The notes under the pieces are model-generated. The model was not told the origin of the DNA and did no database searches. It saw nothing but the letters and a program-made list of their open reading frames with translations. A DNA stretch of 64,000 nucleotides from Candidatus Saccharimonadales bacterium. Its GTDB lineage: Bacteria > Patescibacteriota > Saccharimonadia > Saccharimonadales > 2-12-FULL-41-12. The position numbers and the translations under genes are program-made. Numbering within the stretch: position 1 is the stretch's first letter; every line of letters starts with the position of its first letter. The stretch is taken from NCBI GenBank assembly GCA_036276755.1, contig DASUOG010000005.1, positions 13,777 to 77,776 of the forward strand, written 5' to 3'. Positions 1-64,000 of the stretch are shown one piece after another.

Positions 1-275
1 ACAGCTACCGGGCTTTTGTTGAAGACAAAAACGACCAAGCTCCCGAACATCTGTCGAAAGAGTTCGTCCGCAGCTGGCTGATGCGAGAAGGTTTCTCAGG
101 CAAGAAAGGACAGGAAGTGCCCGTACTTAGCGATGAATTCATCAACGAAATATCCGAACGCTACATACAGCTTTATGAGAAAATGACGGGTAAGGATTTT
201 GTAAAGCAAGCACAAACCGATATTGTTAAGAGGATAAACGATAATGTTAACAAAGCTATCGAGGAATTGAACTGA
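1..275 (+). CDS. purC: SAICAR synthetase (PurC), C-terminal fragment; gene starts upstream of window
   Basis: Frame is open from nt 3 to stop at 273-275. C-terminal motifs KEFVRSWL and SERYIQLYEKMTGKDF resemble the PurC C-terminus. purB starts 2 nt later. Confidence 0.6.
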   Translation, partial: SYRAFVEDKNDQAPEHLSKEFVRSWLMREGFSGKKGQEVPVLSDEFINEISERYIQLYEKMTGKDFVKQAQTDIVKRINDNVNKAIEELN

Positions 276-276
276 T

Positions 277-1674
277 ATGTTGAAGCGATTCGAGTTACCT
301 GAAGCAAACCATCCCGGTTACGGCACAATCGACCCCTTGGACAACCGTTATTTCGATGCCGCAGTTGCTAAATATTTATCGGAACAATCGCGGGTAATCT
401 ATCAGGCTTATATGGAAAGCGCGCTGGCGCACACTCTGGCGGAATTCGGTATTTGTACCCAGGAAATCGCTGAAGAGATCGAAGCGGCAGCCCGAAAAAT
501 GGATATAGACAAAGTTTATCAGGAAGAAAAAATTACCAGACACGACATCAAGGCCTTGGTGAACACCATCAAAGCTGAGATTTCGGACAAGTCGAAACCG
601 TATGTGCATTTCGGCGCTACATCATATGACATCATTGCTAATTCCCAGGTACTTCAACTGCGGGATGTTACTGACGACGTGGTTCTTCCCCGTTTGCGGG
701 AATTAATAAAGACGCTAGCCGATCTGGCTGAGAAATATGCCGATACGCCGCAGATCGGCCGGACGCACGGTCAGCATGGCGTGCCTATAACTTTCGGCTT
801 CGCTGTCGCCGAATATGTATACCGTTTGAGCGGAACTTATGCTGCCTTAGATGACCTTTCCTCGGCACTACGGGGTAAATTTTCCGGGGCGGTCGGCGCT
901 TACAACGCACTTGATGTTTTTGTCGATGAGCCTCTACGCTTTGAAGAGTCGGTGCTTGCAAAAGCAGGCCTGAAACCGGCCGGTTATTCTACGCAGATCG
1001 CTCCGCCGGAGCAAATTATCAGGCTGGTTGATGAATACGCTATTTTAGCCGGAATCATGGCTAATCTGGGCCATGATATGCGAGCGTTACAACGGAGCGA
1101 AATCGCGGAAATAAGAGAGAAGTTTAGCGAAGGACAAGCCGGTTCCTCAACCATGGCGCACAAACGCAACCCGTGGAATTTTGAGAATGTTGTAAGCATG
1201 CATAAGCAAGTCCTATCGCAAATGGTCAATGCCAACTTGAACATAGCCAGTGAACATCAACGCGACCTGACCGATTCCGCCTCTTCAAGATTTTATGTGC
1301 TGGTACCGGCGATAACTGCCAGTATGATCACGCGTTTGCAAAAGGTCATGGGTAATATTGAAGTCGACGATCAGGCCATGCGACGTAACCTTGACCAAAG
1401 CAAAGGAGCGATAGCCGCTGAGCCGCTTTATCTGCTGCTTGAGAAGTACGGACATGTCTCGGCGCATGAAGTAGCTAAGAAACTGTCTCAGCAGAGCCTA
1501 AAGACCGGTACATCATTATATGACATCGTTTCCAATGATTCTGAAATAGCCGGATTCTGGGAGAAATTCACAGCAGATGAAAAAGCATTGATAAAGGACC
1601 CAGCAAAAAATTATCTCGGTCTGGCTGCTGAAAAAACCCGGCGGATAATCAGAGACACCCCAGTCATAAATTGA
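277..1674 (+). CDS. purB: adenylosuccinate lyase
   Basis: 465 aa. Fumarate-lyase family signature GSSTMAHKRNP and GRTHGQHGVPITFG. Confidence 0.9.
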   Translation: MLKRFELPEANHPGYGTIDPLDNRYFDAAVAKYLSEQSRVIYQAYMESALAHTLAEFGICTQEIAEEIEAAARKMDIDKVYQEEKITRHDIKALVNTIKAEISDKSKPYVHFGATSYDIIANSQVLQLRDVTDDVVLPRLRELIKTLADLAEKYADTPQIGRTHGQHGVPITFGFAVAEYVYRLSGTYAALDDLSSALRGKFSGAVGAYNALDVFVDEPLRFEESVLAKAGLKPAGYSTQIAPPEQIIRLVDEYAILAGIMANLGHDMRALQRSEIAEIREKFSEGQAGSSTMAHKRNPWNFENVVSMHKQVLSQMVNANLNIASEHQRDLTDSASSRFYVLVPAITASMITRLQKVMGNIEVDDQAMRRNLDQSKGAIAAEPLYLLLEKYGHVSAHEVAKKLSQQSLKTGTSLYDIVSNDSEIAGFWEKFTADEKALIKDPAKNYLGLAAEKTRRIIRDTPVIN

Positions 1675-1705
1675 CAATAAGCATAAAAACTTATACAATA
1701 TTCAC

Positions 1706-2476
1706 ATGACTTCAAGAGAGTTCGAGGACAGGGTTTTCGGCGTTGTCGATAATGTTAGAAAACTGGCTACAGACGTGTGGAGTAATATCTTGCATCCGCA
1801 CGACGAGTCTTTTCTGGAAGTGGGGATTGATGAGCCGAAAGAATTCACCGTATCGTTAGAAGAAGGTGGAAACAGCCGATTTTTACCGGCCTTAGCTATA
1901 GCCGCGGCCGCAGTTAACTCAGATCCGAACGTTGAGCCAGCCGATGCCTTCGAACAATTCAAGACGACCTTAGAAGAGCGAGGCCGGCCTTTGTCGCGAA
2001 GCGATAAACCGCTCTCGACCAGCAATACTATAGATGCGATTTACGATCAAGAAGGCACTCCGGAATATTTGGAAGGGGTCTACATCGATTCACGTCGCAA
2101 CCGAAACCGCGATCTGGCCCGCGTTGAAAGGGAGCTGACGATTCCGCTATCTCGCGAAAAGTCGGTGTTGCTTATGCCCTTTGACCGCAAGCGGGTGTTT
2201 AAAACCCCCAGCGACTTGCCGGAAGAAGTAATAAGGACTCCCATCTGGGGCGTAGTATTCGGAGCTTATATGCCGACTGACGAGATGCAGATTGCAACGC
2301 GGCCTATGTCCACTATGTACAGGGTGGCTTTTCCAGTCCCTCTAGGCGAAGAAGGACGGGAAGAAGTCAGGCCATTAGAATTACCGGCTATTATTATTTC
2401 TAATACGCTTTCGAATGAAGAAGTTATGCGGGGCCATGAAAACATGACCCATATTGTCTACAATCAGAGAGACTAG
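1706..2476 (+). CDS. hypothetical protein
   Basis: 256-aa ORF with no recognisable motif. Its 3' end overlaps the carB 3' end by 4 nt (convergent). Confidence 0.35.
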   Translation: MTSREFEDRVFGVVDNVRKLATDVWSNILHPHDESFLEVGIDEPKEFTVSLEEGGNSRFLPALAIAAAAVNSDPNVEPADAFEQFKTTLEERGRPLSRSDKPLSTSNTIDAIYDQEGTPEYLEGVYIDSRRNRNRDLARVERELTIPLSREKSVLLMPFDRKRVFKTPSDLPEEVIRTPIWGVVFGAYMPTDEMQIATRPMSTMYRVAFPVPLGEEGREEVRPLELPAIIISNTLSNEEVMRGHENMTHIVYNQRD

Positions 2477-5400
2477 CTATACTCATCCCAGGATTTGACG
2501 GCGATATGTTGCAGTTTTTTCTGGCCAAGGCATCTTAGGAGCAGCCTGGCCGTCTCGGCATTGGTCATCAGCGGGATATGATGGTCTATCGTCAACCGGC
2601 GTATCTCATAAGCATCCTGTGCCCTTTCATCAGCATGGTATGGAACACATACCACAAGATCCAACTTGCGTTTAGCGATATATTCGGCCAGCGAATGTGT
2701 TTTATGTTCTTTGATTTTGCTCAGTTGCTTGGATGGTATGCCGTGGTCGCGCAGGAATTTGTGCGTACCGGGGGTGGCGAAAAGTTTATAGCCTTGCTGA
2801 TGCAGTTCGGACAGCTCGTCGATGAATTTGAATTTCTGCTCATCCGGCAGACTGATACAGATATTTTTGCCGGTGATTTCCTGGTCAGTAGCCAGCCAGG
2901 ATTTATAAAATGCTTCGGTGAGGTTATTGCCGAAGCAGGCTACTTCACCGGTGGAAGCCATCTCCACGGTCGCTACGGGATCGGCCCCCTTAAGCCTATT
3001 GTATGAAAATTGCGGACTTTTTACCGCTACGTAATCTAAATCAAGCGTGTTATAGGTTGCTGATTCATCCAGTTCGTCTAAGATGGCCTCTGTTGCCAGC
3101 TGGATAAAATTATGTTTGGTAACTTTGGAAACGAACGGGAAACTGCGAGAGGCCCGCACGTTGCACTCGATGACCTTAATCTGGTTCTTCTTGGCTAGAA
3201 ATTGGATATTAAAGGGTCCGGTGATGTTCAACGCCTTGATGATCTTGGCCGTTATGCGGTTGGTCCTACGGATGGTTTCCAGATATAGATACTGAGCCGG
3301 CAGGGCCACCGTCGCATCACCGGAATGAACTCCGGCGTTTTCGATATGTTCGCTGATCGCATAGACCACTAGCTTGCCGTCCTTGGCGACCCCGTCGATC
3401 TCAATCTCTTTGGCGTGGGTGATGAAATCGGATATCACCACCGGATGTTCAGGCGATAAATCGGCGGCTTTTTGTAGGTAATGTTTCATTTCCTTATCCG
3501 AGTAGACGATGCTCATCGCTCCGCCCGAGAGTACATAAGACGGCCGGATAAGTACCGGATACTCTACCCTCTGGGCAAACTGTTTGGCTTTTTGCAGAGT
3601 CGTCACTTCCTGCCACTCGGGCTGGTCGATGCCGAGCTCTTGCAGCATGCTTGAGAACAACTGCCGGTTTTCGGCGTTGTTGATATCTTTCGGATCCGTG
3701 CCTAATACCTTGAAGCCGCCCCCAGACAGCCTCGGCGCCAGATTGTTGGCTATCTGGCCGCCTACGGAAACCACTATCGGCCGGTTTTTTTCAAATTCGG
3801 CGATGTCGGCTACCCGTTCATACGTTAGTTCGTCAAAATAAAGCCGGTCCGATATGTCGAAGTCCGTTGATACCGTTTCCGGATTTGAATTGATGATTAT
3901 CGTGCCATAAGCGTGTTTCTTGAGTGTTCTTACGGTATTTACGGCACACCAGTCGAATTCCACAGAGGAGCCGATGGAATAAGGCCCGGAACCGAGTGTT
4001 ATGATGCTGTTTTCAAGCGGTTCTACATCATCAAATGTGCCGTTATAGGTGAGGTAAAGATAATTCGTCTCGGCTGAAAATTCACCGGCCAGAGTGTCGA
4101 TGAGTTTGACCGAAGGGCGTATACCGTAACGTTTCCTTAATGCCCTGACCTTATTCTCCTCAGAACCGACAAGCTGTCCTATCGTTTTATCAGAAAAACC
4201 TTGCCTCTTAGCCTTAGTGAGCAGTTCCTTACCGATCAGGCTTGCCTGTTTAAGCTCGGTTTCGGATTTATAAACTTGATAAACCTGACTTAAGAACCAG
4301 TTGTCAATGTTGCTTAAACGATTAACGTCAGCGACGGTCTTCCCTTGCTTAAAAGCATGGTAGATAGCGAATATCCTGCGGTAAGTAGGGTTTTTTATCT
4401 CGTCCGTGTAATTCCGCGCGAACTCATGGGGCGTCATACTCAGTCCGTCGCAGCCGGTGTTCTGCATGCGGATGGCTTTTTGCAAGGCTTCCGGGAATGA
4501 GCGTGCCAGAGCCATCACCTCGCCGACGCTTTTCATTTCCGAACCGATCCGGAAGTCGGAATTCTTCAGCTTGGTCAAATCCCACCGGGGCATCTTGACC
4601 GCTATATAATCAAGCGCCGGCTCGAAGAATGCCGAAGTCTGACCGGTTACCAGGTTTCTGAGTTCATGAAGTTTCCTGCCTAATATAAGTTTGGTAGCGA
4701 CATACGCCAGAGGATAGCCGGTAGCCTTGGAAGCTAAGGCGCTGGAGCGGCTAAGCCGGGCATTCACTTCTATCACCCGGTATTCTCCCGTTTTTGAATC
4801 CAGCGCGTATTGGATGTTGCATTCACCGACTATCTTAAGATGTCTGATGGTCTTGATCGCTATTTCCCGCAGCATATGATACTCATGGTTGGTCAGGGTC
4901 TGGGATGGCGCTACTACAATGCTTTCACCGGTATGTACGCCCATCGGGTCGAGGTTCTCCATGTTACAGACCGTGACGCTGTTGCCGCCACTGTCTCGCA
5001 CGACTTCGTACTCTATTTCTTTCCAACCCTCCAGATATTCTTCAATCAATACCTGGTTGACCTTATGGAATGCTTCATTGCATCTTTGTTTGAGTTCCTT
5101 CTCGTTGTTGACCTTGCCCGAACCCAAGCCCCCTAGGCTGAAACCGGAGCGCATCATCACCGGATAACCTATGGCCCTGGCTGCCTTGACGGCTTCCCGA
5201 GTCGAGTACGTAGCCTTGCTGAGAGGTGTTTTGACACCGATCTTATCAAGCTCTTTTTTAAACAGGTCGCGGTCCTCGGTGATTTGTATAGACTTTATGG
5301 AAGTACCTAAGGGTCTGACCTTGTATCGGCGCAGAACGCCCCTTTCATGGAGCTGCAGGCCAAGGTTCAAAGCCGTCTGCCCGCCGAAGCTGAGAAGTAT

Positions 5401-5637
5401 ACCGTCCGGCTTTTCTTTTTTGATTATCGCTTCGGCATATTCAGGACTGAGCGGCAGGAAGTACACTTTGTCGGCCATCTCGGAGTCTGTCTGCACCGTC
5501 GCGATGTTCGGGTTGATCAGGACGGTCTTTATGCCCTCTTCTTTGAGGGCCTTTATAGCCTGTGACCCAGAGTAGTCGAACTCGCCGGCCTGGCCGATCT
5601 TCAATCCGCCACTGCCTAAAATTAATACCTTTTTCAT
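2473..5637 (-). CDS. carB: carbamoyl-phosphate synthase large subunit
   Basis: 1054 aa. N-terminus MKKVLILGSGGLKIGQAGEFDYSG; duplicated ATP-grasp halves typical of CarB. Confidence 0.95.
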   Translation of the reverse strand: MKKVLILGSGGLKIGQAGEFDYSGSQAIKALKEEGIKTVLINPNIATVQTDSEMADKVYFLPLSPEYAEAIIKKEKPDGILLSFGGQTALNLGLQLHERGVLRRYKVRPLGTSIKSIQITEDRDLFKKELDKIGVKTPLSKATYSTREAVKAARAIGYPVMMRSGFSLGGLGSGKVNNEKELKQRCNEAFHKVNQVLIEEYLEGWKEIEYEVVRDSGGNSVTVCNMENLDPMGVHTGESIVVAPSQTLTNHEYHMLREIAIKTIRHLKIVGECNIQYALDSKTGEYRVIEVNARLSRSSALASKATGYPLAYVATKLILGRKLHELRNLVTGQTSAFFEPALDYIAVKMPRWDLTKLKNSDFRIGSEMKSVGEVMALARSFPEALQKAIRMQNTGCDGLSMTPHEFARNYTDEIKNPTYRRIFAIYHAFKQGKTVADVNRLSNIDNWFLSQVYQVYKSETELKQASLIGKELLTKAKRQGFSDKTIGQLVGSEENKVRALRKRYGIRPSVKLIDTLAGEFSAETNYLYLTYNGTFDDVEPLENSIITLGSGPYSIGSSVEFDWCAVNTVRTLKKHAYGTIIINSNPETVSTDFDISDRLYFDELTYERVADIAEFEKNRPIVVSVGGQIANNLAPRLSGGGFKVLGTDPKDINNAENRQLFSSMLQELGIDQPEWQEVTTLQKAKQFAQRVEYPVLIRPSYVLSGGAMSIVYSDKEMKHYLQKAADLSPEHPVVISDFITHAKEIEIDGVAKDGKLVVYAISEHIENAGVHSGDATVALPAQYLYLETIRRTNRITAKIIKALNITGPFNIQFLAKKNQIKVIECNVRASRSFPFVSKVTKHNFIQLATEAILDELDESATYNTLDLDYVAVKSPQFSYNRLKGADPVATVEMASTGEVACFGNNLTEAFYKSWLATDQEITGKNICISLPDEQKFKFIDELSELHQQGYKLFATPGTHKFLRDHGIPSKQLSKIKEHKTHSLAEYIAKRKLDLVVCVPYHADERAQDAYEIRRLTIDHHIPLMTNAETARLLLRCLGQKKLQHIAVKSWDEYS

Positions 5638-5758
5638 TTTGCGGCTACCCTATTATAATTTTCGGGTTCTTCCCCTTTGCAATCCTCCCACGAACTTCCA
5701 CGGTAGTCATTCATTGGTCCTTTCCGAAGAGCTGGCCGAAAATGTAAAAGCTTTCTGG

Positions 5759-6895
5759 TCATAGCATCTCCACAAATTTATCGAACAACCATGCCGTATC
5801 GGTCGGTCCCGGTGCCGCCTCCGGATGGAATTGGACGGAGAAAAATGGTTTGGATTTATGCATTATGCCCTCGACCGAACCGTCGTTTAAGTTACTGAAA
5901 TACACCCGCCATTCCTTGGGCAGAGAGCGTTCATCTACCGCGTAGCCGTGATTCTGACTGGTTACGTAGCATTTCCCGCTTTCGTTATCGATGCAAGGCT
6001 GGTTATGGCCGCGGTGGCCGAATTTCAATTTATAGGTCCAAGCGCCGGCCGCCAGCGACATAAGCTGGCTGCCCAAGCAAATACCCATGACCGGCTTATT
6101 GTTTTTGAAAAGTTTTTTTATGTTCTTGATGGATTGTTTATAATCGGCCGGATCGCCCGGTCCGTTCGACAAGAACACACCGTCATAATCATCGGTAGAG
6201 AAATCATAATCATAAGGGACGCGCAAGACGTTCAGCTTTCTCGAAGTCAGCGACCTAACTATATTCTCTTTGGCTCCGCAATCCAGTAACATTATGGTTT
6301 TGCCAGCGCCGGGGATCTTATACAGTTTTGGCCGGCCGATTGACACTAAGGGCTTTTTCGGTTTGAAATCCCTGATCGGCTTTTTCGAAGATGTGATTAC
6401 TCCGTTGACCACACCCCTACTGCGCAGATGCCCGGTCAGGGCCCGGGTGTCCACATCAAAGATTACCGGCACCCTCTGGTCTTTGAGCCATTCCAGGAAC
6501 GATCCCTGGGATCGCGGATGGCTCCAGTCTTCAACCAGTTCTGCCAGGACGACTCCGCGAGCATGTATCTTTTCCGACTCCCAGGCTTCTTCATGTACGC
6601 CGTAGTTGCCGATCAAAGGATAGGTGAAAGTAAGTATTTGCTCGCAGTATGAAGGATCCGTCAACGATTCAACGTAACCGGTCATACCGGTGTTGAATAC
6701 TACTTCGCCCGGTTTTGAATCGGTTTGCCATACAGGTACGCGGCCGTGGAACCTGGATCCGTCTTCCAGCATTAGCTGGGCGGGCTTCGATTTAAAAAAA
6801 TCGCCCCCGGGGCGACTTATTATTTTACCGCTAGCTTTTTTGATTGTTTGGCTCACACTCCGATATACACTATCAAGCAAACCCTTCCTGCGCAA
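5759..6895 (-). CDS. carA: carbamoyl-phosphate synthase small subunit (glutamine amidotransferase)
   Basis: 378 aa. Class I glutamine amidotransferase motif GICLGSQ (catalytic Cys) and FHPEA (catalytic His/Glu) in the C-terminal half. Adjacent to carB. Confidence 0.9.
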   Translation of the reverse strand: MRRKGLLDSVYRSVSQTIKKASGKIISRPGGDFFKSKPAQLMLEDGSRFHGRVPVWQTDSKPGEVVFNTGMTGYVESLTDPSYCEQILTFTYPLIGNYGVHEEAWESEKIHARGVVLAELVEDWSHPRSQGSFLEWLKDQRVPVIFDVDTRALTGHLRSRGVVNGVITSSKKPIRDFKPKKPLVSIGRPKLYKIPGAGKTIMLLDCGAKENIVRSLTSRKLNVLRVPYDYDFSTDDYDGVFLSNGPGDPADYKQSIKNIKKLFKNNKPVMGICLGSQLMSLAAGAWTYKLKFGHRGHNQPCIDNESGKCYVTSQNHGYAVDERSLPKEWRVYFSNLNDGSVEGIMHKSKPFFSVQFHPEAAPGPTDTAWLFDKFVEML

Positions 6896-6898
6896 GTA

Positions 6899-7453
6899 CT
6901 ATTCGCGCGACTTTAAAAGCTTGGCAAGCAAACCGGCTATAAACAACATACTCAAGGAGTAAAAACCGACTTCGCCGTACAGCTCGACTTTATAACCTTC
7001 GTTAAAATTCAATATGAAATAACTGATCGCGCTCAACGAGTAAGCGGCTATGCAAAGTATTGCCGTAGCATACAGGGCGCTGCGGCTAAGCAACAGTCCG
7101 GAAACTATAATCGGTATGATGAACAAAAAGACCGCCCGGCTTGCCATGCCTCGCTGGGTATAAACGCTGAATGAGGCCAAAGCCACATCGGCTAAAATCA
7201 TCAACAATAATAACAATTTATGCATCAGAGCATGCCTTGATCTTGAGTGAGCCAAATACCATATGACACTGTTTACGACCAGCAGTGCCGAGATGACCAC
7301 CCATCGGTATAAGACATAATCCGGGGTAATCAATTGCGATGTGTCATAAAGTATTGTCTGAACGATCAATAATATTATGAACAAGAAATGCAGCTGGCTA
7401 AATACAATCAGCCCTTTTCGCAAATTAACCGGTGATTGTTTATTTTTAGACAT
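6899..7453 (-). CDS. hypothetical polytopic membrane protein
   Basis: 184 aa with about five hydrophobic helices. Same strand and close spacing with the next two genes. Confidence 0.5.
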   Translation of the reverse strand: MSKNKQSPVNLRKGLIVFSQLHFLFIILLIVQTILYDTSQLITPDYVLYRWVVISALLVVNSVIWYLAHSRSRHALMHKLLLLLMILADVALASFSVYTQRGMASRAVFLFIIPIIVSGLLLSRSALYATAILCIAAYSLSAISYFILNFNEGYKVELYGEVGFYSLSMLFIAGLLAKLLKSRE

Positions 7454-7504
7454 AAGAATAACTAAGCAAAAGCATTATACAATAGCCCGTTTAATACTGC
7501 TATG

Positions 7505-7900
7505 TCAGTCCATGAGCCTTGACAGCAACGTCAAGATAATCGTGACGACAACGCTTATTCTCAAAGAACCGTTGATCAGACGTTTGGCACACGCCCGGTC
7601 AAGCCGACGCTTATCGCGGCTTATCACATCCTGGGTCTGCCCAACCTCGCCGGACATGTTATATTTACCGGCCTTTGCATAGCCGGTAGCGAATTTATGC
7701 CTGGCTTCATTTAACCCATGTATCGATATGAATACCGGTACCAGCATACTTAAATAAAGCAGGATAGGCACGTTGAAGAAAACCAGCATTATATAAAGCG
7801 CTGTCCCTACGGCCGCTGATCCGTAACCTACTACCTTTCGCCGATAATTTATCTCTTCCTTACCGATATTAACTGAACCGGCTTTATACTGAGATGCCAT
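7505..7900 (-). CDS. hypothetical small membrane protein
   Basis: 131 aa with two or three predicted transmembrane helices. Confidence 0.45.
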   Translation of the reverse strand: MASQYKAGSVNIGKEEINYRRKVVGYGSAAVGTALYIMLVFFNVPILLYLSMLVPVFISIHGLNEARHKFATGYAKAGKYNMSGEVGQTQDVISRDKRRLDRACAKRLINGSLRISVVVTIILTLLSRLMD

Positions 7901-7915
7901 GCCCCCGGACCGCTT

Positions 7916-8485
7916 TTATTTTTTATCTTGACTGCCTTTTAAGGCGGCTTCGACCACATCTCTTGGCAATGATGCAGCTGATAACAAGGCATTGCGAACG
8001 GTGTCCGCGGTGTCTCCACCTACCGAACTGGCCGCCGAAACCACACCACCGACAGCCGCTTTTGCGGCTTCTGAGGTATCCGCGCCGACTTCGCCGGCTG
8101 CCTTGATGGCTCCCTGTACCGCCGACACGGCTGCCGCTCCTACATCCCCGCCTGTTTCGGCAGTGGCGCTTATCGTACCTTCGGCTGCCCCTCTTATACC
8201 TTCAATCACATCCCCGCCGACTTGGCTGACACCATTTACGACGCTGCTCATAGTATTAAAAGCCGTATCTGACAATGAAACACCGACCTTGCCCGCGCCC
8301 TTAATGGCTCCGTCGGCGACCGATGCGATAGCCTCCACAGTGCTGCCACCGACATCCCCGGAAGATTGTATGACATTGATTACCTGGTCCTTTACGGTTG
8401 TCGTAACGGCATCGAGCACGTTGTCCACACCTTCTACCGCGGCAACGACCGCATCAGTAGTTTCGTTTATTATTTTTGCCAACAT
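7916..8485 (-). CDS. Ala/Gly/Val-rich tandem-repeat protein of unknown function
   Basis: 189 aa with no signal peptide. At least four degenerate ~22-aa repeats of the form GGD-V-x-A-x-x-GAIKAAG-x-VG. GC-rich coding region whose antisense frames are also open. Confidence 0.55.
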   Translation of the reverse strand: MLAKIINETTDAVVAAVEGVDNVLDAVTTTVKDQVINVIQSSGDVGGSTVEAIASVADGAIKGAGKVGVSLSDTAFNTMSSVVNGVSQVGGDVIEGIRGAAEGTISATAETGGDVGAAAVSAVQGAIKAAGEVGADTSEAAKAAVGGVVSAASSVGGDTADTVRNALLSAASLPRDVVEAALKGSQDKK

Positions 8486-8767
8486 ATCAACTCCTTATTA
8501 TGTTAATGCTAAACATAAACACAATAACATAATCGGTAGTTTTTTTACCGTTATCTGCGCAATTTAGTATATACTTTGTAAGTTATTTAGCTGCTCGCCT
8601 GAACAAAAGTCAGTTAGAATAAATAGTCTGACAACAGGCCTATTGTTGGTTTACAGACAAATTAAGAAGTTTATTATTGCAATACACTTGCTAATAATTT
8701 CTTTTAATGGTAAAATAAGTCAAATTAAAATTTGTTAGGAAATTTTCAAGGTTAGGAGAACACTTAT

Positions 8768-9670
8768 ATGAAGATAACGGTGGTTGGCGCGGGGTTTGTC
8801 GGAGAGGCCACAGGTAAAGGGCTGTCCAAACATAAGAATGAAATCGTATTCATCGATGTGGATGAAGAAATCATCAAGTCACATCGTAAGAGCGGTTTCG
8901 CGGCTTATACCCCGGAAAATTACAATAAAATTGAAAGCGACATAACGATGTTTTGCGTGCCTACTCCTACGAATGGGGGGGGTATACAGCTTGATTACCT
9001 TAAGCACGCAGTTACTGATTTTGCTAAACGCTTGGCCCGGCACGATAAATATCATGTGGGAGTTATCCGTTCAACCGTTCCTCCCGGTACTACCCGCGAC
9101 ATCGTCCTGCCTCTTATAGAAAAGTATTCGAAGAAAAAAGCCGGCAAGGATTTCGGCTTGGTCATGCAGCCGGAATACCTAAGGGAAGCGACTGCTACCG
9201 AAGATTTTGAAAGACCCTGGTTTATTCTGATCGGAGAGCTGGATAAAAAAAGCGGTGATGTGATCGAAAGGATTTATAAGCCGTTTGACGCCCCGATCGA
9301 AAGAAGCAGTTTAGAAGAAGCTGAGATGCAGAAATATATCCATAACGTATTCAATGCAGTTAAAATAGCTTTCTTCAATGAGATGCGCATCGCGATCAAT
9401 AAGAAAGGCTGGGATCAAGAAAAGATTTTTCTGGCGACGGCGGAAAGTTGTGAAGGTATTTGGAATCCCCTTTACGGGCTCAGGGATTTCGGACCTTTTG
9501 ACGGTTCCTGCCTGCCGAAGGATTGCCGGGCTCTTTTGGAATGGGCCGAGGCCAACGGGTTTGATTTCGGTATCGTAAAATCCGTCATAAAACAAAACCT
9601 ATACCACGAAAAAATCATGGGGCTCAATAAAAAGGTCAGGGTTAATTATTTAGCTAACATTCATGTTTAG
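8768..9670 (+). CDS. nucleotide-sugar 6-dehydrogenase (UDP-glucose/GDP-mannose dehydrogenase family), short form
   Basis: N-terminal Rossmann motif ITVVGAGFVGE. Catalytic-cysteine motif FDGSCLPKD (family consensus GGxCxPKD). Only 300 aa, so the C-terminal nucleotide-sugar-binding domain appears absent. RBS AGGAG lies upstream. Confidence 0.75.
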   Translation: MKITVVGAGFVGEATGKGLSKHKNEIVFIDVDEEIIKSHRKSGFAAYTPENYNKIESDITMFCVPTPTNGGGIQLDYLKHAVTDFAKRLARHDKYHVGVIRSTVPPGTTRDIVLPLIEKYSKKKAGKDFGLVMQPEYLREATATEDFERPWFILIGELDKKSGDVIERIYKPFDAPIERSSLEEAEMQKYIHNVFNAVKIAFFNEMRIAINKKGWDQEKIFLATAESCEGIWNPLYGLRDFGPFDGSCLPKDCRALLEWAEANGFDFGIVKSVIKQNLYHEKIMGLNKKVRVNYLANIHV

Positions 9671-9676
9671 ACGGTC

Positions 9677-11272
9677 ATGTTAAAGACTCTTTTGATTTAT
9701 TTGCCGCTTTCAATCATCGGCCTGTGGCGCTGGACTTTCTGGCTTATACGAGTGGCCGGAGCGCGCATGTACCGGCCGCGTTACACCAGATGGCCTCATG
9801 GTAAGGCGAAATTGAGCGTGAGCGTCGTGACGCCGGTCTATAACGAGGACGAAAAGTTGTTTAAGATGGCGGTGGATTCATGGATAAACAACGGGGTCAA
9901 TGAAATAATTGCCGTCATCGATAAAGCGAACAAAAAGCTGATTACAGATTTCCATCGTCGTTACGGGAAGGTACCGCAAGTAAAGACAAAGCTTATCGTA
10001 ACCCCGAAAAAGGGCAAGCGCGCGGCTTTATGCGACGGAATTATGCATGCCAAGGGCGATATAATCGTTCTAGCAGACTCGGACACTATATGGGATAAAG
10101 ACGTGGTTAGGAACACACTGCCCCATTTTCTAGATGAAGGCATAGGCGGTGCAACAGTAACCCAGAGGATATCCAACCCGCATACGCTGAGCAATGTCCT
10201 GTTCGATATCCTGCTATGGACCCGCTATAAAGAAGAGGTGCCTTTCATGCTTGGGCTTGGCAGGGTCTTTAACACATTGTCCGGTCGGACAGCTTTTTAT
10301 AGGCGGGAAGCCCTGCTGAATGACGAATACGACAACCTCCACGACCTTAGACATGAGAAGTTTTTCAGAACAAGAGGAGTATCCGGTGACGACAAGCGGT
10401 TGACGCATCTGATTTTAGAACAAGGCTGGCACATATCCTTCGTTAACAATGCCACGGTATATACTGCCGGCCTGAACAATATGAAATCTTTTTTGAAACA
10501 GCGCTTGCGGTGGGTACGTAACTCATGGCGGGCCGATTTAAGGGCGCTCAAACGCGGCTGGGTCATGCAACACCCGGTCTTAGCCATCCATATGATAGAC
10601 AGGTTTATCCAGCCTTTCTTCATGCTCTTAGGGCCGGTGGCGTTTGTTACTGCCATAATCATTCAACAGTGGCCGGTGGCCATTATCCTCGGCCTGTGGT
10701 GGCTCATCAGCCGTCTTATCCGACTGTTCGGCTATTTCAGACTGTATCCGAGAAGGCTTGTCTATCTGCCGGCGTATATCATATACAGCTATATAAATGC
10801 CCTTACCAAGATCTACGCCCTTGCAACCCTGCTAGAACAAGGCTGGGTAACGCGCTGGCACAAAAGCCGTATGAAAAAGCATATACTTAGGAAGGTAACT
10901 ACGCCGATGGTCGGAATGGCGGCACTGGTGCTTTTGCTAACCGGCCTGCTCAACTTCGTAAAACAAGTTAACGTCGAATCAGGTGCCAGTCTTGATATTC
11001 CGCCAGCTGTCAATGCGGCCGAATTCAGTTTCGATGAACAGGAACTGGTTTTTATAGGCATTCCTACGCAACCTGAGCTTCCGAACGGCGCGGTACTACC
11101 GACGGAAGTGAAGACCTATGTCATCAGGCCCGGAGATACCATCAATAGTTTATCGGCGAAATTCGGTATGAGCATCCCGGACATCAAACGTTTGAATGGA
11201 ATCAGCGATCCCGATAAAATTTCTGCCGGGCAGACTATTCTTTATTATAAAAACGCAGGTGTTTCAGAATGA
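9677..11272 (+). CDS. processive family-2 glycosyltransferase (HAS/NodC/Alg8-like synthase) with C-terminal LysM domain
   Basis: N-terminal TM helix then VVTPVYNED. LADSDTIWDKD (DxD motif). QRLRW processivity motif. C-terminal TM bundle. C-terminal LysM sequence YVIRPGDTINSLSAKFGMSIPDIKRLNGI. Confidence 0.8.
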   Translation: MLKTLLIYLPLSIIGLWRWTFWLIRVAGARMYRPRYTRWPHGKAKLSVSVVTPVYNEDEKLFKMAVDSWINNGVNEIIAVIDKANKKLITDFHRRYGKVPQVKTKLIVTPKKGKRAALCDGIMHAKGDIIVLADSDTIWDKDVVRNTLPHFLDEGIGGATVTQRISNPHTLSNVLFDILLWTRYKEEVPFMLGLGRVFNTLSGRTAFYRREALLNDEYDNLHDLRHEKFFRTRGVSGDDKRLTHLILEQGWHISFVNNATVYTAGLNNMKSFLKQRLRWVRNSWRADLRALKRGWVMQHPVLAIHMIDRFIQPFFMLLGPVAFVTAIIIQQWPVAIILGLWWLISRLIRLFGYFRLYPRRLVYLPAYIIYSYINALTKIYALATLLEQGWVTRWHKSRMKKHILRKVTTPMVGMAALVLLLTGLLNFVKQVNVESGASLDIPPAVNAAEFSFDEQELVFIGIPTQPELPNGAVLPTEVKTYVIRPGDTINSLSAKFGMSIPDIKRLNGISDPDKISAGQTILYYKNAGVSE

Positions 11273-12858
11273 TTAAGAACAAGAATGGCAAGCGGAGAAC
11301 TTTTCGCAGAAACCTCAAGCCGACGATGGTTATCATATTCATTCCCGTGTTGCTGGCCATGTTCGTGTTCTACTATATCTTCAGTGACAGCTTCAAAGCT
11401 TATCTGGCCCAACGCGGCAGTGAAAGACTCATTACCGAAAACTGGCCGGTAGCGAGAGATACGCTGGCGGCAGAACAGCCTAATTACGAACCAAAAAACG
11501 CTTATTATAAGATGAAGGAACGTCAGGATCTTACTTGGGCAGCCGAGCATTTCGGGGTCAGCCTTGCGGAGCTGAAAAAGCTCAACCCGGGCTCTATAGT
11601 TTACGGCACGACGATTATCGTTCCCCCTGTGCAAAAACCACTGAGTGAAGAGCCAAATCTCTCTAATTCTTTAGGTAGAGCCCAAGTCAGAGTGGATAAG
11701 AACGGCTTCATACAAGTCGTAAACGAATTCAGCAATGAGGAAATTAATCTGACCGTTCCCAAACTTGCTAGTCTGCTGGCCTCGCAAAACGCCATAGAAA
11801 AAGTCGGCGATAAGCACTACCGAGTACTGAAACCTATTTATTTGTTAGATAACTTCAGACTTGATATAACTTCTGATACGGTTGAAAAACTTGAACTTTA
11901 CAGCGGCCCCGACTTTGATACCACATGTCTCTGTTTTGAAAATTCAGCGATACTTATCAAGGACGTTGAAATAACCTCATACGATCCTAGCACCAAAGGT
12001 CCGGATACCGAACATAAGGACGGCCGAAGCTTCATAAGAGCTTTGAAGTCGAGTCGCATGGACGTGCTAAACAGCCGGATAACTTATCTGGGAGAAGGAC
12101 TTTATGACAAAAATAACCGCAAACCGATCATGGAAAACGGCGGCACGTACGGGATATCCTGGAGAATTCCTGACGGTACGCTTGGCAGTGAGATAGCGAC
12201 CGGCTGGGTTGAAAACAGCACGTTCGAAAAGAACCATTTCGGCGCCTATACCTTCGGTGTGTCCGGAATGATGTGGCGTGGTAATACCTTCGTGCATAAC
12301 GATGTGTATGGCCTGGACCCGCATGATGACAGCAATAGTGCTACAGTTGTCAATAACAAGTTCCTCGAGAACGGCAAGCATGGCTTCATCGTTTCAAAGC
12401 GTTGCAACTTCAATGTCATACGCAATAATATCTCCAGTGGTAATAAATTGCATGGCTTTATGCTTCACCAGGATTCCGTGCATAACCTGATCGAAAACAA
12501 TATAGCCGAGCGCAATACCGACAATTTTGTCATCTATGCTTCCAGCTTCAATGCCATCAGAGACAACAAAAGCTATGACGCCTCAGGCAGCCATGTACGT
12601 ATCAATGAATCCTCAAAACAAAACTACGTCATAAACAATGAATTCCATGGTGGGAACAAAGGGGTGTATATTTACGGTAACAGCCTTAACGTCCTTGTAG
12701 TTGGCAATAAGTTCGCGAATAATAAAGAAGCTGTCGTCACGCGGGGCGCTCGTAACGTGATAATCGTAGACAACTTTATAAGAAGAGTAAGCTATAATAT
12801 ATCTCCCGGAGATAGGGTTATTTTCGGGCCGAACGATGTTAACCGCAGCTTACAATAG
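11269..12858 (+). CDS. membrane-anchored right-handed parallel beta-helix protein (polysaccharide epimerase/lyase-like) with N-terminal LysM-like module
   Basis: ATGA start/stop overlap with the upstream GT2 gene. N-terminal TM helix and a LysM-like segment (LTWAAEHFGVSLAELKKLNPGSIVY). The C-terminal half has reiterated N-x-x-x-N-N beta-helix (PbH1) repeats, e.g. NNKFLENGKHGF, RNNISSGNKLHGF, IENNIAERNTDNF, NNEFHGGNKGVYIY, VVGNKFANNKEAV. Confidence 0.7.
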   Translation: MIKNKNGKRRTFRRNLKPTMVIIFIPVLLAMFVFYYIFSDSFKAYLAQRGSERLITENWPVARDTLAAEQPNYEPKNAYYKMKERQDLTWAAEHFGVSLAELKKLNPGSIVYGTTIIVPPVQKPLSEEPNLSNSLGRAQVRVDKNGFIQVVNEFSNEEINLTVPKLASLLASQNAIEKVGDKHYRVLKPIYLLDNFRLDITSDTVEKLELYSGPDFDTTCLCFENSAILIKDVEITSYDPSTKGPDTEHKDGRSFIRALKSSRMDVLNSRITYLGEGLYDKNNRKPIMENGGTYGISWRIPDGTLGSEIATGWVENSTFEKNHFGAYTFGVSGMMWRGNTFVHNDVYGLDPHDDSNSATVVNNKFLENGKHGFIVSKRCNFNVIRNNISSGNKLHGFMLHQDSVHNLIENNIAERNTDNFVIYASSFNAIRDNKSYDASGSHVRINESSKQNYVINNEFHGGNKGVYIYGNSLNVLVVGNKFANNKEAVVTRGARNVIIVDNFIRRVSYNISPGDRVIFGPNDVNRSLQ

Positions 12859-12909
12859 TTGTGAATTATTATATCCCCCCCAAGTGTTCGGATATTTTAG
12901 GATAGTTTT

Positions 12910-13854
12910 ATGTTCTCAAAGATTACACATAACTTGAGCCGTGGCTTAAACAGAGGGTTACTGCAAAACTTTCGTCGCAGGATGTCCAGCAAGAAAGCTG
13001 TGATGATTATCGTTTTGGTTTTTTTAGGCGTTTTTATAACCGGTTATCTGACTTCTGCAGACAAGCCGGAAACTTCCAGCATGTCCGGAGAGGATGCTTA
13101 TACGAACGAAACAAGCAATAATACGGCTTCAGAGGAACCCAACGCGGGTGTCCAACCGGGTACATCGGCGGTTTCAAGCCGGATCCCTCCAGCCCTCACG
13201 CCGGCGCGGATAATCAATTTGAATAACTGGAAACTGACCCTACCGATAAACACCGGATATTCAGGCAATCCGGATGAGATTAAGCAACCCGCGTTGACAA
13301 AATTCACTAAACCTCCCTATTTCCGGGTAAACAGCGCGAAAAATGGCGTGATATTCAGAGCTCACACCGGCGGGGCTACTACCTCAAATTCAGGCTATCC
13401 GCGTTCCGAACTGCGCGAGATGCGAAACAACGGCAGACTCAAAGCCAGCTGGTACGGCGGCAGAGGCTCGCATACCATGACCATCCGCCAGGCTATAACT
13501 CATCTGCCCCGTGTCAAACCTCATGTGGTCGCCGGTCAGATACATGATGCCTCGGATGACGTGATGATGATCAGGCTGGAACGCAAACATTTGTTCGTGG
13601 AGTCCGACGGTGACAACGTAGGTACTTTGGACAAGAATTATTCCCTAGGCAAAGCATTCACCGTGAAGGTACACGTCTATAAGGGCAAGATAACCGTGTA
13701 TTACAACGGATCAAGGAAGGTCTCCTTAAGCGGCAAAGGTTCCGGTTATTACTTTAAAGCCGGATGTTACACGCAAAGCAATCCAAGCAAAGGCGACAGC
13801 CCCAGCGATTACGGCGAAGTGACCATTTACTCATTAAACATCCGCCACACATAA
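12910..13854 (+). CDS. polysaccharide lyase family 7 (alginate-lyase-like) protein, membrane-anchored
   Basis: Contains the three conserved PL7 blocks RSELRE, QIHD and YFKAGCYTQ in the expected order. N-terminal signal-anchor helix. Confidence 0.75.
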   Translation: MFSKITHNLSRGLNRGLLQNFRRRMSSKKAVMIIVLVFLGVFITGYLTSADKPETSSMSGEDAYTNETSNNTASEEPNAGVQPGTSAVSSRIPPALTPARIINLNNWKLTLPINTGYSGNPDEIKQPALTKFTKPPYFRVNSAKNGVIFRAHTGGATTSNSGYPRSELREMRNNGRLKASWYGGRGSHTMTIRQAITHLPRVKPHVVAGQIHDASDDVMMIRLERKHLFVESDGDNVGTLDKNYSLGKAFTVKVHVYKGKITVYYNGSRKVSLSGKGSGYYFKAGCYTQSNPSKGDSPSDYGEVTIYSLNIRHT

Positions 13855-14004
13855 GCCTAAAACAAAAACAACAGGGGTAAGCATAAGCATAAAATATATT
13901 TGCATTATTGTAAATTTCACACTTTTATTTATTTTACCGGAGTATTATAGTTCCACCACAAGGTATGGTTGGGGACCTGTAAGGTAAATATAAGGAGGGA
14001 CAAA

Positions 14005-14532
14005 ATGCAAAAAGTCAAAAAGACAATCAAGACTGCACTGGCTAGCTTACTGCTTGCAGGTGCTTTTGCCGTGCCGGCATCCGCCAGCACAACCAATACA
14101 AATACTACTACTGTAGATAGCAACAATTCTACGGACAAAAGCAAAACATACAATCTCGAAGAATGTGCCGGGATTGTTAATACTACCGTCAACCAAGAAC
14201 AAGACGTTGACGCCGATAACGAGCAGGATAACGACGCTGATAGCGCCGGCCTTATCAATATCGGTAACGATCCTGAACAAGACAACGAAGGCAGCGCATC
14301 CGCTAACGGAAGCCAGTCTTCGAGCGTCAACTTCAGCCCGGACTGCAGCGAAGTTACTAACGTAACCAACGTAAACGAGTCCCAGGTCAGCAAGACCCCT
14401 TCGGGTGGTGTTGACTCCGGAGCCGGCGGTGCATCCGAAGCTGTAGCAACCAGCTCTATCTTGGGTCTTATCGGCTCGGTAGCAGCTCTTGGTGCAGGAG
14501 CAGTATTACGCCTTCGCGGTGTAGAGCTTTAA
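14005..14532 (+). CDS. secreted acidic low-complexity protein with C-terminal hydrophobic anchor; probable sortase substrate
   Basis: AGGAGG RBS lies 7 nt before the ATG at 14005; the ORF-track start at 13969 is rejected. Signal peptide MQKVKKTIKTALASLLLAGAFAVPASA. D/N/S/T-rich body. C-terminus has a hydrophobic stretch followed by RLRGVEL. No canonical LPXTG is present. A sortase gene lies immediately downstream. Confidence 0.6.
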   Translation: MQKVKKTIKTALASLLLAGAFAVPASASTTNTNTTTVDSNNSTDKSKTYNLEECAGIVNTTVNQEQDVDADNEQDNDADSAGLINIGNDPEQDNEGSASANGSQSSSVNFSPDCSEVTNVTNVNESQVSKTPSGGVDSGAGGASEAVATSSILGLIGSVAALGAGAVLRLRGVEL

Positions 14533-14553
14533 GCGAGGGAAAAAAGGATAGCA

Positions 14554-15447
14554 GTGTTTCAACTGTTCTCGCAAAAAGGCAAAAGTGGACGGACCTCTAA
14601 AAAGGACCGTCCGCTTTTAAAATCTACTAAAACCGTCAAGCTGCGTATTTTCAAACGACGCGTTTTGAGTTTCGGCTTTTATAAATCAAGGAAACCGGCC
14701 GTAGGGCGGATCGATAAAACAACTAAATTTATTATTAGTTTCTATTTGTTTTCCAGGTTTATAGAAGCCAGAATTTCTTATAAAAAATACCCGTATCAAG
14801 GGTTGCGCTACACCAATAGCCTCAATCCGCTTCATTTGATATCGATAATATTGTTATTTGCCGGTATCGGGGGAATGATCTATTTCGGATTTGACATAAA
14901 CAAACCGTATGAGATAAAGCCTGTGAGTTTGGCAGTACCTGTGTTTGAACAAGCCGAACAAAAACCGGCGATCCGACAAGGCCTTCCCTTCTCCAAACCC
15001 AAACATATCAAGATCGACCGCGTCGGTATCGACTATCCGGTCATGGAAGTCGGTCAGAAAAAGGACGGAACCATGGAAACTCCGCCGCTTTTTAAAGACG
15101 TAACCGGCTGGTACAAACACGGTCCCAGCCCGGGTGAAGTCGGCCCCGCTATAATCGTCGGCCATGTCGATACCTACAAGGGGCCGTCAGTCTTCTGGCG
15201 TTTGCGTGAGCTTAAAAGCGGCGATGTCATAACCGTAACCCGCGAAGATAAATCAGTAGTCAGGTTTAAAGTAACCGGCCTGCAACAATTTGAGCAAAAC
15301 AACTTTCCTACCAAGAAGGTATACGGCAATACTAAGGGTTCTGAACTCAGGCTGATAACCTGCGGCGGTACGTTTAACAAACAGACCCTGCGTTACTCGG
15401 AAAACACGGTAGTGTTTGCCACAATTATCAACCATAACAACACATAA
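14554..15447 (+). CDS. sortase family transpeptidase (class E/F-like)
   Basis: N-terminal TM anchor. Catalytic His in AIIVGHVDT, TLxTC motif as LRLITCGG, and the conserved Arg in RYSENTVVFA. Confidence 0.8.
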   Translation: MFQLFSQKGKSGRTSKKDRPLLKSTKTVKLRIFKRRVLSFGFYKSRKPAVGRIDKTTKFIISFYLFSRFIEARISYKKYPYQGLRYTNSLNPLHLISIILLFAGIGGMIYFGFDINKPYEIKPVSLAVPVFEQAEQKPAIRQGLPFSKPKHIKIDRVGIDYPVMEVGQKKDGTMETPPLFKDVTGWYKHGPSPGEVGPAIIVGHVDTYKGPSVFWRLRELKSGDVITVTREDKSVVRFKVTGLQQFEQNNFPTKKVYGNTKGSELRLITCGGTFNKQTLRYSENTVVFATIINHNNT

Positions 15448-15461
15448 GCGTTACTTAATAT

Positions 15462-16175
15462 CTAGCGCCAAGGGTCCGGTTCGTCGCGATAAAGCCCTCC
15501 TCCGGGCGTACTGATAAATCCGTCATCGGCCCTAAGCCAGGCAGGCTCCGGTTCCGGATGGTTCCACATTTCATCGATTTCCCATTTGCTCTTTACTTCA
15601 CTACCATTGATGGTCGCTACGGCTGATAATGCCAAACCGCTGCCGGAAATCTCTTTTGCTAACGCTTGCTCATCCAAGCCGGGCAAGCCTCGTCCAAGGG
15701 CGACATTAAGCCTTCTATCGGAATTATGGCTGTCTAGGACCGGGGCATCGACTTGGCTTATACCTCTTGTGCCAACCCCTATTTCTTCTATGCTTGCGGA
15801 ATCCACTACACCGGAAATAACCATTATTCCCCCTCCCGTCCTGACAATTCCGGGTTTTTCATACGGTATTTCCTTTAGCGGTTTCTGACTTATGCCGCTG
15901 AACCTTACGGTTACAAAGCCGTTATCATCAATGTTATCGAAGCCGTATCGTATCATCAGTTCTATAGCTTCCGGGCTAAGGCCTCTCAGCTCTCGGGTAA
16001 ATTCGTTTGGCAGCGGGCGCCTGCGCCTAGGCTCTTTCCTTGCCGGGTCCTTGCCTTCTACCTTGGCCTCAATCGCTTCCCAGTCTATGGGCGCGTGTTT
16101 TCTTCCATGGCTTGGCTTTCCCGGCCTTCTACCTCTGTTAGTGCTGTGTTTCCTGCTATTGTTTTTTCTCGGCAT
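15462..16175 (-). CDS. hypothetical protein with highly basic N-terminal tail
   Basis: 237 aa. N-terminal 60 aa are rich in R/K/P (RKHSTNRGRRPGKPSHGRKH). No recognisable catalytic motif. Confidence 0.4.
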   Translation of the reverse strand: MPRKNNSRKHSTNRGRRPGKPSHGRKHAPIDWEAIEAKVEGKDPARKEPRRRRPLPNEFTRELRGLSPEAIELMIRYGFDNIDDNGFVTVRFSGISQKPLKEIPYEKPGIVRTGGGIMVISGVVDSASIEEIGVGTRGISQVDAPVLDSHNSDRRLNVALGRGLPGLDEQALAKEISGSGLALSAVATINGSEVKSKWEIDEMWNHPEPEPAWLRADDGFISTPGGGLYRDEPDPWR

Positions 16176-16306
16176 AATCTGACTAAATTTGCTTTATTAT
16201 ACACTTTATATACTAACTTGTGAAATAGTGCAAATTAGCTTCAATAAATGTTTCTTGCTGGAATGGTAGGATTTTCGTCGACCGGACCGGTTGCCAATTA
16301 TTATTC

Positions 16307-16380
16307 TGGCTTCCGGGCTTGGACTCGAACCAAGATTGCTGGGACCAAAACCCAGTGTCCTACCATTAGACGACCCGGAA
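16307..16380 (-). tRNA. tRNA-Gln (anticodon TTG)
   Basis: Reverse complement folds as a cloverleaf. Acceptor ttccggg/cccggaa, anticodon stem ctggg/cccag with loop ttTTGgt, T-arm cttgg-ttcgagt-ccaag, and an encoded CCA. Confidence 0.85.
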
Positions 16381-16436
16381 CCATTTAGGCGATGTGCGGT
16401 CAATATTGTAGCAGTTTTGCTAAAATAAGCTAAGTT

Positions 16437-17270
16437 ATGCGCAAGCTAGAATATGCCGGCAATCGGCAAACAAAAACGCGGAGAACGCACAAAATATCAG
16501 TGGTTATCCTGGCAGTGCTTATCGCAGGCATAACATTCGTGGTGATGCATAGGCAGGCTACCGCACCCGAACCACGTGCACCAGTGCAAACCAGTACAAA
16601 TATGCCAAAAACAGATATGGGTCGTAAAGGGTTTAAAACCTTCAGCGGCAAGGAATTTGCAAGACTTTACGATTCGTTCGTGTACCCGAACACGCTGATG
16701 ATCAACGAGGATACTCCTATAACAGGTAATGCAGAGGCGGACAGTAAGTTAAGAGAACTAGCCGAAAAACGCGGTTATAAACTGCGCAGTGCGCCGGTAA
16801 CCGATACCTTCGTTGAAATTCAAACGGACATGCTTCTGCAAAGGCTGGCTGCCTTGGACTGGACAAAGCTGAATAACCGTGCCAAAAAAGCCGGGTTAAA
16901 CCTGCTACTTACCGACGCTTACCGGTCCGCCAAGGACCAGAGAGCTATTTTCTTGCAACGGATAAAGAGCATCCCTGTCGAATCCATCGCCAGCGGAGAA
17001 GCCGATGCCCGCATAAACGGTGTGCTGGCAACCACTGCTTTGCCCGGCTATTCGCGGCACCATACAGGCTACAGCGTCGATATAGCTTGCAAAAATGACC
17101 CTGCAGTCAAGTTCGAGGATTCCAAATGCTTCCTCTGGCTTAGTAAGAACAATTATTCCAATGCCAAAAAATCGGGCTGGATTCCCAGCTATCCCGAAGG
17201 TGCCGGACGGCAAGGTCCTGACCCCGAGGCATGGGAGTATGTATGGGTGGGAACGGACGCGCTTAAATAA
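16437..17270 (+). CDS. D-alanyl-D-alanine carboxypeptidase, VanY/M15 peptidase family
   Basis: Signal-anchor helix. M15 family zinc motifs SRHHTGYSVD (SxHxxGxAxD) and a C-terminal EAWEY region (EPWH-like). Confidence 0.75.
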   Translation: MRKLEYAGNRQTKTRRTHKISVVILAVLIAGITFVVMHRQATAPEPRAPVQTSTNMPKTDMGRKGFKTFSGKEFARLYDSFVYPNTLMINEDTPITGNAEADSKLRELAEKRGYKLRSAPVTDTFVEIQTDMLLQRLAALDWTKLNNRAKKAGLNLLLTDAYRSAKDQRAIFLQRIKSIPVESIASGEADARINGVLATTALPGYSRHHTGYSVDIACKNDPAVKFEDSKCFLWLSKNNYSNAKKSGWIPSYPEGAGRQGPDPEAWEYVWVGTDALK

Positions 17271-17315
17271 ACCGTTTATGATTGCTTAAATTTGAATTTG
17301 TTAATATTTTATTAG

Positions 17316-18230
17316 TTGATGACACCAAACCAAAATAATATAACCGCGCTGAACATCCACCGGTTAAGAGGCAGGATGCTGCGTTTGCCGGCGCCTAAGA
17401 ACAAGAAGCGCGAAATATTGCTGGTTTACGGACACCATGCGAGTTTAGAGCGTATGTTCGGTATTGCCGCAAACCTTAACCGACACGGGGCAATAACCAT
17501 TCCCGACCTGCCCGGCTTCGGTGGGATGGAAAGCTTTTACAGAATCGGGTTACAGCCGAGTCTAGATAATTATGCCGATTACCTGGCCGCATTTATAAAG
17601 CTTCGCTATAAAAAACGAAAGATAACCATCATCGCCATGTCTTTTTCCTTCTTGATAGTTACCAGGATGTTGCAGAAGTACCCGGACATCGCTAAAAGAG
17701 TCGACCTGCTCGTAAGTTCCGTGGGATTTGTGCATCACGAAGATTTCAGCCTGCCGAAATACCAGCAGATCGGACTAAGGATCATGGGAACCGTCTTCCA
17801 GCACAAACTGCCGGCGTTTCTTATGCGCTATACGATTCTGCAGGGGTTAGTCATCAAGGCTTTTTATAGCTTCATCGGTGTCAGCCACAGTAAAATGCAG
17901 GATGCCGGCGACAAAAATGTAAAGAAACAAAGGATAAAGGCCGAAATAAAGTTATGGCACATCAACGACTTAAGAACCCGCATGAAGACAATCGCCGATA
18001 TGTTCAAAGTGAATCTGTGCGACAAAACGATCGACTTGCCGGTGCATCATGTTCATGTCGATGGGGATAGGTTTTTGAACAACAGGGTGGTCGAACAGCA
18101 TATGCGTATCATCTACAAGGATTTCATCGGGCTTCAAACGGATATCAAAGGACATATGCCCTCAATCGTCGCAACTGCCGAAGATGCCGAGCCGTTCGTA
18201 CCGAAAAAACTGAAGAAACTGTTAAAATAA
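17316..18230 (+). CDS. alpha/beta-hydrolase fold protein
   Basis: LLVYGHHASLE and DLPGFGGME are typical of alpha/beta hydrolase N-terminal regions. 304 aa. Confidence 0.45.
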   Translation: MMTPNQNNITALNIHRLRGRMLRLPAPKNKKREILLVYGHHASLERMFGIAANLNRHGAITIPDLPGFGGMESFYRIGLQPSLDNYADYLAAFIKLRYKKRKITIIAMSFSFLIVTRMLQKYPDIAKRVDLLVSSVGFVHHEDFSLPKYQQIGLRIMGTVFQHKLPAFLMRYTILQGLVIKAFYSFIGVSHSKMQDAGDKNVKKQRIKAEIKLWHINDLRTRMKTIADMFKVNLCDKTIDLPVHHVHVDGDRFLNNRVVEQHMRIIYKDFIGLQTDIKGHMPSIVATAEDAEPFVPKKLKKLLK

Positions 18231-18242
18231 ACTGAGCTTGAT

Positions 18243-19376
18243 ATGAAAATCGGTATCGTATGTCCATACAATATATTCAAGGGCGGCGGCGTACAGGAGT
18301 ATGCTCTCGGCTTACGCAACAGCTTGGTCGCTAACGGTCATAAGGCTTTTGTGATTACCCCGCAGCCTATGGATTATGACGGGCCGAAAGTACCGGGTAT
18401 CATCATGATCGGCGGCGCGGCCCCGATCAGATCATTCCACACATCCGCTCAGGTTTCCGCCTCGGTCGACACCGATGCCCTGGAGGCGGTCTTACGCGAA
18501 CAAAATTTTGATATCCTGCATTTTCATGAGCCTTGGGTACCGATGCTGTCCCGTCAAATACTATCGAGATCGGACGCCATCCATATAGCGACCTTTCACG
18601 CCGCGATGAGTGAGAGATGGACTGCAAGAACCTTGGAGAGGGTCATAACCCCCTACACCAAATCAATCCTCAAATATCTGGACGTATTGACGGCCGTATC
18701 ACCGGTCGCGACCAATTATATAAAAACCCTTACGCACCGTAAAATTTATATTATTCCCAACGCCATAGATATTGAGAAATACCAGCAGAAAGACAAGCAA
18801 GCGGCCAATCCGCAAAAGAACAAGAAGACCATACTCTATGTCGGAAGATTAGAAAAAAGAAAAGCCGTAAAGTATTTGATCCAGGCTTTTGGCGCGATAA
18901 ATCAGGTGCACAAACGCTACCATCTCATCATCGCGGGAGAAGGTCCCGACCGGGACAGGCTGGAAGAACAGATCAAGGAGTCCGATATCAACAACGTCAC
19001 ATTCCTTGGCCACATAGATGAGGCGGAAAAAATCAATTTGCTGCAGAGCTGCGATGTCTTCTGCTCCCCGGCCATGTACGGAGAAAGTTTCGGTATAGTG
19101 CTTCTGGAAGCAATGGCAGCGGGCTGCGTAACCGTCGCCGGTGCCAATGCCGGATACGAAAGCGTATTGACCGGCAGCGGTCAGATTTCACTGGTCAATC
19201 CTAAGGACACCAAGGATTTCGCAAGACGGCTTCTGCTTATGGCTTCCGACGACGGCTTAAGGCAACATTGGCTGGGTTGGGCCGAAAACGAGGTCAGTAA
19301 ATACAGCTATCAGAACATAGTGAACCAATACATGAAGCTTTATGAGCTGGCCTATACCAAAAAACACCATGAATAA
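18243..19376 (+). CDS. glycosyltransferase family 4 (GT-B fold)
   Basis: EX7E motif region GESFGIVLLEAMAAGCVTVA in the C-terminal half. 377 aa. Confidence 0.8.
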   Translation: MKIGIVCPYNIFKGGGVQEYALGLRNSLVANGHKAFVITPQPMDYDGPKVPGIIMIGGAAPIRSFHTSAQVSASVDTDALEAVLREQNFDILHFHEPWVPMLSRQILSRSDAIHIATFHAAMSERWTARTLERVITPYTKSILKYLDVLTAVSPVATNYIKTLTHRKIYIIPNAIDIEKYQQKDKQAANPQKNKKTILYVGRLEKRKAVKYLIQAFGAINQVHKRYHLIIAGEGPDRDRLEEQIKESDINNVTFLGHIDEAEKINLLQSCDVFCSPAMYGESFGIVLLEAMAAGCVTVAGANAGYESVLTGSGQISLVNPKDTKDFARRLLLMASDDGLRQHWLGWAENEVSKYSYQNIVNQYMKLYELAYTKKHHE

Positions 19377-20490
19377 GTTAAAAATAGCTTTTGTTATAGA
19401 TGACGGCATGGACAGGCCCGACGGTGTACAGCAATATGTTCTAACGCTTGGCAGGTGGTTTAAGCGGCAAGGCCATAGCGTACGATACCTCACGGGTGAA
19501 ACTTCACGGCAAGATATAAAAGATGTTATCCCGCTTGCCAGGAACCTGTCCGTGCGATTCAACGGTAACAGTTTGACCACCCCCTTGCGGGCTTCGGGCT
19601 CAAAGATCAAAAAAGTGCTTGATGAAGAACGATTCGACATAATTCATGTACAAATTCCTCATAGTCCGTTCATGGCAGCCAGAGTCGTGCGGAGGGCTCA
19701 CAAAAACTCAATCGTAATAGGCACCTTCCATGTACTTCCCACCGGCAGATTACAGCGGGCAGGGACCAAACTGCTCGGTCTTGTTCTCAAATATAACCTG
19801 AAAAAGTTCGATATGTTCTTAAGCGTGTCCAAGCCGGCTAAACGTTTCGCCAAAAAAGCGTTCGGTATAAACAGCACGGTACTGCCGAACCCTGTTGAGA
19901 CAACCAGATTCAAAAAAAATACAAAAACGCGTGATAACAAGAGCGTCAGTATATTATTTTTGGGTCGCCTGGTGCCCAGGAAAGGCTGCATGCAGCTAAT
20001 AAAAGCTGTTGAGATCCTTCTGCAGGCCGATTTAGCTGCGGATATAAAATTGGATATCTGCGGTAGTGGCAATCAAAAAAACGCTGTTGAAAAGTACATA
20101 CAAGCAAGAGACGATCTGAAAAAAATAACAGTCATGCACGGTTTCGTCAGTGAAAAAAAGAAGGCCGAACTTTTAGCCAATGCCGATTTCGCAGTATTTC
20201 CCTCTTTGTCCGGTGAGAGCTTCGGGATAGTGCTGATTGAAGCCATGGCTGCCGAAACCGGCGCGGTATTGGCCGGGAACAACCCGGGTTATTCAAGTGT
20301 GCTCTCGAGTGTTCCGGACAGCTTGTTCGATCCGAAAAACCCTCGGGAGCTGAGTGATAAATTGCTTGAGCTTATCAAAAGCAAAAAGAAATTCGACTCT
20401 ATGCATAACAGGCAACAAAGCTTAGTGAAGAAATTTGATGTAGAAAGAATCGGTACTAAACTGCTGGATATATACACAGCGAAAGCTTAA
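19369..20490 (+). CDS. glycosyltransferase family 4 (GT-B fold), second copy
   Basis: GESFGIVLIEAMAAETGAVLAG. Start chosen at the ATGAATAA overlap with the upstream gene (MNKLKIAFVIDDG) rather than the ORF-track start at 19342. Confidence 0.75.
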   Translation: MNKLKIAFVIDDGMDRPDGVQQYVLTLGRWFKRQGHSVRYLTGETSRQDIKDVIPLARNLSVRFNGNSLTTPLRASGSKIKKVLDEERFDIIHVQIPHSPFMAARVVRRAHKNSIVIGTFHVLPTGRLQRAGTKLLGLVLKYNLKKFDMFLSVSKPAKRFAKKAFGINSTVLPNPVETTRFKKNTKTRDNKSVSILFLGRLVPRKGCMQLIKAVEILLQADLAADIKLDICGSGNQKNAVEKYIQARDDLKKITVMHGFVSEKKKAELLANADFAVFPSLSGESFGIVLIEAMAAETGAVLAGNNPGYSSVLSSVPDSLFDPKNPRELSDKLLELIKSKKKFDSMHNRQQSLVKKFDVERIGTKLLDIYTAKA

Positions 20491-20531
20491 CAGCTTGCAC
20501 TAATCTTACCAATAGGTCAAAATATTGATGA

Positions 20532-21611
20532 ATGAGTACGGAAAAAAATAAGCACATCACGATAAGCGTGGAGTCGCGCACTATAGTACGTGTGATATTG
20601 ATAGTTTTCGGTACGCTCCTGCTGCTTGCATTTCTGAAGGTCATCGCCCATGCCTTGGTGCTTATATTTTTTGCTTTCTTTTTGGCTCTTGCATTGAATC
20701 CGGCAGTCAGCTGGATTGCCCAACGCTTACGAAGCGGCAGCCGGGTAAGGGCTACCGGCTTGGCATATTTAGTGGTACTTACCCTGCTTATTACATTCTT
20801 TGTGTTGGTGATCCCGCCGCTTATCAGACAGACCGTTGAATTTCTGCAAGATGTTCCCCAGACCATCAGCAGTCTTACGGCTGAAGATTCCGCTTTCGGC
20901 CGATTTATTGAACGGAACAATCTGGAAGGCCAGTTAAACAGTCTGGCGGAAGATTTCGGCAACAGGTTCAAAGATGTGAGAGAGCCGATACTCTCAACCG
21001 CAAGTGCGGTCGGTACGGCATTCATAAGTACGATCACCGTATTGGTTCTTACCTTTATGATGCTGGTGGAAGGGCCGGCCTGGTTTGACAAATTAGTCGC
21101 TATGCAACCCAAGCCCAAGCGAGAAGCCAGAAAAAAACTGGCCAAAAAACTTTATAAGGTAGTTACGAATTACGTAAACGGTCAGGTCATCGTGGCATTT
21201 ATAGCAGGCTCATTCGCTCTGATAGCACTGATTATCGCTAGCAATATTTATGGTGTTTCGATCAATGCCGTAGCGCTGGCGGCGATCATAATGCTGTTCG
21301 GATTGCTGCCGTTGATCGGTGCTACCATTGGCGCCGTGATCGTGGTCTTGGCCTGTTTATTGCAGTCGGTCGCTCTGGCGATCACCATGGCCATCTTCTT
21401 CATTATTTACCAGCAAATAGAGAACCTGACCATTCAGCCATATGTACAGTCCAAGACTAACAGTCTGACGCCACTCATAGTATTCACGGCAGCTCTGATA
21501 GGAGTAAGCGTCGGCGGAATACTAGGAGCTTTCATAGCCATACCTACCGCCGGCTGTATCAAGATATTCATTGCGGATTATTATTCCAAACGTCTGGAAA
21601 CTTACAAATAG
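20532..21611 (+). CDS. AI-2E family transporter (PerM/YhhT-like permease)
   Basis: 359 aa with 7–8 TM helices. N-terminal pattern LIFFAFFLALALNPAVSWI is typical of the UPF0118/AI-2E family. Confidence 0.65.
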   Translation: MSTEKNKHITISVESRTIVRVILIVFGTLLLLAFLKVIAHALVLIFFAFFLALALNPAVSWIAQRLRSGSRVRATGLAYLVVLTLLITFFVLVIPPLIRQTVEFLQDVPQTISSLTAEDSAFGRFIERNNLEGQLNSLAEDFGNRFKDVREPILSTASAVGTAFISTITVLVLTFMMLVEGPAWFDKLVAMQPKPKREARKKLAKKLYKVVTNYVNGQVIVAFIAGSFALIALIIASNIYGVSINAVALAAIIMLFGLLPLIGATIGAVIVVLACLLQSVALAITMAIFFIIYQQIENLTIQPYVQSKTNSLTPLIVFTAALIGVSVGGILGAFIAIPTAGCIKIFIADYYSKRLETYK

Positions 21612-21612
21612 C

Positions 21613-23016
21613 CTAATCTGTCATTCTAAACCACAGGGAACTTCTACCGACGTCATCCAAGCCGATGTTCTGATGTTTTAACCGGCTTCTTAGGTTATCG
21701 GCCACTTGCCAATCCCCTTGTTCTCTGGCATTTATACGTTCGGTAATAAGCCTCTTTTGTTCTGCCGTTATGTCGACAGAAGTTAAAAGTTCGAAACCGA
21801 ACAAGTCGTCCAGCCATTTCAGAAATTTAATAAATTCATCTTTGTTTTGTGATATCTCTTTGCCGAATTCTTGTACATATCGGGCTAGGTATGAGACCCC
21901 TAACGATGTATTTAAATTATCGGCAAGCGCTTGCTCGATCTCTCCTCTTAGCCGCGTCAGGCCTTTTGTCGTTTCGGTGTGGGCATCGTTTCCAAGCTGA
22001 AACCTTAAGTCCGCGGCAGCTTGAAGTTCCAGCCGCTTTCTTCTGGCTTCTTCCAGCGCCAGCCAGGTAAAATTCGCCTCGTTCCGGTAATTACTGTTTA
22101 AAACGAACATGCGGAAATCTTTGCCGTTGAATCCTTTATTTTTCAAGTCCTCTATCGTGTAGCCGTTATCCAGGCTTTTGGAAATCTTCTGGCCGTTTAT
22201 CTTAAGATGGTTGTTGTGTACCCAGTACCGGGATAACGGCTGATTTGTAACCGATTCCGATTGAGCTATCTCGTTTGTATGGTGGATCGGGATATGCTCT
22301 ATGCCGCCGGCATGGATATCGATAGTCTGTCCTAGTTCGCTAAGAATAATCGCCGAGCATTCCAGATGCCAGCCGGGAAAACCTCTGCCCCAGGGGCTAT
22401 CCCATTCCATGTCGCGTTTTTTATCCTTTGGAGAGAACTTCCATAGCGCGAAATCGGTCGGGTGTCTTTTGCCGCCCATAGATATTCTGGCGCCGGTTTT
22501 TTGACCTTTTATATCCAGTTTGGCCATCTTTCCATAGTCCTTCACCGTCGTGCTGTCAAAATACACACCGTCAGCCGTGATGTAGGTATGTCCCGCCGTT
22601 TCCAGCTTTTTTATCACATCTATCTGCTTATCTATATAATCCGTAGCCCTGACTATCTTTTCCTTTGGAATCGAGATATTGAAATAGTCCAGCCCGCCAA
22701 TGAAATATCCACTGTAATGTTCGGCTATTTGCCATGCTGTCTTGGCTTCTTTGCGGGCGGTTTTTTCCAGCTTGTCTTCGCCCTCATCGGCATCACTTAC
22801 CAAGTGGCCGACATCGGTTATATTCATTACCCAATCGACTTCATAACCTTCGCTGCGCAGAGTTCTGGCCAGGATGTCGTATCGGATAAACGAAGCCCAG
22901 TTACCTATGGTCGGTTTTTCATAAACCGTCGGTCCGCAACTATAATATTTAACTTTTTTATCAGCCGGAACCTTAAACGGTTCTTTTGTTCTCGAGGCCG
23001 TGTTATATATCTGCAT
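21613..23016 (-). CDS. cysS: cysteinyl-tRNA synthetase
   Basis: Class I aminoacyl-tRNA synthetase. CGPTVYE near the N-terminus, PGWHLECSA zinc/cysteine-binding motif, and KISKS (KMSKS variant). Confidence 0.9.
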   Translation of the reverse strand: MQIYNTASRTKEPFKVPADKKVKYYSCGPTVYEKPTIGNWASFIRYDILARTLRSEGYEVDWVMNITDVGHLVSDADEGEDKLEKTARKEAKTAWQIAEHYSGYFIGGLDYFNISIPKEKIVRATDYIDKQIDVIKKLETAGHTYITADGVYFDSTTVKDYGKMAKLDIKGQKTGARISMGGKRHPTDFALWKFSPKDKKRDMEWDSPWGRGFPGWHLECSAIILSELGQTIDIHAGGIEHIPIHHTNEIAQSESVTNQPLSRYWVHNNHLKINGQKISKSLDNGYTIEDLKNKGFNGKDFRMFVLNSNYRNEANFTWLALEEARRKRLELQAAADLRFQLGNDAHTETTKGLTRLRGEIEQALADNLNTSLGVSYLARYVQEFGKEISQNKDEFIKFLKWLDDLFGFELLTSVDITAEQKRLITERINAREQGDWQVADNLRSRLKHQNIGLDDVGRSSLWFRMTD

Positions 23017-24013
23017 CGTTCGTTGCTTTGAGTTTATTTAATTCATCTTCTATATGGTTAGCGCATTTGGATAATATGTCTTTGAACTCACTGCCGTCGG
23101 TAACCCGGAAACCGCTGGCGTAAGGATGTCCGCCGCCGCCGAATTGCTCGGCTACGGCATCGCACAAGGGATACCCGTAATTAGAACGCAATTTAGCAGT
23201 GATCCTGCCATCCGGATAGTGCTTAAAGGCGACAGCGACTTTAACTTTTTCAACTTGGCGCATCTCATCGATAACCAGCATGGAGGGATTGTACAACGGA
23301 CTGTACTTTTCAATCTCTGCCCACGGTATGCTTATATAAGCGACCTGCCCTTCAAGGAGATACTCTACCCTTTTTAATAAATCGCCCTTGTAGCTTAGAA
23401 GTTCGGGCTGTTTTTTCTGGAACACCTTGCGTTTTGAATCCAGCTCCGCTAGACTCACCCCTCCTTCTATCAGATCGGCAATTATTCTTACGCTGGTAGG
23501 AGTGGTGCTCTCACTAATCAGACCCAGGCTATCGCTAAGTATAGAATTGACAATATATTCTTTGGCGTCCAGCGGCAGCGGCCATTTATTTTGCTTGCAC
23601 AGCCCATATATCAACTCACCCGTTGAAACCGCCTCTTTGATAATAGAGGTCGTGGCAAAATCTATAGTAGGTTCCGTGATATGGTGGTCAATTATGATAC
23701 AAGGTTTGGACTTCAGCCACTTGATGTCGCCGGTCTTTTGCAGGTTCTCAAGCAACAATATAGAACCGGTATCCACTATTATGGAAAGATCAAATTCATG
23801 CGGAAGGCTCTTTACCACCCTGTCCCAGCCCTTCATGAACCGCAAGTAAGACGGAATATCCACGCCGCAATACATAACAGGCTTTTTGCCCATCTCGATA
23901 AAGACGGCTTCTAAAGCCAGCGATGAGGCAAGGCTGTCGCCGTCAGGATTGTCAGCCTGGATGATTACTATGCTATTCGCGGATTCGATAAGCGACTGAG
24001 GGGTCTTTTTCAC
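23003..24013 (-). CDS. nrnA: DHH-family phosphoesterase (NrnA-like oligoribonuclease/pAp phosphatase)
   Basis: DHH motif IIIDHHITEP. C-terminal DHHA1 motif GGGHPYASGF. Confidence 0.8.
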   Translation of the reverse strand: MKKTPQSLIESANSIVIIQADNPDGDSLASSLALEAVFIEMGKKPVMYCGVDIPSYLRFMKGWDRVVKSLPHEFDLSIIVDTGSILLLENLQKTGDIKWLKSKPCIIIDHHITEPTIDFATTSIIKEAVSTGELIYGLCKQNKWPLPLDAKEYIVNSILSDSLGLISESTTPTSVRIIADLIEGGVSLAELDSKRKVFQKKQPELLSYKGDLLKRVEYLLEGQVAYISIPWAEIEKYSPLYNPSMLVIDEMRQVEKVKVAVAFKHYPDGRITAKLRSNYGYPLCDAVAEQFGGGGHPYASGFRVTDGSEFKDILSKCANHIEDELNKLKATNDADI

Positions 24014-24609
24014 ACGGTTCTCCTACCTTCGAATGCTTTGGACAAGGTTATCTGGTCGGCATATTCGATATCCAAGCCGATGGGCAGCCCCTGGGCAAGC
24101 CGGCTGACCCGCACCTTCATCCCGGATAATTGTTTTTGGATATAATGGGCGGTCGATTCACCTTCTATACTGGCATTGGTAGCGATCACCACTTCCCCTA
24201 CCTTGTCGGAGCGGACCCGTTTTATAAGTTCCGGTATGTGCAAGGCTTCCGGCGTAAGGTTGTCTATAGGGGAAATCAGGCCGCCTAACACGTGGTACGT
24301 GCCATTGAATGCATTGGTGTTTTCCAGGGCTACCACATCAAAGTTATCCTCGACCACGGCCACGATAGTCTTGTCCCTGCCCGTATCGCTATAGATGGGT
24401 GAGACCTTTTCGTCCTTGTCTATCAGTTCGTACGTTATCGGACAAACCTTTATATTCGCCTTCAGATTCCCTATGGAGGAAGCCAAACCGTCTAGGGTGC
24501 TCGTTTCAGCCTTGAATAAGTAATAAGCGTAGCGTTCGGCCGTTCTGGGACCTACGCCCGGTAGTTCCTTTAATGCATCTATCAAATCAGTTAAAGCTTT
24601 GGGAAGCAT
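24010..24609 (-). CDS. recR: recombination protein RecR
   Basis: N-terminal helix-hairpin-helix LKELPGVGPRTAERYAYYL, with Toprim and C-terminal regions. The usual C4 zinc finger is degenerate; only one Cys remains. Confidence 0.85.
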   Translation of the reverse strand: MLPKALTDLIDALKELPGVGPRTAERYAYYLFKAETSTLDGLASSIGNLKANIKVCPITYELIDKDEKVSPIYSDTGRDKTIVAVVEDNFDVVALENTNAFNGTYHVLGGLISPIDNLTPEALHIPELIKRVRSDKVGEVVIATNASIEGESTAHYIQKQLSGMKVRVSRLAQGLPIGLDIEYADQITLSKAFEGRRTV

Positions 24610-24627
24610 ATTGCGGCATAATTCTAG

Positions 24628-24921
24628 TTATAGCCCCAGGTTGCCGAGCATACCCATCATCGGCTGCATCTTTTCCGCGGCATATTTCTGGCTTTGGGTT
24701 ATGGCATTCTTGACCGCTTCTTCGACCCACTTTTCAAGTTCGCCGATGTCATCAAGGTCGACTCTTTCCGGATCGATATGTATCTTCTTGATTTTCTGTT
24801 CGCCGTTAATCTCAACTGTAACAGCTTCATCCCCGGCAGAAACGGTTATGATTTCCTTTTTAAGTTCTTTTTGGACTTTTTTGACTTTCATCAACATTTT
24901 AGCCTGGTCAAACCTACTCAT
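24628..24921 (-). CDS. ybaB: nucleoid-associated protein YbaB/EbfC
   Basis: 97 aa. Pattern MLMKVKKVQKELKK...GEQKIKKIHIDPE...MMGMLGNLGL and the position next to recR/dnaX are both typical of YbaB. Confidence 0.85.
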   Translation of the reverse strand: MSRFDQAKMLMKVKKVQKELKKEIITVSAGDEAVTVEINGEQKIKKIHIDPERVDLDDIGELEKWVEEAVKNAITQSQKYAAEKMQPMMGMLGNLGL

Positions 24922-24954
24922 ATATGACTCCTTTATCTATTTAATTGTAGCAGA

Positions 24955-26325
24955 TTAGCTTTCGAATATCCTTTGGTATTCCTCAGTTTCCGGCCAGCCG
25001 ATGAAGTATCGTTCGGTATGGTAGCTGCATATCAAAAACATGCCGAGTAGTATTATCGCTATCCCGAGCAACCGGGCCAGAGGATTGTTCGGGAATATGC
25101 TCATCCATTGTTCTATCAGGTAGGCAATACCTACGGCTATGATTATGTAAATCAGGGGCAGAAGAACTGATATATATGTAATACCGTTAACAGCGATCAA
25201 CAAGATAGCCAGAATTATGGATGAAAATATAATTTTTTTGCCCACGGGATGGCTTTTAGTCCGAATAAGGTATACCAGGCCGGCCAGCAAAAAAATTGCC
25301 GAAACGAAATCGATTATAGGGGTTTTATAAAGCCAGATCGAATAGTCATTGATGCCGTTGATAAACAGCTGGCCCGGTAACTCGGCCAAAGTAGCTTTCA
25401 TGGTGCCAAGAGAAGGCAGGCTGCCTACCTCCGCCCCGGCCAGTTTTATCAGCTGTGTAGAACTATCTAGAGACAGATAATTTATAACCAAGGCCATATA
25501 CGAAACGATTACCGACATGAACAGCACAGCCGGCAGGATAATATTCTTTATGCTTTTCTTTTCTTTAAGATAGTATAGCCCGATACTTGCCGCTATCAAG
25601 AAAAGCCATACGGCCCCCGGCACGAACAACAATTGCGCTAGTAAGATTGCTCCTATGACCGTGATGGCCAGTGAATTCGTGCGTAACACCAGGCTGCCGC
25701 AGTACAAAAGTACAGGTACCAAAGCTGCCGCCAGGACCGCAACGCCGTCTTGTCGGGCCTGGAGCAATAGCCAGGTTGAGCTTGCATAAGCCAAAAGTGT
25801 CAACACAGCCGTACGTTTGTTAATCCACCTAGCTACCAGCTTATAAAAACAAAACAGCGAGAACAGCAAAACAGCAACGGAGAGCAACCTTGCTTCCAGC
25901 TGTCCGGCCAAGTGCAGTTTGGCCAGGCCTATTAACAGCAATTTCATAGGCATATAATCCGCCGATTCTATGTCTGAAAGATGTTCATATGTTTTGGATG
26001 CGCCGTCATCGGACATAAGCGCCGGAAAATTCTCAAGATCGAACAGGTAGATTCCCAGTATAAAGACAGGTATGACCATGTACAATATCCTGTCTCTGAT
26101 CCAGCCTAACGTGCCGGCAATGGATAACCGGCGCTTATCCGCAGGTCCTTTAACCTTCTCCGGAGCCTGTTTTTTGGCAGATTCGGGTTTATTATCGGTT
26201 TTTGTGGACTCTTTTTCAGCTTGAGGTTTTTGTGTGATGCCGTCTATCGTCGAAACCGGCTGTATCTTACGGGGCAATACACCCCCCATACTTAAGATAA
26301 CCGGTCTTTTTTGCTTTTTCACCAT
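24955..26325 (-). CDS. polytopic membrane protein (possible GT-C-type glycosyltransferase)
   Basis: 456 aa. Hydrophilic Lys-rich N-terminus followed by at least 10 TM helices. A DLE/DD-containing first loop is only weakly reminiscent of ArnT/PMT-type enzymes. Confidence 0.4.
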   Translation of the reverse strand: MVKKQKRPVILSMGGVLPRKIQPVSTIDGITQKPQAEKESTKTDNKPESAKKQAPEKVKGPADKRRLSIAGTLGWIRDRILYMVIPVFILGIYLFDLENFPALMSDDGASKTYEHLSDIESADYMPMKLLLIGLAKLHLAGQLEARLLSVAVLLFSLFCFYKLVARWINKRTAVLTLLAYASSTWLLLQARQDGVAVLAAALVPVLLYCGSLVLRTNSLAITVIGAILLAQLLFVPGAVWLFLIAASIGLYYLKEKKSIKNIILPAVLFMSVIVSYMALVINYLSLDSSTQLIKLAGAEVGSLPSLGTMKATLAELPGQLFINGINDYSIWLYKTPIIDFVSAIFLLAGLVYLIRTKSHPVGKKIIFSSIILAILLIAVNGITYISVLLPLIYIIIAVGIAYLIEQWMSIFPNNPLARLLGIAIILLGMFLICSYHTERYFIGWPETEEYQRIFES

Positions 26326-26358
26326 GGATGTCAGTCTATTTTAACAGAATCGCCGGCA

Positions 26359-27723
26359 TTATGTATCAAATGGGGTCGAGTGTCTTTTGGACAGGCTTCT
26401 AAAGCGTTGTTTTTCCCTGTCAAAGTAGAGCTCGATAGCCCCAATGGGGCCGTTACGATGTTTTTTGATAAATATATCGGTTAAATTTTTTCTGTCCGTC
26501 TCAGGATTATAATAATCTTCCCGATACATAAAGGCGACCACATCGGCATCCTGTTCGATAGATCCGGATTCCCGCAAGTCCGCCAGTTGAGGTATCTGCG
26601 GGTGACGGCTTTCAACAGAACGGCTTAGCTGGCTGATCGCAATAAGCGGCACGTTGAGCTCTCTCGCAATACCCTTAAGTCCTCTCGATATCTCAGATAT
26701 TTCCTGAACCCGGTTTCCGCCATCGCCTGAAAACCGCGTACCGCCGCTCATCAGCTGAAGATAATCCACGATAATCAGACCGAGCGGCCGCTTATGAGCT
26801 TCACGTCTGGCCTTAGTACGCAGGTCGCTTACCGTTATGCCCGGACTGTCATCTATATAGATCGGTGCTTCGCTGAGCGAACCCATGGCGTGGCCTATTT
26901 TTTCAAAATCGGCGTCCGTGAGGTTACCGGTGCGTAGGTTCCACGCGTCCACTCCGGCTTCGGCGGCCAGCAAACGATCCACCAGCTGTTCCTTGCTCAT
27001 CTCTAAACTGAACAGTAGGACCGGTTGAGCAGCATTGACGGCTACATTGTGGGCGAAATTAAGCGACAGTGCGGTCTTGCCCATACTGGGCCTGGCCGCC
27101 AGAATGAACAAATCGCTTCTTTGGAAACCAGCTAAGATGTTATCGAGATCTTTAAATCCGGTCGGTATGCCGCGGATCGTACCTTTGTCCTTATGTAACT
27201 CGTCCAGCCGTTCAAAGCTTTCGCTAAGGATGTTCTCCAAACTCACGACATCTTGCTTGATGCGGGTACTGCTTACATCGAAAAGCTTACTCTCGGCCGT
27301 TTCTATAAGATCCTGAACGCTGTCGTTTTCATTAAAACCCAAAGCTATTATGTCCTGGCTGGCACGGATTATCCGCCGACGGACGGCCTTTGACGAAACT
27401 ATTTGCGCATATTCCACTACATGTGCCGCGGAAGGCACAAAATTAGTAAGCTCTGTCAGATACTCCGCGCCGCCGACCAATTTCAAATTATCATCGCCTT
27501 TGAGCTTGTTCGACAAGGTTAAGACATCTATGGGGCTGTGCTCGCCGTACAATGATTTAAGCGCACCGTAGATTATGCGGTTTTTTTCATCATAAAAATC
27601 ATCTTCCCGGATAACATCGGCGATTTTTACGATAGCATCACTATCGATCAGTATGGAGCCCAGCAGGCTGGCCTCGGCTTCAAGGTTGTGCGGCGGTATT
27701 TTAGGTTGGTCGGATTTAACCAT
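26359..27723 (-). CDS. dnaB: replicative DNA helicase
   Basis: N-terminus PPHNLEAEASLLGSIL. Walker A ARPSMGKT and RecA-like C-terminal domain. Confidence 0.95.
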   Translation of the reverse strand: MVKSDQPKIPPHNLEAEASLLGSILIDSDAIVKIADVIREDDFYDEKNRIIYGALKSLYGEHSPIDVLTLSNKLKGDDNLKLVGGAEYLTELTNFVPSAAHVVEYAQIVSSKAVRRRIIRASQDIIALGFNENDSVQDLIETAESKLFDVSSTRIKQDVVSLENILSESFERLDELHKDKGTIRGIPTGFKDLDNILAGFQRSDLFILAARPSMGKTALSLNFAHNVAVNAAQPVLLFSLEMSKEQLVDRLLAAEAGVDAWNLRTGNLTDADFEKIGHAMGSLSEAPIYIDDSPGITVSDLRTKARREAHKRPLGLIIVDYLQLMSGGTRFSGDGGNRVQEISEISRGLKGIARELNVPLIAISQLSRSVESRHPQIPQLADLRESGSIEQDADVVAFMYREDYYNPETDRKNLTDIFIKKHRNGPIGAIELYFDREKQRFRSLSKRHSTPFDT

Positions 27724-27729
27724 CGGTAT

Positions 27730-29127
27730 CTAAGATTCTAGCACTTCGCTTGGACCAAAAATATTGCTTATGCTTTCTACAGAGTCACCGGCGGGTTGGC
27801 TTTTATCACTCCGGTCCGTATTGGCTTGCTTTAAAAACAATTTTACTTCTATGAAATTATCATCTAATTGCTTTAGGGCTTTTTTGACCAGCAAATGATT
27901 CTTCTCGATTGCCATTTGTTTGTAGTGGAACGGGAATTTAAAGTAGAGCTCCAACACGCCGTCGGCATACTTAGCTTCAGCCATACGGGCAATTGAATAC
28001 AGAGAACCATTGTTGTTTTTCAAGCTATCCAGGGCATCCTGCCACAAGTCTTGCCTTGATGGGTCAGCTTTAGGATTCGAAGGGTTTGGCCCGGTTTTGA
28101 TTTCGTTCGCCGGCCGGACCTTAGGACTATCACTACCTTGTTGTTTCAATGTGTCAGCTTTTTTATCGCCGACAGCAGACAATAAAGCCAGCTCGAGCGC
28201 TAAAGCGCTGTTGGCATAATTATCTATTGCCAAAAGGTCTTTGATGATAGTGACTATGCCTTGCCTGTCAATGCCCGGGCTTTTATCATTCAACAAGCAG
28301 TCGCGCAAATAACCGACCAATTGCCGGGCTATCTGGTTATTGGAAGCACCCGAACCACGCAACTTATCAATACCTTTTATGACTTGTTTGGAATCGGATG
28401 CAGCCACACTGTCTATTAATCCGGCTATCTCCTTTTTGGGGCTCAAGCCGAGTATCCGGGCGACATATTCGGTCTTGATAGTCTTGGCACTGTTTCTAAA
28501 CTGGTCCAAAAGTGAAATTGCATCCCGGAAACTTCCATCGGCATTCTCGGCGATTACATCAAGCGCGCTGTCTTCAATGTCGATAGATTCTTTTTTGGCT
28601 ATTTTATCAAGGTGTTTTTTGATGTCAGATACCGATATGCCTGAGAATGCGAACCTTATGCAGCGGCTGGTTATGGTGTCGGGAACTTTATGGAAATCAG
28701 TAGTGGCCAGTACAAACACGGCGTGCTCGGGTGGTTCCTCAAGTGTCTTTAACAATGCATTGAACGCTTCTTTGGTAAGCATGTGTACTTCATCGATGAT
28801 ATATACCTTGTATTTCAGTGCCGACGGAGTGATGTTAACCTTCTCGCGTAATTCCCGTATCTCGTCTATCCGCCGGTTCGAAGCGGCATCTATTTCGATT
28901 ATATCGCTGTATATTTGTTCGTCGGAATAATCCAACCCGTTGATCGCAAACGCGAACAAACGTGCTACGGATGTCTTGCCGACGCCTCTCGGCCCCGTAA
29001 ACAGATAGGCGTGGGCGAAAGAATTGTTTTTAATCGAGTTTACCAGCGTAGTGGTTATATGCTCCTGGCCTATCACCTCTTTGAATGATTTTGAACGATA
29101 TTTTCTATATAAAGCACCTGCTGACAT
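27730..29127 (-). CDS. dnaX: DNA polymerase III subunit gamma/tau (clamp-loader ATPase), short form lacking the zinc module
   Basis: VIGQEHITTTL...YLFTGPRGVGKTSVARLFA, Walker B IIDEVHML, sensor LEEPPEHAVFVLATTD and SRC motif TSRCIRF. The 4-Cys zinc module between Walker A and IEIDAAS is absent. Confidence 0.9.
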   Translation of the reverse strand: MSAGALYRKYRSKSFKEVIGQEHITTTLVNSIKNNSFAHAYLFTGPRGVGKTSVARLFAFAINGLDYSDEQIYSDIIEIDAASNRRIDEIRELREKVNITPSALKYKVYIIDEVHMLTKEAFNALLKTLEEPPEHAVFVLATTDFHKVPDTITSRCIRFAFSGISVSDIKKHLDKIAKKESIDIEDSALDVIAENADGSFRDAISLLDQFRNSAKTIKTEYVARILGLSPKKEIAGLIDSVAASDSKQVIKGIDKLRGSGASNNQIARQLVGYLRDCLLNDKSPGIDRQGIVTIIKDLLAIDNYANSALALELALLSAVGDKKADTLKQQGSDSPKVRPANEIKTGPNPSNPKADPSRQDLWQDALDSLKNNNGSLYSIARMAEAKYADGVLELYFKFPFHYKQMAIEKNHLLVKKALKQLDDNFIEVKLFLKQANTDRSDKSQPAGDSVESISNIFGPSEVLES

Positions 29128-29176
29128 AGACTATATTATACGCCTTTTTATCTTATAAACGAGTTATGGACCGGGT

Positions 29177-29686
29177 TTAGAGGGCGGCTTCCAGGGCAGC
29201 CCACTCCGTGTCCTTGTCATCCTGTGGAACGTTCACGCTGACCTGATCACCCGGTTTGGCCTTAAAATAGGTAACACTGGCTAAAAGCACCCTGTATTGC
29301 TTGTCACCGGCCTTCACATAATAATGACCGTCTTTTAGTTCCAGTTTTCCGACGACTTGTTTTCTCGGTATTGGACCGATCTGCTTATACATGAAGGCGC
29401 CGTCTTCTGAAATAGTAAGTTTCAATATATCGCCCTGGACCAGTTTGGACTTGCTGGCGTAGTTAGCCGGTACCGGGTAAGTCTTGCCGTCGCTGCCTAC
29501 CATGTTCTGCCCGTCGAATACACCCTCTATGACCTTGCCGATATTTTCTTCTACCGCCGCGTTTGTAGCTTCCGGGTCTTCACCAAGCAAGCTTAGGATC
29601 AGCTCCTTAGCTGCGGCAAGACTGGTCTCCGCCTCGGAAATCAAGGTACGGAGTCGTTTTACTTGTTTATCAGGTACATCTGCCAT
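29177..29686 (-). CDS. hypothetical protein
   Basis: 169-aa soluble ORF with no recognisable motif. Confidence 0.35.
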   Translation of the reverse strand: MADVPDKQVKRLRTLISEAETSLAAAKELILSLLGEDPEATNAAVEENIGKVIEGVFDGQNMVGSDGKTYPVPANYASKSKLVQGDILKLTISEDGAFMYKQIGPIPRKQVVGKLELKDGHYYVKAGDKQYRVLLASVTYFKAKPGDQVSVNVPQDDKDTEWAALEAAL

Positions 29687-29805
29687 TTTTTACCGTTTGT
29701 TTTAGCCTCTATTTATTCGGTTCGTTATCCCACTTACTGCGGTTACAGTAGCACCTTTAACCCACCTAAGTCAAAGTGTCAAGGGCTAACTGTGGAAAAT
29801 TACTT

Positions 29806-30558
29806 TTATTCTTGTTCGTCAGGGACTTCAAGCATATAGCCTATACCGAATAAGGTTTTTAAAAGTTCTTCTTTCCCATAAACCTTCAGCTTGGTTCTCA
29901 CTTTCCCCACCATAACCCTTAGTGACGAGGTATCGTGTATCACGCCTGTTTCTCCCCATATGGCAGCATATAACTCTTCAGTCGTACAGGCTTGATTGCG
30001 CCTATCGGACAAGAATTTCAAAAATTGTCTTTCTTTGGAAGTGAATCGTTCCTCGGTAACTCCACCGGACACACTTATGTTACCCAGCTCATCCACAAAA
30101 AGATCCTGCACCTGTAAGATATCTTCTGTATATCTTGTCAGTAGCCATAACTCAAATACACTTTTGGTCCTAGCCAATTGAAAAACCGTTTCATTTCTTA
30201 ATTCCTCTACCAATATGACTTTTTCTCCACTTGGTGTACGTAAAACTGGTATGTCGAAGCTATGCACCGCCAGATCTCCTAGGACGGCTACGGCATTTAA
30301 TCTGTGAGCGTGGTCGCTATATATTTTTTCAACTTCAAATTCCGACGATAGCCATATAACCGTTTGGTCTTCTGCAAGACCGTCTAAACGGCTTAGAGAA
30401 TTAGCTGGGATACCTATGCGACCCCGATCGGTTACATCAACATCACACTCCAAACTCATAAGAGGTTGTCCTAGATTGCTGAGTTGAAACCCCATTGGCC
30501 GACGATCCAATCCTGGCAAATCAATCGCATCATAAACTTCTGCAGGCGATACGCTCAT
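29806..30558 (-). CDS. transcriptional regulator with C-terminal OmpR/PhoB-type winged helix (no receiver domain)
   Basis: C-terminal ~90 aa match the trans_reg_C pattern (ERQFLKFL...TTEELYAAIWG...LRVMVGKVRTKL...LKTLFGIGYML). The N-terminal 150 aa are unrelated to CheY-like receivers. Confidence 0.55.
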   Translation of the reverse strand: MSVSPAEVYDAIDLPGLDRRPMGFQLSNLGQPLMSLECDVDVTDRGRIGIPANSLSRLDGLAEDQTVIWLSSEFEVEKIYSDHAHRLNAVAVLGDLAVHSFDIPVLRTPSGEKVILVEELRNETVFQLARTKSVFELWLLTRYTEDILQVQDLFVDELGNISVSGGVTEERFTSKERQFLKFLSDRRNQACTTEELYAAIWGETGVIHDTSSLRVMVGKVRTKLKVYGKEELLKTLFGIGYMLEVPDEQE

Positions 30559-30678
30559 TCCCCGTATTCTAGTTTAGGATACACAGCTAAACAAAAGCGT
30601 TGTTATGACAACTCCACAGTAGCTCCCATAAATGCCAGGGAATATTTATGTCGACACGAGCGAAGCGTCCGTGGTTTT

Positions 30679-31158
30679 TTAGTTCAACTCTACTGTAGCA
30701 CCGGCCTCTTCTAGAGCCTTCTTTGCCGCTTCGGCGTCTTCTTTAGGCACCTTTTCCTTGATGACCTTAGGGGCTCCGTCGACCAGTGCTTTGGCTTCGC
30801 CAAGTCCCAGACCGGTTATGTCCTTGACGGCCTTGATGACGGCGACCTTTTGACCGCCTACGTCCTTCAGATTGATGTCGTATTCGTTTTTGGCTTCTTC
30901 GGCCGGAGCCTCTGCGCCTTCACCACCGGCTACCGGAGCTGCAACTGCCGCTACGGGAGCAGCCGCGCTTACACCCCAGTATTCTTCCAGAAACTTTACG
31001 AATTTACTGATTTCAAGCGCACTCATTTTGTCGAGTTGCTTGGTTATGTCGGCAAATTCCTTGGGAACCTCTACCTTTTTGGATTCTTTTGTTGAGTCTT
31101 CGGATTTGCTTTCTTCTTTCTTTTCTTCCGGTTTAGTATCTTTCGTTTCTGCTGTCAT
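30679..31158 (-). CDS. rplL: 50S ribosomal protein L7/L12 with extended acidic/Lys-rich N-terminus
   Basis: C-terminal domain [38 protein letters not shown]...[13 protein letters not shown]. About 40 extra N-terminal residues. Confidence 0.95.
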
Positions 31159-31172
31159 AGTTATCTCCTTTA

Positions 31173-31703
31173 TTAACTTATAGTTTCAGCGCGCGCATTC
31201 AACACCTGGAGCACGCCCTTGATGTTGCCGCTCAGTACGGTTACAAACCCTCTCTGCGGCCCGCTGAGCACACTGAGCAACTGCGCACGTAACTGTTCCT
31301 TGTTAGGCAAGGCGGCCAATTGTTTGACGTCCTCGGCTTCCAGGAATTGTCCGTCCATAGTAAGCGCTCCGACAAATTCCAAGGTTTTGTTTGCATTGGC
31401 AAATTTGGCCAAAGCTTGCGCAGGTGCCACTTCATCATCACTGTTGAAGGCATAAACAAGCTGGGAAGTCAGCTTAGCGGTGTCTATATCCTTGTACCTG
31501 GATGAAGATTGTAAGGCCTTGATGACCAAACGGTTCTTTATGACCTTGACGCTGGTACCGTTCGCTTTAGCTTGTTTGCGCAAGTTCTGCATTTGCTTAA
31601 CGCTGGTGCCTTGGTAATCAGCAATTACCGTCAGCTTCGAAGACTCCAGTAATTCGCTTACCTGACTTACTATTTCTTCTTTCTTAGCTTTCGTTAAAGC
31701 CAT
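31173..31703 (-). CDS. rplJ: 50S ribosomal protein L10
   Basis: [19 protein letters not shown]...[18 protein letters not shown]. Directly upstream of rplL. Confidence 0.95.
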
Positions 31704-31899
31704 TTTGATATTCCTTGTTTAGTTTACCTTGGCAGGCTTCGACCTTAGCCGCCAGAAAGTTACCATTAAAAAATCTTTGGCGTGGAACCAAAGACTTATA
31801 ACAAAGCTTTATTTGCCTCGGCGACATTTTCAAGCGATTAAATCGACGTCGCTGTCTTTGGGTAACTATCGACTATAATAACAGATTGAGCCTGTTAAT
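31704..31899 (-). promoter_or_regulatory. rplJ leader region (probable L10-L12 autoregulatory leader / promoter)
   Basis: 196-nt untranslated gap upstream of rplJ with predicted stem-loops (e.g. ccaaagatttttt/aaaaaatctttgg). Position is equivalent to the L10 leader of other bacteria. Confidence 0.35.
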
Positions 31900-34191
31900 T
31901 CAACTTTTATCAAGTTGTGCGAGTTTCTTCTTAGTGTAACGTTCGGCGGCCAGGCGTGTCAGCTCCGGATCATCGCTCATATTGACAAATTTCATGCCTT
32001 CAGCGATCAGGGGATGCTTTTCCGCCACCATATCAAACATTGTCTTGGCAATTTTTCTATAAGCCGGGTGTCCCGCTGAACCGGTTCTTAGCTCTAAAAA
32101 GTGATAAGCCTCCCGGGCGTTGAAAGTCATTTTCCAGCGCATCCGATGGCCCAAAAGTGTCGCATATTGAGCTTCCTGTTCGTAACCGTTTTTCTGCATC
32201 AGACTGTATAATCGCAGGCTTAGATCGAAGCACTTTTCGAATTCGTCACTCAATCCGGCATCTTGGACCAGTTTAGGAACTTCATAGCCGTAACGTGGCG
32301 TGAGCATCTGCCAAGTCAGATCATCTACCATGCGATGTCTCTGCAGATCGCGGAAAATGCCGTAATCGCACAAGATGTCCCATGAATAATGTATTTTTTC
32401 AAACGCCCGGCCCGGCTTGTGACGACGGTTGAATCTTTCGCCGATATAGCTTTGGACGACTTTTTTCTTCTTATTTACCGGCCATTTATCGACTTCTTTC
32501 CTCAGTTCGGTCAATGAAAGGGAACTATGTTCATATAATATATCGGCAGCTATATCCAATTCGTTATGCGGCCAAACACTGACCAGTCTTACGGGTTCGC
32601 TATCTCCACTGATCCTCGATGGCAATAATTCATCGGCTAGAGCCTTGGTATTTTCTCTGGCAAATGCTCTGTAGCCCATTGCCAGGATGCCGCGTTCGTT
32701 AATGTCGACTCTTTCCAAAAACGCCGGTATGGTCTTGCGCGCTTCAACCAGTAGTTTCCTGCCTACCTCGTGCGCTTCAGCCAGATTGTCGCTTAGCAAA
32801 TGCATGATTAGGCTTTCTAAGGCCTGTCCCGATGCGAATATACCGACGGTTGATTTGGTAGCTACCGGCAGGACCGCCCTGGCGGCATCACAAGCCTGGG
32901 CCCTGGTCGCGCCTTTCCAGGCAACGTCGCGCTCACTCTCCGGTACGCCGGAGGTGCTTCTAACGTAATCCGTAAGTTTGGCTACCATGTATGAATAAAT
33001 ACCAAAAATCTTGTCCAGTGCCTCGTTATAAGCCTTTTCAACGTCTTTTTTAAGGTAAGGTAGCCGATGATAACGGTAATTTCCGTGCTCATCTTTTTTA
33101 TCAAAATAGATATAACGCGTTGATTGTTCAAGGTAGGAGGCCAGCCTGCCCCACTCCAGCTTTTTTGTCAGCAGGTTGCTGGCATTCTCTACTACAACGT
33201 GTTGGCCGACCAGCTGCTGAACCGAATCATCGCCATATGCGGTTATGACCTTTTTAAGTAAGCGTTCGTCCTTGGCTTCCGGACTACTGAATTCGTCCAA
33301 GATAGTTACTCTCATATCATCGCCGCGCCGGCTTAACCGGGCCATGGCAGCAGCTATCGTCTGCGAAGGAAGTCTAGTGGTGAAGGCATACACGTCATCT
33401 TGGGTATTGGTCAGAAAGGATTTCAGATATTCGTGCCCTTCGGGTGTGATCCGGGGCGGGGACTCGGTTTTGTCCAAATAGGGGTTACCCTCGTTTTTAC
33501 CTATCTTTTTTTTTAGTTTGTTGCCGTCCGGCAAGAAAACCAGCATGGTTTCCCACAACTGGTCATTGATGATCTTGGTATTTAAAATTTTGCCCGAGCG
33601 CGTGCAGTCTATCTGCTTAAAGTCCTTGGGAAACAACTGGCATAAGTTATCATAAACTTCTACCGATTTTCTAAGATGCTCCAGGCTGCTTTCGTGAATA
33701 TCTTTTGAATTACCCCTTTTGTCGACATTTCTTATCGCTATCTCAGGCGGCACGCGCAGAACAAAAGATATATCAGGCCGCGGTATTTTAAACATCTCGT
33801 ATTCTATCTGGTCCAACCATATAAAGAACCCGCGCCTTTGCTCGGCGTTGTCGAACAGAACGCCCTGGTGAGCCATATTCGACCCACTAAACCTGTCCGC
33901 GACCACTACTTTGCCTTCGGTAAGGGCCTTTTTGATACGCGCCGCGGAATGAAACCGGTCTAGAGCAAAAAACATCGAGGCAGTATACGGTCCGACTGTT
34001 GCGGGGGACCCTAAGTTACCGGCCAGATATTCCTTGATGAAATAGCTGGAAGGCTTGTTGTATTGCGGGAACTGCAAGGCTTCTACTTTGTAGCCGTTAT
34101 TTTGGAGCCTTTCAACAATAAGTTTGAACTGGGTGGATTTGCCTGACCCGTTGGTACCTTCTAAAACGATGAATGCCCCTTGGCTTCGCAT
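31900..34191 (-). CDS. tmk-thyX: fusion protein: thymidylate kinase (Tmk) domain + two tandem ThyX-like (flavin-dependent thymidylate synthase) domains
   Basis: N-terminal 210 aa: P-loop FIVLEGTNGSGKSTQ and LID motif DRFSGSNMAHQG (Tmk family). Residues ~300–520: ThyX block WGRLASYLEQSTRY (compare RHRxASYxxQSxRY) and ARAVLPVATKSTV...NLAEAHEVGRKL. Residues ~560–763: RHR motif LQRHRM...PRY and ATLLGHRMRWKMTFNAREAYHFLELR, i.e. a second ThyX core. Confidence 0.75.
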   Translation of the reverse strand: MRSQGAFIVLEGTNGSGKSTQFKLIVERLQNNGYKVEALQFPQYNKPSSYFIKEYLAGNLGSPATVGPYTASMFFALDRFHSAARIKKALTEGKVVVADRFSGSNMAHQGVLFDNAEQRRGFFIWLDQIEYEMFKIPRPDISFVLRVPPEIAIRNVDKRGNSKDIHESSLEHLRKSVEVYDNLCQLFPKDFKQIDCTRSGKILNTKIINDQLWETMLVFLPDGNKLKKKIGKNEGNPYLDKTESPPRITPEGHEYLKSFLTNTQDDVYAFTTRLPSQTIAAAMARLSRRGDDMRVTILDEFSSPEAKDERLLKKVITAYGDDSVQQLVGQHVVVENASNLLTKKLEWGRLASYLEQSTRYIYFDKKDEHGNYRYHRLPYLKKDVEKAYNEALDKIFGIYSYMVAKLTDYVRSTSGVPESERDVAWKGATRAQACDAARAVLPVATKSTVGIFASGQALESLIMHLLSDNLAEAHEVGRKLLVEARKTIPAFLERVDINERGILAMGYRAFARENTKALADELLPSRISGDSEPVRLVSVWPHNELDIAADILYEHSSLSLTELRKEVDKWPVNKKKKVVQSYIGERFNRRHKPGRAFEKIHYSWDILCDYGIFRDLQRHRMVDDLTWQMLTPRYGYEVPKLVQDAGLSDEFEKCFDLSLRLYSLMQKNGYEQEAQYATLLGHRMRWKMTFNAREAYHFLELRTGSAGHPAYRKIAKTMFDMVAEKHPLIAEGMKFVNMSDDPELTRLAAERYTKKKLAQLDKS

Positions 34192-34250
34192 ATATTCACC
34201 CCAGTCTTATATTACAGCCCACCGGTTAATGGAATAATTATAACTTACAT

Positions 34251-34751
34251 TTAAGCAAATTGCCGTCCGACGATATTTTTCAGGTGTTTTTTGTTGTATA
34301 GTTTATGGCTGTTTTTTTCCAGATAAACTTTTTTGATACCCGCTGCTAAAATAGCATTCCAGCAGGGTTCGCAAGCCCACCAATGCCCCCATAGATACAG
34401 TTCCCCGTCGCTCAGATCCTTTTTTGGATGATTGTGTAGGGCATCCACGATAGCCCGGGGTTCGCTGTGGTTTTTCGGATGACAGCCTTCGCAAAGTTCG
34501 TATCGCTGACCGGTAGGTATACCTTTTTTTACCCGCTCGCAGCCGAATTTATCGTGATAATCACTGCCGTTGGCGCCTCTGCCGATTATCTTCCCCTCAA
34601 GCACTATCACGGAGGCGGTAGGCATGGTCCGATCCAGCGAATTGCTCCTAGCAAATTCCCTGGCCGCACTCATGAACTTATTATCCCCATCGACGTAGTA
34701 AATGGTTTCGTCCTTCGGGATGAACGGATATTTTATTTCAGATTTTGCCAT
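34251..34751 (-). CDS. dCMP deaminase (cytidine/deoxycytidylate deaminase zinc-binding family)
   Basis: Zinc-binding and catalytic motif HSEPRA (H-x-E) and CEPCWNAI (PCxxC). 166 aa. Confidence 0.8.
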   Translation of the reverse strand: MAKSEIKYPFIPKDETIYYVDGDNKFMSAAREFARSNSLDRTMPTASVIVLEGKIIGRGANGSDYHDKFGCERVKKGIPTGQRYELCEGCHPKNHSEPRAIVDALHNHPKKDLSDGELYLWGHWWACEPCWNAILAAGIKKVYLEKNSHKLYNKKHLKNIVGRQFA

Positions 34752-34794
34752 TAACTCTAGTAATTATAAGGATTCTTATCTATAATCACAAGAA

Positions 34795-35631
34795 ATGGCG
34801 AGATTTGATTTTATCTACAGGTCTGTACTGGAAGACCTGATGAATAAGGGGGTGAAGGAAGTAAACAAGCGAACTGGGCATGAAACTAAGGCGCTTCCCG
34901 GAATCAGTTTTTCTATAGACTTGGAAAAAGACGGTTTTCCGCTGCTTGCCTTGAGAAAAATACCCGTAAAATTGTTCATTGCCGAGCAAGTCTGGTTCAT
35001 ATCAGGCAGTAGAAAACCGGAGATATTTTTACGAGACTATACGAAGATTTGGGATGATTTCACTAACCCGGGCGATGTAGTAACCGTAGCATACGGCTAT
35101 CGCTGGCGCAGGCATTTCGGACGCGACCAGCTGGGTAGCCTTGTTAAACTACTGGAAGAGGACAAGTCTTCCAGGCACGGGGTCATAGTAACCTGGGATC
35201 CGGCCAGTGACGGCCTGGGCGGCGTCAGCAAAAGCAACGTACCCTGTCCATTTACGTTCACGGTCAATGTAATAGGCGGTCGGTTGAATCTTATGAACGT
35301 GGTGCGCTCGAACGATATGATCCTAGGTTTTCCGCATGATGTGGCCGGTTTTGCTCTTTTGCAATGCATTTTGGCCCAAAAACTTGGAGTAAAGCCGGGA
35401 ATTTATACGCATACTATAGCGAACGCTCATATTTACGACACCCACTATCACGCCGCCGAAGAACTTATAAAACGTCCGGTTGACTCTGAACCGATAAAGT
35501 TAGAATTGCCCGAAAATAGCTTTGAGAGATCTGAACAAAAAGACCACGGGCTGGTAGATGAAATCTATGCCAGTTTGACTGCAAATTATAAGCCCGGTAA
35601 TAAATTAAAAGACTTGAAAATAATCTTATGA
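34795..35631 (+). CDS. ThyA-family paralog (thymidylate synthase / dCMP hydroxymethylase fold) with Asp at the pyrimidine-specificity position; predicted dCMP (or CMP) C5-methylase/hydroxymethylase
   Basis: Aligns along its length with ThyA. Conserved blocks: KIWDDF (folate-binding Trp), YGYRWRRHFG (Arg pair), catalytic Cys in VPCPFTF, SND...GFPHDV (Asp in place of ThyA Asn177), and AHIY. Confidence 0.8.
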   Translation: MARFDFIYRSVLEDLMNKGVKEVNKRTGHETKALPGISFSIDLEKDGFPLLALRKIPVKLFIAEQVWFISGSRKPEIFLRDYTKIWDDFTNPGDVVTVAYGYRWRRHFGRDQLGSLVKLLEEDKSSRHGVIVTWDPASDGLGGVSKSNVPCPFTFTVNVIGGRLNLMNVVRSNDMILGFPHDVAGFALLQCILAQKLGVKPGIYTHTIANAHIYDTHYHAAEELIKRPVDSEPIKLELPENSFERSEQKDHGLVDEIYASLTANYKPGNKLKDLKIIL

Positions 35632-35653
35632 GGAACATATAGTAGGTAACCAT

Positions 35654-36298
35654 ATGTCTGTTCTAACACGCGAAGATATCCTGAAGTACGTCAAAGAGGG
35701 CGGTCTCGGTTTTAAACCCGGACTCGATTCGTTCCAATTGCAAGCACACTCGGTAGACCTGAGGCTCGGTTTTACGTTTTTAGTACCGAAATCATGGTAT
35801 GTCAGCAAAGCGGGCCGCGAACAGATCCACATGGACTTTTATGCCGCTAACAAAAAAGAACACTTCGACATAGTCGAGCTGGAGCAAGGCCAATTCTTCG
35901 ACTTGCTTCCGGATGAGCACATATTGGTCTCGTCCTTGGAATCTGTCAAATTGCCGGCTGATCTTATGGGGGTAATGTATCCGCGGTCATCCACCAACAG
36001 GAAAGGTATTTCAGTTGATCAGACAGGTATAATCGACAGCGGTTATGAAGGCCAGCTGGTGATCCCGATACGCAATAATACCCAATCGCAAACCGTAAGG
36101 TTATATCCCGGTGAGCGTTTTTGCCAGATCGTTTTCCAACGTTTGAGCGGGGAGGTCAAAGCCCGAAAAAGCCGCTACCACCGAAAGGACATAATCGAAG
36201 GCGTAGACGTGGACAGTCTGGAAAATGAACGCGAAAAAGAAATCAAATTAATAACAAAAGGCGACATCAAAGAGCTTAAGAAGAGCTACCCGGTCTGA
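35654..36298 (+). CDS. dCTP deaminase/dUTPase-superfamily protein lacking the deaminase catalytic Glu (probable dUTPase/dCTPase)
   Basis: Strong similarity to Dcd (HSVDLRLG, VKLPADLMGVMYPRSSTNRKGI, GIIDSGYEGQLVIPIRN). The E. coli Dcd catalytic E138 position aligns to Pro. Confidence 0.7.
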   Translation: MSVLTREDILKYVKEGGLGFKPGLDSFQLQAHSVDLRLGFTFLVPKSWYVSKAGREQIHMDFYAANKKEHFDIVELEQGQFFDLLPDEHILVSSLESVKLPADLMGVMYPRSSTNRKGISVDQTGIIDSGYEGQLVIPIRNNTQSQTVRLYPGERFCQIVFQRLSGEVKARKSRYHRKDIIEGVDVDSLENEREKEIKLITKGDIKELKKSYPV

Positions 36299-36305
36299 AC
36301 CGGCA

Positions 36306-37271
36306 CTACAGCTTGGACGGATCGATAGCTATAGACGGACCCATGGTAGTTGCAGCATAAATTGAACGTATAAAAGCGCCTTTTACCGATGAAGGCTTGT
36401 TTTGCTTAACCGATCCGACGAGTTCGTCCGCGTTTTGCTTGAGCTTCCCGCCACCGAAACTGACCTTACCGACACCGATATGGATAATGCCATTGCCGTC
36501 TACCCGGTACTCTACTTTGCCGGCTTTTGATTGCTCGACGGCTTTTGCCACGTCCGCAGTCACCGTACCGCTCTTCGGATTAGGCATAAGTCCTTTGGGT
36601 CCTAAGATACGTGCATACTTGGCCAATTTGACCATAAGGTTCGGCATAGCTATCAAAACATCGAAGTCGGTTAATCCCTTGTCCAGCATCGCCAGAACTT
36701 CATCTTCGCCGGCGATATCGGCACCTTTAGCCTTGGCTTTTTTGGCATTGGTTTCATCGGCGAATACCGCCACCTTGACGGTTTTGCCGCTTCCGGCGGG
36801 CAATACCACGCTGTCACGTATGTTCTGATCAGCTTGCTTCGGATCGACATTCAGCCTGATGTGCAGTTCTACCGTAGCATCAAAATTCGCAGTAGACGTT
36901 TTGCATGCCAGCTCCAGAGCGTCCGCTAGGTTGTACTCCTTGTCTTTTTCAATCAGTTCGGCTGATTTGCGGTATTTCTTGCCTTTTCTTTCAAGCTTCG
37001 AACGCGGTGGTTTCTGCTGAGGTTTTTTCTCTTTGGCTGAAGGCTCAGATGACTGTGCGGTTTTACGGTCTTCTTTAGCGGTTTTTTCTTCGGTTTCACG
37101 GACCGCCGTGGCGCTTCGCTTGCCGGCTTTTGCCGTCTTTTGCTCTTCTTTTGGCTCTTCAGCCTCAGACTGGGCTTTTTCAACTGCAATTTTCTTTTTG
37201 GCTTCTTGTTTCTCTTCGTCTGCTGCCTGCTGTTTGCTGCCTGCAATTGTCTTTTTGGTCTCTTCTGCCAT
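36306..37271 (-). CDS. rplA: 50S ribosomal protein L1 with ~95-aa Lys/Glu/Ala-rich N-terminal extension
   Basis: Canonical L1 core (VELHIRLNVDPKQADQ...PKGLMPNPKSGTVT). Start placed at the internal ATG (MAEETKK), which is preceded by AAGGAG, rather than the GTG at 37319. Confidence 0.9.
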   Translation of the reverse strand: MAEETKKTIAGSKQQAADEEKQEAKKKIAVEKAQSEAEEPKEEQKTAKAGKRSATAVRETEEKTAKEDRKTAQSSEPSAKEKKPQQKPPRSKLERKGKKYRKSAELIEKDKEYNLADALELACKTSTANFDATVELHIRLNVDPKQADQNIRDSVVLPAGSGKTVKVAVFADETNAKKAKAKGADIAGEDEVLAMLDKGLTDFDVLIAMPNLMVKLAKYARILGPKGLMPNPKSGTVTADVAKAVEQSKAGKVEYRVDGNGIIHIGVGKVSFGGGKLKQNADELVGSVKQNKPSSVKGAFIRSIYAATTMGPSIAIDPSKL

Positions 37272-37329
37272 GATCACTCCTTTCGTGGTGCAGACGTCCG
37301 CCAGCTGGCGGACTCCCACAAAAAATTAA

Positions 37330-37755
37330 TTATTCTACTTCTATGCCCATACTGCGAGCCGTACCGGCGACCATTTTCTTTACGGCGTCAATATCGTCGG
37401 TATTCATATCCTTAGCCTTATTCTCGGCGATGGCGGTTAAGTCGGCATCTGATAATTTTTTATCGATTTTTTCAGTGTTCGGACGCCCGGAACCTTTTTG
37501 GATACCCAGTTTAGCCCTTATTTGTTCGTCAACCGGTTCACTAACGACTCTGAATTCCATACTTCTATCGTCATAAATCGTTATGTGGGCGGTTAAAATG
37601 CCTTTCATCTCTTTGGTCTGTTCATTGAATGGGTTGATAAAGTCCATCATGTTGACTCCGTACTGTCCCAAGGTACTGCCTACCGGCGGCGCGGCACTGG
37701 CTTTGCCCGCCGGTACACGCATCTTTAAATTTGCTTTTATTTCTTTCTCAGCCAT
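37330..37755 (-). CDS. rplK: 50S ribosomal protein L11
   Basis: MAEKEIKANLKMRVPAGKASAAPPVGSTLGQYGVNMMDF. Confidence 0.95.
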   Translation of the reverse strand: MAEKEIKANLKMRVPAGKASAAPPVGSTLGQYGVNMMDFINPFNEQTKEMKGILTAHITIYDDRSMEFRVVSEPVDEQIRAKLGIQKGSGRPNTEKIDKKLSDADLTAIAENKAKDMNTDDIDAVKKMVAGTARSMGIEVE

Positions 37756-37764
37756 GACTATCTC

Positions 37765-38307
37765 CTAAACCTTCTTTACCTGTAGCGTGTCCAGTTCTAC
37801 CGGTGTTTCACGGCCGAACATATTAACCAGCACTTTAAGCTTGCCTTTAGTGGCATCTATCTCGTTGATAGACCCGTCGAAGCCCTTGAACGGACCGTCG
37901 ATTATATTGACGACCTCGCCTTCCTTGAGGTCTATCTTATGCTTTGGCTGCTCAAGGCCCATACGCTTGCGTATCTTATCCAGTTCATCCTTGCTTATGG
38001 GCGTGGGGTCGATGCCCGTCCCTACAAAACCGGTAACGTTCGGTGTGTTGCGGACTATATACCAGGCATCCTCGGTAAGTTTCATATGCACCAACACATA
38101 GCCTTGGAAAATGCGTTTTTCGACAATCTTGCGCTTACCGTTTTTTATCTCTATCATCTTTTCCTTAGGTACCAATACTTCAAAAATCTTATCGGCCATA
38201 TCCAGACTTTCGGCACGCTGGCGGATGCTTTCGGCGACTTTTTCTTCATAACCGCTGTAGGTATGGATGGCATACCAGTTTTTGGTTTCGTCGTATCTTT
38301 TTGCCAT
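37765..38307 (-). CDS. nusG: transcription termination/antitermination factor NusG
   Basis: WYAIHTYSGYEEKV NGN domain and C-terminal KOW (GDRVRI...). Conserved position after secE. Confidence 0.9.
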   Translation of the reverse strand: MAKRYDETKNWYAIHTYSGYEEKVAESIRQRAESLDMADKIFEVLVPKEKMIEIKNGKRKIVEKRIFQGYVLVHMKLTEDAWYIVRNTPNVTGFVGTGIDPTPISKDELDKIRKRMGLEQPKHKIDLKEGEVVNIIDGPFKGFDGSINEIDATKGKLKVLVNMFGRETPVELDTLQVKKV

Positions 38308-38329
38308 TGCTATACTCCTTACGCTTTGG

Positions 38330-38722
38330 TTATTTAATTATTATCTGCTTGAACAGTTTATCGAGCACGAAGTCCAATCCGGCGATAAAAACGGCAAAAA
38401 TAGCCGAAAAAACGAATACTGCGAACGTCAATCGTATAGTTTCCCTGCGTCCCGGCCATGTGGTCAGACGAAGCTCCTGCCAGGCGCCTTTCAGATACCG
38501 GGGGACGGCGAACAACAATCTGTCTAAAAACCGGCCTAAACGGTTGTCCGGCAGCCTGACGAATCGATTTCTTTTCTTGCCGCCACCCGAACGTATTTTC
38601 TTGATCGGTGCGAATCGTCGTTCTTTCGCGGTCTTTTTCTCACCACGCTTTTTAGAAGCGGCCAATTCACGCATAGAAGGTGCCCTAGCTGGTTGCTTTG
38701 ATGGTTTCTTCTTTCTTGCCAT
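38330..38722 (-). CDS. secE: preprotein translocase subunit SecE with long basic N-terminal extension
   Basis: C-terminal WQELRLTTWPGRRET followed by a single TM helix. About 70 aa of Arg/Lys-rich N-terminus. Confidence 0.8.
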   Translation of the reverse strand: MARKKKPSKQPARAPSMRELAASKKRGEKKTAKERRFAPIKKIRSGGGKKRNRFVRLPDNRLGRFLDRLLFAVPRYLKGAWQELRLTTWPGRRETIRLTFAVFVFSAIFAVFIAGLDFVLDKLFKQIIIK

Positions 38723-38817
38723 ATTCCCCTTGAATTTAAAAAACTACCATCGAGGTAGTTGTTGTGCGTCACTTGTCAATATACTTTATTAGGTTCCCCT
38801 TGTCAACAGAGAGAGGG

Positions 38818-40437
38818 TTATTTCAGGTTCGGTATCTTCACCGTGAATACGGAACCTTTGTTAAGTTCGCTTTTTAAATCTATCTCGGCATTCATCAACC
38901 TTGCAAGTTTAATGGTTACATATAAGCCCAGTCCGGTGCCGTTAGTCGCTCTCGTCCGATAATCCTCGCTGCGGAAAAACTTATCGAACACCTTTTCCTG
39001 GTCGCCTTTGCTTATGCCGATCCCGGTATCGGCTACTTCGAATACGACACCGGATGAATATGGCTTGGCCGATAGGGTAATGGTACCTTTCTCCGTATAT
39101 TTGATGGCATTGGTAATGAGGTTTTGTAAAATTTCCCGCAGATAGAGCTTGCTGGAGGTAAGGTCCTTCAGCGTATCGTCCATATTGACCCTAAGTTGTA
39201 AACCTTTGTTTTCAACTTCCGGTCGATAATCTACATCGAGTTCGCCAATGAGCTCACGGCAATCTATATCTTCGATCTCCAAATCAAGTTTCTCCCGTTC
39301 GGCACGTGATAACGTCGCCAGATCGTTGATCATCTTGCTCAAGAACAACACCTGATCATGGGCTTGCTTTAAGGCCTCCCGGACCTGCTTATCTCCGGAT
39401 TTTTTGACCAGGAATTCGGCGTTGCCGACTTCGCCCTCGGCAATAGCGATGGGCGTTCTGAGCTCGTGGCTGACCACACTTATAAATTCATCCCTTTCCT
39501 CTTCCAACGATTTTTCACGGGTTATATCACGAAACAGCACGACGAATCCTTCGCTGCCCTGCCTGCCGAAGCCCAGATGAACCGGGGCAACGCTCAAGTA
39601 CAGGTTGATCACGCTGCCGTCGGAATACCTAAGTTTATAATCCCTGTTGACGACCTGGGATTTGGTCTCTCTGATGAATTTATTGATATCAACCTGCTGG
39701 TTATTGTGATCCATAAATCTACCTATATCGGCGAAGGTTTTGCCGTGCAGGTCTATATTTAAATCCAGAATATTAAGGGCGGAACCGTTATATAGCGCGA
39801 TACGTCCGGATTCATCAGTCGCGATTACACCGTCTACCATGCTGTTGATAAGGCTGCCTAACCTTTCGGAAACAAGTTTTTCGCTTAATTGGCTGGCATT
39901 CAGCTGTTTGATGCTACGGTTGAACAAATCCCAGATTGATGAGACGAACATGCTGATGAGACCCACGAATACGGTAGCCGTGGCTATCGTAATGACGTCT
40001 CCCTGGGAAAGGTTATGTTGCTCTTTGATGACCCAAATGGTCACGCTAAGCGCAAAAATACCATATAAACCGTATGAGACCAGGTGCCTTACATAGATCG
40101 TAGTGGCGATGATCAGATATAACCATGCCAGGAAAACCATAGGTGTCAAAAAGCCGACTATAAAAACGCTTAATACGCCCCCCACGACGGCAAAAGAGAA
40201 GTTATAAGACAGGACCTTCTTCAGCGTGTACGGGTTCCAAAAATACTGAACAAAACCCATCAATACAAAAAAGACGAAACCGAACCAAAAGGCCGGATAA
40301 GAAAAAGAATAAGTAGCTAGGACGTCCCGCTCAACAAGAACCAGCAGAACAGCGACGGCCAACGAAAAGATCAAACCGACGGTTCTATCTTGTTTTACTA
40401 CTTTTTTGTCTAAGAAAAATAATTTTTCCGGGTCCAT
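38818..40437 (-). CDS. sensor histidine kinase (membrane, PAS, HisKA, HATPase_c)
   Basis: H-box SHELRTPIAIA. G-box GTGLGLYVTIKLARLM. About six N-terminal TM helices. No response regulator gene adjacent. Confidence 0.85.
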   Translation of the reverse strand: MDPEKLFFLDKKVVKQDRTVGLIFSLAVAVLLVLVERDVLATYSFSYPAFWFGFVFFVLMGFVQYFWNPYTLKKVLSYNFSFAVVGGVLSVFIVGFLTPMVFLAWLYLIIATTIYVRHLVSYGLYGIFALSVTIWVIKEQHNLSQGDVITIATATVFVGLISMFVSSIWDLFNRSIKQLNASQLSEKLVSERLGSLINSMVDGVIATDESGRIALYNGSALNILDLNIDLHGKTFADIGRFMDHNNQQVDINKFIRETKSQVVNRDYKLRYSDGSVINLYLSVAPVHLGFGRQGSEGFVVLFRDITREKSLEEERDEFISVVSHELRTPIAIAEGEVGNAEFLVKKSGDKQVREALKQAHDQVLFLSKMINDLATLSRAEREKLDLEIEDIDCRELIGELDVDYRPEVENKGLQLRVNMDDTLKDLTSSKLYLREILQNLITNAIKYTEKGTITLSAKPYSSGVVFEVADTGIGISKGDQEKVFDKFFRSEDYRTRATNGTGLGLYVTIKLARLMNAEIDLKSELNKGSVFTVKIPNLK

Positions 40438-40480
40438 TTATCTATATACTCGATTGGCTTATGCTTATTATAGCCGAATC

Positions 40481-41176
40481 TTAGGAAATCTTTGCGTAAT
40501 TGTAGTTTCGGATAGCCCTTCGGCGATTTTTATAGTCGGGAAGCATGGACTCTACTTCCTGCCAAAATCCCTTGCTGTGGTTGAGGTGTTTAAGATGAGC
40601 CAGTTCATGGACAATTACGTATTCTATTAGATCCTCCGGTAACCTCATTAAAGAAAGGTTGAATGTTATCTTTTTGTCCTGGTTGCAGCTACCCCATCTT
40701 GATTTTAAGTTTTTTATTCTTACCTCATCCATCTCAAGCTTTGCAGCCGTGGCTTTTTGACGCGTAAGCGGTATGAGAATCCTGGTTGCCTCGCTTCTTA
40801 AAAATGCCGTTATTTGCCTGTCTATCGTCTTTTGCACCTTTGAATCGTCCAGGCCTCTTGGAACATATACGTGTAAAAAACTTTCGCGGGCCTCATATGC
40901 GGCGTATCTTCTGTCATGAACGTGGAGCTTCAATCTGAGGTTCTCCATAACGGCCTGGCCGTCCTTCCAGCCAAGCTCCATGCTGTCGCGGTGCTTACTT
41001 ATCCAATCCTTTTTGCTGCGCAAATATCCAAGACCAGCGGCCTTAGGTACATACCATGGGATACTGAGACGCACGCCGCCGCGTCTGTCTATAGATAACC
41101 TAATGTAGCGCAAACCCCGCCTGCGAAAAATCTTTACGTTGCCTATTCCTTCGACGTTGATTTCGGATAAAGCCAC
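40481..41176 (-). CDS. YgjP/DUF45-family metal-dependent hydrolase (M48-like, HExxH)
   Basis: WGSCNQDKKITFNLSLMRLPEDLIEYVIVHELAHLKHLNH matches the DUF45/SprT-like zinc-peptidase core. Confidence 0.65.
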   Translation of the reverse strand: MALSEINVEGIGNVKIFRRRGLRYIRLSIDRRGGVRLSIPWYVPKAAGLGYLRSKKDWISKHRDSMELGWKDGQAVMENLRLKLHVHDRRYAAYEARESFLHVYVPRGLDDSKVQKTIDRQITAFLRSEATRILIPLTRQKATAAKLEMDEVRIKNLKSRWGSCNQDKKITFNLSLMRLPEDLIEYVIVHELAHLKHLNHSKGFWQEVESMLPDYKNRRRAIRNYNYAKIS

Positions 41177-41182
41177 GGCTAT

Positions 41183-41851
41183 TTAGCGAATCGAGATATC
41201 CCGGCGCTTGATATCTTCTCTGCCGCGCATGGATTGCGGTATAAGATTCACCAGTTCAGGGCGTATTTTTCTGACTATAATCTGGCTATGCGTCAGGACT
41301 TTTAGCTCTTCAAGTTTTTTAAAGACGGCATTTTTTTGAGTACTGAAGGTATGCTTACCGCTGATAACGACATATTCTTCATCATCCGGGTTCTGGCTGT
41401 TGTTCACGACCGACTCGAATTCAGCCCGGGTATAGCTTTTAGCATACCGGTCGTTGACCTTTCTTTTATCCCGCTTCCGAAGCCGGTCAAAGGCGGTATC
41501 TGCGTCTATCTGCAACCACGCCATCACCAGCTTGGCATTATTGGCATAAGCCAGGTTCCTGATTTTTCTTCTGTCCGATCTCCTGGGGACGGACACGTCC
41601 AGCAAGACGTTGAAGCCCGATGCCAGGAATTCCTTGGTCATGTATTCCACCAGCGCTTCGTATACTTCCGGGGTGTCTATGCCCTTTCTTTTGAGCTTAC
41701 CCCCGAGCTCAGTCCTTATCTTGTCCGAGTGTATGTGGATGGTATTGTTTATCTCCTTGGCAAATTGCCTGGCAAAGGTTGATTTTCCTGATCCGGGATA
41801 GCCATACAGAATTAGAATAAAAGGTTTTTTTACTTGAATCTTGCTCTGCAT
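41183..41851 (-). CDS. P-loop kinase (AAA_33/zeta-toxin-like nucleotide kinase fold)
   Basis: Walker A ILYGYPGSGKST. Walker B-like VLLDVSVPRRSDR. 222 aa. Confidence 0.5.
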   Translation of the reverse strand: MQSKIQVKKPFILILYGYPGSGKSTFARQFAKEINNTIHIHSDKIRTELGGKLKRKGIDTPEVYEALVEYMTKEFLASGFNVLLDVSVPRRSDRRKIRNLAYANNAKLVMAWLQIDADTAFDRLRKRDKRKVNDRYAKSYTRAEFESVVNNSQNPDDEEYVVISGKHTFSTQKNAVFKKLEELKVLTHSQIIVRKIRPELVNLIPQSMRGREDIKRRDISIR

Positions 41852-42013
41852 ATTAAGATATTTTATAACAACTTCAACAAAATATTAAGACATGCCCCGG
41901 TTTAGTTTGAGTTTGTTACAATTGTTATTGCGTTAACTCGTAGGGGCAAGCTGTCAGTGGCCAGTACGCAGACCTCTGAGTCCGCACCTTTACAATATTC
42001 GTATCTTTTTGAT

Positions 42014-42090
42014 AGGAGTGTAGCTCAGTTGGCTAGAGCGACGGTCTCCAAAACCGTAGGTCGGGGGTTCGATTCCCTCCACTCCTGCCA
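42014..42090 (+). tRNA. tRNA-Trp (anticodon CCA)
   Basis: aggagtg/cactcct acceptor, D-arm gctc-agttggcta-gagc, anticodon stem acggt/accgt with loop ctCCAaa, T-arm ggggg-ttcgatt-ccctc, and encoded CCA. Confidence 0.85.
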
Positions 42091-42229
42091 AAAAGGTGCG
42101 TGATTAGTCTTGACACATATGCCTTAATACAAAAAACCAACGGTGTTATGTCAATATTCATACAGCATTCATCGGTGATTTTTGTTAAATAGTCTATAAT
42201 ATAACTACAAGTCGGCGGAGGTAGCAGTC

Positions 42230-42955
42230 ATGAAGGAAAGGAAAACTGCACGCAAGAGCCAGGCATCCAGAGTCAAGCACTTGCGTCCAAGGTCCTTAAC
42301 TTATTACCTGAAAGCTACCAAAGCCACGAAGAAGATCGGCTCGATAGCCACTAATGGATTCTTCCAAGTACGGGACTTTCTTGTTAAAGAAATTCCCCTG
42401 CCGTCAGCCCGTGATATTACCGGTTCGCTTACCGGTTTTTTTAATAGATCTCCAGTACTTAGCGGCCGCACTGAAACGGCTTCCGCAAAACAACCATCCG
42501 AAAAAAACGGCAACAAAAAAAATAATAACAGTTTTGAAGACGATGATTTAGAAACGATAGTCAAAAATTCCAACGAAGTTTTAGCTGAAGCGACTACCGT
42601 TTTTCCCTTTACCTTGTTCCCTGATACGGTTACCGTTGACAGGACCAAGCTTACCATCACCCAACGCACGTTTTTCTGGTCCGGCAAGGTAACGACCATC
42701 CATATAGAGGATGTGTTGAATATCTCGGCGAACGTCGGGCCGTTATTCGGCTCGTTGACCATCGCTATAAAGGGCCTGACCTCGGAAGACCACTACTCGA
42801 TAAATTACTTCTGGCGCAAGGACGCCATACACCTAAAACACATAATCCAGGGACATATGATGGCCCAACATGATAAGATCGATTACCGGCATCTGGAACA
42901 TCAGAAACTAATAAGAACTCTCCTAGAGCTGGGCCAAGACTCAAACCCCGAATAA
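42230..42955 (+). CDS. hypothetical protein (basic N-terminus, possible bacterial PH-like C-terminal domain)
   Basis: 241-aa ORF with a canonical start. No catalytic motifs recognised. Confidence 0.35.
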   Translation: MKERKTARKSQASRVKHLRPRSLTYYLKATKATKKIGSIATNGFFQVRDFLVKEIPLPSARDITGSLTGFFNRSPVLSGRTETASAKQPSEKNGNKKNNNSFEDDDLETIVKNSNEVLAEATTVFPFTLFPDTVTVDRTKLTITQRTFFWSGKVTTIHIEDVLNISANVGPLFGSLTIAIKGLTSEDHYSINYFWRKDAIHLKHIIQGHMMAQHDKIDYRHLEHQKLIRTLLELGQDSNPE

Positions 42956-42962
42956 AGTAAGT

Positions 42963-43169
42963 TTATTTTTTACGCGGCTTGACTTCGTTACGCCCCAGGT
43001 TCTTCTTGGTTTCAACGTAGAGGACATGTTTGCGGGCTATCGGATCATATTTGCGAAGCTGTAACTTATCCGGCGTATTCATAGCATTTTTACGGGTATA
43101 ATAAGTACGATGTCCGGTCTCTTCGGACACTAAGCCGACCAATTTTCGCTTATCACTTTTCTTTGCCAT
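42963..43169 (-). CDS. rpmG: 50S ribosomal protein L33 (non-zinc form)
   Basis: MAKKSDKRKLVGLVSEETGHRTYYTRKNAMNTPDKLQLRKYDPIARKHVLYVE matches L33 with no Cys residues. The ORF-track start at 43220 runs into a tRNA fragment, so the start is placed at the MAKK ATG. Confidence 0.8.
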   Translation of the reverse strand: MAKKSDKRKLVGLVSEETGHRTYYTRKNAMNTPDKLQLRKYDPIARKHVLYVETKKNLGRNEVKPRKK

Positions 43170-43211
43170 ACGAATTAAAATCTTATCAAAAATGTTTACA
43201 TCTGTAAATAC

Positions 43212-43236
43212 TGGAGCCACCTGTCGGATTCGAACC
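43212..43236 (-). repeat. 25-nt duplicate of the 3' end (T-loop to CCA) of the adjacent tRNA-Thr
   Basis: tggagccacctgtcggattcgaacc is identical at 43212-43236 and 43291-43315. The first copy has no upstream tRNA body. Confidence 0.8.
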
Positions 43237-43261
43237 CATAACAGTTCGGGGAACTGTTATG
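43237..43261. repeat. perfect 11-bp inverted repeat with 3-nt spacer (cataacagttc ggg gaactgttatg)
   Basis: Read directly from the sequence. Lies between the two copies of the tRNA 3' segment. Confidence 0.8.
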
Positions 43262-43290
43262 TCGACGCGAGCGAAGCGTCGCTCGTTTTG

Positions 43291-43367
43291 TGGAGCCACC
43301 TGTCGGATTCGAACCGACGACCTACTGTTTACAAAACAGCCGCTCTAACCAGCTGAGCTAAGGTGGC
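43291..43367 (-). tRNA. tRNA-Thr (anticodon TGT)
   Basis: Reverse complement gccacct-ta-gctc...gctgt-ttTGTaa-acagt...gtcgg-ttcgaat-ccgac-aggtggc-t-cca folds as a cloverleaf. Confidence 0.85.
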
Positions 43368-43435
43368 AAATACTTTTAACAGTAGTAAATTGTAGCAAAA
43401 ACAGAGGAAATTTGCTAATATGCCTTAGTCCTGAC

Positions 43436-43510
<75 letters not shown>

Positions 43511-43648
43511 CGGCACTTTTATATATAATTTTACAAGCGTAGACAAAGTCTGTTTGTAAAATTAAGACGAAAAGCCGGTCAAGGCTGGTCAAAGATAAGC
43601 AGAAACATTTTGTGCGCGTCTTTGCAAGCCATCACCGAGCTTTGACGA

Positions 43649-43734
43649 GCAGGGTTAGTGAAGCGGTCAAACACGTCAGACTGTAAATCTGATGGCTTAT
43701 GCCTTCGTAGGTTCGAATCCTACACCCTGCACCA
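43649..43734 (+). tRNA. tRNA-Tyr (anticodon GTA), class II with long variable arm
   Basis: gcagggt/accctgc acceptor, anticodon stem tcaga/tctga with loop ctGTAaa, a ~14-nt variable arm, T-arm gtagg-ttcgaat-cctac, and CCA. Confidence 0.8.
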
Positions 43735-43817
43735 CGTCCAAACTAATAACAACCTCGCCAGAATTTGCGCAATCCAGTGGCACAAATTTTGCGGGGTTAT
43801 ATATTGTTTCTCCTTTT

Positions 43818-43857
43818 CCGAACAAAATATCTCTCATTTTGTTCGGTTATTATAAAG
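43818..43857 (+). terminator. rho-independent terminator-like hairpin (perfect 11-bp stem, 7-nt loop, then T-rich tract)
   Basis: CCGAACAAAAT-atctctc-ATTTTGTTCGG followed by ttattataaag. Lies downstream of tRNA-Tyr and between it and the convergent glnA. Confidence 0.5.
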
Positions 43858-43897
43858 TTGCGAAACGTATGCGAATCCTGCACTCTGCACTGTTCGT

Positions 43898-45322
43898 TTA
43901 GAATATGCTCCAAAGGTGCTGATTCGTCACTTCGTGGTGGTAGAGGATTTCAGCTTCTTTGATTATTTCACCCAGTTCCTTCGGGTTGCGGTGTGCAGTT
44001 GCTACTTTGTACTCCAGATATTTGTCTTTGCTCGTCTTGCCCATAATGTCGGTAGTAAACCGACTGGTTCTGAACTGCCTTATCGCATCATTGATATTAC
44101 TTGGTAAAAATTTAAGCCGCTGGCGTTTGCCGGCCGGCCGGGGCTTTTTATCCTCTACGGCTATTTTCATCACCATATAAAGCAGTAGGTAGGGGTTGGC
44201 GTCGGGGGAAACGGACCGGATCTCAATCCTTGCCGAACGCTCATTCCCCAACGGGACCCGTACCATGGAACCCCGGTCATTTGCCGAAGCTTTGATCTGG
44301 TTGGGCGCTTCATAATTCGGATCTAGCCGCCGGTACGAATTCACGCTTGAATTCAAAACCAAGGATATTTCCGGTGCACGTTTGAGAATCTTGGCTATCA
44401 AGTCCCAACCGAATTCCGATAGATTATCCAGACCGGATTTGTCATATAGTATGTTCCTGCCGTTCTTTGCAAGCGAGAAGTTAGTATGCATCCCGTTCCC
44501 GTTCAGTCCCTGGATAGGTTTAGGCAGGAAAGTAGCCGTCATCCCCAGGCTATGAGCCACTTGCCGACAAACCAATTTGTACAGTAATACCTGGTCGCAA
44601 GCCCTCACTACATCAGTGTAGGAAAAGTTGCTTTCAAACTGCGAAGGTGCGACTTCCGGATGGTCCTTTTCATTTTGGAATCCCATAGCTCGTAGTATGT
44701 CCGCTACCCTATCAATGAATACTCTTAATTTATCCAGAGGCAAGGCATTGAAATAACCCCCGGTCGTCATCAGCTCGAAGCCTTTGTGCCGGTTATAATG
44801 CTGCTCAGCATCCAGCCCGTTCAGCACGAATCCCTCTATTTCCGGCGCCATGAAGCCTTCCAGGCCGTTGGAAGATTTTATTCTCTTGGCGTAGTCCTGC
44901 AATCTTCCCCTAAAATCCGATTCGTAAGGCTTCAAATCTTTGTCCGCTATATTAGCGAACACCGCCACTTTGCCCGGTCCGAAAACATCCGATGGCAAAT
45001 AAGTAAGACTAGTCCAGTCTATGCTCAAACGCAAGTCAGACTCATGTAATTCGCTGAAGCCCCGGATAGATGAACCGTCGAAGGTAAGATTGTCCAATGA
45101 TTTAAGAAAAAATTTCTTGTCGTAATCAAGCATGTGCAGACGGCCTTCGATGTTGGCAAAGCAAACGGTCACGGCTTTGATACGTAATTCTTTCTTCAAG
45201 TTTGCTATATTAATCTTTTTTGCTTGATCGGGATCGGAAATACCGCGAGCTTTTAAATTTAATTCCTCTAGCTCGTTGTAAGAAAGCTCTAAGAAATCTT
45301 TCATTTGACTTTGCTGTTGCAT
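43898..45322 (-). CDS. glnA: glutamine synthetase
   Basis: PKPIQGLNGNGMHTNFSL (GS ATP-binding region consensus KP..G.NGSG.H.H.S). HPEVAPSQFE. 474 aa. Confidence 0.8.
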   Translation of the reverse strand: MQQQSQMKDFLELSYNELEELNLKARGISDPDQAKKINIANLKKELRIKAVTVCFANIEGRLHMLDYDKKFFLKSLDNLTFDGSSIRGFSELHESDLRLSIDWTSLTYLPSDVFGPGKVAVFANIADKDLKPYESDFRGRLQDYAKRIKSSNGLEGFMAPEIEGFVLNGLDAEQHYNRHKGFELMTTGGYFNALPLDKLRVFIDRVADILRAMGFQNEKDHPEVAPSQFESNFSYTDVVRACDQVLLYKLVCRQVAHSLGMTATFLPKPIQGLNGNGMHTNFSLAKNGRNILYDKSGLDNLSEFGWDLIAKILKRAPEISLVLNSSVNSYRRLDPNYEAPNQIKASANDRGSMVRVPLGNERSARIEIRSVSPDANPYLLLYMVMKIAVEDKKPRPAGKRQRLKFLPSNINDAIRQFRTSRFTTDIMGKTSKDKYLEYKVATAHRNPKELGEIIKEAEILYHHEVTNQHLWSIF

Positions 45323-45506
45323 TTTTAAACCCTCTCGTTAGCTAATCAAGCTTAATTTATTTAATACACACATGCTATGTCAAAGAATTAAATTTAATCC
45401 TTAAATTTTCACTATAAAACAGGTTCGCCTATCACTTATATGGCATAAACATGGTAAATTCTGTAAAAAACAGCTATATTTTTCTATTAAGTTATAATAA
45501 AACATC

Positions 45507-45770
45507 ATGGATAGAGAGAGACGACCGAAATATATTGATCATACCCTGTTAAGGTTAGTAGCCTTCATGCACTTGGTGGTGGGCAGTATAATCCTGATAA
45601 TCAGCGGGGTGGTATTATTCGCGCTGCCGGCATTCGCATTTTATTTGACTTTCCTCGCCGGGTTTTATTTTTTTCTGCCGGGTGTCATCATTACCTTCGG
45701 GCTGGTAGGCCGAAGGTCGGCCAGAACTTGGTCAAGGATGATGATTCCGGTTTGGAAATGGCTGCAATAG
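45507..45770 (+). CDS. hypothetical small membrane protein
   Basis: 87 aa with two hydrophobic helices. Confidence 0.3.
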   Translation: MDRERRPKYIDHTLLRLVAFMHLVVGSIILIISGVVLFALPAFAFYLTFLAGFYFFLPGVIITFGLVGRRSARTWSRMMIPVWKWLQ

Positions 45771-45812
45771 TCCCTAGAAGATGAGATATTCCCTCCTATA
45801 AGCGTTAGCGTC

Positions 45813-46484
45813 CTAAATGACTACTCTTTTGGCGCGCTGAACGCGGAATCTTTTCTTGCTGCCCGTAGAAGTTATCAATTTTGACAGCTTATCTTCCAGC
45901 AAATCAGCCTTTTCTTGTTCGTTGGTTTTTCTATACCCTTGTATCAGCAGTTTATAAGACTCCTTAGTAGGTTCTATCTCAACAGCTTTTTCCAGATGGT
46001 TTACCATCTGCTTGTTGTTCCCCAGATACTCCAAGGCTTTAGCCAGAGCTATATGTCTCGCGGCCATGCTGTCCTCTAATTTCAATGCTTCTTCAAAGGC
46101 AGTGGCCGCACGCTCGTAATTTTCGGTTTCATAATATACCAGGCCCAGATTATGCAGGCTGGGCGCCGAGGGCTCGATGCTACAGGCGATTTCAAAACAA
46201 TCTATGGCATCTTTGAACTCCTTTTGCTTGGCGTATAAGATACCAAGACGGTTATAAGCGGCAGCATTCTTCTCATCTATCTTCAAGATTGCCAGCAGCG
46301 CTTTTTCGGCTCTGACCAAGCGGTTCTCCCGCATGCCCTGGTGAACTATGTCCCACAATCTGCCGATACGACCGCTTATTTTATGCGGCAAATCTACCGA
46401 TTCACTTTCGTCGATTTGAAAGGCTCGTAATGCCAAGCCTGCAAATATGAGCAATAATAATAATTCGTACATAAACTCTACCAA
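45813..46484 (-). CDS. tetratricopeptide-repeat (TPR) protein with N-terminal signal anchor
   Basis: Several TPR-like 34-aa units (AAYNRLGILYAKQKEFKDAIDCFEIA..., LHNLGLVYYETENYERAATAFEEALKL...). Confidence 0.65.
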   Translation of the reverse strand: MVEFMYELLLLLIFAGLALRAFQIDESESVDLPHKISGRIGRLWDIVHQGMRENRLVRAEKALLAILKIDEKNAAAYNRLGILYAKQKEFKDAIDCFEIACSIEPSAPSLHNLGLVYYETENYERAATAFEEALKLEDSMAARHIALAKALEYLGNNKQMVNHLEKAVEIEPTKESYKLLIQGYRKTNEQEKADLLEDKLSKLITSTGSKKRFRVQRAKRVVI

Positions 46485-46503
46485 TTATAACATTTATCAG
46501 ATA

Positions 46504-47361
46504 TCAAAGATTGTAAAATACATTCGTTAAGAGTAGTTTCTGGTTCACGTTATATCTCTGTGAGCTCCGGGCCGTATTGATTCTTTTAAGTTGTTCCAGC
46601 AGCCTCTTGTCAAAGTGGTTATATTTATCGATCTGATTCTTCATAACGGTTTCCAGCACCTTGCAAAGCGATTCTAAATATAAATCCATATCGAATTCCT
46701 TGTCTTTCACCAGCCTGTCGATTTCTGCCAGACGCTCGAATCTATCGGCTTTGAGCATGGTTTTTATGCTGGAGATAGTATCCACCATCGGGTGTTCATC
46801 GTAATTTTTCAGCAGCTTTATAGTCATAGCCGGTTTGCCACCGCTTAACAAATATGCCTTTTGGACGACTTCTTCGCGGTACTTGTTATGGAAAAACTCA
46901 TTGGCTTGCTTGAGACTGATGGGTAGTACTGCGATCCAGGACAGTCTGGAAACCGTTGTAGGCAAAAGACTGCTTTTGGCATCGGTTGTAATTATTATCA
47001 CGGTGTCAGCCGGCGGTTCTTCAAGCGATTTGAGCATAGCGTTTTGTGCTTCGACGCCGAATTTTTCGAACGACCAGAACAAAAGACATCTTTTTATCCG
47101 CGGTTTGCCGGGTATCTTGAGCCGCAGGAATCTTATTGCCTCACGGACTTCTTCGATACCGGATTTTTCACAGTCGATTGTTAGGACGTGCGGATAATTT
47201 TCTAAATTTTCCACCCCCAGGAATCGCCGAGCTATGTAAAGAGCGAGGTATTTTCGGCCGCTTTCCTTTTCTCCTTGCAGACCGATAGCGTGGGGTTGGC
47301 TTGCGACAATCCTCCCCGTCGTTTCTTCCGTAGCCGGATTGATTAATAAATCAGTCATCAT
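46504..47361 (-). CDS. holB: DNA polymerase III delta-prime subunit-like clamp-loader protein
   Basis: AAA+-like N-terminal domain and sensor motif AQNAMLKSLEEPP. 285 aa. Confidence 0.65.
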   Translation of the reverse strand: MMTDLLINPATEETTGRIVASQPHAIGLQGEKESGRKYLALYIARRFLGVENLENYPHVLTIDCEKSGIEEVREAIRFLRLKIPGKPRIKRCLLFWSFEKFGVEAQNAMLKSLEEPPADTVIIITTDAKSSLLPTTVSRLSWIAVLPISLKQANEFFHNKYREEVVQKAYLLSGGKPAMTIKLLKNYDEHPMVDTISSIKTMLKADRFERLAEIDRLVKDKEFDMDLYLESLCKVLETVMKNQIDKYNHFDKRLLEQLKRINTARSSQRYNVNQKLLLTNVFYNL

Positions 47362-47362
47362 C

Positions 47363-48211
47363 TTATATTTTAGGTTGGCTAAAACCGGCCGGCAAGTCCG
47401 AACTGAATGTCATGAGCTCATTATTATCAGGCAGCCCTATCGACAGCTCGCGGGCATGCAAATATAGCCTGTCCGCCTTGGCCCCGCCATAAAAGTCATC
47501 ACCGAGTATCGGACGCTTCATGTGTTTAAGGTGTACCCTGAGCTGGTGTGTCCGGCCGGTTTTAGGCGATAGTTCCAACAGGCTATAGACAACTCCTTCT
47601 TTGGTAAATGTTTTGATAGTCTTATAAGCGGTTTTAGCCGGCTTGCCGCCGCTTGACACCTTAAAGAACTTAGGATCTTTCGGGTTGCGTTCGATAGGTA
47701 TGTCTATGATGGCTTCCCTGGGTTCAATCAAGCCTTGTACAAGCGCGATGTATTTTTTGGAAACCTTGCGCGCCCCGAACTGTTTTTGCAAGAATTGCAT
47801 CGCCCTAGGGTTTTTAGCACAAATCATAACCCCGCTTGTACCCCTGTCCAACCGGTGTACTATACCGGCGCGGTTATTGTCCTTTTTAAAACCGCTTGTT
47901 TTGGGCCATAACCAGGATGCTATGGTACTTTCTTCGCTGAAAGCACCTTTTGAATGTGATAAAACTCCGGCAGGCTTATCAACGACTACGCAGTTATCAT
48001 CCTCGTAGATAATATTCAGCCGGAGCTTGCTGGCTTTTGACGGTTCTTTCTGCTCAATCTGCACTGGACTGTTTTCGTCCACTCTGGTCGCTGACTTTTT
48101 CTTAAGTAATCCGCCGACCTTTACCCTGCCGGCTTTTATCAGGTTCGTCGCCGAAGAACGGCTCACCCCAAGTTTTTTTGCTACCAAATAATCCAACCTT
48201 AGTTTGCGCAA
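47363..48211 (-). CDS. rluD: RluA-family pseudouridine synthase with N-terminal S4 domain (RluD/RluC-like)
   Basis: Catalytic motif HRLDRGTSGVMICAKN. N-terminal S4-like RLDYLVAKKLGVSRSSATNLIKAGRVKVGG. Confidence 0.8.
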   Translation of the reverse strand: MRKLRLDYLVAKKLGVSRSSATNLIKAGRVKVGGLLKKKSATRVDENSPVQIEQKEPSKASKLRLNIIYEDDNCVVVDKPAGVLSHSKGAFSEESTIASWLWPKTSGFKKDNNRAGIVHRLDRGTSGVMICAKNPRAMQFLQKQFGARKVSKKYIALVQGLIEPREAIIDIPIERNPKDPKFFKVSSGGKPAKTAYKTIKTFTKEGVVYSLLELSPKTGRTHQLRVHLKHMKRPILGDDFYGGAKADRLYLHARELSIGLPDNNELMTFSSDLPAGFSQPKI

Positions 48212-48216
48212 GCTTC

Positions 48217-49260
48217 CTACCTTAAACCTACGGCTTTTTGTACTTTTAGCAGGGTATTGTTGGCCCGAACACTCATCAGTTTTTCAGATTCAATCAACTT
48301 GGTCTGTACATCTTCCTCTTTTATATCCGCCAGTTGGGATTGGAAACTTCTTAAGAATTCAGCTACCGCATCAGCCACCGTCTGCTTGAATTGGCCGTAC
48401 TTGGTCTGTCCGGCGAATTCCGCTTCGGCTTCGCTGACCGTTTTGCCTTTTATAAGACCGTATATCTCGATAAGATTAGAGACACCGGGCTGATTATCCG
48501 GGTCGAATCGGACTTTGTTAATGCTGTCGGTAGTCGCGGACATTATCTTTTTGCCGGCGGCTTCCGGATCGTCAAGCAGAAATATCACGCCCTTGTCGGA
48601 CTCCGCACTTTTACTCATCTTCTTATCCGGCCGAACCAGGTCTTTGATCCGAAGTCCCTGGTCCTTGGCGAAGAATTTATGTTGTTCCTTGACCGGTTTG
48701 GGAACCACAAAAATATCACCGAATCTGTTATTGATGCGCTGGGCGATATCGCGGGTAAATTCCAAATGCTGGGTCTGGTCATCGCCGACCGGCACATAGT
48801 CCGCTCCATAAAGCAGAATATCCACCGCCATCATGACCGGATAATTAAACAGTCCGGCCGAAACTTCATTCGTTCCATCCTTCTTATCTTTGAACTGAGT
48901 CATGCGGCTCATTTCGCCAAAACCGGTGAAGCAACTGAGTATCCACATCAATTCGGAATGGGCCGGTATGTAGCTTTGCCTATAGAGTTGCACGTCCGGG
49001 TCAGCCAAAGGCAACCCGGCCGCTACGAAAGTTTTCAGATTGGTCATTATCTGTTTCTGCAAACTTGGATAGTCAATCTCGGTGGTTATACTGTGGAGGT
49101 CCGGGACGAACAGATTTATCTGGTAATCTTTCGTCTTGCTCCTGGCCATATCGACCATAGGCAAAAGCGCACCGAAATAATTGCCGATGTGCAATTCATT
49201 ATTGGCCCTAAGCCCGGTTAAGATTACAGGTTTACTCATTATCTTATAACTATTATACAT
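48217..49260 (-). CDS. trpS: tryptophanyl-tRNA synthetase
   Basis: Class I HIGH-type motif TGLRANNELHIGNYFG and KMSKS. 347 aa. Confidence 0.85.
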   Translation of the reverse strand: MYNSYKIMSKPVILTGLRANNELHIGNYFGALLPMVDMARSKTKDYQINLFVPDLHSITTEIDYPSLQKQIMTNLKTFVAAGLPLADPDVQLYRQSYIPAHSELMWILSCFTGFGEMSRMTQFKDKKDGTNEVSAGLFNYPVMMAVDILLYGADYVPVGDDQTQHLEFTRDIAQRINNRFGDIFVVPKPVKEQHKFFAKDQGLRIKDLVRPDKKMSKSAESDKGVIFLLDDPEAAGKKIMSATTDSINKVRFDPDNQPGVSNLIEIYGLIKGKTVSEAEAEFAGQTKYGQFKQTVADAVAEFLRSFQSQLADIKEEDVQTKLIESEKLMSVRANNTLLKVQKAVGLR

Positions 49261-49262
49261 AA

Positions 49263-49967
49263 CTATCTAAAGAGTTCGCCGAGAGATAGCTGTCCGGTAT
49301 AAGCGGCCGTACCCAATATCACTCCGTCTACTTCGGCTTCCGCCAAATCGTATATGTCCTCGTTGCTCCTTATACCGCCGCTTGCAATCATTTCTATCTC
49401 AACTATCCCGGCCAAGTCAAAACACTTGACAACGTTAGGGCCTTGCAAACGCCCCTCTCGGTTAACATCGGTATAGATAATTCCTCCTGCTCCGTCCTCC
49501 TCCGCCATAATGGCCGCTTCGTAGAGATTTAATCCCGTACTCTGTTGCCAGCCATGAGAGACCACTTCGTCATCTTTAGCATCTATCGCTACTATTACAT
49601 TTTTACCGAAGTTAGAAGCCGCCTCTTTGAGCCAACCGGGTTGTAAAAGCGCTCGCGTGGAGGTCACCACTTTCTCCGCGCCGGCATTTAACAACTCGTC
49701 TATATCACTCATTTGACGCAAGCCACCGCCGACCTGAAAGCTAACTCCTGGATTAGCTGCCAGGATATCCTTTATGAGGGCGATATTGCTTCCGGCTTCA
49801 AGTGCCCTGTCCAAGTCTACGATATGCAAACGCCTGGCGCCCTGTTCGATAAAGCGGGCGGCTTGAGCCAGAGGATCGTCGATCCTTAGCGTTTCTTTAC
49901 TTACATCGCCGCCTACCAGCTGTACGCAAGAACCTCCCCGTAGGTCTATAGCGGGGATAACTTGCAT
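49263..49967 (-). CDS. hisA: HisA/PriA-family (beta/alpha)8 isomerase (ProFAR isomerase-like)
   Basis: VIPAIDLRGGSCVQL, VDLDRA, QVGGGLR, IASGGIRSNEDIY and the C-terminal GVILGTAAY region. Confidence 0.7.
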   Translation of the reverse strand: MQVIPAIDLRGGSCVQLVGGDVSKETLRIDDPLAQAARFIEQGARRLHIVDLDRALEAGSNIALIKDILAANPGVSFQVGGGLRQMSDIDELLNAGAEKVVTSTRALLQPGWLKEAASNFGKNVIVAIDAKDDEVVSHGWQQSTGLNLYEAAIMAEEDGAGGIIYTDVNREGRLQGPNVVKCFDLAGIVEIEMIASGGIRSNEDIYDLAEAEVDGVILGTAAYTGQLSLGELFR

Positions 49968-49984
49968 GCATGCTTTCCGGTTAT

Positions 49985-50377
49985 TTATCGCTTGGTGTAC
50001 TGGCGTTTCTTGCGGGCACCTTTTAGGCCGAACTTCTTGCGTTCTTTTTCCCGCGGATCGCGGCCTAACAGTTCAGCACGTCTGAGGGTATTTTTGAAAT
50101 CAGGATTCAGCTCTACCAAAGCCTTTGCTATACCTAGACGGATAGCGCCGATCTGACCGGCATGACCGCCGCCGCTGACCTTTACGCTGATGTCGTATTT
50201 GTTCTCTTGCTCGAGAGCGATGAAAGGCTTATCCAGCTCATGAAGCAAAAGCTGGCTGGCTGCGAAGTACTCCTCCGCCGGTTTGTCATTGACGCTTATT
50301 ACACCTTTGCCTTTTTTCAGCCTTACTCTGGCGGTTGAACTTTTTCTTCTGCCGAGTCCGTAAAAGTAATCTTTCAT
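49985..50377 (-). CDS. rpsI: 30S ribosomal protein S9
   Basis: C-terminus GARKKRQYTKR. Confidence 0.95.
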   Translation of the reverse strand: MKDYFYGLGRRKSSTARVRLKKGKGVISVNDKPAEEYFAASQLLLHELDKPFIALEQENKYDISVKVSGGGHAGQIGAIRLGIAKALVELNPDFKNTLRRAELLGRDPREKERKKFGLKGARKKRQYTKR

Positions 50378-50820
50378 TGCTTGCCTTTCTTCAGATCGAA
50401 CTGCTGTGGGTTTTGTGCGGAATGTTTATGATTTTCATCCTTATAAACCTTGAGTCTGGACAACCTACCGTCTCTTAGTTTGTTATCCGGAAGCATGCCG
50501 CGCACGGCATCCGCTATCACTTTTGTAGAATCTTTATCAATCCTTTCCTGAAGGCTGAGTTCCCGTAGATTGCCGGGGTATCCGGAGTGTCTATAGTATT
50601 TCTTATCCGCGAGCTTGTTACCCGTCACCTTAAGTTTGTCGGAGTTGATAACTATGACGAAATCGCCGCAATCTATGTGCTTGGTAAACATAGGCTTACC
50701 CTTGCCCATCAAAAGCTGGGCAATCCGGGTAGCCAGCCTGCCGAGCGTCAGTTCGCCGGCGTCCAGGATATACCAGTCCCTTTGGATATCGGTTGGTTTC
50801 GCAGAGTAGGTCTTAGTCAT
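50374..50820 (-). CDS. rplM: 50S ribosomal protein L13
   Basis: DWYILDAGELTLGRLATRIAQLLMGK. Confidence 0.95.
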   Translation of the reverse strand: MTKTYSAKPTDIQRDWYILDAGELTLGRLATRIAQLLMGKGKPMFTKHIDCGDFVIVINSDKLKVTGNKLADKKYYRHSGYPGNLRELSLQERIDKDSTKVIADAVRGMLPDNKLRDGRLSRLKVYKDENHKHSAQNPQQFDLKKGKQ

Positions 50821-51290
50821 TTTTTAGCTCCGGATTTCTTGGCGGTTGCTTTTTTAGGAGCGGTTTTCTTTGCGGTCGCGGGTTTTTTAACGGTTGCAGG
50901 TTTTTCGGGCTTGGGCCGGGGCTTCGCGGTAAGATCGTCGACGAAACTTACCTTTGCCAGCTGAGCATTATCTCCTCGGCGCGCGCGGGTCCTGGCTATC
51001 TTCAGATGTCCGCTTGAACGGTCGGATAGCTTGGGCGCTATTTCATCAACCAGTTTGTGAGCCGATTCGACGGTTTGCAGCCTGGCGATAATTATCCTGC
51101 GATTGTGCAAGCCGCCTTTCTTCGCTTTGGTTATCAGTTTTTCGGTATACGGCACCAGTTCCTTGGCCTTTTGCTCGGTGGTTTCTATAGACTCATGGAC
51201 AATGAGCGTATCAGCCAAGCCCTTAAGCAGTGCTCGGCGCTGATCGCGCTCACGGCCGAACTTGCGGCCTTTGTATCCGTGCCTGTGCAT
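50817..51290 (-). CDS. rplQ: 50S ribosomal protein L17 with Lys/Ala-rich C-terminal tail
   Basis: MHRHGYKGRKFGRERDQRRALLKGLA. Confidence 0.95.
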   Translation of the reverse strand: MHRHGYKGRKFGRERDQRRALLKGLADTLIVHESIETTEQKAKELVPYTEKLITKAKKGGLHNRRIIIARLQTVESAHKLVDEIAPKLSDRSSGHLKIARTRARRGDNAQLAKVSFVDDLTAKPRPKPEKPATVKKPATAKKTAPKKATAKKSGAKK

Positions 51291-52238
51291 CTAAAATTCC
51301 ATCTCCGCCATTTTTTCTTTGACTTCATCGAGCGCTTTGCTGCCGAAGCCTTTTAGTTCGCGAAGTTCGACGTCGCTTAAAGCGAACAAATCTTTGAGGG
51401 TATGAATGTCATTGTTAACAAGTGCGTTGGTAGTTCTTGCGGAAAGATTCAGATCTTCTATGGATGTCATCAGTGCCGGTGAGTCATCCGTAACGGCCGA
51501 ATCGGCGGAAGTTTCTTCCGTTGAGCTTAAAGGAGCGCCCTGTTCAACCCTGGTCTGTCCGGCCAGCGCCGTGTATTGATTGACCAATATCGCCGCCGCT
51601 TCTTCAAAAGCATCGCGCGGAGTTATAGTTCCGTCGGTTTCAACAGTTAGAATGAGCTTATCCAAATCGGTCATCTGACCCACGCGGGTATTTTCCACTT
51701 TGTAACGGACTCGTAAGACGGGACTGAATATGGAATCAATGGCTATCATGTCAGATAAGACCTTCTTGTTATTCGATTCATCGATGGCACGATAACCCCG
51801 TCCTTTTTCGACTACTATATCCATATTTATGCTGGCCGAGGCACTGTCAATATGAGCAATGACATGGCTCTTGTTGACTATCTCGACATCGGCATTCGTC
51901 TGGATGTCTTTGGCCGTAACGGGACCGGATCCCTTCTTGCTCAGCCGGATGGTCTGCGGATCATCGGAAAAGACTCGGAATCGTACACCTTTCAGATTAA
52001 GAATAATCTCGACTATATCTTCCTTCACACCGGGCAGAGTGGTGAATTCATGGCTGGCGCCGTCGACTTTAAAAGCAGTAATAGCCGCACCGGCGATCGA
52101 AGATAACAAGACCCTTCTTAAGCTGTTGCCCAGCGTCATACCATAACCGCTGTGTAAAGGTTCGATTGCGAACGTTGAATGATTCTTGCCATGGTCTTCG
52201 GTCTTTACGACACCCGGTACATGTATATTTTTTGACAT
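51291..52238 (-). CDS. rpoA: DNA-directed RNA polymerase alpha subunit
   Basis: N-terminal domain (GYGMTLGNSLRRVLLSSI) and C-terminal domain (LNLSARTTNALVNNDIHTLKDL). Confidence 0.95.
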   Translation of the reverse strand: MSKNIHVPGVVKTEDHGKNHSTFAIEPLHSGYGMTLGNSLRRVLLSSIAGAAITAFKVDGASHEFTTLPGVKEDIVEIILNLKGVRFRVFSDDPQTIRLSKKGSGPVTAKDIQTNADVEIVNKSHVIAHIDSASASINMDIVVEKGRGYRAIDESNNKKVLSDMIAIDSIFSPVLRVRYKVENTRVGQMTDLDKLILTVETDGTITPRDAFEEAAAILVNQYTALAGQTRVEQGAPLSSTEETSADSAVTDDSPALMTSIEDLNLSARTTNALVNNDIHTLKDLFALSDVELRELKGFGSKALDEVKEKMAEMEF

Positions 52239-52255
52239 ATTTTCCTCGTCTCCTT

Positions 52256-52870
52256 CTAACGTGAGTAAAACTCAACTATTAATTGCTCATTTATATCCGG
52301 TTCCGCATCTTCGCGATTAGGGGTACCGGTGATATTGATCTCAAACTTTTTCCTGTCAACCTTCAACCAGCCTGGTATTTCGCTCGGGGCAGGACTGACA
52401 TCGTCCAAATGTTTGAAATATTCGGATTTTTTAGACTTGTCCCTAAGCTTTAAAACGTCGTTGGGTTTCAGCCTTATGGACGGGATGTCGACACGGCGGC
52501 CGTTCAGCATGAAATGTCCATGGGTAACCAACTGCCGCGCGGCGCGGCGGCTGGGCGCCAGGCCGGAGCGGTAAACTGCGTTATCCATCCTTTGTTCTAG
52601 CAGCTTCAGCAATATCTGACCTGACTCGCCTTTGGCATGCGCCGATTCATTCATCAAATTTCTGAACTGCTTTTCCAAAAGACCATAAAGCCGCTTGACT
52701 TTTTGCTTTTCTCTTAGCTGCAGCGAATATTGGCTTGGTTTGCTACGGTATCCTCTGGTCTGTTGTCCGGGAGGTGTAGAGCGCTTGACAAGGGCTTTAT
52801 GCGCCTTGGGGTGCAAGGCATAGCCTTCGCGGCGGCTCATCTTAACTATAGAGCTTCTGTCTCTTGCCAT
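52256..52870 (-). CDS. rpsD: 30S ribosomal protein S4
   Basis: MARDRSSIVKMSRREG; S4 domain. Confidence 0.95.
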   Translation of the reverse strand: MARDRSSIVKMSRREGYALHPKAHKALVKRSTPPGQQTRGYRSKPSQYSLQLREKQKVKRLYGLLEKQFRNLMNESAHAKGESGQILLKLLEQRMDNAVYRSGLAPSRRAARQLVTHGHFMLNGRRVDIPSIRLKPNDVLKLRDKSKKSEYFKHLDDVSPAPSEIPGWLKVDRKKFEINITGTPNREDAEPDINEQLIVEFYSR

Positions 52871-53278
52871 TTAAACTCTCCTCGCCTTCCTGGGCCGAAC
52901 TCCACCGTGCGGTATACCGGTAACATCCTGGATCGATTCGACTGCTATATTAGCTGCCATCAGCGCCCTTACCGCAGAATCCCGGCCTAACCCCACGCCC
53001 TTTATGAAAACGTCCGCTTTGCTGAACCCGAAACGCTGTTTAGCGTCCTCAATAGCTTTCTCCGCAGCTACCTGGGCCGCGTAAGCCGTGCCCTTCTTGC
53101 TGCCGCGGAAACCACAGCTTCCAGCGCTTGAACTCGTCAGAGCGCCGCCTTTCGAATCGGTGACGGTAACTATCGTATTATTGAATGTAGCAAGCACATG
53201 CACTTGGCCGGTCGGCACACTGCGCTTAACTTTCTTTTTCTTTGGTTTTACAGTCTTGGTAGTAGTATCTTCAGCCAT
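52871..53278 (-). CDS. rpsK: 30S ribosomal protein S11
   Basis: GVVHVLATFNNTIVTVTD...GFRGSKKGTAYAAQ. Confidence 0.95.
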   Translation of the reverse strand: MAEDTTTKTVKPKKKKVKRSVPTGQVHVLATFNNTIVTVTDSKGGALTSSSAGSCGFRGSKKGTAYAAQVAAEKAIEDAKQRFGFSKADVFIKGVGLGRDSAVRALMAANIAVESIQDVTGIPHGGVRPRKARRV

Positions 53279-53289
53279 AATTTTACTTC

Positions 53290-53676
53290 TTAAGTCTTAG
53301 CCGGCACTTTCTTGGCGGTCCCGCCTATAGTCACCTTCTTACCTCGTCTGGTGCGCGCATTGGTCTTGGTTCTCTGTCCACGTGATGGGAGATTGAACTT
53401 ATGGCGACCGCCGCGATAAGAATTTATATCCCTGAGCCGTTTGATATTGCCGGTAACAATCCTTTGAAGTTCGCCTTCTACTACGTAATCATTGCTGATA
53501 ATTTCAGAAATCTTGCTGATCTCGCCGTCCGTCAGATTTTTTACCCGCACCGTCTTATCTATCTTGGCCTTATCCAGGATATCGTCAGCGTTTTTCTTGC
53601 CGATGCCATAGATGTACTGCAGGGCCGTATGAACCTGTTTTTCGTTCGGTATTGTGATACCCGCTATCCTTGCCAT
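53290..53676 (-). CDS. rpsM: 30S ribosomal protein S13
   Basis: MARIAGITIPNEKQVHTALQYIYGIG. Confidence 0.95.
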   Translation of the reverse strand: MARIAGITIPNEKQVHTALQYIYGIGKKNADDILDKAKIDKTVRVKNLTDGEISKISEIISNDYVVEGELQRIVTGNIKRLRDINSYRGGRHKFNLPSRGQRTKTNARTRRGKKVTIGGTAKKVPAKT

Positions 53677-53684
53677 AAAGTAAA

Positions 53685-53810
53685 CTAGCCCTGCCTTTGC
53701 TTATGCTTGGGTTTATGCTTGTTGATGACATATAATCGGCCCTTGCGGCGGACTATTTTGTCATCCGAACTGATTTTTTTCACACTAGCACGTACTTTCA
53801 TACGGATCAT
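53685..53810 (-). CDS. rpmJ: 50S ribosomal protein L36, cysteine-free (non-zinc) variant
   Basis: Translates as [41 protein letters not shown], i.e. the L36 consensus with CxxC/CxxxxH replaced. AAGGAG precedes the start. Not in the ORF track (41 aa). Confidence 0.8.
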
Positions 53811-53844
53811 GACTCCTTAAGTGCATGACACACTGCTTAAATTG

Positions 53845-54066
53845 TTAGGTCTTGCGATACGTGATTCTGCCCTTCGTAAGATCGTAAGGTGTCAACTCGA
53901 CCGTAACGCTGTCCCCGGGAACGATGCGTATGTAGTTCTTACGCATTTTTCCGGCGACATGAGCTATGATTTGATGGCCATTTTCGAGCTCTACCTTGAA
54001 CTGCGTTCCAGGCAAGGTCTCTACAATCGTACCTGTAAGCTCAATTACTTCCTTATTCTTGACCAT
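53845..54066 (-). CDS. infA: translation initiation factor IF-1
   Basis: [65 protein letters not shown]. Confidence 0.95.
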
Positions 54067-54122
54067 AAATTATAACTAGAAGCCTATCTTATCAAACACT
54101 AGTGAATATTGCAACACTTTTG

Positions 54123-55592
54123 TTATTTTCTACGCCTGAATAAACGGCGCTTTGCCTTTTCTTCAGCTTCTACTTCTTGGAAGAAGTCGCCTCCGTCATA
54201 TTGGCTGTAGGTTATCATCAATGCTTGTGATTCGACCTTCCTCAACGTCTCAAGCGATACGGAGACCAGTATAAGCACGCTGGTACCGCCGATCGCCAAG
54301 TTATTGCCTAAGAATACTTCGCCGGCTATCGGCACTACCGCTAAGAGAGCTATGGCTATACCGCCGAACAAGGTAAGCCTGTTAACTACCTTCGATAAAT
54401 ATTTTTCGGTCTGAGGTCCCGATCTGACGTCAGCTATAAAACCGCCCTGTTTTTGAAGGTTCTCGGATATATCTTTGGCATTGAAGGTGATGTTCGTATA
54501 AAAGAAGGTAAATAAGAACACCAGGGCAAAATAAGTTACAGGGTAAATATAAGAATGCCAATCAGCGGCCACAAAAGTCTGAGCCGATGGTGTCTGGAAC
54601 CACGTTACCAGGTTGCTGCCGAGTTGCTGCAACTCGACTGATTGATTGCTGGTCAGAATCTGACCGATAAAAGTAGGTACGCTCAAAAAGGCTACCGCGA
54701 ATATAATCGGTACGACACCGGCTCCGATCAGCTTGACCGGCAACACCGTGGTAACGCCGCCGTATGTCCTATTGCCCTGGATGCGTTTGGCATAATGCAC
54801 GGTAAGCCGTCTGGCCGCCTCGTTGAGTTTGACCACCGCCACTATAGCCAATATCACGGATATGGCTATTATGCCGAACACCTTCAGTGCGCCAAAATCA
54901 ATCGGAATCTGATAATTCAACAGGTTATACTTCTGGTCTCCGTTAAACACACCCCCTACCAGCGCAGCCAAAGAAGCGGGCAGTGTACTGACTATACCTA
55001 CGGTTATCAATAGCGATATACCGTTGCCTATATTCTGCTCGGTTATCAATTCTCCCAACCACATCAATATCATCGAACCGCCGGTTAATGCGGCGACCAT
55101 CAGCACCCATTGCATTAATGAGCTGTTAGCCGTAATGTCACCCAGTCCGGATAATTGGCTGGCTTGTTGTTTTACTAAATAAATCGCACCCACCGACTGC
55201 ATTATCGCCAAAGGCAGGGTTAGCATACGGGTCATCTGATTTATTTTCTTACGTCCGTATTCGCCCTCTTTATTCAATGTTTCAAGCTTGGGTACCGCTC
55301 TGGTCAGCAGCTGCATTATGATGCTGGCGTTAATATATGGGCCAAGCCCTACCAGCATGATGGAAAAATTAGCCAGCGCGCCACCGGATAGTACGTTGAG
55401 GAAACTCAGAAATTGAGGAGTATCGCTGGACGTGAATAATGATTCTAAAACCTGGCGGACGTTCTGCGGATCGCTGATAGGTATCGGGATGTGGGCGAGG
55501 ATCCTAAATATTATGACGATGCCGAGCACTGCCAAAATTTTTTTGCGCATATCGGCGTCGGCTAACGACTTCCAGATCAGTTTCCAGTTCAT
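54123..55592 (-). CDS. secY: preprotein translocase subunit SecY
   Basis: 489 aa, 10 TM helices. Conserved GGxAxxS-type region and position after rplO. Confidence 0.9.
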   Translation of the reverse strand: MNWKLIWKSLADADMRKKILAVLGIVIIFRILAHIPIPISDPQNVRQVLESLFTSSDTPQFLSFLNVLSGGALANFSIMLVGLGPYINASIIMQLLTRAVPKLETLNKEGEYGRKKINQMTRMLTLPLAIMQSVGAIYLVKQQASQLSGLGDITANSSLMQWVLMVAALTGGSMILMWLGELITEQNIGNGISLLITVGIVSTLPASLAALVGGVFNGDQKYNLLNYQIPIDFGALKVFGIIAISVILAIVAVVKLNEAARRLTVHYAKRIQGNRTYGGVTTVLPVKLIGAGVVPIIFAVAFLSVPTFIGQILTSNQSVELQQLGSNLVTWFQTPSAQTFVAADWHSYIYPVTYFALVFLFTFFYTNITFNAKDISENLQKQGGFIADVRSGPQTEKYLSKVVNRLTLFGGIAIALLAVVPIAGEVFLGNNLAIGGTSVLILVSVSLETLRKVESQALMITYSQYDGGDFFQEVEAEEKAKRRLFRRRK

Positions 55593-55632
55593 CCGATTTT
55601 AATTACCCTCACTTTTAAACAAGTATACAGTA

Positions 55633-56100
55633 TTATTTCTTCGTGTTTTTCTTAGGACGTTTCAGTTGGTCGGCCCGTTCAAATTTCCCGCCCGCTTTGA
55701 CAACCATTTTGACGGCGGCTTCGCTTGCCGAAGTCAGACTAACCTCTATCTTTTTCTTTAAATCACCGTTGACTATAAGTTTTACTTTAGTATAAGGATT
55801 GTCAATTATCCCGGCTTCGGCTAAAACCTTGGAGTCTATCTTTGATTTGCCCAAGGCCTCCAGCTGTCCGGTATACACTACCGCAGGCTTAGCGCGATGC
55901 GATTTAAAGCCGCGTAATTTGGGCAAGCGCATATAAAGCGGCAATTGTCCGCCTTCGAATCCAGGGCGTACCCCGCCGCTTTTGCGGGCACCTTGGCCTT
56001 TGGTACCACGTCCGGCGGTTTTGCCTTTGCCGGCGGCAATGCCCCGGCCTACTCGAGTTGGTTTCTTTTGCCTGGTCGTCTTAAGTTCGTTTACCTTCAT
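55633..56100 (-). CDS. rplO: 50S ribosomal protein L15
   Basis: Gly/Arg-rich N-terminus (GRGIAAGKGKTAGRGTKGQ). Confidence 0.9.
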   Translation of the reverse strand: MKVNELKTTRQKKPTRVGRGIAAGKGKTAGRGTKGQGARKSGGVRPGFEGGQLPLYMRLPKLRGFKSHRAKPAVVYTGQLEALGKSKIDSKVLAEAGIIDNPYTKVKLIVNGDLKKKIEVSLTSASEAAVKMVVKAGGKFERADQLKRPKKNTKK

Positions 56101-56663
56101 TTGCTATCCTTTGATTTGCTTTTGACGGGCGGTTTCGTCTTAGCCGCAGTCTTTTTAGTAGTACTGCCGGCTTTTCTGGTTACCCACTTTTCCGCAGGCT
56201 GCATGCTTTTTAATGCTTTTAGCGTAGCGTATGCGGCATTGACCTTATTGGTAGAACCAAGCGATTTGGATAAAGCATTGTTGACACCGCCAACCTCAAG
56301 GAGCGTTCTGACCACCCCGCCGGCGATCAAGCCTGTTCCCGGTCCGGCAGGTTTGATAAGTATAAGCGCGCCGCCTACTTTGGCTTGCACTTCATGCGGT
56401 AACGTCCCGTTATACAAGGAAAGTGTGGTCAAATCTTTTTTCGCGGCTTCGACGGCCTTGGTCACGGCGGAAGTTACGTCCGCGCCTTTAGCGGTAGCTA
56501 CGCCTACCCTGCTTTTTTTGTCGCCCACTACAACAAGCGCCCTAAATCTGAAGCGCCGACCGCCTTTTACCACCCGGGCTACGCGGTCTATATGCAGTAC
56601 TCGTTCCTCAAACTGCTTTTCCTCCATACCGGTCTTCACATCCCTCATTCTAGCGTTTGCCAT
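56097..56663 (-). CDS. rpsE: 30S ribosomal protein S5 with Lys-rich C-terminal tail
   Basis: RVARVVKGGRRFRFRALVVVGD; overlaps the rplO start by 4 nt. Confidence 0.95.
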   Translation of the reverse strand: MANARMRDVKTGMEEKQFEERVLHIDRVARVVKGGRRFRFRALVVVGDKKSRVGVATAKGADVTSAVTKAVEAAKKDLTTLSLYNGTLPHEVQAKVGGALILIKPAGPGTGLIAGGVVRTLLEVGGVNNALSKSLGSTNKVNAAYATLKALKSMQPAEKWVTRKAGSTTKKTAAKTKPPVKSKSKDSK

Positions 56664-57016
56664 TATATCTCTAGTCCTTCCTCGCGAGCCGCGTCGGCCA
56701 GCGCCTTTATCCTGCCGTGGTACAACTTATTTCCCCTGTCGAGAGTAACCTTGGTTATCTTCTTGGCTTTGGATTTCTTGGCCAGTTCCTTGCCCACCAT
56801 GACAGCCTTATCCGCCATAGTGCCTTTAGCGTCGGTCCCAGTGGTCGTGACCGAAATTATTGTTTTATTGGCAGCATCATCAATTATTTGCGCCGAAACA
56901 TTCCTGTTACTTATAAAAACTGACAGCCGGGGCAATGTCGATACGCTTTTGAGCGTTTTCCTCACCCGGTGCTTGCGCCTTATTGCGTTGGTTCTTTTTG
57001 AGTCTAGCCTATTCAT
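56663..57016 (-). CDS. rplR: 50S ribosomal protein L18
   Basis: RLSVFISNRNVSAQIIDD...AKEEGLEI. Confidence 0.9.
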   Translation of the reverse strand: MNRLDSKRTNAIRRKHRVRKTLKSVSTLPRLSVFISNRNVSAQIIDDAANKTIISVTTTGTDAKGTMADKAVMVGKELAKKSKAKKITKVTLDRGNKLYHGRIKALADAAREEGLEI

Positions 57017-57556
57017 TTACTTTTCCTTGCCTGATTTGCCGCTCTTGCGGATTATTCTTTCATCGGCGTATTTAATACCTTTGCCCTTATAAGGTTCCGG
57101 TTTTTTAAGGGCGCGGATTTCCGCGGCTACCTGTCCCACTTGCTGACGGTTAATACCGCTGACGGTTATGATATTCTGCTCAACCTTTATCTCTATGCCT
57201 TCGGGGACTTTGTACACTACTTCATGCGACAAGCCCAGGTTCAGTCTAAGGTCTTGTCCGGCCAAATTGATCCTATAGCCGATACCATTTACTTCCAGCT
57301 TCTTCTCAAATCCTTGGCTTACACCAGTAACCATGTTCTGGACCAAAGAACGCATCAAACCGTGTTTTGATCTTGATTCGCGCTCATCGTTAGCTGCCTC
57401 TAAAACCAGTTCGTCATCTTGTTGTTTGATGTTAACCCCCGGCATGGTAAATTGCGTCAACGAGCCTTTTGAGCCGTTGACGGTAACTGTGTCGTGGTCA
57501 ATAGTAACTGTGACCCCCGACGGTATTTTGACTGGTACTTTGCCTACTCTACTCAT
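57017..57556 (-). CDS. rplF: 50S ribosomal protein L6
   Basis: MSRVGKVPVKIPSGVTVTI. Confidence 0.95.
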   Translation of the reverse strand: MSRVGKVPVKIPSGVTVTIDHDTVTVNGSKGSLTQFTMPGVNIKQQDDELVLEAANDERESRSKHGLMRSLVQNMVTGVSQGFEKKLEVNGIGYRINLAGQDLRLNLGLSHEVVYKVPEGIEIKVEQNIITVSGINRQQVGQVAAEIRALKKPEPYKGKGIKYADERIIRKSGKSGKEK

Positions 57557-57566
57557 AAACGTTCTT

Positions 57567-57977
57567 TTAATAAACCTCGCATATTAACTCGCCGCCAATT
57601 TTGGCCTTTTTTGCTTCGTCGCCCGTCATCATGCCCTTCGAGGTCGAAATAATCACGATACCGCGGCCTCTTTTGACTACCGGTATGTCCTTCGATTTGG
57701 CATAAAGCCTTCTGCCCGGACGGCTCAGCCTAGTAATCTCTGTGATACGGGCATTCTCTTTCTCGCTGTTGATCAGGATCAATATCTTCTTTTCCGTACC
57801 GTCGCCTTCAACCTTCACCTCGTCGATGAAATTTGCCTTTTGCAACAACCTTGCTACCGATTGTTTGATACTAGAATACGGCAAGTCAACTTCGTTCCTG
57901 CCTACCGCTATGGCGTTACGGATTCTTGTCAGCATATCTGAAATTGGATCTGTTGAAACCATATGGACTCTTACCAA
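57567..57977 (-). CDS. rpsH: 30S ribosomal protein S8
   Basis: [13 protein letters not shown]. Confidence 0.95.
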
Positions 57978-58240
57978 CTTCCCTTAGTTACGCCCGGTAT
58001 TTCGCCTTTTGAAGCATGTTCCCGGAAAGATATTCTGGATAATCCGAAGGTCCGCATATATGCTCTGGGCCGGCCGGTTTCATGGCACCGGTTCTTTAGA
58101 CGGGTCGGCGATGAATTTCGGGGTAGCAAATGTAGCCCGACATAATCGCCGGCTTGTTTTAATTCTGCGCGTCTTTCGGCATACTTGGCTATCATTTTCT
58201 TACGTTTTTCATCCCTATTTACGATAGATTTTTTCGCCAT
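57971..58240 (-). CDS. rpsN: 30S ribosomal protein S14, long non-zinc form
   Basis: [20 protein letters not shown]...; 89 aa with no CxxC pairs. Confidence 0.9.
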
Positions 58241-58242
58241 GG

Positions 58243-58866
58243 TTAGCTCTCCTTTCCCGGACCACCTTTTGGCTTCTCAAAAGGCATTCCGAATTTAGTT
58301 AATAAGGCTTTATTATGCTCCACATTATCCGAATCCGTAACGATTATGACCTGCAAGCCGTGAGATACCGTAGTCTCTTCAAATGATAACTCCGGAAATA
58401 TCGATTGCTCCGTCAAACCGATGCTGTAGTTGCCCTGACCGTCGAACGATTTGAGGCTTACGCCATGGAAATCCCTAAGCCGCGGCAATACGATGTTTAT
58501 CAGCCTGTCCAGGAATTCATACATCCTGACGTCTCTTAAGGTAACCTTGAGACCGACCTTGTTGCCCTCCCTGAGCTTAAAAGAAGCGATGCTCATGCGG
58601 GCATAAGTCTCACTCGGTTTTTGCCCGGTAATCTTAAGCAGTGTATTGTTCGCGGCTTCAAACGCCCTCTTATCATCCTTCGCTCTTCCCAAACCGATAT
58701 TGATAACTATTTTTTCCAGTTTCGGTACCTGGTAAATGTTATCCAGCTTAAGCTCTTCCTTCAGCTCCGAAACATATTTATTGACATACAGATCCTTAAG
58801 CCTGGCTGTTTGCGGGAGCGCGATCTTGGTCTGTTTGGTGTCTTTCGTGTCAGTCGCCGGGGTCAT
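58243..58866 (-). CDS. rplE: 50S ribosomal protein L5
   Basis: Conserved L5 core. Position between rpsN and rplX. Confidence 0.9.
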
Positions 58867-59210
58867 TTGATCTCCTTTCCGGAACGTTTATAGATGCGCA
58901 CTTTGTTGCCGGGTTTGGTGAACGTATATCCTATGCGGCTGGGTTTTTTGCCGGTCGGGTCGATAATCGCCACTTTGCTAACCCAGATCGGCTTGGTAAC
59001 TTCGATTATGCCGCCTTGCGGATATTGCCGGTTGGGCTTGACCGATTTTTTAACGACATTTATTCCTTCGACGGTCACCTTGTTCTCAAGCGGATGAACG
59101 TTCTGAATCACACCGGTCTCGCCTTTGTATTTGCCGGACAAAACGACGACCTTGTCGCCTTTTTTCAATCGGATTTTATATGCCGGTTTGCTTTGTAATT
59201 TTTTGCTCAT
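58863..59210 (-). CDS. rplX: 50S ribosomal protein L24
   Basis: KIRLKKGDKVVVLSGKYKGETG; KOW domain. Confidence 0.9.
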   Translation of the reverse strand: MSKKLQSKPAYKIRLKKGDKVVVLSGKYKGETGVIQNVHPLENKVTVEGINVVKKSVKPNRQYPQGGIIEVTKPIWVSKVAIIDPTGKKPSRIGYTFTKPGNKVRIYKRSGKEIK

Positions 59211-59578
59211 TACAGTACCTCCGGCGCAAGACTGATTATCTTATTGTAGCCTTTGTCGCGTAACTCCCGTGGTACAGGTCCGAAAATACGGGTGGCCTTG
59301 GGTAGTTTGTCTTCACCGATTACTACAGCGGCATTGTCATCAAAAACTATGGATGAACCGTCGCGCCTATTGATCGAATTGCGGGTACGTACGATAACGG
59401 CTCTGACCACGGACTTCTTTTTGACATTTCCATTCGGACTGGCTTGCTTAACGGACGCGACTATCACGTCGCCCACACGGGCATAACGCCGTCTGGTACC
59501 GCCAAGCACCCGTATGCACAGCAGTTCTTTGGCGCCGCTGTTATCACAAACGCTCACGCGTGATTCCTGCTGTATCAT
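59210..59578 (-). CDS. rplN: 50S ribosomal protein L14
   Basis: [27 protein letters not shown]. Confidence 0.95.
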
Positions 59579-59991
59579 TTGGCATCCTCCTTTGGCGGTT
59601 CTTCGGTCTTGCGATTTGAATCTTGAGATTTTTTATGAGAAGTTTTTTTACTTATGTCCTTAACCTCACGTTTTGTATCTTTCCCGTCTTTCTTGGGTTC
59701 ATCCGGAGTTCCGTTTTCGGTTTCCAGAGCTTTCAAATCTTCTTGCGTCAGGGTGGCTCTTTCTAAAATCTTGTCCAGCTTGAATCGTTTGCGCGCCGAG
59801 ATAGGACGGGTCTCAACTATTCTGACCCGATCGCCGACTTTGCAAGAATTCTCTTCGTCATGAGCCATGAATTTTTTGGTAACGGTGTATTGCTTCTTAT
59901 ACAAAGGGTGGGTTTTTCGGGTATTCACAGCAATGACCGCGGTCTTGTCCGGGGCTGTGGAAGTAACTTCACCGATCAGTGTCTTTCCCAT
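59575..59991 (-). CDS. rpsQ: 30S ribosomal protein S17 with ~55-aa Lys/Asp-rich C-terminal extension
   Basis: S17 core ([32 protein letters not shown]...) followed by a low-complexity tail. Confidence 0.9.
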
Positions 59992-60195
59992 TTAAATCTT
60001 CTCCTTTTGTAATTGTTCACTCATAACCGTCAACATCCTTGCCAGATTTTTCCGCTTGTCGCGAATCATCCTGACGTTGGTATTTTCACCTATATGTACG
60101 CTGCGGCGCAGTTCGGCGATCTCTTGCCGAGTTTGCTCGATATTCTTAACCAACTGCGCGGTATCCATCTTTCTGACTTCAGCGATCTTCATCAT
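59992..60195 (-). CDS. rpmC: 50S ribosomal protein L29
   Basis: 67 aa; EVRKMDTAQLVKNIEQTRQEIAELRR. Confidence 0.9.
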   Translation of the reverse strand: MMKIAEVRKMDTAQLVKNIEQTRQEIAELRRSVHIGENTNVRMIRDKRKNLARMLTVMSEQLQKEKI

Positions 60196-60605
60196 TCACC
60201 CTCCCGTACGATAAATCTTGTCTTAACGGGTAGTTTGTGGCCGGCCAGCCGCATAGCTTCGCGGGCGACTTCTTCGCTTACTCCCTGCATCTCAAAGAGC
60301 ACGGTGCCTTTTCTAACCTTGGCTACAAAATATTCCGGGGAACCCTTGCCGCCGCCCATTTTAAGGCCTAAAGGTTTCTTGGTCACAGGCGTATGGGGAA
60401 AGATGCGTATCCAGATCTTGCCGCCTCGTTTTATATAGCGCGTCATCGCCTGGCGGGCGGACTCTATCTGGCGGCTTGTAACCCGCTCCTGTCCTAAAGA
60501 TTGCAAAGCGTATTGGCCAAAAGCTATCGTGTTGCTGCGGGTAGCCGGACCTTTGATGCGGCCTTTGCGTACTCTCCGGTATTGCAGTTTGTTAGGAATA
60601 AGCAT
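60192..60605 (-). CDS. rplP: 50S ribosomal protein L16
   Basis: MLIPNKLQYRRVRKGRIKG. Confidence 0.95.
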   Translation of the reverse strand: MLIPNKLQYRRVRKGRIKGPATRSNTIAFGQYALQSLGQERVTSRQIESARQAMTRYIKRGGKIWIRIFPHTPVTKKPLGLKMGGGKGSPEYFVAKVRKGTVLFEMQGVSEEVAREAMRLAGHKLPVKTRFIVREGE

Positions 60606-61234
60606 TATACCGCATCCCCTTTATAGATCCACACCTTTACGCCAATGATACCCGCCGGCGTACGGGCTTTCGCTAAGGCATAATCTATATCCGCTCTTAT
60701 GGTATGCAATGGGACACTTCCGGCGACTTCTTTTTCGCGACGACTCATCTCAGCTCCGTTGAGGCGGCCGGCTACCTCTATGCGCACGCCCTTGGCTCCG
60801 GCCCGCATAGTAGCGGCGGCCGATTGTTTGATAGCCCGACGGAAGGATATCCGCCGCTCCAACTGGTGCGCGATATTCTCAGCTACGAGCTTCGCATAAA
60901 GTTCAGCCTTTTTGATCTCTTCGATATTTATCCGCGCGGGCACACCGTAAATTTTCTCAATCTTATCTTTGAGAATCTGCGCGCCGGCTCCACCACGACC
61001 GATGACTACTCCGGCCTTAGCCGTAGTAAGCGTTACGGTTACCAGGTTTGGCGAACGCTCTATGTCAACCTTGTTAATAGCTGCCCGTGGGCCAAGCTCG
61101 GTTTTTATAAGCTGTCGTACTTTTAGGTCCTGCTTCAGGTAACCCGCATATTCCTTTTTGTTTGCGAACCATTTGCTTCGCCACTGCTTATTTACCTGAA
61201 GGCGGAAACTTACCGGATTTACTTTCTGACCCAT
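60605..61234 (-). CDS. rpsC: 30S ribosomal protein S3
   Basis: Start placed at the canonical MGQKVNP ATG (61234), just after the rplV stop. The ORF-track extension to 61300 overlaps rplV. Confidence 0.9.
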   Translation of the reverse strand: MGQKVNPVSFRLQVNKQWRSKWFANKKEYAGYLKQDLKVRQLIKTELGPRAAINKVDIERSPNLVTVTLTTAKAGVVIGRGGAGAQILKDKIEKIYGVPARINIEEIKKAELYAKLVAENIAHQLERRISFRRAIKQSAAATMRAGAKGVRIEVAGRLNGAEMSRREKEVAGSVPLHTIRADIDYALAKARTPAGIIGVKVWIYKGDAV

Positions 61235-61235
61235 G

Positions 61236-61625
61236 TTACTTAGTCTCCTTCTTTTTATCGGTTTTCTTGGCAGCGGGTTTCTTGGGCGGCTTCGGTTCAC
61301 CCTCGACTTCTACGAAGATATGGCTTGATTTCTTCTGGTATGGTAGGGCTCTGCCGTGCGCGGCCGGCCGCCAGCGTTTTAACCGTGGGCCGGGTGTGAC
61401 TGAAATCTTGGAAAGCACCAGTGTAGCGACTTGCAGGTTATGGTTATTTTCGGCATTAGCTTTAGCGCTCTCTATAACTTTTTTTACCGGCAGACTGGCA
61501 TGCCTCGGAGTGTGTTCAAGTATGGTTATCGCATCGCTTACGCTTCTACCGCGTACCAAACCGGCAACCACACCGATTTTCCTCGGACTCATCCTGACTG
61601 ATTTGGCGCTTGCTTTTACAACCAC
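61236..61625 (-). CDS. rplV: 50S ribosomal protein L22 with Lys-rich C-terminal tail
   Basis: L22 core with a KPPKKPAAKKTDKKKETK tail. Confidence 0.9.
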   Translation of the reverse strand: MVVKASAKSVRMSPRKIGVVAGLVRGRSVSDAITILEHTPRHASLPVKKVIESAKANAENNHNLQVATLVLSKISVTPGPRLKRWRPAAHGRALPYQKKSSHIFVEVEGEPKPPKKPAAKKTDKKKETK

Positions 61626-61904
61626 TTAAGACTCCTGTCCTTTCGCGAGCTTACCGCCGTGTTTCCTAAATTTCCGGGTAGGCGCGAATTCGCCAAGCTT
61701 GTGTCCGACCATGTTCTCAGTAATGAATACCGGTATATGGCTCTTGCCGTTATGTACGGCGATGGTCCGGCCGACGAACTCCGGCGGAATAGCGCTGTAT
61801 CTTGCCCAGGTCTTAACCACGGTCCTATCATCCTTACCAAGAACCGAAATTTTCTTGGCAAGTTTCGGGTCTACAAACGGTCCTTTTTTAAGCGATCTAC
61901 TCAT
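61626..61904 (-). CDS. rpsS: 30S ribosomal protein S19
   Basis: [15 protein letters not shown]...[10 protein letters not shown]. Confidence 0.95.
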
Positions 61905-61912
61905 ATTTCAAC

Positions 61913-62767
61913 CTATCTCCTCTTGCCTTTATGGCGGCTTCTTACTATGTATTTATCGGTGCTTTTTCGTCTTCTAGTTTTAAAACCTAAAGTTTTTTGA
62001 CCCCATGGTGTTTTAGGCGCGGCTCCGTGGTTCTTGCCGCCGCCGATTCCGTGCCTACCGCCATCGCCGCCACCGTGCGGGTGGTCTGCTGCGTTCATCA
62101 CGACACCGCGGACGGACGGGCGTATGCCCTTGTGTCGATTTCGACCGGCTTTGCCGACCTTGATATTTTGGTGTTGCTCATTACCGATAACACCTATGGA
62201 TGCCCTGCACTCCAAATTGACAAGTCTGACTTCTCCGCTGGGTAGGCGCAACTGGGCGTAACCGCTGTCCTTGGCCATAAGCCGGGCCCCAGTACCAGCG
62301 CTTCTGACCAGTTGGGCGCCCTTGCCGGGTTCAAGCTCGACAGCGTGCACAACACTGCCGGGAGGTATATTCGCCAGCTTCAAGCGATTCCCGTTTTGGA
62401 TAGGCGCTTCATCGCCAATTTTGACCGTTTTGCCGGGTTTCATAGCCGATGAGGCCAGTATGTAGTGGCTTTTACCCGTCTCGTCCTTGACCCGGGCTAT
62501 CCGGGCACTCCGGTTAGGGTCATATTCGATCTGTTCGACTTTAAGTTTGACATCATGGGCAAACTTGAAATTGACCAAACGATAGAATTTTTTCGCACCG
62601 CCGCCTTTGTGGCGGGTCGTGATACGGCCCTGGTTGTTTCTGCCGCTTTTTTGCTTCTTGACCTTGAGCAATGATTTCAACGGCTTTTTGGCGGTAACAT
62701 CATCGAGATTCTGCGTCGTCATACCGCGGCGCCCCGGAGTAGTGGGGTTGTATGTTCTAATAGCCAC
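61913..62767 (-). CDS. rplB: 50S ribosomal protein L2
   Basis: 284 aa with the conserved GGGKNHGAAPKTPWG-type C-terminus. Confidence 0.95.
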   Translation of the reverse strand: MAIRTYNPTTPGRRGMTTQNLDDVTAKKPLKSLLKVKKQKSGRNNQGRITTRHKGGGAKKFYRLVNFKFAHDVKLKVEQIEYDPNRSARIARVKDETGKSHYILASSAMKPGKTVKIGDEAPIQNGNRLKLANIPPGSVVHAVELEPGKGAQLVRSAGTGARLMAKDSGYAQLRLPSGEVRLVNLECRASIGVIGNEQHQNIKVGKAGRNRHKGIRPSVRGVVMNAADHPHGGGDGGRHGIGGGKNHGAAPKTPWGQKTLGFKTRRRKSTDKYIVRSRHKGKRR

Positions 62768-63265
62768 TTACTTGCTCCTTCCTAGCCGGAATTTTCTCTT
62801 GGGTTTTACTTGCTTGTCCTGCTTGGGGGTCTCATCTACAGACGTGGTTTTCGCTGCTTTTTCTTCGGCTTTCTTAGCCTTTTTTTCAGCCTCTTCGATA
62901 CTGGCAAAGACCGGGATCGACTCGCCGGCTTTTATCCGCACATATGCTTTTTTGATATCGGGTCGCTTGCCCTGTACTATTTTGCGCGAGCCGCCGATCC
63001 TGATCGAACGGGCCTGTTTGCCTTTTATGACCGCTATCCTGACATTTTCGACTTTAACGTCAAACTGCGCGGCGACCGCTCTTGCCACAGTCACCTTGTT
63101 GGCGGTTTTAGGCACATCAAAGGCGTAAGTATTTACTTCTTGGCTTTGGCCGTAGGCCTTTTCGCTCATTCTCGGCTTTAGTGTCAGGGTATTGATTACC
63201 TTTTTGGAAGCCTTGACTGCGGTTTTACCCGCCGGTTGTTTTTCGGTGGTTTTTGCAGAACTCAT
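62768..63265 (-). CDS. rplW: 50S ribosomal protein L23 with N- and C-terminal Lys-rich extensions
   Basis: L23 core (YAFDVPKTANKVTVARAVAAQFDVKVENVRI) within a 165-aa protein. Confidence 0.85.
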   Translation of the reverse strand: MSSAKTTEKQPAGKTAVKASKKVINTLTLKPRMSEKAYGQSQEVNTYAFDVPKTANKVTVARAVAAQFDVKVENVRIAVIKGKQARSIRIGGSRKIVQGKRPDIKKAYVRIKAGESIPVFASIEEAEKKAKKAEEKAAKTTSVDETPKQDKQVKPKRKFRLGRSK

Positions 63266-63936
63266 TTGCCAGCCTCCGTCTTAACAGCGGTCCGCTTCGT
63301 TTTGCTAGCCAGCCATTCCGATATGAGCTCGAGTGAATCCTTGGTAATCACGATTGTATCGGCGTTTAGCAGTCCATAGACGTTCAAGTATCGGGCATTG
63401 ACCAGTTTGACATTGGGCAGGTTGTTTACCGACCTTGCGGTCTTTTCGTCGGTTTCATCGGTGATAATCAGGACTTTCCCTTGGACATCCAATTTATTGA
63501 GCAATTTCACGGCTTTGGCGGTTTTACCGTCTTTGCTATCAAACTTGTCGATGATTTTAATCCTGGACTCACCGGCCGCCAGACTCAGAGCCTGCTTGAC
63601 CGCCAGTCTGTTGGCCTTGCGGTTTGTTTTCTTCGAATAATTTTCTACACCCCTGGGGCCGAAAATTATGCCGCCTCCACGCCAGATGGGGTTATAACGC
63701 GAACCGAAACGAGCCCGGCCGGTGCCTTTTTGCCGCCACGGTTTCTTGGTGCTGCCCTTTACTTCGCCCCTTGTTTTGGTCTTTGCCAAATTAACGCGCC
63801 CATTGTCTAAAAAAGCTCCGTAGGCATACTTTAGCAGCGTATGGTCGGCCACATCCAACCCGAATACCGCTTTGTCCAGCGGAGTCCTGGTGGAGGATTT
63901 GGTACCCGAAGCGGAATATGAAACAGCGTTGGCCAT
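63262..63936 (-). CDS. rplD: 50S ribosomal protein L4
   Basis: KKPWRQKGTGRARFGS...IWRGGGIIFGP. Confidence 0.95.
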   Translation of the reverse strand: MANAVSYSASGTKSSTRTPLDKAVFGLDVADHTLLKYAYGAFLDNGRVNLAKTKTRGEVKGSTKKPWRQKGTGRARFGSRYNPIWRGGGIIFGPRGVENYSKKTNRKANRLAVKQALSLAAGESRIKIIDKFDSKDGKTAKAVKLLNKLDVQGKVLIITDETDEKTARSVNNLPNVKLVNARYLNVYGLLNADTIVITKDSLELISEWLASKTKRTAVKTEAGK

Positions 63937-64000
63937 TATTCAACACCTCTCACGACGATGATGCTTTTTTTGGGACCCGGTACGGCACCTAAGACACCTA
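63936..64000 (-). CDS. rplC: 50S ribosomal protein L3, C-terminal fragment (gene continues beyond window)
   Basis: Open frame ending at a TAA that overlaps the rplD ATG (TAATGG). Tail ...LGAVPGPKKSIIVVRGVE is consistent with the L3 C-terminus and operon order. Confidence 0.6.
   Translation of the reverse strand, partial: GVLGAVPGPKKSIIVVRGVE

What the first reader, a model, noticed from the sequence alone, without database searches (positions are those of the whole stretch)
8768..13854. Compact acidic-exopolysaccharide locus: short sugar dehydrogenase, LysM-bearing processive GT2 synthase, LysM beta-helix protein and PL7 lyase
Four consecutive same-strand genes encode the set seen in polyuronide systems such as alginate, glucuronan or hyaluronan-like polymers. 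First, a UDP-Glc/GDP-Man 6-dehydrogenase that makes the uronic-acid donor. Second, a membrane-embedded processive GT2 with the QRLRW motif (Alg8/HAS/NodC type). Third, a right-handed beta-helix protein of the kind used by C5-epimerases and lyases such as AlgG. Fourth, a PL7 lyase with the RSELRE/QIHD/YFKAGCY triad. Both the synthase and the beta-helix protein carry LysM modules, which would tether them, or the polymer, to peptidoglycan. A self-contained uronate-polymer synthesis, modification and degradation cassette with LysM fusions is unusual for a reduced genome.
Basis: partly seen in the sequence, partly recalled or inferred. Interest (0 to 1): 0.55.

Follow-up and report, generated by a model that had tools for sequence, protein, structure and literature searches.

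The report
Compact alginate-type polysaccharide operon in Saccharibacteria
Four adjacent genes in this tiny-genome bacterium most likely make, modify and trim an alginate-like acidic sugar polymer, using a much simpler machine than the Pseudomonas one, and the same cassette is widespread in other ultra-small bacteria.

Summary
The organism is a Candidatus Saccharimonadales MAG.

All four proteins point to alginate rather than glucuronan or hyaluronan.
- The 300-aa dehydrogenase lacks the C-terminal nucleotide-sugar domain. It keeps all the catalytic residues and is closest to AlgD, the GDP-mannose dehydrogenase. Its short architecture matches the biochemically proven brown-algal GDP-mannose dehydrogenases.
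- The GT2 is a membrane-embedded processive synthase with the hyaluronan-synthase fold (Foldseek E 1e-19).
- The beta-helix protein matches only mannuronan C5-epimerases and has the YGxDPHD motif.
- The PL7 is closest to alginate and polyguluronate lyases.

The cassette is not an oddity. 78 related loci show short dehydrogenase + GT2 + beta-helix + a lyase (PL7 or PL9-like) in Saccharibacteria, in high-GC Actinomycetota, and in other CPR phyla and Chloroflexota. In the last two groups the GT2 and the epimerase-like domain are fused in one ~965-aa protein.

Best reading (about 0.6): a minimal alginate-type pathway built on a HAS-like rather than Alg8-type synthase. I found no prior description. 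No chemistry has been done.

The parts
8650..8716 (+). Possible promoter region upstream of the first gene. There are two sigma-70-like matches, at 8650-8677 (10 of 12) and 8688-8716.
   Evidence: These are consensus matches only. The region as a whole holds only slightly more such matches than shuffled sequence, so this is weak evidence.
8768..9670 (+). Short (300 aa) NAD-dependent sugar-nucleotide 6-dehydrogenase, inferred to be a GDP-mannose 6-dehydrogenase that makes GDP-mannuronate. The NAD motif GAGFVG is at aa 7-12. The catalytic Cys248 lies in DGSCLPKD (aa 245-252, nt 9500-9523). There is no C-terminal nucleotide-sugar-binding domain.
   Evidence: Pfam N-terminal and central domains only. 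TIGR03026 scores 195 bits against a cut-off of 190. The best PDB match is AlgD 1MFZ at 164 bits, against 120 bits for the best UDP-glucose dehydrogenase, and Cys268, Thr, Glu, Lys, Asn and Asp all align. Orthologues are 64-82% identical and nearly all about 300 aa long (294-327). The signatures are shared with brown-algal GMDs (PMC4782291).
9677..11272 (+). Membrane-embedded processive GT2 synthase of the hyaluronan-synthase/NodC type with a C-terminal extracellular LysM. Layout: N-terminal TM helix (aa ~2-30); GT-A domain (aa ~45-300) with DSD (134-136), GDDKRLT (237-243) and QRLRW (275-279, nt 10499-10513); TM and interface helices (aa 300-385); WVTRW (390-394); last TM helix (aa 410-432); linker; LysM (aa 481-521, nt 11117-11239).
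   Evidence: Pfam and LysM hits. NodC is the best NCBIfam model at 109 bits, far below its cut-off of 550. The family profile's best full-length PDB match is Chlorella virus HAS at 62 bits. The AlphaFold model has pLDDT 83. Foldseek top hits are Cv-HAS and XlHAS1 at E 1e-19 to 1e-20, then the mannosyltransferase PcManGT at ~1e-13, BcsA at 1e-12 and chitin synthases at 1e-11. The catalytic motifs are invariant in 26 homologues.
11269..12858 (+). Membrane-anchored extracellular right-handed beta-helix protein related to mannuronan C5-epimerases. Layout: TM anchor (aa 18-38); divergent LysM (aa 78-118, nt 11500-11622); beta-helix (aa ~139-519) with YGLDPHDDS (aa 347-355, nt 12307-12333) and KHGFIVSKR (aa 370-378). 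Its start codon overlaps the GT2 stop codon (ATGA).
   Evidence: Pfam Beta_helix and NosD. The AlgG model NF038177 scores 85 bits, far below its cut-off of 700. Apart from one weak LysM hit (E 1e-3) and a marginal NosD hit, the PDB sequence hits are all mannuronan C5-epimerases, with the AlgG DPHD region aligned. The AlphaFold model has pLDDT 91. Foldseek's top hit is AlgG 4NK6 at E 8e-15, seven orders of magnitude better than the next fold. The motif is conserved in 75 of 82 domains. LysM evidence.
12910..13854 (+). Secreted or membrane-anchored PL7 polysaccharide lyase. A hydrophobic signal or anchor lies at aa 30-48 and the catalytic domain at aa 102-313 (nt 13213-13848). The catalytic residues are Arg in RSELRE, Gln and His in QIHD, and Tyr in YFKAGCY.
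   Evidence: Pfam Alginate_lyase2 scores 161 bits against a cut-off of 29.7. The best PDB matches are alginate lyase AlgAT5 5ZQI (253 bits) and polyguluronate lyase 1UAI (214 bits). The PL7 glucuronan lyase 7NDE scores only 30 bits. Hydropathy. Motif positions.

Best explanation
This is a four-gene operon for an alginate-type polyuronide: a mannuronan that is partly epimerised to guluronate. It is made by a minimal, synthase-dependent pathway suited to a single-membrane cell.

Proposed steps:
1. In the cytoplasm the short dehydrogenase oxidises GDP-mannose to GDP-mannuronate, using NAD+ and Cys248. This step is inferred from homology and from the brown-algal precedent.
2. The HAS-like GT2 polymerises the uronate and threads the chain through its own transmembrane channel. 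No lipid carrier, Alg44, or outer-membrane components are needed. The fold and motifs are shown; the donor and linkage are inferred.
3. Outside the membrane, the TM-anchored AlgG-like beta-helix acts on the emerging chain by abstracting the C5 proton at the YGLDPHD site, converting some M residues to G. The homology and motif are shown; epimerase rather than lyase activity is inferred.
4. The PL7 lyase trims or clears the polymer, as AlgL does in Pseudomonas. Its QIH motif suggests a preference for G-containing substrate; that rule is from my own knowledge of PL7 and was not tested.

The LysM modules on the synthase C-terminus and on the epimerase hold the extracellular parts at the peptidoglycan. 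In the fused homologues the LysM sits between the last TM helix and the beta-helix domain.
For: - All four ORFs are intact, tightly spaced and on the same strand.
- Dehydrogenase: its closest solved relative is AlgD and the catalytic residues are conserved. Its nearest full-length relatives are AlgD-like, at 45-50% identity to AlgD. The ~300-aa form is a large clade and not a truncation.
- Brown-algal GMDs of 315-320 aa make GDP-mannuronate in vitro (PMC4782291). Two substitutions that paper lists as distinguishing algal from bacterial GMD are typical of this short family: Pro two residues before GGxC, and a non-Tyr residue in GxGxVG.
- PMC11468063 reports that the best bacterial match to brown-algal GMD is a Woesebacteriota protein. 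Woesebacteria carry this cassette (L066).
- GT2: HAS-type processive fold and motifs.
- Beta-helix: essentially only mannuronan C5-epimerases match, by sequence and by fold, with the DPHD motif. PMC11468063 calls DPHD typical of the ManC5-E catalytic site.
- PL7: closest to alginate and polyG lyases.
- Across 78 loci the dehydrogenase, GT2 and beta-helix co-occur with a lyase (PL7 or PL9-like/DUF1565). In 45 loci the GT2 and beta-helix are one polypeptide, which links them physically and fixes the C-terminus outside the cell.
- Flanking genes are not conserved, so the cassette is a self-contained unit.
Against: - No product chemistry exists.
- The dehydrogenase prefers AlgD over UDP-glucose dehydrogenases only moderately: 162 vs 126 bits by BLASTP. 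NCBIfam's best equivalog hits are UDP-glucose dehydrogenases, because no GMD model showed up.
- I could not obtain a brown-algal GMD sequence to compare directly.
- The synthase resembles UDP-sugar enzymes (HAS, NodC). I could not compare it with Alg8, the only known GDP-mannuronate polymerase.
- No GDP-mannose synthesis genes (manA, manB, manC) were found among the window ORFs I scanned.
- The position of AlgG Arg345 is Lys377 here, followed by Arg378.
- Epimerases and lyases share the C5-proton abstraction step, so the beta-helix could be a lyase.
Confidence: 0.6

Rival explanations
1. The polymer is a glucuronate-based polymer, either glucuronan or a hyaluronan/heparosan-like chain. The dehydrogenase is a UDP-glucose 6-dehydrogenase, the HAS-like GT2 uses UDP-GlcA (with or without UDP-GlcNAc), and the beta-helix and PL7 act on that polymer.
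For: The GT2's closest characterised relatives are hyaluronan synthases and NodC, which use UDP-sugars. NCBIfam equivalog hits for the dehydrogenase are UDP-glucose dehydrogenases AglM and TuaD. PL7 includes a glucuronan lyase (7NDE). LysM modules bind GlcNAc-containing glycans (my own knowledge).
Against: The dehydrogenase scores higher against AlgD than against any UDP-glucose dehydrogenase in the PDB (164 vs 120 bits). Its nearest long relatives are AlgD-like. The short architecture matches proven GDP-mannose dehydrogenases (PMC4782291). Essentially the only relatives of the beta-helix, by sequence and by fold, are mannuronan epimerases. The PL7 scores 253 and 214 bits against alginate lyases but 30 bits against the glucuronan lyase.
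Confidence: 0.17
2. The donor and synthase are as in the best explanation, but the beta-helix protein is a second lyase or a depolymerase rather than an epimerase. The product would then be a plain homopolymer, mannuronan.
For: Epimerases and lyases of this fold share the C5-proton abstraction step, and bifunctional enzymes exist. PDB 8JAZ is described as an 'alginate epimerase/lyase' and appears among the hits. The residue at the AlgG Arg345 position is Lys here.
Against: A dedicated lyase (PL7 or PL9-like) accompanies the beta-helix in most loci that have enough flank, so a second lyase fused to the synthase would be redundant. YGxDPHD is the epimerase signature (PMC11468063). The PL7 is closest to a polyguluronate-specific lyase (1UAI), which implies that G residues exist in the polymer.
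Confidence: 0.13
3. The locus is mainly degradative or offensive. The PL7 and the beta-helix would attack a host or environmental polyuronide, for example the capsule of the actinobacterial host, and the GT2 and dehydrogenase would serve an unrelated cell-wall glycan.
For: Saccharibacteria live as epibionts (my own knowledge). Both extracellular proteins are surface-anchored. The lyase slot varies between PL7 and PL9-like.
Against: The dehydrogenase and GT2, and the beta-helix where enough flank is present, are syntenic in nearly all loci, and the GT2 and beta-helix are fused in 45 loci, which ties the beta-helix to the synthase's own product. No uptake or oligo-uronate catabolism genes are adjacent. 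The same cassette occurs in free-living-type Chloroflexota and Actinomycetota on Mb-scale contigs.
Confidence: 0.05

Closest known systems
Pseudomonas/Azotobacter alginate system (algD-alg8-alg44-algK-algE-algG-algX-algL-algI-algJ-algF-algA)
   Same: It follows the same logic: a GDP-mannose dehydrogenase homologue, a GT2 polymerase, a polymer-level beta-helix C5-epimerase homologous to AlgG with the DPHD motif, and a lyase encoded in the operon.
   Different: There are four genes instead of twelve. No Alg44/PilZ co-polymerase, AlgK/AlgE outer-membrane export, AlgX, AlgI/J/F acetylation or AlgA was seen in the window or in related loci. The dehydrogenase lacks the C-terminal domain. The lyase is PL7 (or PL9-like), whereas AlgL is PL5 (AlgL's family is from my own knowledge). 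The synthase is HAS/NodC-like, and its relationship to Alg8 was not tested. The extracellular parts carry LysM modules. The epimerase is fused to the synthase in many lineages.
Brown-algal alginate pathway (short GMD, ManC5-E family, unidentified mannuronan synthase)
   Same: The GDP-mannose dehydrogenase architecture is short, at ~300-320 aa, with the (G/D)GxCLPKD motif and the Pro and non-Tyr substitutions (PMC4782291). The epimerases are beta-helix proteins with DPHD (PMC11468063). There is no Alg8 homologue in brown algae (PMC11468063). The best bacterial match to algal GMD was reported from Woesebacteriota, a phylum that carries this cassette (PMC11468063).
   Different: Here the genes are clustered in an operon and the synthase is identifiable. 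I could not make a direct sequence comparison with algal proteins. Brown algae use PL41 lyases, not PL7 (PMC11468063).
Class I hyaluronan synthase operons (hasA-hasB) and NodC
   Same: A nucleotide-sugar 6-dehydrogenase gene lies next to a single-protein processive GT2 that both polymerises and exports. The G(D/E)D(R/K)xLT and Q(Q/R)xRW motifs and the overall fold are shared, with TM-score 0.61-0.65 to Cv-HAS.
   Different: Sequence identity to HAS is only 17-20%. The NodC model score of 109 bits is far below its cut-off of 550. There is one N-terminal and one final TM helix, which places the C-terminus and its LysM outside the cell. The partners are an epimerase and an alginate-type lyase, and the dehydrogenase is GMD-like rather than UGDH-like.

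Membership tests
UDP-glucose/GDP-mannose 6-dehydrogenase superfamily | N-terminal Rossmann NAD-binding domain with GxGxxG, and a central domain carrying the catalytic Cys in GGxC(L/F)PKD | tested here: met
   PF03721 scores 112 bits, PF00984 61 bits, and TIGR03026 195 bits against a cut-off of 190. GAGFVG is at aa 7-12. Cys248 aligns with AlgD Cys268.
UDP-glucose/GDP-mannose 6-dehydrogenase superfamily | C-terminal nucleotide-sugar-binding domain (PF03720) | tested here: not met
   The protein ends at residue 300 and has no PF03720 hit. Orthologues are nearly all about 300 aa long (294-327). Of the 150 closest 50%-identity clusters, about 120 are short (mostly 280-340 aa) and about 30 are full-length, and the full-length forms first appear at rank 65 (~183 bits).
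Short GDP-mannose 6-dehydrogenase (brown-algal type) | Length of ~300-320 aa without the C-terminal domain, a GGxCLPKD active motif, and the Pro and Val substitutions relative to bacterial AlgD | tested here: met
   The protein is 300 aa. It has DGSCLPKD with Pro243 two residues upstream. That Pro is present in 183 of 206 short forms and 1 of 26 long forms. The NAD motif has F or V where long forms have Y. The algal features are as described in PMC4782291. No algal sequence was available for a direct alignment.
Short GDP-mannose 6-dehydrogenase (brown-algal type) | [quoted passage not shown] | not testable with these tools
   This needs an enzyme assay. Indirect support: AlgD is the best PDB match and the nearest long relatives are AlgD-like.
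Processive membrane GT2 synthases (HAS / NodC / chitin synthase / BcsA group) | GT-A domain with DxD, G(D/E)D(R/K)xLT and Q(Q/R)xRW motifs, followed by interface and TM helices that form a channel | tested here: met
   DSD, GDDKRLT and QRLRW are invariant in 26 homologues. The profile aligns to Cv-HAS across the GT and TM regions. Foldseek E-values are 1e-19 to 1e-20 to HAS, ~1e-13 to the mannosyltransferase PcManGT, 1e-12 to BcsA and 1e-11 to Chs.
NodC / hyaluronan synthase (as orthologue) | Score above the curated equivalog cut-off | tested here: not met
   TIGR04242 NodC scores 109 bits against a cut-off of 550. Identity to HAS structures is 17-20%. The protein is a relative, not a member.
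Alg8 mannuronan synthase | Sequence orthology to Alg8 and dependence on the PilZ protein Alg44 | not tested
   No Alg8 sequence or model was reachable. There was no Alg8 hit in the PDB or NCBIfam output, and a plasmid search for an alg operon found none. No PilZ or Alg44-like gene lies next to the cassette in the window or in L001-L004.
Mannuronan C5-epimerase (AlgG/AlgE type) | Right-handed parallel beta-helix | tested here: met
   PF13229 scores 84 bits. The AlphaFold model has pLDDT 91 and is all-beta from residue 139. AlgG is the top Foldseek hit at E 8e-15.
Mannuronan C5-epimerase (AlgG/AlgE type) | Catalytic YG(F/I/L)DPH(D/E) motif; in AlgG this is DPHD with His319 as the base | tested here: met
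   YGLDPHDDS at aa 347-355 aligns with AlgG YGIDPHDRS. The motif is present in 75 of 82 related domains. The assignment of His319 as the catalytic base is from my own knowledge of the AlgG literature.
Mannuronan C5-epimerase (AlgG/AlgE type) | AlgG Arg345, the carboxylate-neutralising residue | tested here: inconclusive
   The aligned residue is Lys377, immediately followed by Arg378, in KHGFIVSKR versus AlgG KHGIIISRE. 'SKR' recurs across the family.
Mannuronan C5-epimerase (AlgG/AlgE type) | AlgG equivalog score | tested here: not met
   NF038177 scores 85 bits against a cut-off of 700 (146 bits for a fused homologue). The protein is a distant relative of AlgG, not an orthologue.
Polysaccharide lyase family 7 | Pfam Alginate_lyase2 above threshold, plus the catalytic Arg, Gln, His and Tyr | tested here: met
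   The Pfam score is 161 bits against a cut-off of 29.7. RSELRE, QIHD and YFKAGCY are aligned with 5ZQI and 1UAI.
LysM domain | Pfam LysM above threshold | tested here: met
   GT2 C-terminus: 47 bits against a cut-off of 20.9. Beta-helix protein: no Pfam hit. There the LysM rests on hhalign probability 98%, Pfam LysM hits in 12 orthologues and the beta-alpha-alpha-beta fold in the model.

The most novel reading that the evidence does not exclude
This cassette family represents the bacterial stock from which brown algae acquired alginate synthesis (the short GMD and the DPHD epimerases). Its HAS-like GT2, which is physically fused to the epimerase in many CPR and Chloroflexota genomes, would then define the long-sought non-Alg8 class of mannuronan synthase. 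Alginate-type polymers would be a common surface material of ultra-small episymbiotic bacteria, and the cassette would have been exchanged with the Actinomycetota that host them.
Probability: 0.25. Interest if true: 0.85.

Novelty: new variant of a known kind. Interest (0 to 1): 0.64.

Why it matters
As far as I know, bacterial alginate synthesis is known only from Pseudomonas and Azotobacter, where it needs a twelve-gene, two-membrane machine. A three- or four-gene version built around a HAS-like synthase would do four things:
- Extend alginate-type polymers to CPR/Patescibacteria, Chloroflexota and Actinomycetota.
- Give a tractable candidate for a second class of mannuronan synthase. The brown-algal synthase is still unidentified and has no Alg8 homologue (PMC11468063).
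- Explain the odd 'short' GDP-mannose dehydrogenase of brown algae as a member of a large bacterial family.
- Point to a surface polymer that may matter for how Saccharibacteria attach to, or protect themselves on, their hosts.

The actinobacterial copies nest inside the Saccharibacteria clade. That fits gene transfer from Saccharibacteria, which are known as epibionts of Actinomycetota, into that phylum.

Tried and rejected
- Alg8 comparison. No Alg8 appears in the PDB hits or the NCBIfam output. A tblastn of an AlgD fragment against plasmids, aimed at finding an alg operon to borrow Alg8 from, found only unrelated GMD-like genes. The GT2-versus-Alg8 question stays open.
- Direct comparison with brown-algal GMD. 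Tenhaken et al. 2011 is not held. The supplements of PMC11468063 and PMC4782291 contain no sequences. No representative matched the SjGMD length and motif fingerprint exactly. Cluster names were uninformative, except for one long form labelled GDP-mannose 6-dehydrogenase.
- PL9-like/DUF1565 partner. It gave no useful PDB sequence hit.
- Viral contigs. They hold no relative of the beta-helix protein.
- AlphaFold DB fold search. The library was not available.
- GDP-mannose synthesis genes. None were found among the window ORFs I scanned.
- Considered and rejected:
  - A truncated or pseudogenised dehydrogenase. Orthologues are nearly all about 300 aa long and 64-82% identical.
  - A non-processive GT2.
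  - The downstream sortase and sorting-signal genes as part of the cassette. They are not conserved with it.
  - Bailinhaonella (L081) as a cultured carrier. It has only a distant GT2 plus dehydrogenase pair, with no epimerase or lyase.

Full report
**What is there.** One search shows four intact + strand ORFs at exactly the stated coordinates: 8768-9670 (300 aa), 9677-11272 (531 aa), 11269-12858 (529 aa) and 12910-13854 (314 aa). They are separated by 6 nt, a 4-nt ATGA stop/start overlap, and 51 nt. A 282-nt upstream gap holds two sigma-70-like matches (weak evidence). The layout fits one operon. The GT2 is 100% identical to a protein of a Candidatus Saccharimonadales MAG. GC is 47% both in the cassette and in the window as a whole.

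**HMM tests.**
- Dehydrogenase: N-terminal domain 112 bits and central domain 61 bits, with no C-terminal PF03720 domain.
- GT2: 91 bits, plus LysM at 47 bits.
- Beta-helix protein: Beta_helix 84 bits and NosD 55 bits.
- PL7: Alginate_lyase2 161 bits.
- The motifs QRLRW, RSELRE, QIHD and YFKAGCY are all present.

**The dehydrogenase.**
- It reaches the NDP-sugar dehydrogenase subfamily cut-off (TIGR03026, 195 bits against 190).
- Against solved structures, P. aeruginosa AlgD (GDP-mannose 6-dehydrogenase, 1MFZ) is clearly best, at 164 bits against 120 bits for the best UDP-glucose dehydrogenase. Cys248 sits on AlgD Cys268, and the Thr, Glu, Lys, Asn and Asp catalytic residues align.
- The short length is not damage. 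120 orthologue clusters are nearly all about 300 aa long (294-327) and 64-82% identical, which is more conserved than the GT2.
- In an exhaustive search of 1.8 billion representatives, about 120 of the 150 closest 50%-identity clusters are short (mostly 280-340 aa). Full-length forms of 430-450 aa first appear at rank 65, about 183 bits. Those nearest long forms are AlgD-like, at 45-50% identity to AlgD.
- The literature supplies the precedent. Brown-algal GDP-mannose dehydrogenases are 315-320 aa and convert GDP-mannose to GDP-mannuronate in vitro (PMC4782291). From memory, and not checkable here, Tenhaken et al. 2011 reported that the Ectocarpus enzyme lacks the C-terminal ~120 residues and is specific for GDP-mannose.
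- Two substitutions that PMC4782291 lists as separating algal from bacterial GMD are typical of the short family. A Pro two residues before GGxC occurs in 183 of 206 short forms against 1 of 26 long forms. F or V replaces Y in GxGxVG.
- PMC11468063 reports that the best bacterial match to algal GMD is a Woesebacteriota protein.

**The synthase.**
- The best NCBIfam model is NodC, at 109 bits and far below its cut-off.
- A 26-sequence family profile aligns to Chlorella virus hyaluronan synthase across the GT and membrane regions (62 bits). BcsA is marginal.
- DSD, GDDKRLT and QRLRW are invariant in the family.
- The AlphaFold model (pLDDT 83) matches Cv-HAS and Xenopus HAS1 best (E 1e-19 to 1e-20, TM-score 0.61-0.65). 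The archaeal mannosyltransferase PcManGT follows at ~1e-13, then BcsA at 1e-12 and chitin synthases at 1e-11.
- It is therefore a processive, channel-forming synthase and not a dolichol-phosphate-type transferase.
- Hydropathy, the HAS alignment and the basic stretch after WVTRW place one final TM helix (aa 410-432) leading outwards to the LysM. The fused homologues confirm this topology, because in them the same position continues into the extracellular beta-helix.

**The beta-helix protein.**
- Apart from one weak LysM hit and a marginal NosD hit, its only PDB sequence matches are mannuronan C5-epimerases, both as a single sequence and as a family profile. AlgG scores 65 and 85 bits; AlgE4, AlgE6 and two others follow.
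- YGLDPHDDS aligns with AlgG YGIDPHDRS. The motif is conserved in 75 of 82 related domains.
- AlgG Arg345 aligns with Lys377, which is followed by Arg378.
- The AlphaFold model (pLDDT 91) has AlgG as its top structural neighbour at E 8e-15, seven orders of magnitude ahead of any other beta-helix.
- An N-terminal TM anchor is followed by a divergent LysM. Pfam misses this LysM. It is supported by hhalign at 98%, by orthologues with Pfam LysM hits and by the modelled beta-alpha-alpha-beta unit.

**The lyase.** The PL7 is closest to alginate lyase AlgAT5 (253 bits) and to the polyguluronate lyase of Corynebacterium (214 bits). The PL7 glucuronan lyase scores 30 bits. The protein has an N-terminal hydrophobic signal or anchor.

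**Distribution.**
- Neighbourhoods of three homologues and 78 loci from GTDB species representatives show the same unit everywhere.
- In 37 loci the genes are arranged as in the window, with the short dehydrogenase, GT2-LysM and beta-helix as separate genes. These come from Saccharibacteria and from Aeromicrobium, Propionibacteriaceae and other Actinomycetota.
- In 45 loci the short dehydrogenase sits beside a ~965-aa GT2::LysM::beta-helix fusion. These come from Davies-, Levy-, Curtiss-, Woese-, Ames- and Moran-bacteria, WWE3 and Chloroflexota.
- A lyase gene lies next to the unit in most loci that have enough flank. It is either PL7 or a PL9-like/DUF1565 beta-helix protein.
- Flanking genes are not conserved.
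- The actinobacterial loci are genuinely high-GC (63-67%), cassette included, and lie on contigs of up to 2.7 Mb.
- In a neighbour-joining tree without bootstrap, the actinobacterial sequences form one clade nested inside the Saccharibacteria. The split type as a whole nests among the fused types.
- The fusion is Rosetta-stone evidence that the beta-helix works on the synthase's own product.

**Interpretation.** Four independent components each point to alginate chemistry: a GDP-mannuronate donor, a processive synthase, a mannuronan C5-epimerase relative and an alginate/polyG lyase. I therefore read the locus as a minimal alginate-type pathway for a single-membrane cell, built on a HAS-like rather than Alg8-type synthase, with LysM modules tethering the extracellular parts to peptidoglycan.
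- Shown: the gene content, folds, motifs, synteny and fusion.
- Inferred: the donor sugar, the linkage, epimerase rather than lyase activity, and the role of LysM.
- Main weaknesses:
  - The preference for GMD over UGDH is only moderate.
  - I had no algal or Alg8 sequences to compare.
  - No GDP-mannose synthesis genes turned up among the window ORFs I scanned. GDP-mannose-dependent transferases have, however, been described in a soil Saccharibacterium (PMC6031116).

**Novelty.** Seven full-text searches that combined Saccharibacteria, Patescibacteria or CPR (and mannuronan-synthase terms) with alginate, hyaluronan synthase, epimerase or glycosyltransferase found no description of this cassette. 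The brown-algal literature notes actinobacterial and Woesebacteriota relatives of GMD and ManC5-E. It states that the algal mannuronan synthase is unknown and is not Alg8-like (PMC11468063). I class the finding as a new variant of a known kind of system. If the brown-algal link and the synthase assignment hold up, the interest would be high.

Noticed in passing
window 13969-14532 and 14554-15447: Immediately downstream of the PL7 lie two genes. One encodes a 187-aa secreted low-complexity protein with a GVDTG C-terminal sorting signal (NF058571, 24 bits, just under its cut-off of 29). The other encodes a class F sortase (NF033748, 190 bits). They look like a sortase-substrate pair. They are not conserved next to the cassette in other loci.
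   Followed up: partly
L020, L021, L022, L023, L078 (positions ~7050-14750) and L024-L026: High-GC Actinomycetota MAGs (Aeromicrobium, Propionibacteriaceae) carry the Saccharibacteria-type split cassette, followed in the Aeromicrobium-type loci (L020-L023, L078) by two to three PL7 paralogues (L024/L025 have one). One paralogue has an Ig-like/CARDB module. In the NJ tree they nest inside the Saccharibacteria clade, which suggests transfer from Saccharibacteria into Actinomycetota, the phylum of their known hosts.
   Followed up: partly
L036 (7929-15114) and L038 (1107-7923): Some CPR genomes carry two tandem copies of the GT2::beta-helix fusion flanking a single short dehydrogenase gene.
   Followed up: no
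L003/L011 11288-12658; L007 11260-12696: In some Saccharibacteria a second, shorter beta-helix paralogue that retains YGLDPHDDS follows the main epimerase-like gene. This recalls the multiple epimerases of Azotobacter and brown algae.
   Followed up: no
window 31900-34191 and 34795-35631: A 763-aa ORF fuses thymidylate kinase with a ThyX-type thymidylate synthase. A separate ThyA-type thymidylate synthase and a dCTP deaminase lie nearby. Having both ThyX and ThyA is unexpected in a reduced genome.
   Followed up: no
window 7916-8485 (- strand): Divergently upstream of the cassette is a 189-aa Ala/Gly/Val-rich protein with no Pfam hit. A 191-aa ORF overlaps it on the opposite strand. It has only one weak relative among the 78 loci (L049).
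   Followed up: no
window 16437-17270 and 18243-20490: A VanY/LdcB-like D,D- or L,D-carboxypeptidase and two adjacent GT4 glycosyltransferases lie a few kb downstream. These are further cell-envelope genes that are not conserved with the cassette.
   Followed up: no
window 24955-26325 (- strand) and 1706-2476: Two sizeable ORFs (456 aa and 256 aa) have no Pfam family at E<=1e-4.
   Followed up: no
L081 8001-10145 (Bailinhaonella thermotolerans): A cultured actinomycete has a distant pair: a 390-aa GT2 without LysM (37% identity) and a 318-aa short dehydrogenase. No epimerase or lyase is recognisable nearby. This may be a simpler relative of the system.
   Followed up: partly

Follow-up and report, generated by a model that had tools for sequence, protein, structure and literature searches.

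Gene organisation between rplA and rplJ

The window, the 64-kb stretch of Candidatus Saccharimonadales DNA that was analysed as a whole, carries a chromosomal locus flanked by ribosomal genes, where its ORFs give the surrounding order secE-nusG-rplK-rplA ... rplJ-rplL. Four genes occupy the rplA–rplJ gap, namely those for a Tmk–ThyX–ThyX fusion, a deaminase, a ThyA-family enzyme and a DCD-like protein; ORFs and Pfam/NCBIfam profile assignments agree on these, as the first-pass annotation had proposed. It had described a 4.6-kb island, which is the size of the gap; the genes themselves span 4.4 kb.

The upstream flank consists of secE, nusG and rplK (37330-38722, minus strand; ORFs and tblastn synteny) and rplA (L1; 36306-37319, minus strand), which matches Pfam Ribosomal_L1 (4.7e-56) over residues 140-328 and has a Lys/Glu-rich N-terminal extension of ~135 residues. 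The downstream flank is rplJ (L10; 31173-31703, minus strand; Pfam Ribosomal_L10, 1.9e-21), preceded directly by the L10 leader RNA (31759-31879, minus strand). The leader aligns with the full-length Rfam model RF00557 (positions 1-138) and scores 42.9 bits where the gathering score is 44 (E = 2e-4). Since the leader is retained directly upstream of rplJ, the four genes are placed between it and rplA.

The fusion (763 aa; 31900-34191; Pfam Thymidylate_kin, Thy1) and the deaminase (166 aa; 34251-34751; dCMP_cyt_deam_1) are encoded on the minus strand, the ThyA-family protein (278 aa; 34795-35631; Thymidylat_synt) and the DCD-like protein (214 aa; 35654-36298; PF22769, TIGR02274) on the plus strand. 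The deaminase and ThyA-like genes are divergently oriented around a 43-nt intergenic region (34752-34794), in which two TATAAT boxes stand back to back at 9-12 nt from the respective start codons; the corresponding spacer in relatives has a median length of 43 nt. At the other end, the stop codons of the DCD-like gene (TGA, 36296-36298) and of rplA (36306-36308, minus strand) converge and, as had been claimed, are exactly 7 nt apart (36299-36305), with no terminator-like site within the spacer itself. Neither DHFR nor SHMT is encoded in the 64-kb window.

Conservation across the Patescibacteria

Synteny searches with tblastn revealed the same four-gene layout in Saccharimonadales relatives. 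Neighbourhoods of 6-10 kb around each gene were read in the Patescibacteria (CPR). Across 80 loci the core comprises the deaminase and ThyA-like genes, DHFR and the DCD-like gene, mostly accompanied by Tmk and SHMT next to nusG–rplK; linkage within the cluster is 67/80 for DHFR, 55/80 for Tmk and 44/80 for SHMT. In 72 of 76 loci no more than 700 bp separate the TS gene from the deaminase gene upstream of it. The core adjoins nusG–rplK in many CPR classes, and rplK is <=4 kb from the TS gene in 32 of the 43 loci with enough flank. A cluster of this kind, which had been thought unexpected in a cellular chromosome, is the norm in this superphylum.

Six Saccharimonadia loci have a different arrangement, rplA–DCD–Tmk-ThyX-ThyX–rplJ. 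No TS, deaminase or DHFR gene is present at these ThyX-only loci, and Glu, DPGY and KYQ are all retained in their DCD. The replacement of the module by DCD and Tmk–ThyX at the rplA–rplJ site points to conversion of dCTP to dTMP as its net function. The replacement fixes this net function and leaves the order of the steps unfixed.

The ThyA-family enzyme

The ThyA-family protein is a member of the TS family (PF00303, 1.3e-49), with the TS fold, the catalytic Cys146 and the phosphate-binding Arg21, Arg166 and Arg126' (E. coli numbering). Cys146, Arg21, Arg126, Arg166 and Ser167 are kept in 79-80 of 80 CPR homologues. The gene had been called a ThyA paralog; the family assignment holds, but the window contains no canonical ThyA as its counterpart. 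In the alignment, Cys151, Pro152, Asn148 and Asp182 (codon 35338-35340) correspond to C146, H147, L143 and N177 of E. coli ThyA. Position 177 is Asp and position 165 is Val, Ile or Leu in all 80 homologues, position 147 is Pro in 79, and Asn143 and Phe83 are common to the set. The three residues that read O4/N3-H of uracil (Asn177, His147 and Gln165), and which together define dUMP-specific ThyA (EC 2.1.1.45), are therefore replaced. Positions 177 and 147 are the best discriminators of cytosine-modifying TS (PMC8670742), and mutagenesis papers, as relayed in that article, describe a switch from dUMP to dCMP upon the Asn-to-Asp change at 177.

The closest characterised relative is the dCMP methylase of phage Xp12 (36.5% identity), and the best phage matches are from Bradleyvirinae, including Xp12 and PaMx74. 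The Asp177/Pro147/Asn143/Phe83 signature is identical in the Xp12 and Mallos TS, which also have the CPR motifs RHFGRDQL and WDPAxDGLG..KNVPCP. In a search among 1.84 billion proteins, Asp177 was found in 128 of the 150 nearest cluster representatives and the Asp177/Pro147/Asn143 combination in 89, nearly all with Phe83, while canonical proteins (W83/L143/H147/N177) appeared first from about rank 90. Signature and placement are both those of the Xp12-type dCMP C5-methyltransferases. The Xp12 TS and five metagenomic relatives produce 5mdCMP, and their neighbouring deaminases have been proposed to yield dTTP (bioRxiv 10.1101/2024.12.05.627091). Based on these comparisons, the ThyA-like enzyme has a cytosine-type active site, as the first-pass annotation had suggested, and is predicted to be a dCMP methylase producing dihydrofolate.

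The DCD-like protein, deaminase and Tmk–ThyX–ThyX fusion

The DCD-like protein has the dCTP deaminase fold and matches the family HMMs (PF22769, 8.3e-33; TIGR02274, 111.3 bits, cut-off 92.8). It keeps Ser111, Arg115 and Asp128, but has Pro138 where E. coli Dcd has the catalytic Glu138. Pro is found at this position in 66/66 CPR DCD-like homologues and again in the DCD of a distant locus with a deaminase–TS fusion (L086). Motifs III (GIIDSGYEGQ) and IV (GERFCQ) are dUTPase-like, and dUTPase motif V (RGxxGFGSTG) is absent. The exchange of Glu for Pro probably favours hydrolysis rather than deamination, and the protein is predicted to be a pyrophosphatase for dCTP (and/or dUTP, 5-methyl-dCTP), in keeping with its earlier description as a dCTPase/dUTPase-family enzyme. 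MazG-like genes stand in for it at loci that have none, and both deaminase–TS and MazG–TS fusions were found. In many CPR clusters the DCD-like protein coexists with a canonical dUTPase that has motif V.

The deaminase (Pfam dCMP_cyt_deam_1, 4e-10) has the zinc-binding H[A/S]E ... CxxC arrangement on a CDA fold, in the form of HSE (residue 95) and CEPC (residue 127), which are both invariant, together with an extra His/Cys cluster. Its AF2 model (pLDDT 87.6) has its best fold match in the dCMP deaminase of cyanophage S-TIM5 (E = 9e-6), with TadA and guanine deaminases scoring alike, and its best PDB sequence match has E = 0.017. No similarity to the Xp12 deaminase was detectable. The protein is a divergent zinc deaminase, with 5-methyl-dCMP and/or dCMP as its predicted substrates.

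The fusion matches Thymidylate_kin (2.5e-26) and, in two stretches, Thy1 (1.5e-37). Its Tmk part is a dTMP kinase with the P-loop at residue 12, and the remainder is a tandem flavin-dependent thymidylate synthase. When aligned to Thermotoga maritima ThyX, the two ThyX halves have complementary motifs, LASYLEQSTRY with the Ser..RY substrate motif in the N-half only and RHR (residue 618) in the C-half only, as would suit a single composite site in each pseudo-dimer. At E<=1e-20 the conserved fusion has 3768 homologues; a sequence search detected no solved structure of a tandem ThyX.

Proposed pathway and alternatives

Linkage to DHFR, SHMT and Tmk, together with the presence of DCD and Tmk–ThyX at six related loci, indicates dTMP synthesis as the net function of the cluster. 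The reading that we favour, with a probability of about 0.5, is that the cluster is an ancient thymidylate locus beside nusG–rplK(–rplA) throughout the Patescibacteria, seen here in its Saccharimonadales form, and that it follows the route dCTP → dCMP → 5-methyl-dCMP → dTMP, here alongside ThyX. The DCD-like protein, its deaminase glutamate lost, would hydrolyse dCTP to dCMP. The ThyA-family enzyme, as an Xp12-type dCMP C5-methyltransferase, would use methylene-tetrahydrofolate to form 5-methyl-dCMP and dihydrofolate, and the divergent deaminase would turn 5-methyl-dCMP (or the triphosphate) into dTMP (or dTTP), with Tmk phosphorylating dTMP. In most relatives the DHFR and SHMT of the same cluster would recycle the folate. 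A second, dUMP-dependent route would exist here in the Tmk-fused ThyX, fed by dCMP deamination or dUTP hydrolysis. As the cluster DHFR gene has been lost, this genome appears to represent an intermediate state with both routes. We infer all substrates, the order of methylation before deamination and a canonical DNA; if they are right, an entire bacterial superphylum may rely on an unusual way of making thymidylate.

Several observations run against this model. The canonical dUTPase of many clusters and the ThyX found here fit classical dUMP logic, the deaminase has no detectable kinship to that of Xp12 and the fold search cannot separate it from tRNA/guanine deaminases, and folate recycling for the ThyA-like enzyme, in the form of DHFR and SHMT, is missing from the window.

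The first alternative, which we regard as unlikely, is the ordinary dUMP route, where dUMP comes from the DCD-like protein and/or canonical dUTPase acting with the deaminase, and the ThyA-like enzyme methylates it despite Asp177 within a standard ThyA–DHFR–SHMT–Tmk cycle. Current annotations assume this, the enzyme being named thymidylate synthase in all databases, and the linkage to DHFR, SHMT, Tmk and canonical dUTPase agrees with it, as does the complementation of an E. coli folA deletion by a CPR folA (PMC11974145). The replacement by DCD and ThyX fits either order of steps, and dCTP → dCMP → dUMP → dTMP would explain it equally well if the Asp177 enzyme accepts dUMP. Against this reading, however, are the loss of the uracil O4 contacts in 79 to 80 of 80 homologues, the position of the protein inside a clade whose tested members yield 5mdCMP, and the specificity switch reported from mutagenesis. 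To our knowledge, there is no natural Asp177 enzyme that acts on dUMP.

A still less probable reading takes up the phage-type modification logic of the first-pass annotation. Here 5-methyl-dCMP would be phosphorylated and incorporated, such that 5mC makes up most or all of the genomic C, as it does in Xp12, with the DCD-like protein depleting dCTP and the deaminase supplying dTTP. The enzyme set (Asp177 TS, deaminase, DHFR) is that of Xp12-type phages, and the cluster contains a candidate dCTPase and a kinase. The Xp12-like pairing of TS and deaminase stands, but DNA modification, although possible, is not favoured given the DHFR/SHMT/Tmk linkage. Six relatives exchange the whole module for DCD and ThyX, which would hardly be expected were 5mC a permanent feature of the DNA, and this is a housekeeping cluster with a conserved position next to ribosomal genes. 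Global 5mC in CPR was not found reported in the literature searched, although such an absence is weak evidence.

It is very improbable that the ThyA-family enzyme acts as a dCMP hydroxymethylase in the manner of T4 gp42 and that the cluster makes 5-hydroxymethyl pyrimidines. Asp177 and the RSND motif are common to both enzymes, but the hallmarks of hydroxymethylases are the water-activating Asp145 (T4 numbering) and the absence of the C-terminal tail (PMC6400193). The CPR homologues have Asn at the T4 Asp145 position in 80/80, and the hydrophobic, TS-type tail (..I-[V/A/I]-L) is conserved in them. The tail and the DHFR linkage, which implies dihydrofolate production, point to methylation rather than hydroxymethylation, and the best PDB matches do not include the T4 enzyme.

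Finally, the interrupted operon, the 7-nt convergent junction and the phage relatives of the TS could be taken to indicate a recently acquired, phage-derived island inserted into rplKAJL, as the first-pass annotation had in part inferred from the tight junction, but this is hardly credible and already refuted by the conserved synteny of the layout in Saccharimonadales and of its core across CPR classes. The GC content (0.45-0.49) matches that of the window, there are no flanking repeats, tRNAs, integrases or other mobility genes around the cluster, its presence is not patchy, and similar tight convergent junctions are present in relatives. Purifying selection on the cluster is strong; dN against relatives is 0.10-0.25, as low as for rplJ, dS is saturated and amino-acid divergence is similar to that of ribosomal proteins.

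Comparison with known systems

The closest parallel is the module of Xp12 and PaMx74 (Bradleyvirinae). Its TS shares Asp177, Pro147, Asn143, Phe83 and the conserved motifs (36-41% identity), a CDA-family deaminase is encoded nearby, a DHFR gene is present as in the CPR clusters, though not in this window, and the proposed logic is the same (dCMP → 5-methyl-dC nucleotide → dT nucleotide). The CPR cluster differs in being chromosomal, housekeeping and superphylum-wide beside ribosomal genes, in its deaminase from a different, divergent subfamily and in the addition of a DCD-derived predicted pyrophosphatase, Tmk and SHMT. DNA containing 5mC is a feature of phage Xp12, whereas the DNA of the CPR is presumed to be canonical.

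With the E. coli ThyA–FolA–GlyA cycle, the cluster has in common the fold, catalytic Cys and phosphate-binding Arg residues of the ThyA-like enzyme, the folate-binding Asp169, Glu58 and Tyr94, the C-terminal tail and the genomic coupling to DHFR and SHMT. Unlike E. coli ThyA, the CPR enzyme has the exchanges Asn177 to Asp, His147 to Pro (79/80), Gln165 to Val/Ile/Leu, Leu143 to Asn and Trp83 to Phe, and it has, as obligatory partners, a deaminase and a DCD-like protein predicted not to deaminate.

The T4 gp42/gp56 system shares the cytosine-specifying Asp and a dNTP pyrophosphatase proposed to supply dCMP. The CPR enzyme is without an equivalent of Asp145, has the tail and is linked to DHFR, which suggests a methylase, and the CPR pyrophosphatase has a DCD/dUTPase fold, in contrast to the MazG-like fold of gp56, even if some CPR loci have MazG-like genes in its place. 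E. coli Dcd and the DCD-DUT of Methanocaldococcus jannaschii and Mycobacterium tuberculosis resemble the DCD-like protein in fold, N-terminal region and Ser111/Arg115/Asp128; the DCD-like members differ in the Pro at Glu138 and in the dUTPase-like motifs III and IV, and genuine Glu-bearing DCDs occupy the same locus in ThyX-only relatives. Tandem pseudo-dimeric ThyX proteins have, like the fusion, two Thy1 domains per chain and RHR, but the fusion described here is joined to Tmk and its halves have complementary subsets of the active-site motifs.

Gene content of the rplA–rplJ interval

The stretch is core chromosomal sequence from a Candidatus Saccharimonadales MAG, and NCBI MAG proteins match the ThyA-like, deaminase and fusion proteins of the window at 100% identity. 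Open reading frames (ORFs) and profile searches place secE, nusG, rplK and rplA at 38722→36306 and rplJ and rplL at 31703→30679, all on the minus strand. Between them lie the genes for a Tmk–ThyX–ThyX fusion of 763 aa (31900-34191, −), a zinc deaminase of 166 aa (34251-34751, −), a ThyA-family protein of 278 aa (34795-35631, +) and a DCD-like protein of 214 aa (35654-36298, +). The stop codons of the DCD-like gene and rplA are 7 nt apart, and the L10 leader is kept just 5′ of rplJ (31759-31879; 42.9 bits against a gathering score of 44), the only RNA family found by an Rfam scan of 30.0-39.5 kb. The first-pass annotation of four genes between rplA and rplJ with a 7-nt convergent junction was thus correct in all essentials.

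The 11 promoter-like sites at the locus were not in excess over shuffled controls and the 14 terminator-like sites only modestly exceeded them. The deaminase and ThyA-like genes diverge from a 43-nt spacer (34752-34794) that contains two back-to-back TATAAT boxes, each box being 9-12 nt from a start codon; in relatives the spacer has a median of 43 nt and TATAAT is often close to the ATG, which suggests near-leaderless divergent transcripts. Two of the flanking ribosomal proteins are extended at the N-terminus: L1, the rplA product (36306-37319, −), has about 135 Lys/Glu/Ala-rich residues ahead of its L1 domain (residues 140-328 in Pfam), and L7/L12 (30679-31158, −) a charged extension of about 40 aa. 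Elsewhere in the window, at 2473-6895 (−), two large ORFs, of 1054 and 378 aa, have starts that resemble by eye the large and small subunits of carbamoyl-phosphate synthase, a point of note because de novo pyrimidine synthesis is usually said to be absent from this lineage.

Conservation across the Patescibacteria

Scanning a single genome for each species yielded 80 loci (numbered with the prefix L) with homologues at 57-82% identity, from Saccharimonadales, Paceibacteria, Kaiser-, Doudna-, Nomura-, Taylor-, Colwell- and Vogelbacteria and others. Synteny was assessed by tblastn of the window proteins against these loci. The full order, rplJ ← Tmk-ThyX-ThyX ← deaminase | ThyA-like → (DHFR) → DCD-like | ← rplA ← rplK ← nusG, is present in the Saccharimonadales relatives L001, L002, L004, L005, L008, L010, L011 and L078, and in L096, a seventh locus of the fusion-based set described below (70% identity) that has both thymidylate systems and DHFR. 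Of 76 assessable loci, 72 have the deaminase gene divergent from the ThyA-like gene at a distance of no more than 700 bp; the DCD-like gene follows the ThyA-like gene on its 3′ side within 1.5 kb in 58/64, and rplK is within 4 kb in 32/43.

Clustering of all ORFs in the 80 loci gave families for ThyA-like (76 loci), DCD-like (68), DHFR (67), deaminase (61), Tmk (55), SHMT (44), rplK and nusG (38), argS (26) and MazG-like pyrophosphatases (17). The typical layout in Paceibacteria is argS–Dut–Tmk–SHMT–deaminase | TS–DHFR–DCD-like | rplK–nusG, where TS is the ThyA-like thymidylate synthase homologue and Dut a canonical 140-aa dUTPase with motif V; an independently annotated contig carries the same gene set under Pfam labels. 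Many Paceibacteria-type loci (L007, L012, L015-L020, L027, L030, L031, L044, L046, L050 and others) have no detectable rplA within 8 kb, and the thymidylate cluster directly follows rplK. Departures in single loci include an IS200/IS605-type Y1 transposase gene that separates the DCD-like gene from DHFR in the otherwise typical cluster L087 (7751-8440), a second deaminase-family gene beside the cluster in L003 (~9500-9950), L065 and L073, and a deaminase gene that is 3′ and on the same strand, not divergent, in L073 and L080, which are binned as Gammaproteobacteria.

In many relatives the ThyA-like and DCD-like genes are about 500 bp apart, with the DHFR gene (67 bits against PF00186) in the space between them; the closest relatives encode a DHFR of 164-165 aa there (L001 4424-4918; L002 8834-9331) and L016 has a canonical FolA in its place. 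The two genes are 22 nt apart in the window (35631-35654), with no DHFR between them, and no DHFR or SHMT homologue was found anywhere in the 64 kb. DHFR has therefore been lost or moved in the window lineage; L003 is likewise without it.

The ThyA-family enzyme

The window protein and 80 homologues from the Patescibacteria (CPR) were aligned with E. coli ThyA, the TS of the phages Xp12 and Mallos, and T4 dCMP hydroxymethylase, whose sequence was verified against PDB 1B49. In E. coli numbering, Glu58, Tyr94, Cys146, Arg166, Ser167, Asp169 and His207 are kept in the window protein and all 80 homologues, Arg21 in 79/80 and Tyr209 in 78/80. Five positions are unlike those of E. coli ThyA, namely Asp177, Asn143, Phe83 and Val/Ile/Leu165 (each 80/80) and Pro147 (79/80); residues Asp182, Pro152 and Asn148 of the window protein correspond to positions 177, 147 and 143. 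The same five-position pattern occurs in the Xp12 and Mallos TS, which also share with the CPR enzymes two indel-bearing motifs, RHFGRDQL and WDPAxDGLG..KNVPCP. An Asn→Asp change at position 177 turns TS into a dCMP methylase, and cytosine-modifying TS are told apart best by positions 177 and 147 (PMC8670742); 5-methyl-dCMP is the product of the Xp12 TS and of five metagenomic relatives (bioRxiv 10.1101/2024.12.05.627091). The cytosine specificity that the first-pass annotation had predicted from the active site is thus borne out at the level of sequence, by residues found in 79-80 of 80 homologues and in Xp12.

Among phages, the best matches (36-41% identity) come from Bradleyvirinae, Xp12 itself and PaMx74 among them. 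When 1.84 billion cluster representatives were searched exhaustively with HMMER, Asp177 was present in 128 of the nearest 150 and Asp177/Pro147/Asn143 in 89, nearly all of these with Phe83; canonical Trp83/Leu143/His147/Asn177 proteins first appear at about rank 90. Natural fusions of the Asp177 TS join it to a dCMP-deaminase domain (protein P0140) or to a MazG/PRA-PH pyrophosphatase domain (P0158). No domain was found in the N-terminal 190 aa of a further protein, P0123, which probably reflect a mis-called start.

The deaminase and the DCD-like protein

The deaminase belongs to a well-conserved CPR family (59-79% identity) in which the zinc ligands HSE…CEPC and a further His/Cys cluster are invariant. 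Its AF2 model is confident (pLDDT 87.6) and has the CDA fold, and the best fold match is the dCMP deaminase of cyanophage S-TIM5, with tRNA and guanine deaminases scoring almost equally. Mainly on genomic context, the enzyme is predicted to act on dC nucleotides. It has no meaningful similarity to the Xp12 deaminase, and orthology to the phage 5mC-selective deaminases was rejected on this ground.

The DCD-like protein scores above the dCTP-deaminase HMM cut-off and keeps Ser111, Arg115 and Asp128, with dUTPase-like motifs III and IV and no motif V. The position of the catalytic Glu138 of E. coli Dcd is occupied by Pro in the window protein and in 66/66 CPR homologues. We argue that it is probably a pyrophosphatase that acts before the methylase, rather than a second dUTPase, because a canonical Dut coexists with it in many clusters, a MazG-like gene follows DHFR in loci without it (L071, L074-L077, L079), MazG or deaminase domains are fused to the TS, and the P0140 locus of a distant organism with 33% GC (L086 8001-9973) has an adjacent 212-aa DCD-like gene, again with Pro. 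Candidate substrates are dCTP, dUTP or 5-methyl-dCTP. A ribonucleotide reductase gene also lies near P0140.

Two alternative gene sets at one locus

The Tmk–ThyX–ThyX family is large (3768 proteins at E≤1e-20), and a sequence search of the ThyX part against the PDB gave no match. The N-terminal ThyX half (residues ~343-361) has LASYLEQSTRY, the Ser/Arg part, and no RHR; the C-terminal half (residue ~618) has RHR and no Ser. Such complementary halves would fit one composite site per pseudo-dimer.

A metagenome scan with the fusion returned three loci, and the ThyX-side set was drawn instead from a protein search and six contigs. Six loci (L088, L091-L095), picked solely for the fusion (59-63% identity), have the order secE–nusG–rplK–rplA–DCD–Tmk-ThyX-ThyX–…–rplJ–rplL, and the ThyA-like, deaminase and DHFR genes are absent within 6-8 kb. 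Their DCD, of 237 aa, has the catalytic Glu (LTLE[V/I]YN), DPGY and KYQ of genuine dCTP deaminases. Further nucleotide-salvage genes occur in two of the six loci, a thymidine kinase in L091 (14742-15329) and a DNMK-family dNMP kinase in L095 (4460-5215).

One of two sets is thus present in the interval: a Glu-type DCD with ThyX, or Pro-type DCD-like with the Asp177 TS and deaminase (with or without DHFR and ThyX). Such non-orthologous displacement at one fixed position shows that the net job of the module is dCTP → dTMP; in Saccharimonadia the rplA–rplJ interval is a fixed 'thymidylate slot' with alternative, interchangeable pathways. The Glu-type DCD goes with dUMP-dependent ThyX and the Pro-type with the Asp177 enzyme, which fits a Pro-type protein delivering dCMP, not dUMP. 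Displacement leaves the order of methylation and deamination unfixed, and the basis for the order proposed below is the Asp177 signature. The two locus types interleave in a rough neighbour-joining tree, to which we give no weight.

A proposed thymidylate route and its alternatives

The best model, with a probability of about 0.5, is dCTP → dCMP → 5-methyl-dCMP → dTMP → dTDP, in which we infer every substrate assignment. The DCD-like protein would convert dCTP to dCMP, the ThyA-like enzyme would methylate dCMP to 5-methyl-dCMP with release of DHF, the deaminase would yield dTMP and Tmk dTDP; folate would be recycled by DHFR and SHMT, which most relatives keep in the cluster. In the window genome this route would run beside that of ThyX, the local DHFR having been lost.

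A classical pathway, in which the Asp177 enzyme still uses dUMP, would suit the presence of Dut and ThyX in the same context; given that three uracil-O4 ligands have been lost, and given the clade in which the enzyme is placed, we consider it unlikely. The enzyme logic would also allow 5-methyl-dCTP to be made at the nucleotide level and incorporated, such that much or all genomic C in module-bearing Patescibacteria would be 5mC, a cellular counterpart of phage Xp12 that could let epibionts tell their own DNA from scavenged host DNA. This Xp12/T4-like modification, proposed by the first-pass annotation, is decidedly improbable for a module that is replaceable. There is very little to commend a hydroxymethylase: in the T4 enzyme hydroxylation needs Asp145 and a missing C-terminal tail (PMC6400193), whereas the CPR enzymes carry Asn where T4 has Asp145, retain a hydrophobic tail at the C-terminus and show linkage to DHFR, for which reasons they are predicted to be reductive dCMP methylases.

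The first-pass suggestion of a recent or unusual insertion between rplKA and rplJL can be dismissed almost entirely, as the GC of the four genes, at 0.45-0.49, is no different from that of the window, no repeats, tRNA genes or mobility genes were found to flank them (window genes outside the locus being read as ORFs), dN is low and the order recurs in relatives. Synonymous sites are saturated in comparisons with four relatives, so that the usable values are dN, at 0.10-0.25 for the island genes, 0.16-0.41 for rplJ and 0.09-0.12 for rplK, and a few dN/dS ratios (<0.05 where computable). Nor does the 7-nt junction point to insertion, since tight convergent junctions with rplA occur in relatives too.

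Comparison with known systems

It is taken as universal that cells make thymidylate from dUMP, with ThyA or ThyX, and a cellular methyl-dCMP route would surprise a specialist. CPR papers treat the gene as an ordinary thyA; our literature search found no description of the Asp177 signature in CPR 'thyA', no account of a Glu-less DCD partner or of DCD-fold dCTPases, nothing relevant on 5-methyl-dCMP pathways in cells or on global 5mC in CPR, and no account of a cellular, superphylum-wide version of the phage methyl-dCMP logic. If dCMP is indeed methylated and then deaminated to dTMP, metabolic reconstructions and 'thyA' annotations of thousands of genomes would change, and such a route would account for both the odd deaminase, always found paired, and the DCD that lacks Glu. 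5mC-nucleotide deaminases and a DCD-fold dCTPase would be among the enzyme specificities newly to hand, and nucleotide-level 5mC in any cell would become directly testable.

The logic of the components is known from phages, through labelling studies of Xp12 and a 2024 preprint (bioRxiv 10.1101/2024.12.05.627091), and TS–deaminase–DHFR modules occur in the Bradleyvirinae matched here, Xp12 and PaMx74 among them. If the model is true, a very large bacterial radiation would use a third cellular thymidylate route, one that bypasses dUMP and that until now has been suggested for no more than a few phages.

Follow-up and report, generated by a model that had tools for sequence, protein, structure and literature searches.

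A tandem ThyX with complementary halves joined to a thymidylate kinase in a conserved gene of Saccharibacteria

The fusion gene and its surroundings

The window analysed here is a 64-kb stretch of DNA from Candidatus Saccharimonadales bacterium. A single gene on its minus strand encodes a 763-aa protein in which a thymidylate kinase (Tmk) domain (aa ~4-219) is followed by a flexible linker and two ThyX-like halves (half 1, aa ~263-524; half 2, aa ~525-763). Three further genes stand next to it. The features are as follows, with their support in brackets.

31900..34191, minus strand: tmk-thyX-thyX fusion gene, whole (ORF listing; 763 aa plus stop)
33535..34182, minus strand: thymidylate kinase domain, type A, aa 4-219 (Pfam PF02223, TIGR00041, PDB Tmk matches, AF2)
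34129-34173, minus strand: P-loop GTNGSGKST within FIVLEGTNGSGKSTQ (translation check)
33406..33534, minus strand: Lys-rich linker and N-terminal lead-in, aa 220-262 (full-length AF2)
32620..33405, minus strand: ThyX-like half 1, aa 263-524, putative 'C-role' dUMP-loop subunit (Pfam Thy1, 3gwc profile match, residue table)
33112-33156, minus strand: half 1 signature EWGRLASYLEQSTRY, with RH lost and R, E and S-x-R-Y kept (translation check, family alignment)
31903..32619, minus strand: ThyX-like half 2, aa 525-763, putative 'A/B-role' flavin-side subunit (Pfam Thy1, TM0449 profile match, residue table)
32329-32346, minus strand: half 2 signature LQRHRM, with intact RHR (translation check; invariant in 100/100 intact representatives)
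34251..34751, minus strand: dCMP-deaminase-like gene (Pfam dCMP_cyt_deam_1, 39.9 bits; PHROG dCMP deaminase)
34795..35631, plus strand: ThyA-family gene (Asp at the uracil-specifying Asn; PCP for PCH)
35654..36298, plus strand: dCTP deaminase, Dcd (TIGR02274, 111.3 bits against a cut-off of 92.8)

A Pfam scan of the long open reading frame returned one Thymidylate_kin and two Thy1 matches, in agreement with an earlier note on this DNA that had described a single Tmk-ThyX-ThyX frame of 763 aa. The strings quoted there (FIVLEGTNGSGKSTQ, DRFSGSNMAHQG, EWGRLASYLEQSTRY and LQRHRM) were all present, and their coordinates were verified by translation. No second Tmk or ThyX was found elsewhere in the 64-kb window. 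The protein is 100% identical to the NCBI entry 'MAG TPA: dTMP kinase [Candidatus Saccharimonadales bacterium]' (P0001), and automatic database names already describe the fusion elsewhere, for example 'thymidylate kinase/thymidylate synthase ThyX' at JGI.

The earlier note had raised the possibility that a frameshift or sequencing error merged separate tmk and thyX genes, and in two genomes (L030 and L031) tmk and the tandem thyX are indeed separate neighbouring genes. However, full-length homologues of the fusion number at least 120 (759-793 aa, 60-78% identity) and come independently from many samples and sources, and the same long frame of ~690-810 aa (most 764-812 aa) is found in ~31 species-representative Saccharibacteria genomes. 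In the window itself, the gene starts with ATG directly downstream of a Shine-Dalgarno sequence (GGGGTG), and the linker is read in frame without a stop. An assembly or sequencing artefact was thus rejected and is given practically no credence. The gene order rplA-dcd-[fusion]-rplJ is conserved across Saccharibacteria (~30 loci), with Dcd as a conserved neighbour. Together with the homologues, this synteny indicates a genuine gene that is maintained by selection and conserved in Saccharibacteria.

The N-terminal domain matches Thymidylate_kin (PF02223) over aa 10-207 with an E-value of 1.6e-27 (96.8 bits), a score well beyond the Pfam cut-off. It also passes the NCBI dTMP-kinase equivalog TIGR00041 (cut-off 83.25 bits), scoring 86.0 bits within the whole protein and 90.0 bits as the domain alone, which bears out the earlier proposal of a fusion to the next enzyme of the pathway. 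All three required Tmk motifs can be read in the sequence: the P-loop GTNGSGKST, ADRF (the DRF motif) and the LID RNVDKRGNSKD. A phmmer search of PDB with the whole protein gave Tmk matches only (best E=7.6e-15), the closest relatives being Plasmodium, human and M. tuberculosis Tmk, and AF2 modelled the domain with a pLDDT of ~90. The domain thus shares its P-loop, DR(F/Y) and basic LID residues with dTMP kinases (TIGR00041; actinobacterial/eukaryote-like subtype PRK07933), which are normally free-standing, whereas the one in the window is fused.

Two ThyX halves with complementary residues

Scanned alone, each half matched Thy1 (PF02511) far above the Pfam cut-off of 24.8 bits, half 1 over aa ~276-489 (60.8 bits, E=2e-16) and half 2 over aa ~536-727 (73.9 bits, E=1.9e-20). 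The second ThyX core posited in the earlier note is therefore detectable by HMM. Their distance from studied ThyX proteins is considerable: phmmer of the fusion protein found no ThyX in PDB at E<=0.01, and profiles were needed to match half 1 to M. tuberculosis ThyX (3gwc, E=9.5e-12) and half 2 to TM0449 and other ThyX chains (E ~1e-5). The TIGR02170 thyX equivalog was not reached (61.8 bits against a cut-off of 87.9). As the similarity between the halves is itself barely significant (hhalign E=0.0024, ~9% identity), the case for internal duplication rests chiefly on the matches of each half to Thy1 and to ThyX structures. AF2 folded the two halves into one compact body (pLDDT 89.4, pTM 0.87), and all of its top 50 Foldseek matches in PDB were ThyX, with probability 1.00 and TM-scores on the target of 0.63-0.74.

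When half 1 is aligned to M. tuberculosis ThyX, its W-G-R falls exactly on R-H-R. In this half of the window protein, W347 and G348 replace R and H, and GDDS, R349, E355, S357, R359, Y360 and R438 are kept. In half 2, E598, R618, H619, R620, N691, R693, R702 and H708 are kept, and Q628, L630 and Q675 stand at the S88, R90 and R147 positions; alignment to T. maritima ThyX likewise shows RHR kept, with Q and L at S88 and R90. These assignments match the earlier description of a first core with WG in place of RH but an intact Ser/Tyr part, and a second core with RHR but no Ser block. The full RHRX7S(X)R motif is absent from either half alone and is complete only across both (WGR...S.RY in half 1, RHR...Q.L in half 2).

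We counted this partition over 100 intact representatives (86 standalone and 14 fused). In half 1, R80, E86, S88, R90 and R147 are kept in all 100 and Y91 in 98. R78 and H79 are lost there, R174 is not conserved (H464 in the window protein), and N163 and R165 are mostly replaced (by S and Q), being retained in ~30 and 26 of the 100, respectively. Half 2 has E58, R78, H79, R80 and R174 in 100/100, R165 in 99/100 and N163 in 95/100, with S88, R90 and R147 lost. In half 1, the His of the extended motif (H53 in T. maritima, H69 in M. tuberculosis) is replaced by Asp throughout, and half 2 has no clear counterpart of it. Both halves carry the intact consensus in the window protein and in 33/33 informative Saccharibacteria species loci.

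The complementary loss of motifs is not peculiar to the fusion but runs through the whole family of standalone tandem ThyX proteins. Named 'FAD-dependent / alternative thymidylate synthase' in databases, these proteins of ~530 aa (about 525-560) form at least 7,800 protein clusters and occur in at least 596 species genomes, with hosts among Acidimicrobiia, Actinomycetota, CPR, Woesebacteria, Dormibacteraeota and DPANN archaea. Their signatures are 'LE.GR...YLEQSTRY' and GDDS in half 1, and 'FRDLQRHR' and NAR..ELR..GH in half 2. They align end to end with the ThyX-ThyX body in the window at 32-52% identity and share with it every invariant residue and the complementary split, the window protein matching all invariant columns of the family alignments. 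Unlike the fusion, they have no N-terminal Tmk, and no tmk, thyA or dcd lies within 6 kb of them. A phage origin of the family was also considered and rejected, as a relative was present in only one jumbo phage among 50,697 records.

Neither phmmer nor profile searches of PDB found a solved structure for the tandem family, and no paper was found on tandem ThyX, on a Tmk-ThyX fusion or on ThyX in Saccharibacteria/CPR. The ThyX of Chlamydia was reportedly characterised by Griffin and colleagues in 2005; it is ~529 aa long and may be a characterised member of the tandem family, although the names of the family's protein clusters did not confirm this. The double ThyX thus represents a very large, apparently unstudied family, and its fusion to Tmk a variant of known enzymes instead of a new type of system.

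Proposed assembly and competing readings

Each half of the fusion has the fold and Pfam family of canonical homotetrameric ThyX/FDTS (T. maritima TM0449, M. tuberculosis Rv2754c, H. pylori, PBCV-1), and the catalytic residues are the same. Three subunits contribute to each canonical active site: in the M. tuberculosis and H. pylori enzymes, subunit A provides RHR and Arg199, subunit B Ser71 and Arg190, and subunit C Ser105, Arg107 and Tyr108 (PMC6514825). The split of residues between the two halves matches these published roles. In contrast to the canonical enzyme, the fusion has two copies in one chain, ~9% identical and each with a partial residue set, so that RHRX7S would be complete only in trans and two instead of four sites are expected per particle; it also falls below TIGR02170.

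We propose that the two copies of an internal duplication have become non-equivalent. Half 2 would supply the FAD- and uracil-holding residues of one ThyX subunit (RHR, R174) as well as the FAD-phosphate-holding residues of a second (R165, N163), and half 1 would supply only those of the third subunit for the dUMP phosphate and lid (E86, S88, R90, Y91, plus R147). Two chains would then form a pseudo-222 'tetramer', its A/B positions occupied by half 2 and half 2' and its C/D positions by half 1 and half 1'. Of its active sites, two would be complete and two dead, compared with four live sites in the homotetramer. The covalently linked pseudo-dimer suggested in the earlier note is supported by the compact AF2 body, the ThyX-only Foldseek matches and the invariant residue partition, its half-site geometry being deduced from conservation.

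The intact dTMP kinase on its flexible, Lys-rich tether would take the dTMP product on to dTDP. Since each chain tethers one Tmk domain, there would be one kinase per live ThyX site. Linker residues 223-234 are predicted to be disordered (full-length AF2 pLDDT <50), and the full-length monomer model (pTM 0.51 overall) gives no defined Tmk/ThyX interface, leaving channelling without structural support. A benefit of the tether through proximity or channelling is accordingly speculative, and simple 1:1 co-expression is the conservative reading of the fusion.

The DHFR-TS of protozoa and plants, a homodimeric fusion and the classic case of substrate channelling, offers a comparison, as it also covalently joins two consecutive enzymes of the thymidylate cycle. 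It differs in that its ThyA and DHFR are unrelated to ThyX and Tmk, and it links cofactor recycling instead of product phosphorylation. A ThyX with an added domain is known from Thermus thermophilus (PDB 6j61, among our Foldseek matches); however, it is a single copy with the full motif, and its extra domain is C-terminal and not a kinase.

The domain identities, the fold, the pattern of conservation and the existence and spread of the fusion are established. We infer dimerisation, half-of-sites geometry and activity of both enzymes, and we regard as probable that the fusion is a bifunctional thymidylate enzyme typical of Saccharibacteria, a half-of-sites dimer of tandem ThyX with an intact tethered dTMP kinase. 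The dCMP-deaminase-like gene is co-directional with the fusion and lies 59 bp upstream of it, and the ThyA-family gene is 600 bp away. Thymidylate could come from this ThyA-family enzyme or from salvage if only the kinase worked and the double ThyX were a dead scaffold, such as a dimerisation platform. Consistent with such a role, NCBI names the protein 'dTMP kinase', it scores below the thyX equivalog cut-off, and 26 of the 40 Tmk-fused representatives at 50% identity have decayed ThyX residues with their Tmk motifs mostly kept, indicating that the ThyX body can lose catalysis in the fused architecture. By contrast, no family-invariant catalytic residue is missing from either half in the window protein or in any of the 33 close species loci, and neutral decay would not have preserved them. 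Furthermore, most Saccharibacteria fusion loci have no ThyA nearby, and the ThyA-family neighbour in the window may be dCMP-specific because it has Asp at the uracil-specifying Asn, in which case it may not make dTMP from dUMP. We therefore consider a dead ThyX scaffold unlikely in the window protein. PDB 8dae, a DHFR-TS, was among the structure matches of this neighbour.

A different substrate is conceivable as well. The tandem ThyX might carry out another flavin-dependent C5-methylation, on some other pyrimidine nucleotide, with the fused kinase phosphorylating that product. Among ThyX homologues, the UMP methylase PolB is an example of an altered substrate, the tandem family is far from canonical ThyX (profile E-values of 1e-5 to 1e-11), and H53 is replaced. 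However, the uracil- and phosphate-contacting R78, R174, S88, R90 and Y91 are all kept, two independent lineages of the fused partner score above the dTMP-kinase equivalog threshold, and Dcd, the conserved neighbour, supplies the dUMP pool. This makes a changed substrate very unlikely, somewhat more so than a dead scaffold, and leaves the bifunctional thymidylate enzyme as our preferred reading.

Spread of the fusion and its meaning

Fusion to Tmk seems confined to Saccharibacteria and other Patescibacteria, apart from one representative labelled Dormibacteraeota. Two Tmk lineages, 22% identical to each other and both above the dTMP-kinase equivalog threshold, are fused to tandem ThyX bodies that are 67-69% identical; sister genomes carry a classical bacterial Tmk lineage in place of the type found in the window. 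In several Saccharibacteria, a free tmk-like gene lies near the locus, which counts against our preferred reading. A fuller history can be offered tentatively, as a possibility well short of an even chance: an ancient duplication would have produced an obligate half-of-sites ThyX whose copies specialised, one in holding flavin and the other in dUMP clamping and the lid; a dTMP kinase would have been captured at least twice in Saccharibacteria, one per live site, for direct hand-over of dTMP to dTDP; and in other CPR lineages the core would have decayed to a pseudoenzyme scaffold for the kinase.

New here are the two unrelated Tmk lineages on one ThyX body, the unfused tmk-thyX neighbours, the many distant fusions with decayed ThyX motifs and the Asp-bearing ThyA neighbour. 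Current names, 'dTMP kinase' or 'FAD-dependent thymidylate synthase', each cover half of the fusion protein, and the synthase label is probably wrong for relatives whose ThyX motifs have decayed. Besides being an antibacterial target, ThyX is mechanistically curious in that each site draws on three subunits. The tandem family provides a natural, widespread single-chain test of the three-subunit site, in which evolution has separated the subunit contributions. Saccharibacteria are reduced-genome epibionts that depend on their hosts for most precursors. That the fusion was assembled repeatedly, with two different kinase lineages, argues for the importance of closely linked dTMP production and phosphorylation in these organisms.

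The fusion ORF and its conservation

One 763-aa ORF, opening with ATG and with a GGGGTG Shine-Dalgarno sequence immediately 5' of its start, spans window 31900..34191 (-) in the ORF listing. Its one frame holds three Pfam domains, an arrangement far beyond chance:

aa 10-207 (-), Thymidylate_kin, E=1.6e-27
aa ~276-489 (-), first Thy1 match, 60.8 bits with the piece scanned alone
aa ~536-727 (-), second Thy1 match, 73.9 bits with the piece scanned alone

These matches bear out the Tmk-ThyX-ThyX order proposed in the earlier note, including a second ThyX core detectable by HMM; the sequence strings quoted there were all found, and their coordinates were checked by translation. The proposed dTMP kinase is also upheld, as the N-terminal domain scores 86-90 bits on the TIGR00041 dTMP-kinase equivalog (NCBI curated cut-off, 83.25) and possesses a P-loop, a DRF motif and a basic LID.

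NCBI lists an identical protein (100%) from a Candidatus Saccharimonadales MAG. The same Pfam architecture recurs in at least 120 homologues (759-793 aa, 60-78% identity) drawn from numerous independent assemblies and sources. Among species-representative genomes, a scan gave 35 Saccharibacteria loci, about 31 of which contain a fusion-length ORF (~690-810 aa, most 764-812), and gene order around the fusion is conserved among them (rplA ... dcd, fusion, ... rplJ). Independent full-length homologues, species loci and retained synteny exclude an assembly artefact, as well as the merger of separate genes by sequencing error or frameshift that the earlier note had considered.

Division of active-site residues between the ThyX halves

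We searched 1.84 billion representatives exhaustively by phmmer with the ThyX-ThyX body (aa 237-763). Of 3,572 matches, 687 had E<=1e-30, and the best 150 were mostly Tmk-free standalone proteins of 500-600 aa. Profile searches yielded at least 7,828 tandem ThyX clusters, mostly of 531-550 aa, named 'FAD-dependent' or 'alternative thymidylate synthase' and derived mostly from Acidimicrobiia and other Actinomycetota; Woesebacteria, Dormibacteraeota and one DPANN archaeon are further represented among the cluster names, and a genome scan found the tandem form in at least 596 species. Each domain of the fusion is from a well-known family, and its tandem ThyX body belongs to a large one already annotated in databases. 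Among phages, a tandem-ThyX-like gene annotated as thymidylate synthase occurs in Tunturiibacter jumbo phage Tunturi_5 (PP885688.1 46495-47979; 25.6% identity over 90% of the query), the only such record among 50,697 phage records; the family to which it belongs may be PHROG 36506 (491 positions).

Residues were mapped through HMMER alignments to M. tuberculosis (Mtb) ThyX and T. maritima (Tm) TM0449, whose numbering is used here, in 100 representatives whose motifs are intact, 86 of them standalone and 14 fused. In half 1 (aa 263-524), R80, E86, S88, R90 and R147 are kept in 100/100 and Y91 in 98/100. R78 and H79 are lost, R174 is not conserved (H464 in the window protein), and N163 and R165 are mostly replaced by S and Q, being retained in ~30/100 and 26/100, a minority of standalone representatives. 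Half 2 (aa 525-763) keeps E58, R78, H79, R80 and R174 in 100/100, R165 in 99/100 and N163 in 95/100, with GH near H178; S88, R90 and R147 are replaced by Q, L and Q. The corresponding window residues are:

half 1: W347, G348, R349, E355, S357, R359, Y360, R438
half 2: E598, R618, H619, R620, N691, R693, R702, H708

The complementary degenerate motifs described in the earlier note are therefore real. Since both signatures, LE[WRD][GSPA]R.A.YLEQSTRY in half 1 and FRDLQRHR in half 2, are conserved family-wide, they are a hallmark of the tandem ThyX family rather than a peculiarity of this ORF. Canonical enzymes have G-H53-x-T/S, with a His (Tm H53, Mtb H69) that is part of the extended ThyX motif, whereas half 1 has an invariant GDDS (window aa 320-323, nt ~33223-33234 (-)), the natural counterpart of an engineered H53D mutant (PDB 4kar, 4kas). 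No clearly aligned His was found at this position in half 2. The halves share only ~9% identity (hhalign E=0.0024), in a register that still sets WGR on RHR, indicating that the duplication is ancient.

In homotetrameric ThyX, each site is made from three subunits: A supplies the RHR motif, which binds FAD and dUMP, and Arg199; B supplies Ser71 and Arg190, ligands of the FAD phosphates; and C supplies Ser105, Arg107 and the Tyr108 lid, which bind dUMP (PMC6514825). In Tm numbering, Arg199 is R174, the B residues are T55 and R165, and the C residues are S88, R90 and Y91. By its 222 symmetry the homotetramer builds its four sites from (A,B,C), (B,A,D), (C,D,A) and (D,C,B). In the tandem protein, the A-role and B-role residues are exactly those retained by half 2, and the C-role residues exactly those retained by half 1. 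In the simplest arrangement, two chains would form a dimer equivalent to a pseudo-tetramer, with half 2 and half 2' occupying A and B while half 1 and half 1' occupy C and D. Two sites would then be complete, and the two requiring the half 1 RHR and the half 2 Ser loop would be dead. We infer such a dimer, with two live and two dead sites, from residue conservation and the published roles.

An AF2 model of the tandem body is compact and two-lobed (pLDDT 89.4, pTM 0.87), and its top PDB structural matches are all ThyX chains, each aligned to roughly one half of the model. No solved structure of any tandem ThyX was present among the PDB matches from phmmer and half-by-half profiles: the whole fusion protein retrieved Tmk chains only, the half 1 profile matched Mtb ThyX (E=9.5e-12), and the half 2 profile matched T. 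maritima, H. pylori and PBCV-1 ThyX (E about 1e-5). The covalent pseudo-dimer suggested in the earlier note is supported by the partition of complementary residues and the compact fold; for the pseudo-tetramer of two chains, structural support is partial.

Recruitment of the kinase module

Full-length AF2 modelling gives the Tmk domain a confident prediction, with pLDDT about 90. Because residues 223-234, within the Lys-rich linker, have pLDDT <50 and overall pTM is 0.51, the kinase is predicted to be tethered rather than docked, at least in the monomer model. Across Saccharibacteria species loci (L001-L034), the fused kinase (N-terminal ~215 aa) falls into two lineages. Type A, that of the window, resembles the actinobacterial/eukaryote-like PRK07933 model, and type B is a classical bacterial Tmk; at 90 and 107 bits, the two lie above the TIGR00041 cut-off. 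Kinases of one type share 60-67% identity, those of different types 22%. Whichever kinase is attached, the ThyX bodies share 67-69% identity, and the kinase types intermingle on a rough tree of ThyX. Such dissimilar kinases on similar, interspersed bodies point to module exchange or independent fusions, with the kinase fused to, or swapped on, one ThyX scaffold more than once, which argues for selection on physical linkage itself. A homodimer with two live ThyX sites would carry two Tmk domains, a 1:1 stoichiometry. Linkage may serve channelling or simply co-expression.

In L030 and L031, two early branches within the Saccharibacteria set, tmk (type A) and tandem thyX are separate genes, the former 40-100 bp upstream of the latter, consistent with the expected pre-fusion (ancestral) arrangement. 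Five loci (L006, L018, L019, L024 and L032) carry an extra free type-B-like tmk between rplA and dcd:

L030, 4898-5608, separate tmk; 5704-7605, standalone tandem thyX
L031, 5025-5918, separate tmk; 5959-7611, standalone tandem thyX
L024, 4601-5203 and 5263-7587, extra free tmk and fused kinase
L032, 2987-3577, extra free tmk locus

The fused kinase of L024 lacks the DR motif and its P-loop is destroyed (GIEGQTKDAQ), suggesting that the free tmk functionally replaces it. No second Tmk or ThyX homologue was found within the 64-kb window. As tmk, thyA and dcd are all absent within 6 kb of standalone tandem thyX genes in Acidimicrobiia, Tmk linkage appears specific to Saccharibacteria and other Patescibacteria; one representative is labelled Dormibacteraeota.

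Function of the ThyX body and its genomic setting

We asked whether the ThyX body is a dead scaffold. ThyX catalytic residues have decayed in both halves in 26/40 distant Tmk-fused 50%-identity representatives, whose Tmk P-loop and [D/N]R[F/Y] are mostly intact, and a ThyA-family gene lies next door to the fusion gene. However, every invariant residue is kept in the window protein and in 33/33 close species loci, which a dead scaffold does not fit. In the adjacent 'ThyA', Asp replaces the uracil-specifying Asn (E. coli N177) and PCP replaces PCH. As Asn to Asp at that position switches ThyA-type enzymes to dCMP, this neighbour may be no redundant dUMP methylase. Action of the tandem ThyX on a different substrate is disfavoured by its retained uracil and phosphate contacts and by the twofold recruitment of a dTMP kinase. 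The decayed fused relatives, some annotated 'FAD-dependent thymidylate synthase', are probably pseudo-ThyX scaffolds:

P0133, P0134, P0138, P0144, P0148, P0154, P0156, P0160, P0164-P0168
P0173, P0183, P0194, P0206, P0218, P0223, P0230, P0235, P0236, P0241, P0250, P0260, P0268

rplA (L1) and rplJ (L10) are normally adjacent in the rplKAJL cluster. Here (window 31173-37319) and in L001-L034, nucleotide-metabolism genes sit between them, an insertion conserved across Saccharibacteria: dcd and tmk-thyX-thyX, joined in the window by thyA-like and deaminase genes. Neighbouring window features are:

34795-35631 (+), ThyA-family protein, 278 aa, catalytic Cys and RSxD kept
34251-34751 (-), weak dCMP/cytidine-deaminase-like gene (Pfam 39.9 bits, far under the ComEB cut-off)
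29806-30558 (-), 250 aa, only a C-terminal OmpR-type winged-helix (Trans_reg_C), no recognisable receiver domain
29177-29686 (-), 169 aa, no Pfam match, adjoining the Trans_reg_C gene

The last two lie just downstream of rplL. The ThyA-like protein reads LGFPHDVAGF for LGvPfNiAsY of ThyA and ANAHIY for GGDTHLY. Its Asp-variant signature is common to L025 and the nearest phage relatives (Xanthomonas phage Mallos, Rhodobacter phage RcRudolph and Pseudomonas phage PA_LZ02), where dCMP deaminase and DHFR genes come directly after it. Rather than a thymidylate synthase, the ThyA-like protein of the window may be a dCMP C5-methylase or hydroxymethylase. The deaminase-like gene, 59 bp upstream of and co-directional with the fusion gene and divergent from the ThyA-like gene, mirrors the phage module when paired with the latter, and its product could act on modified dCMP.

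Canonical ThyX passes the equivalog cut-off and carries the full RHRX7S within one domain, whereas the window protein scores below the former and lacks the latter. Its ThyX body is best filed as a divergent, asymmetric ThyX-like variant, predicted to work like ThyX. The JGI automatic product name is 'thymidylate kinase/thymidylate synthase ThyX', and the closest functional analogue of the fusion is protozoan DHFR-TS. In the literature we found no paper on tandem ThyX architecture, complementary half-sites or Tmk fusion. Chlamydia ThyX (~529 aa) has reportedly been characterised; should it be a tandem ThyX, one member of this family is already validated. Most original are the clean partition of A/B from C roles, the recruitment of Tmk on two occasions, and the series of decaying pseudo-ThyX bodies among related CPR lineages.
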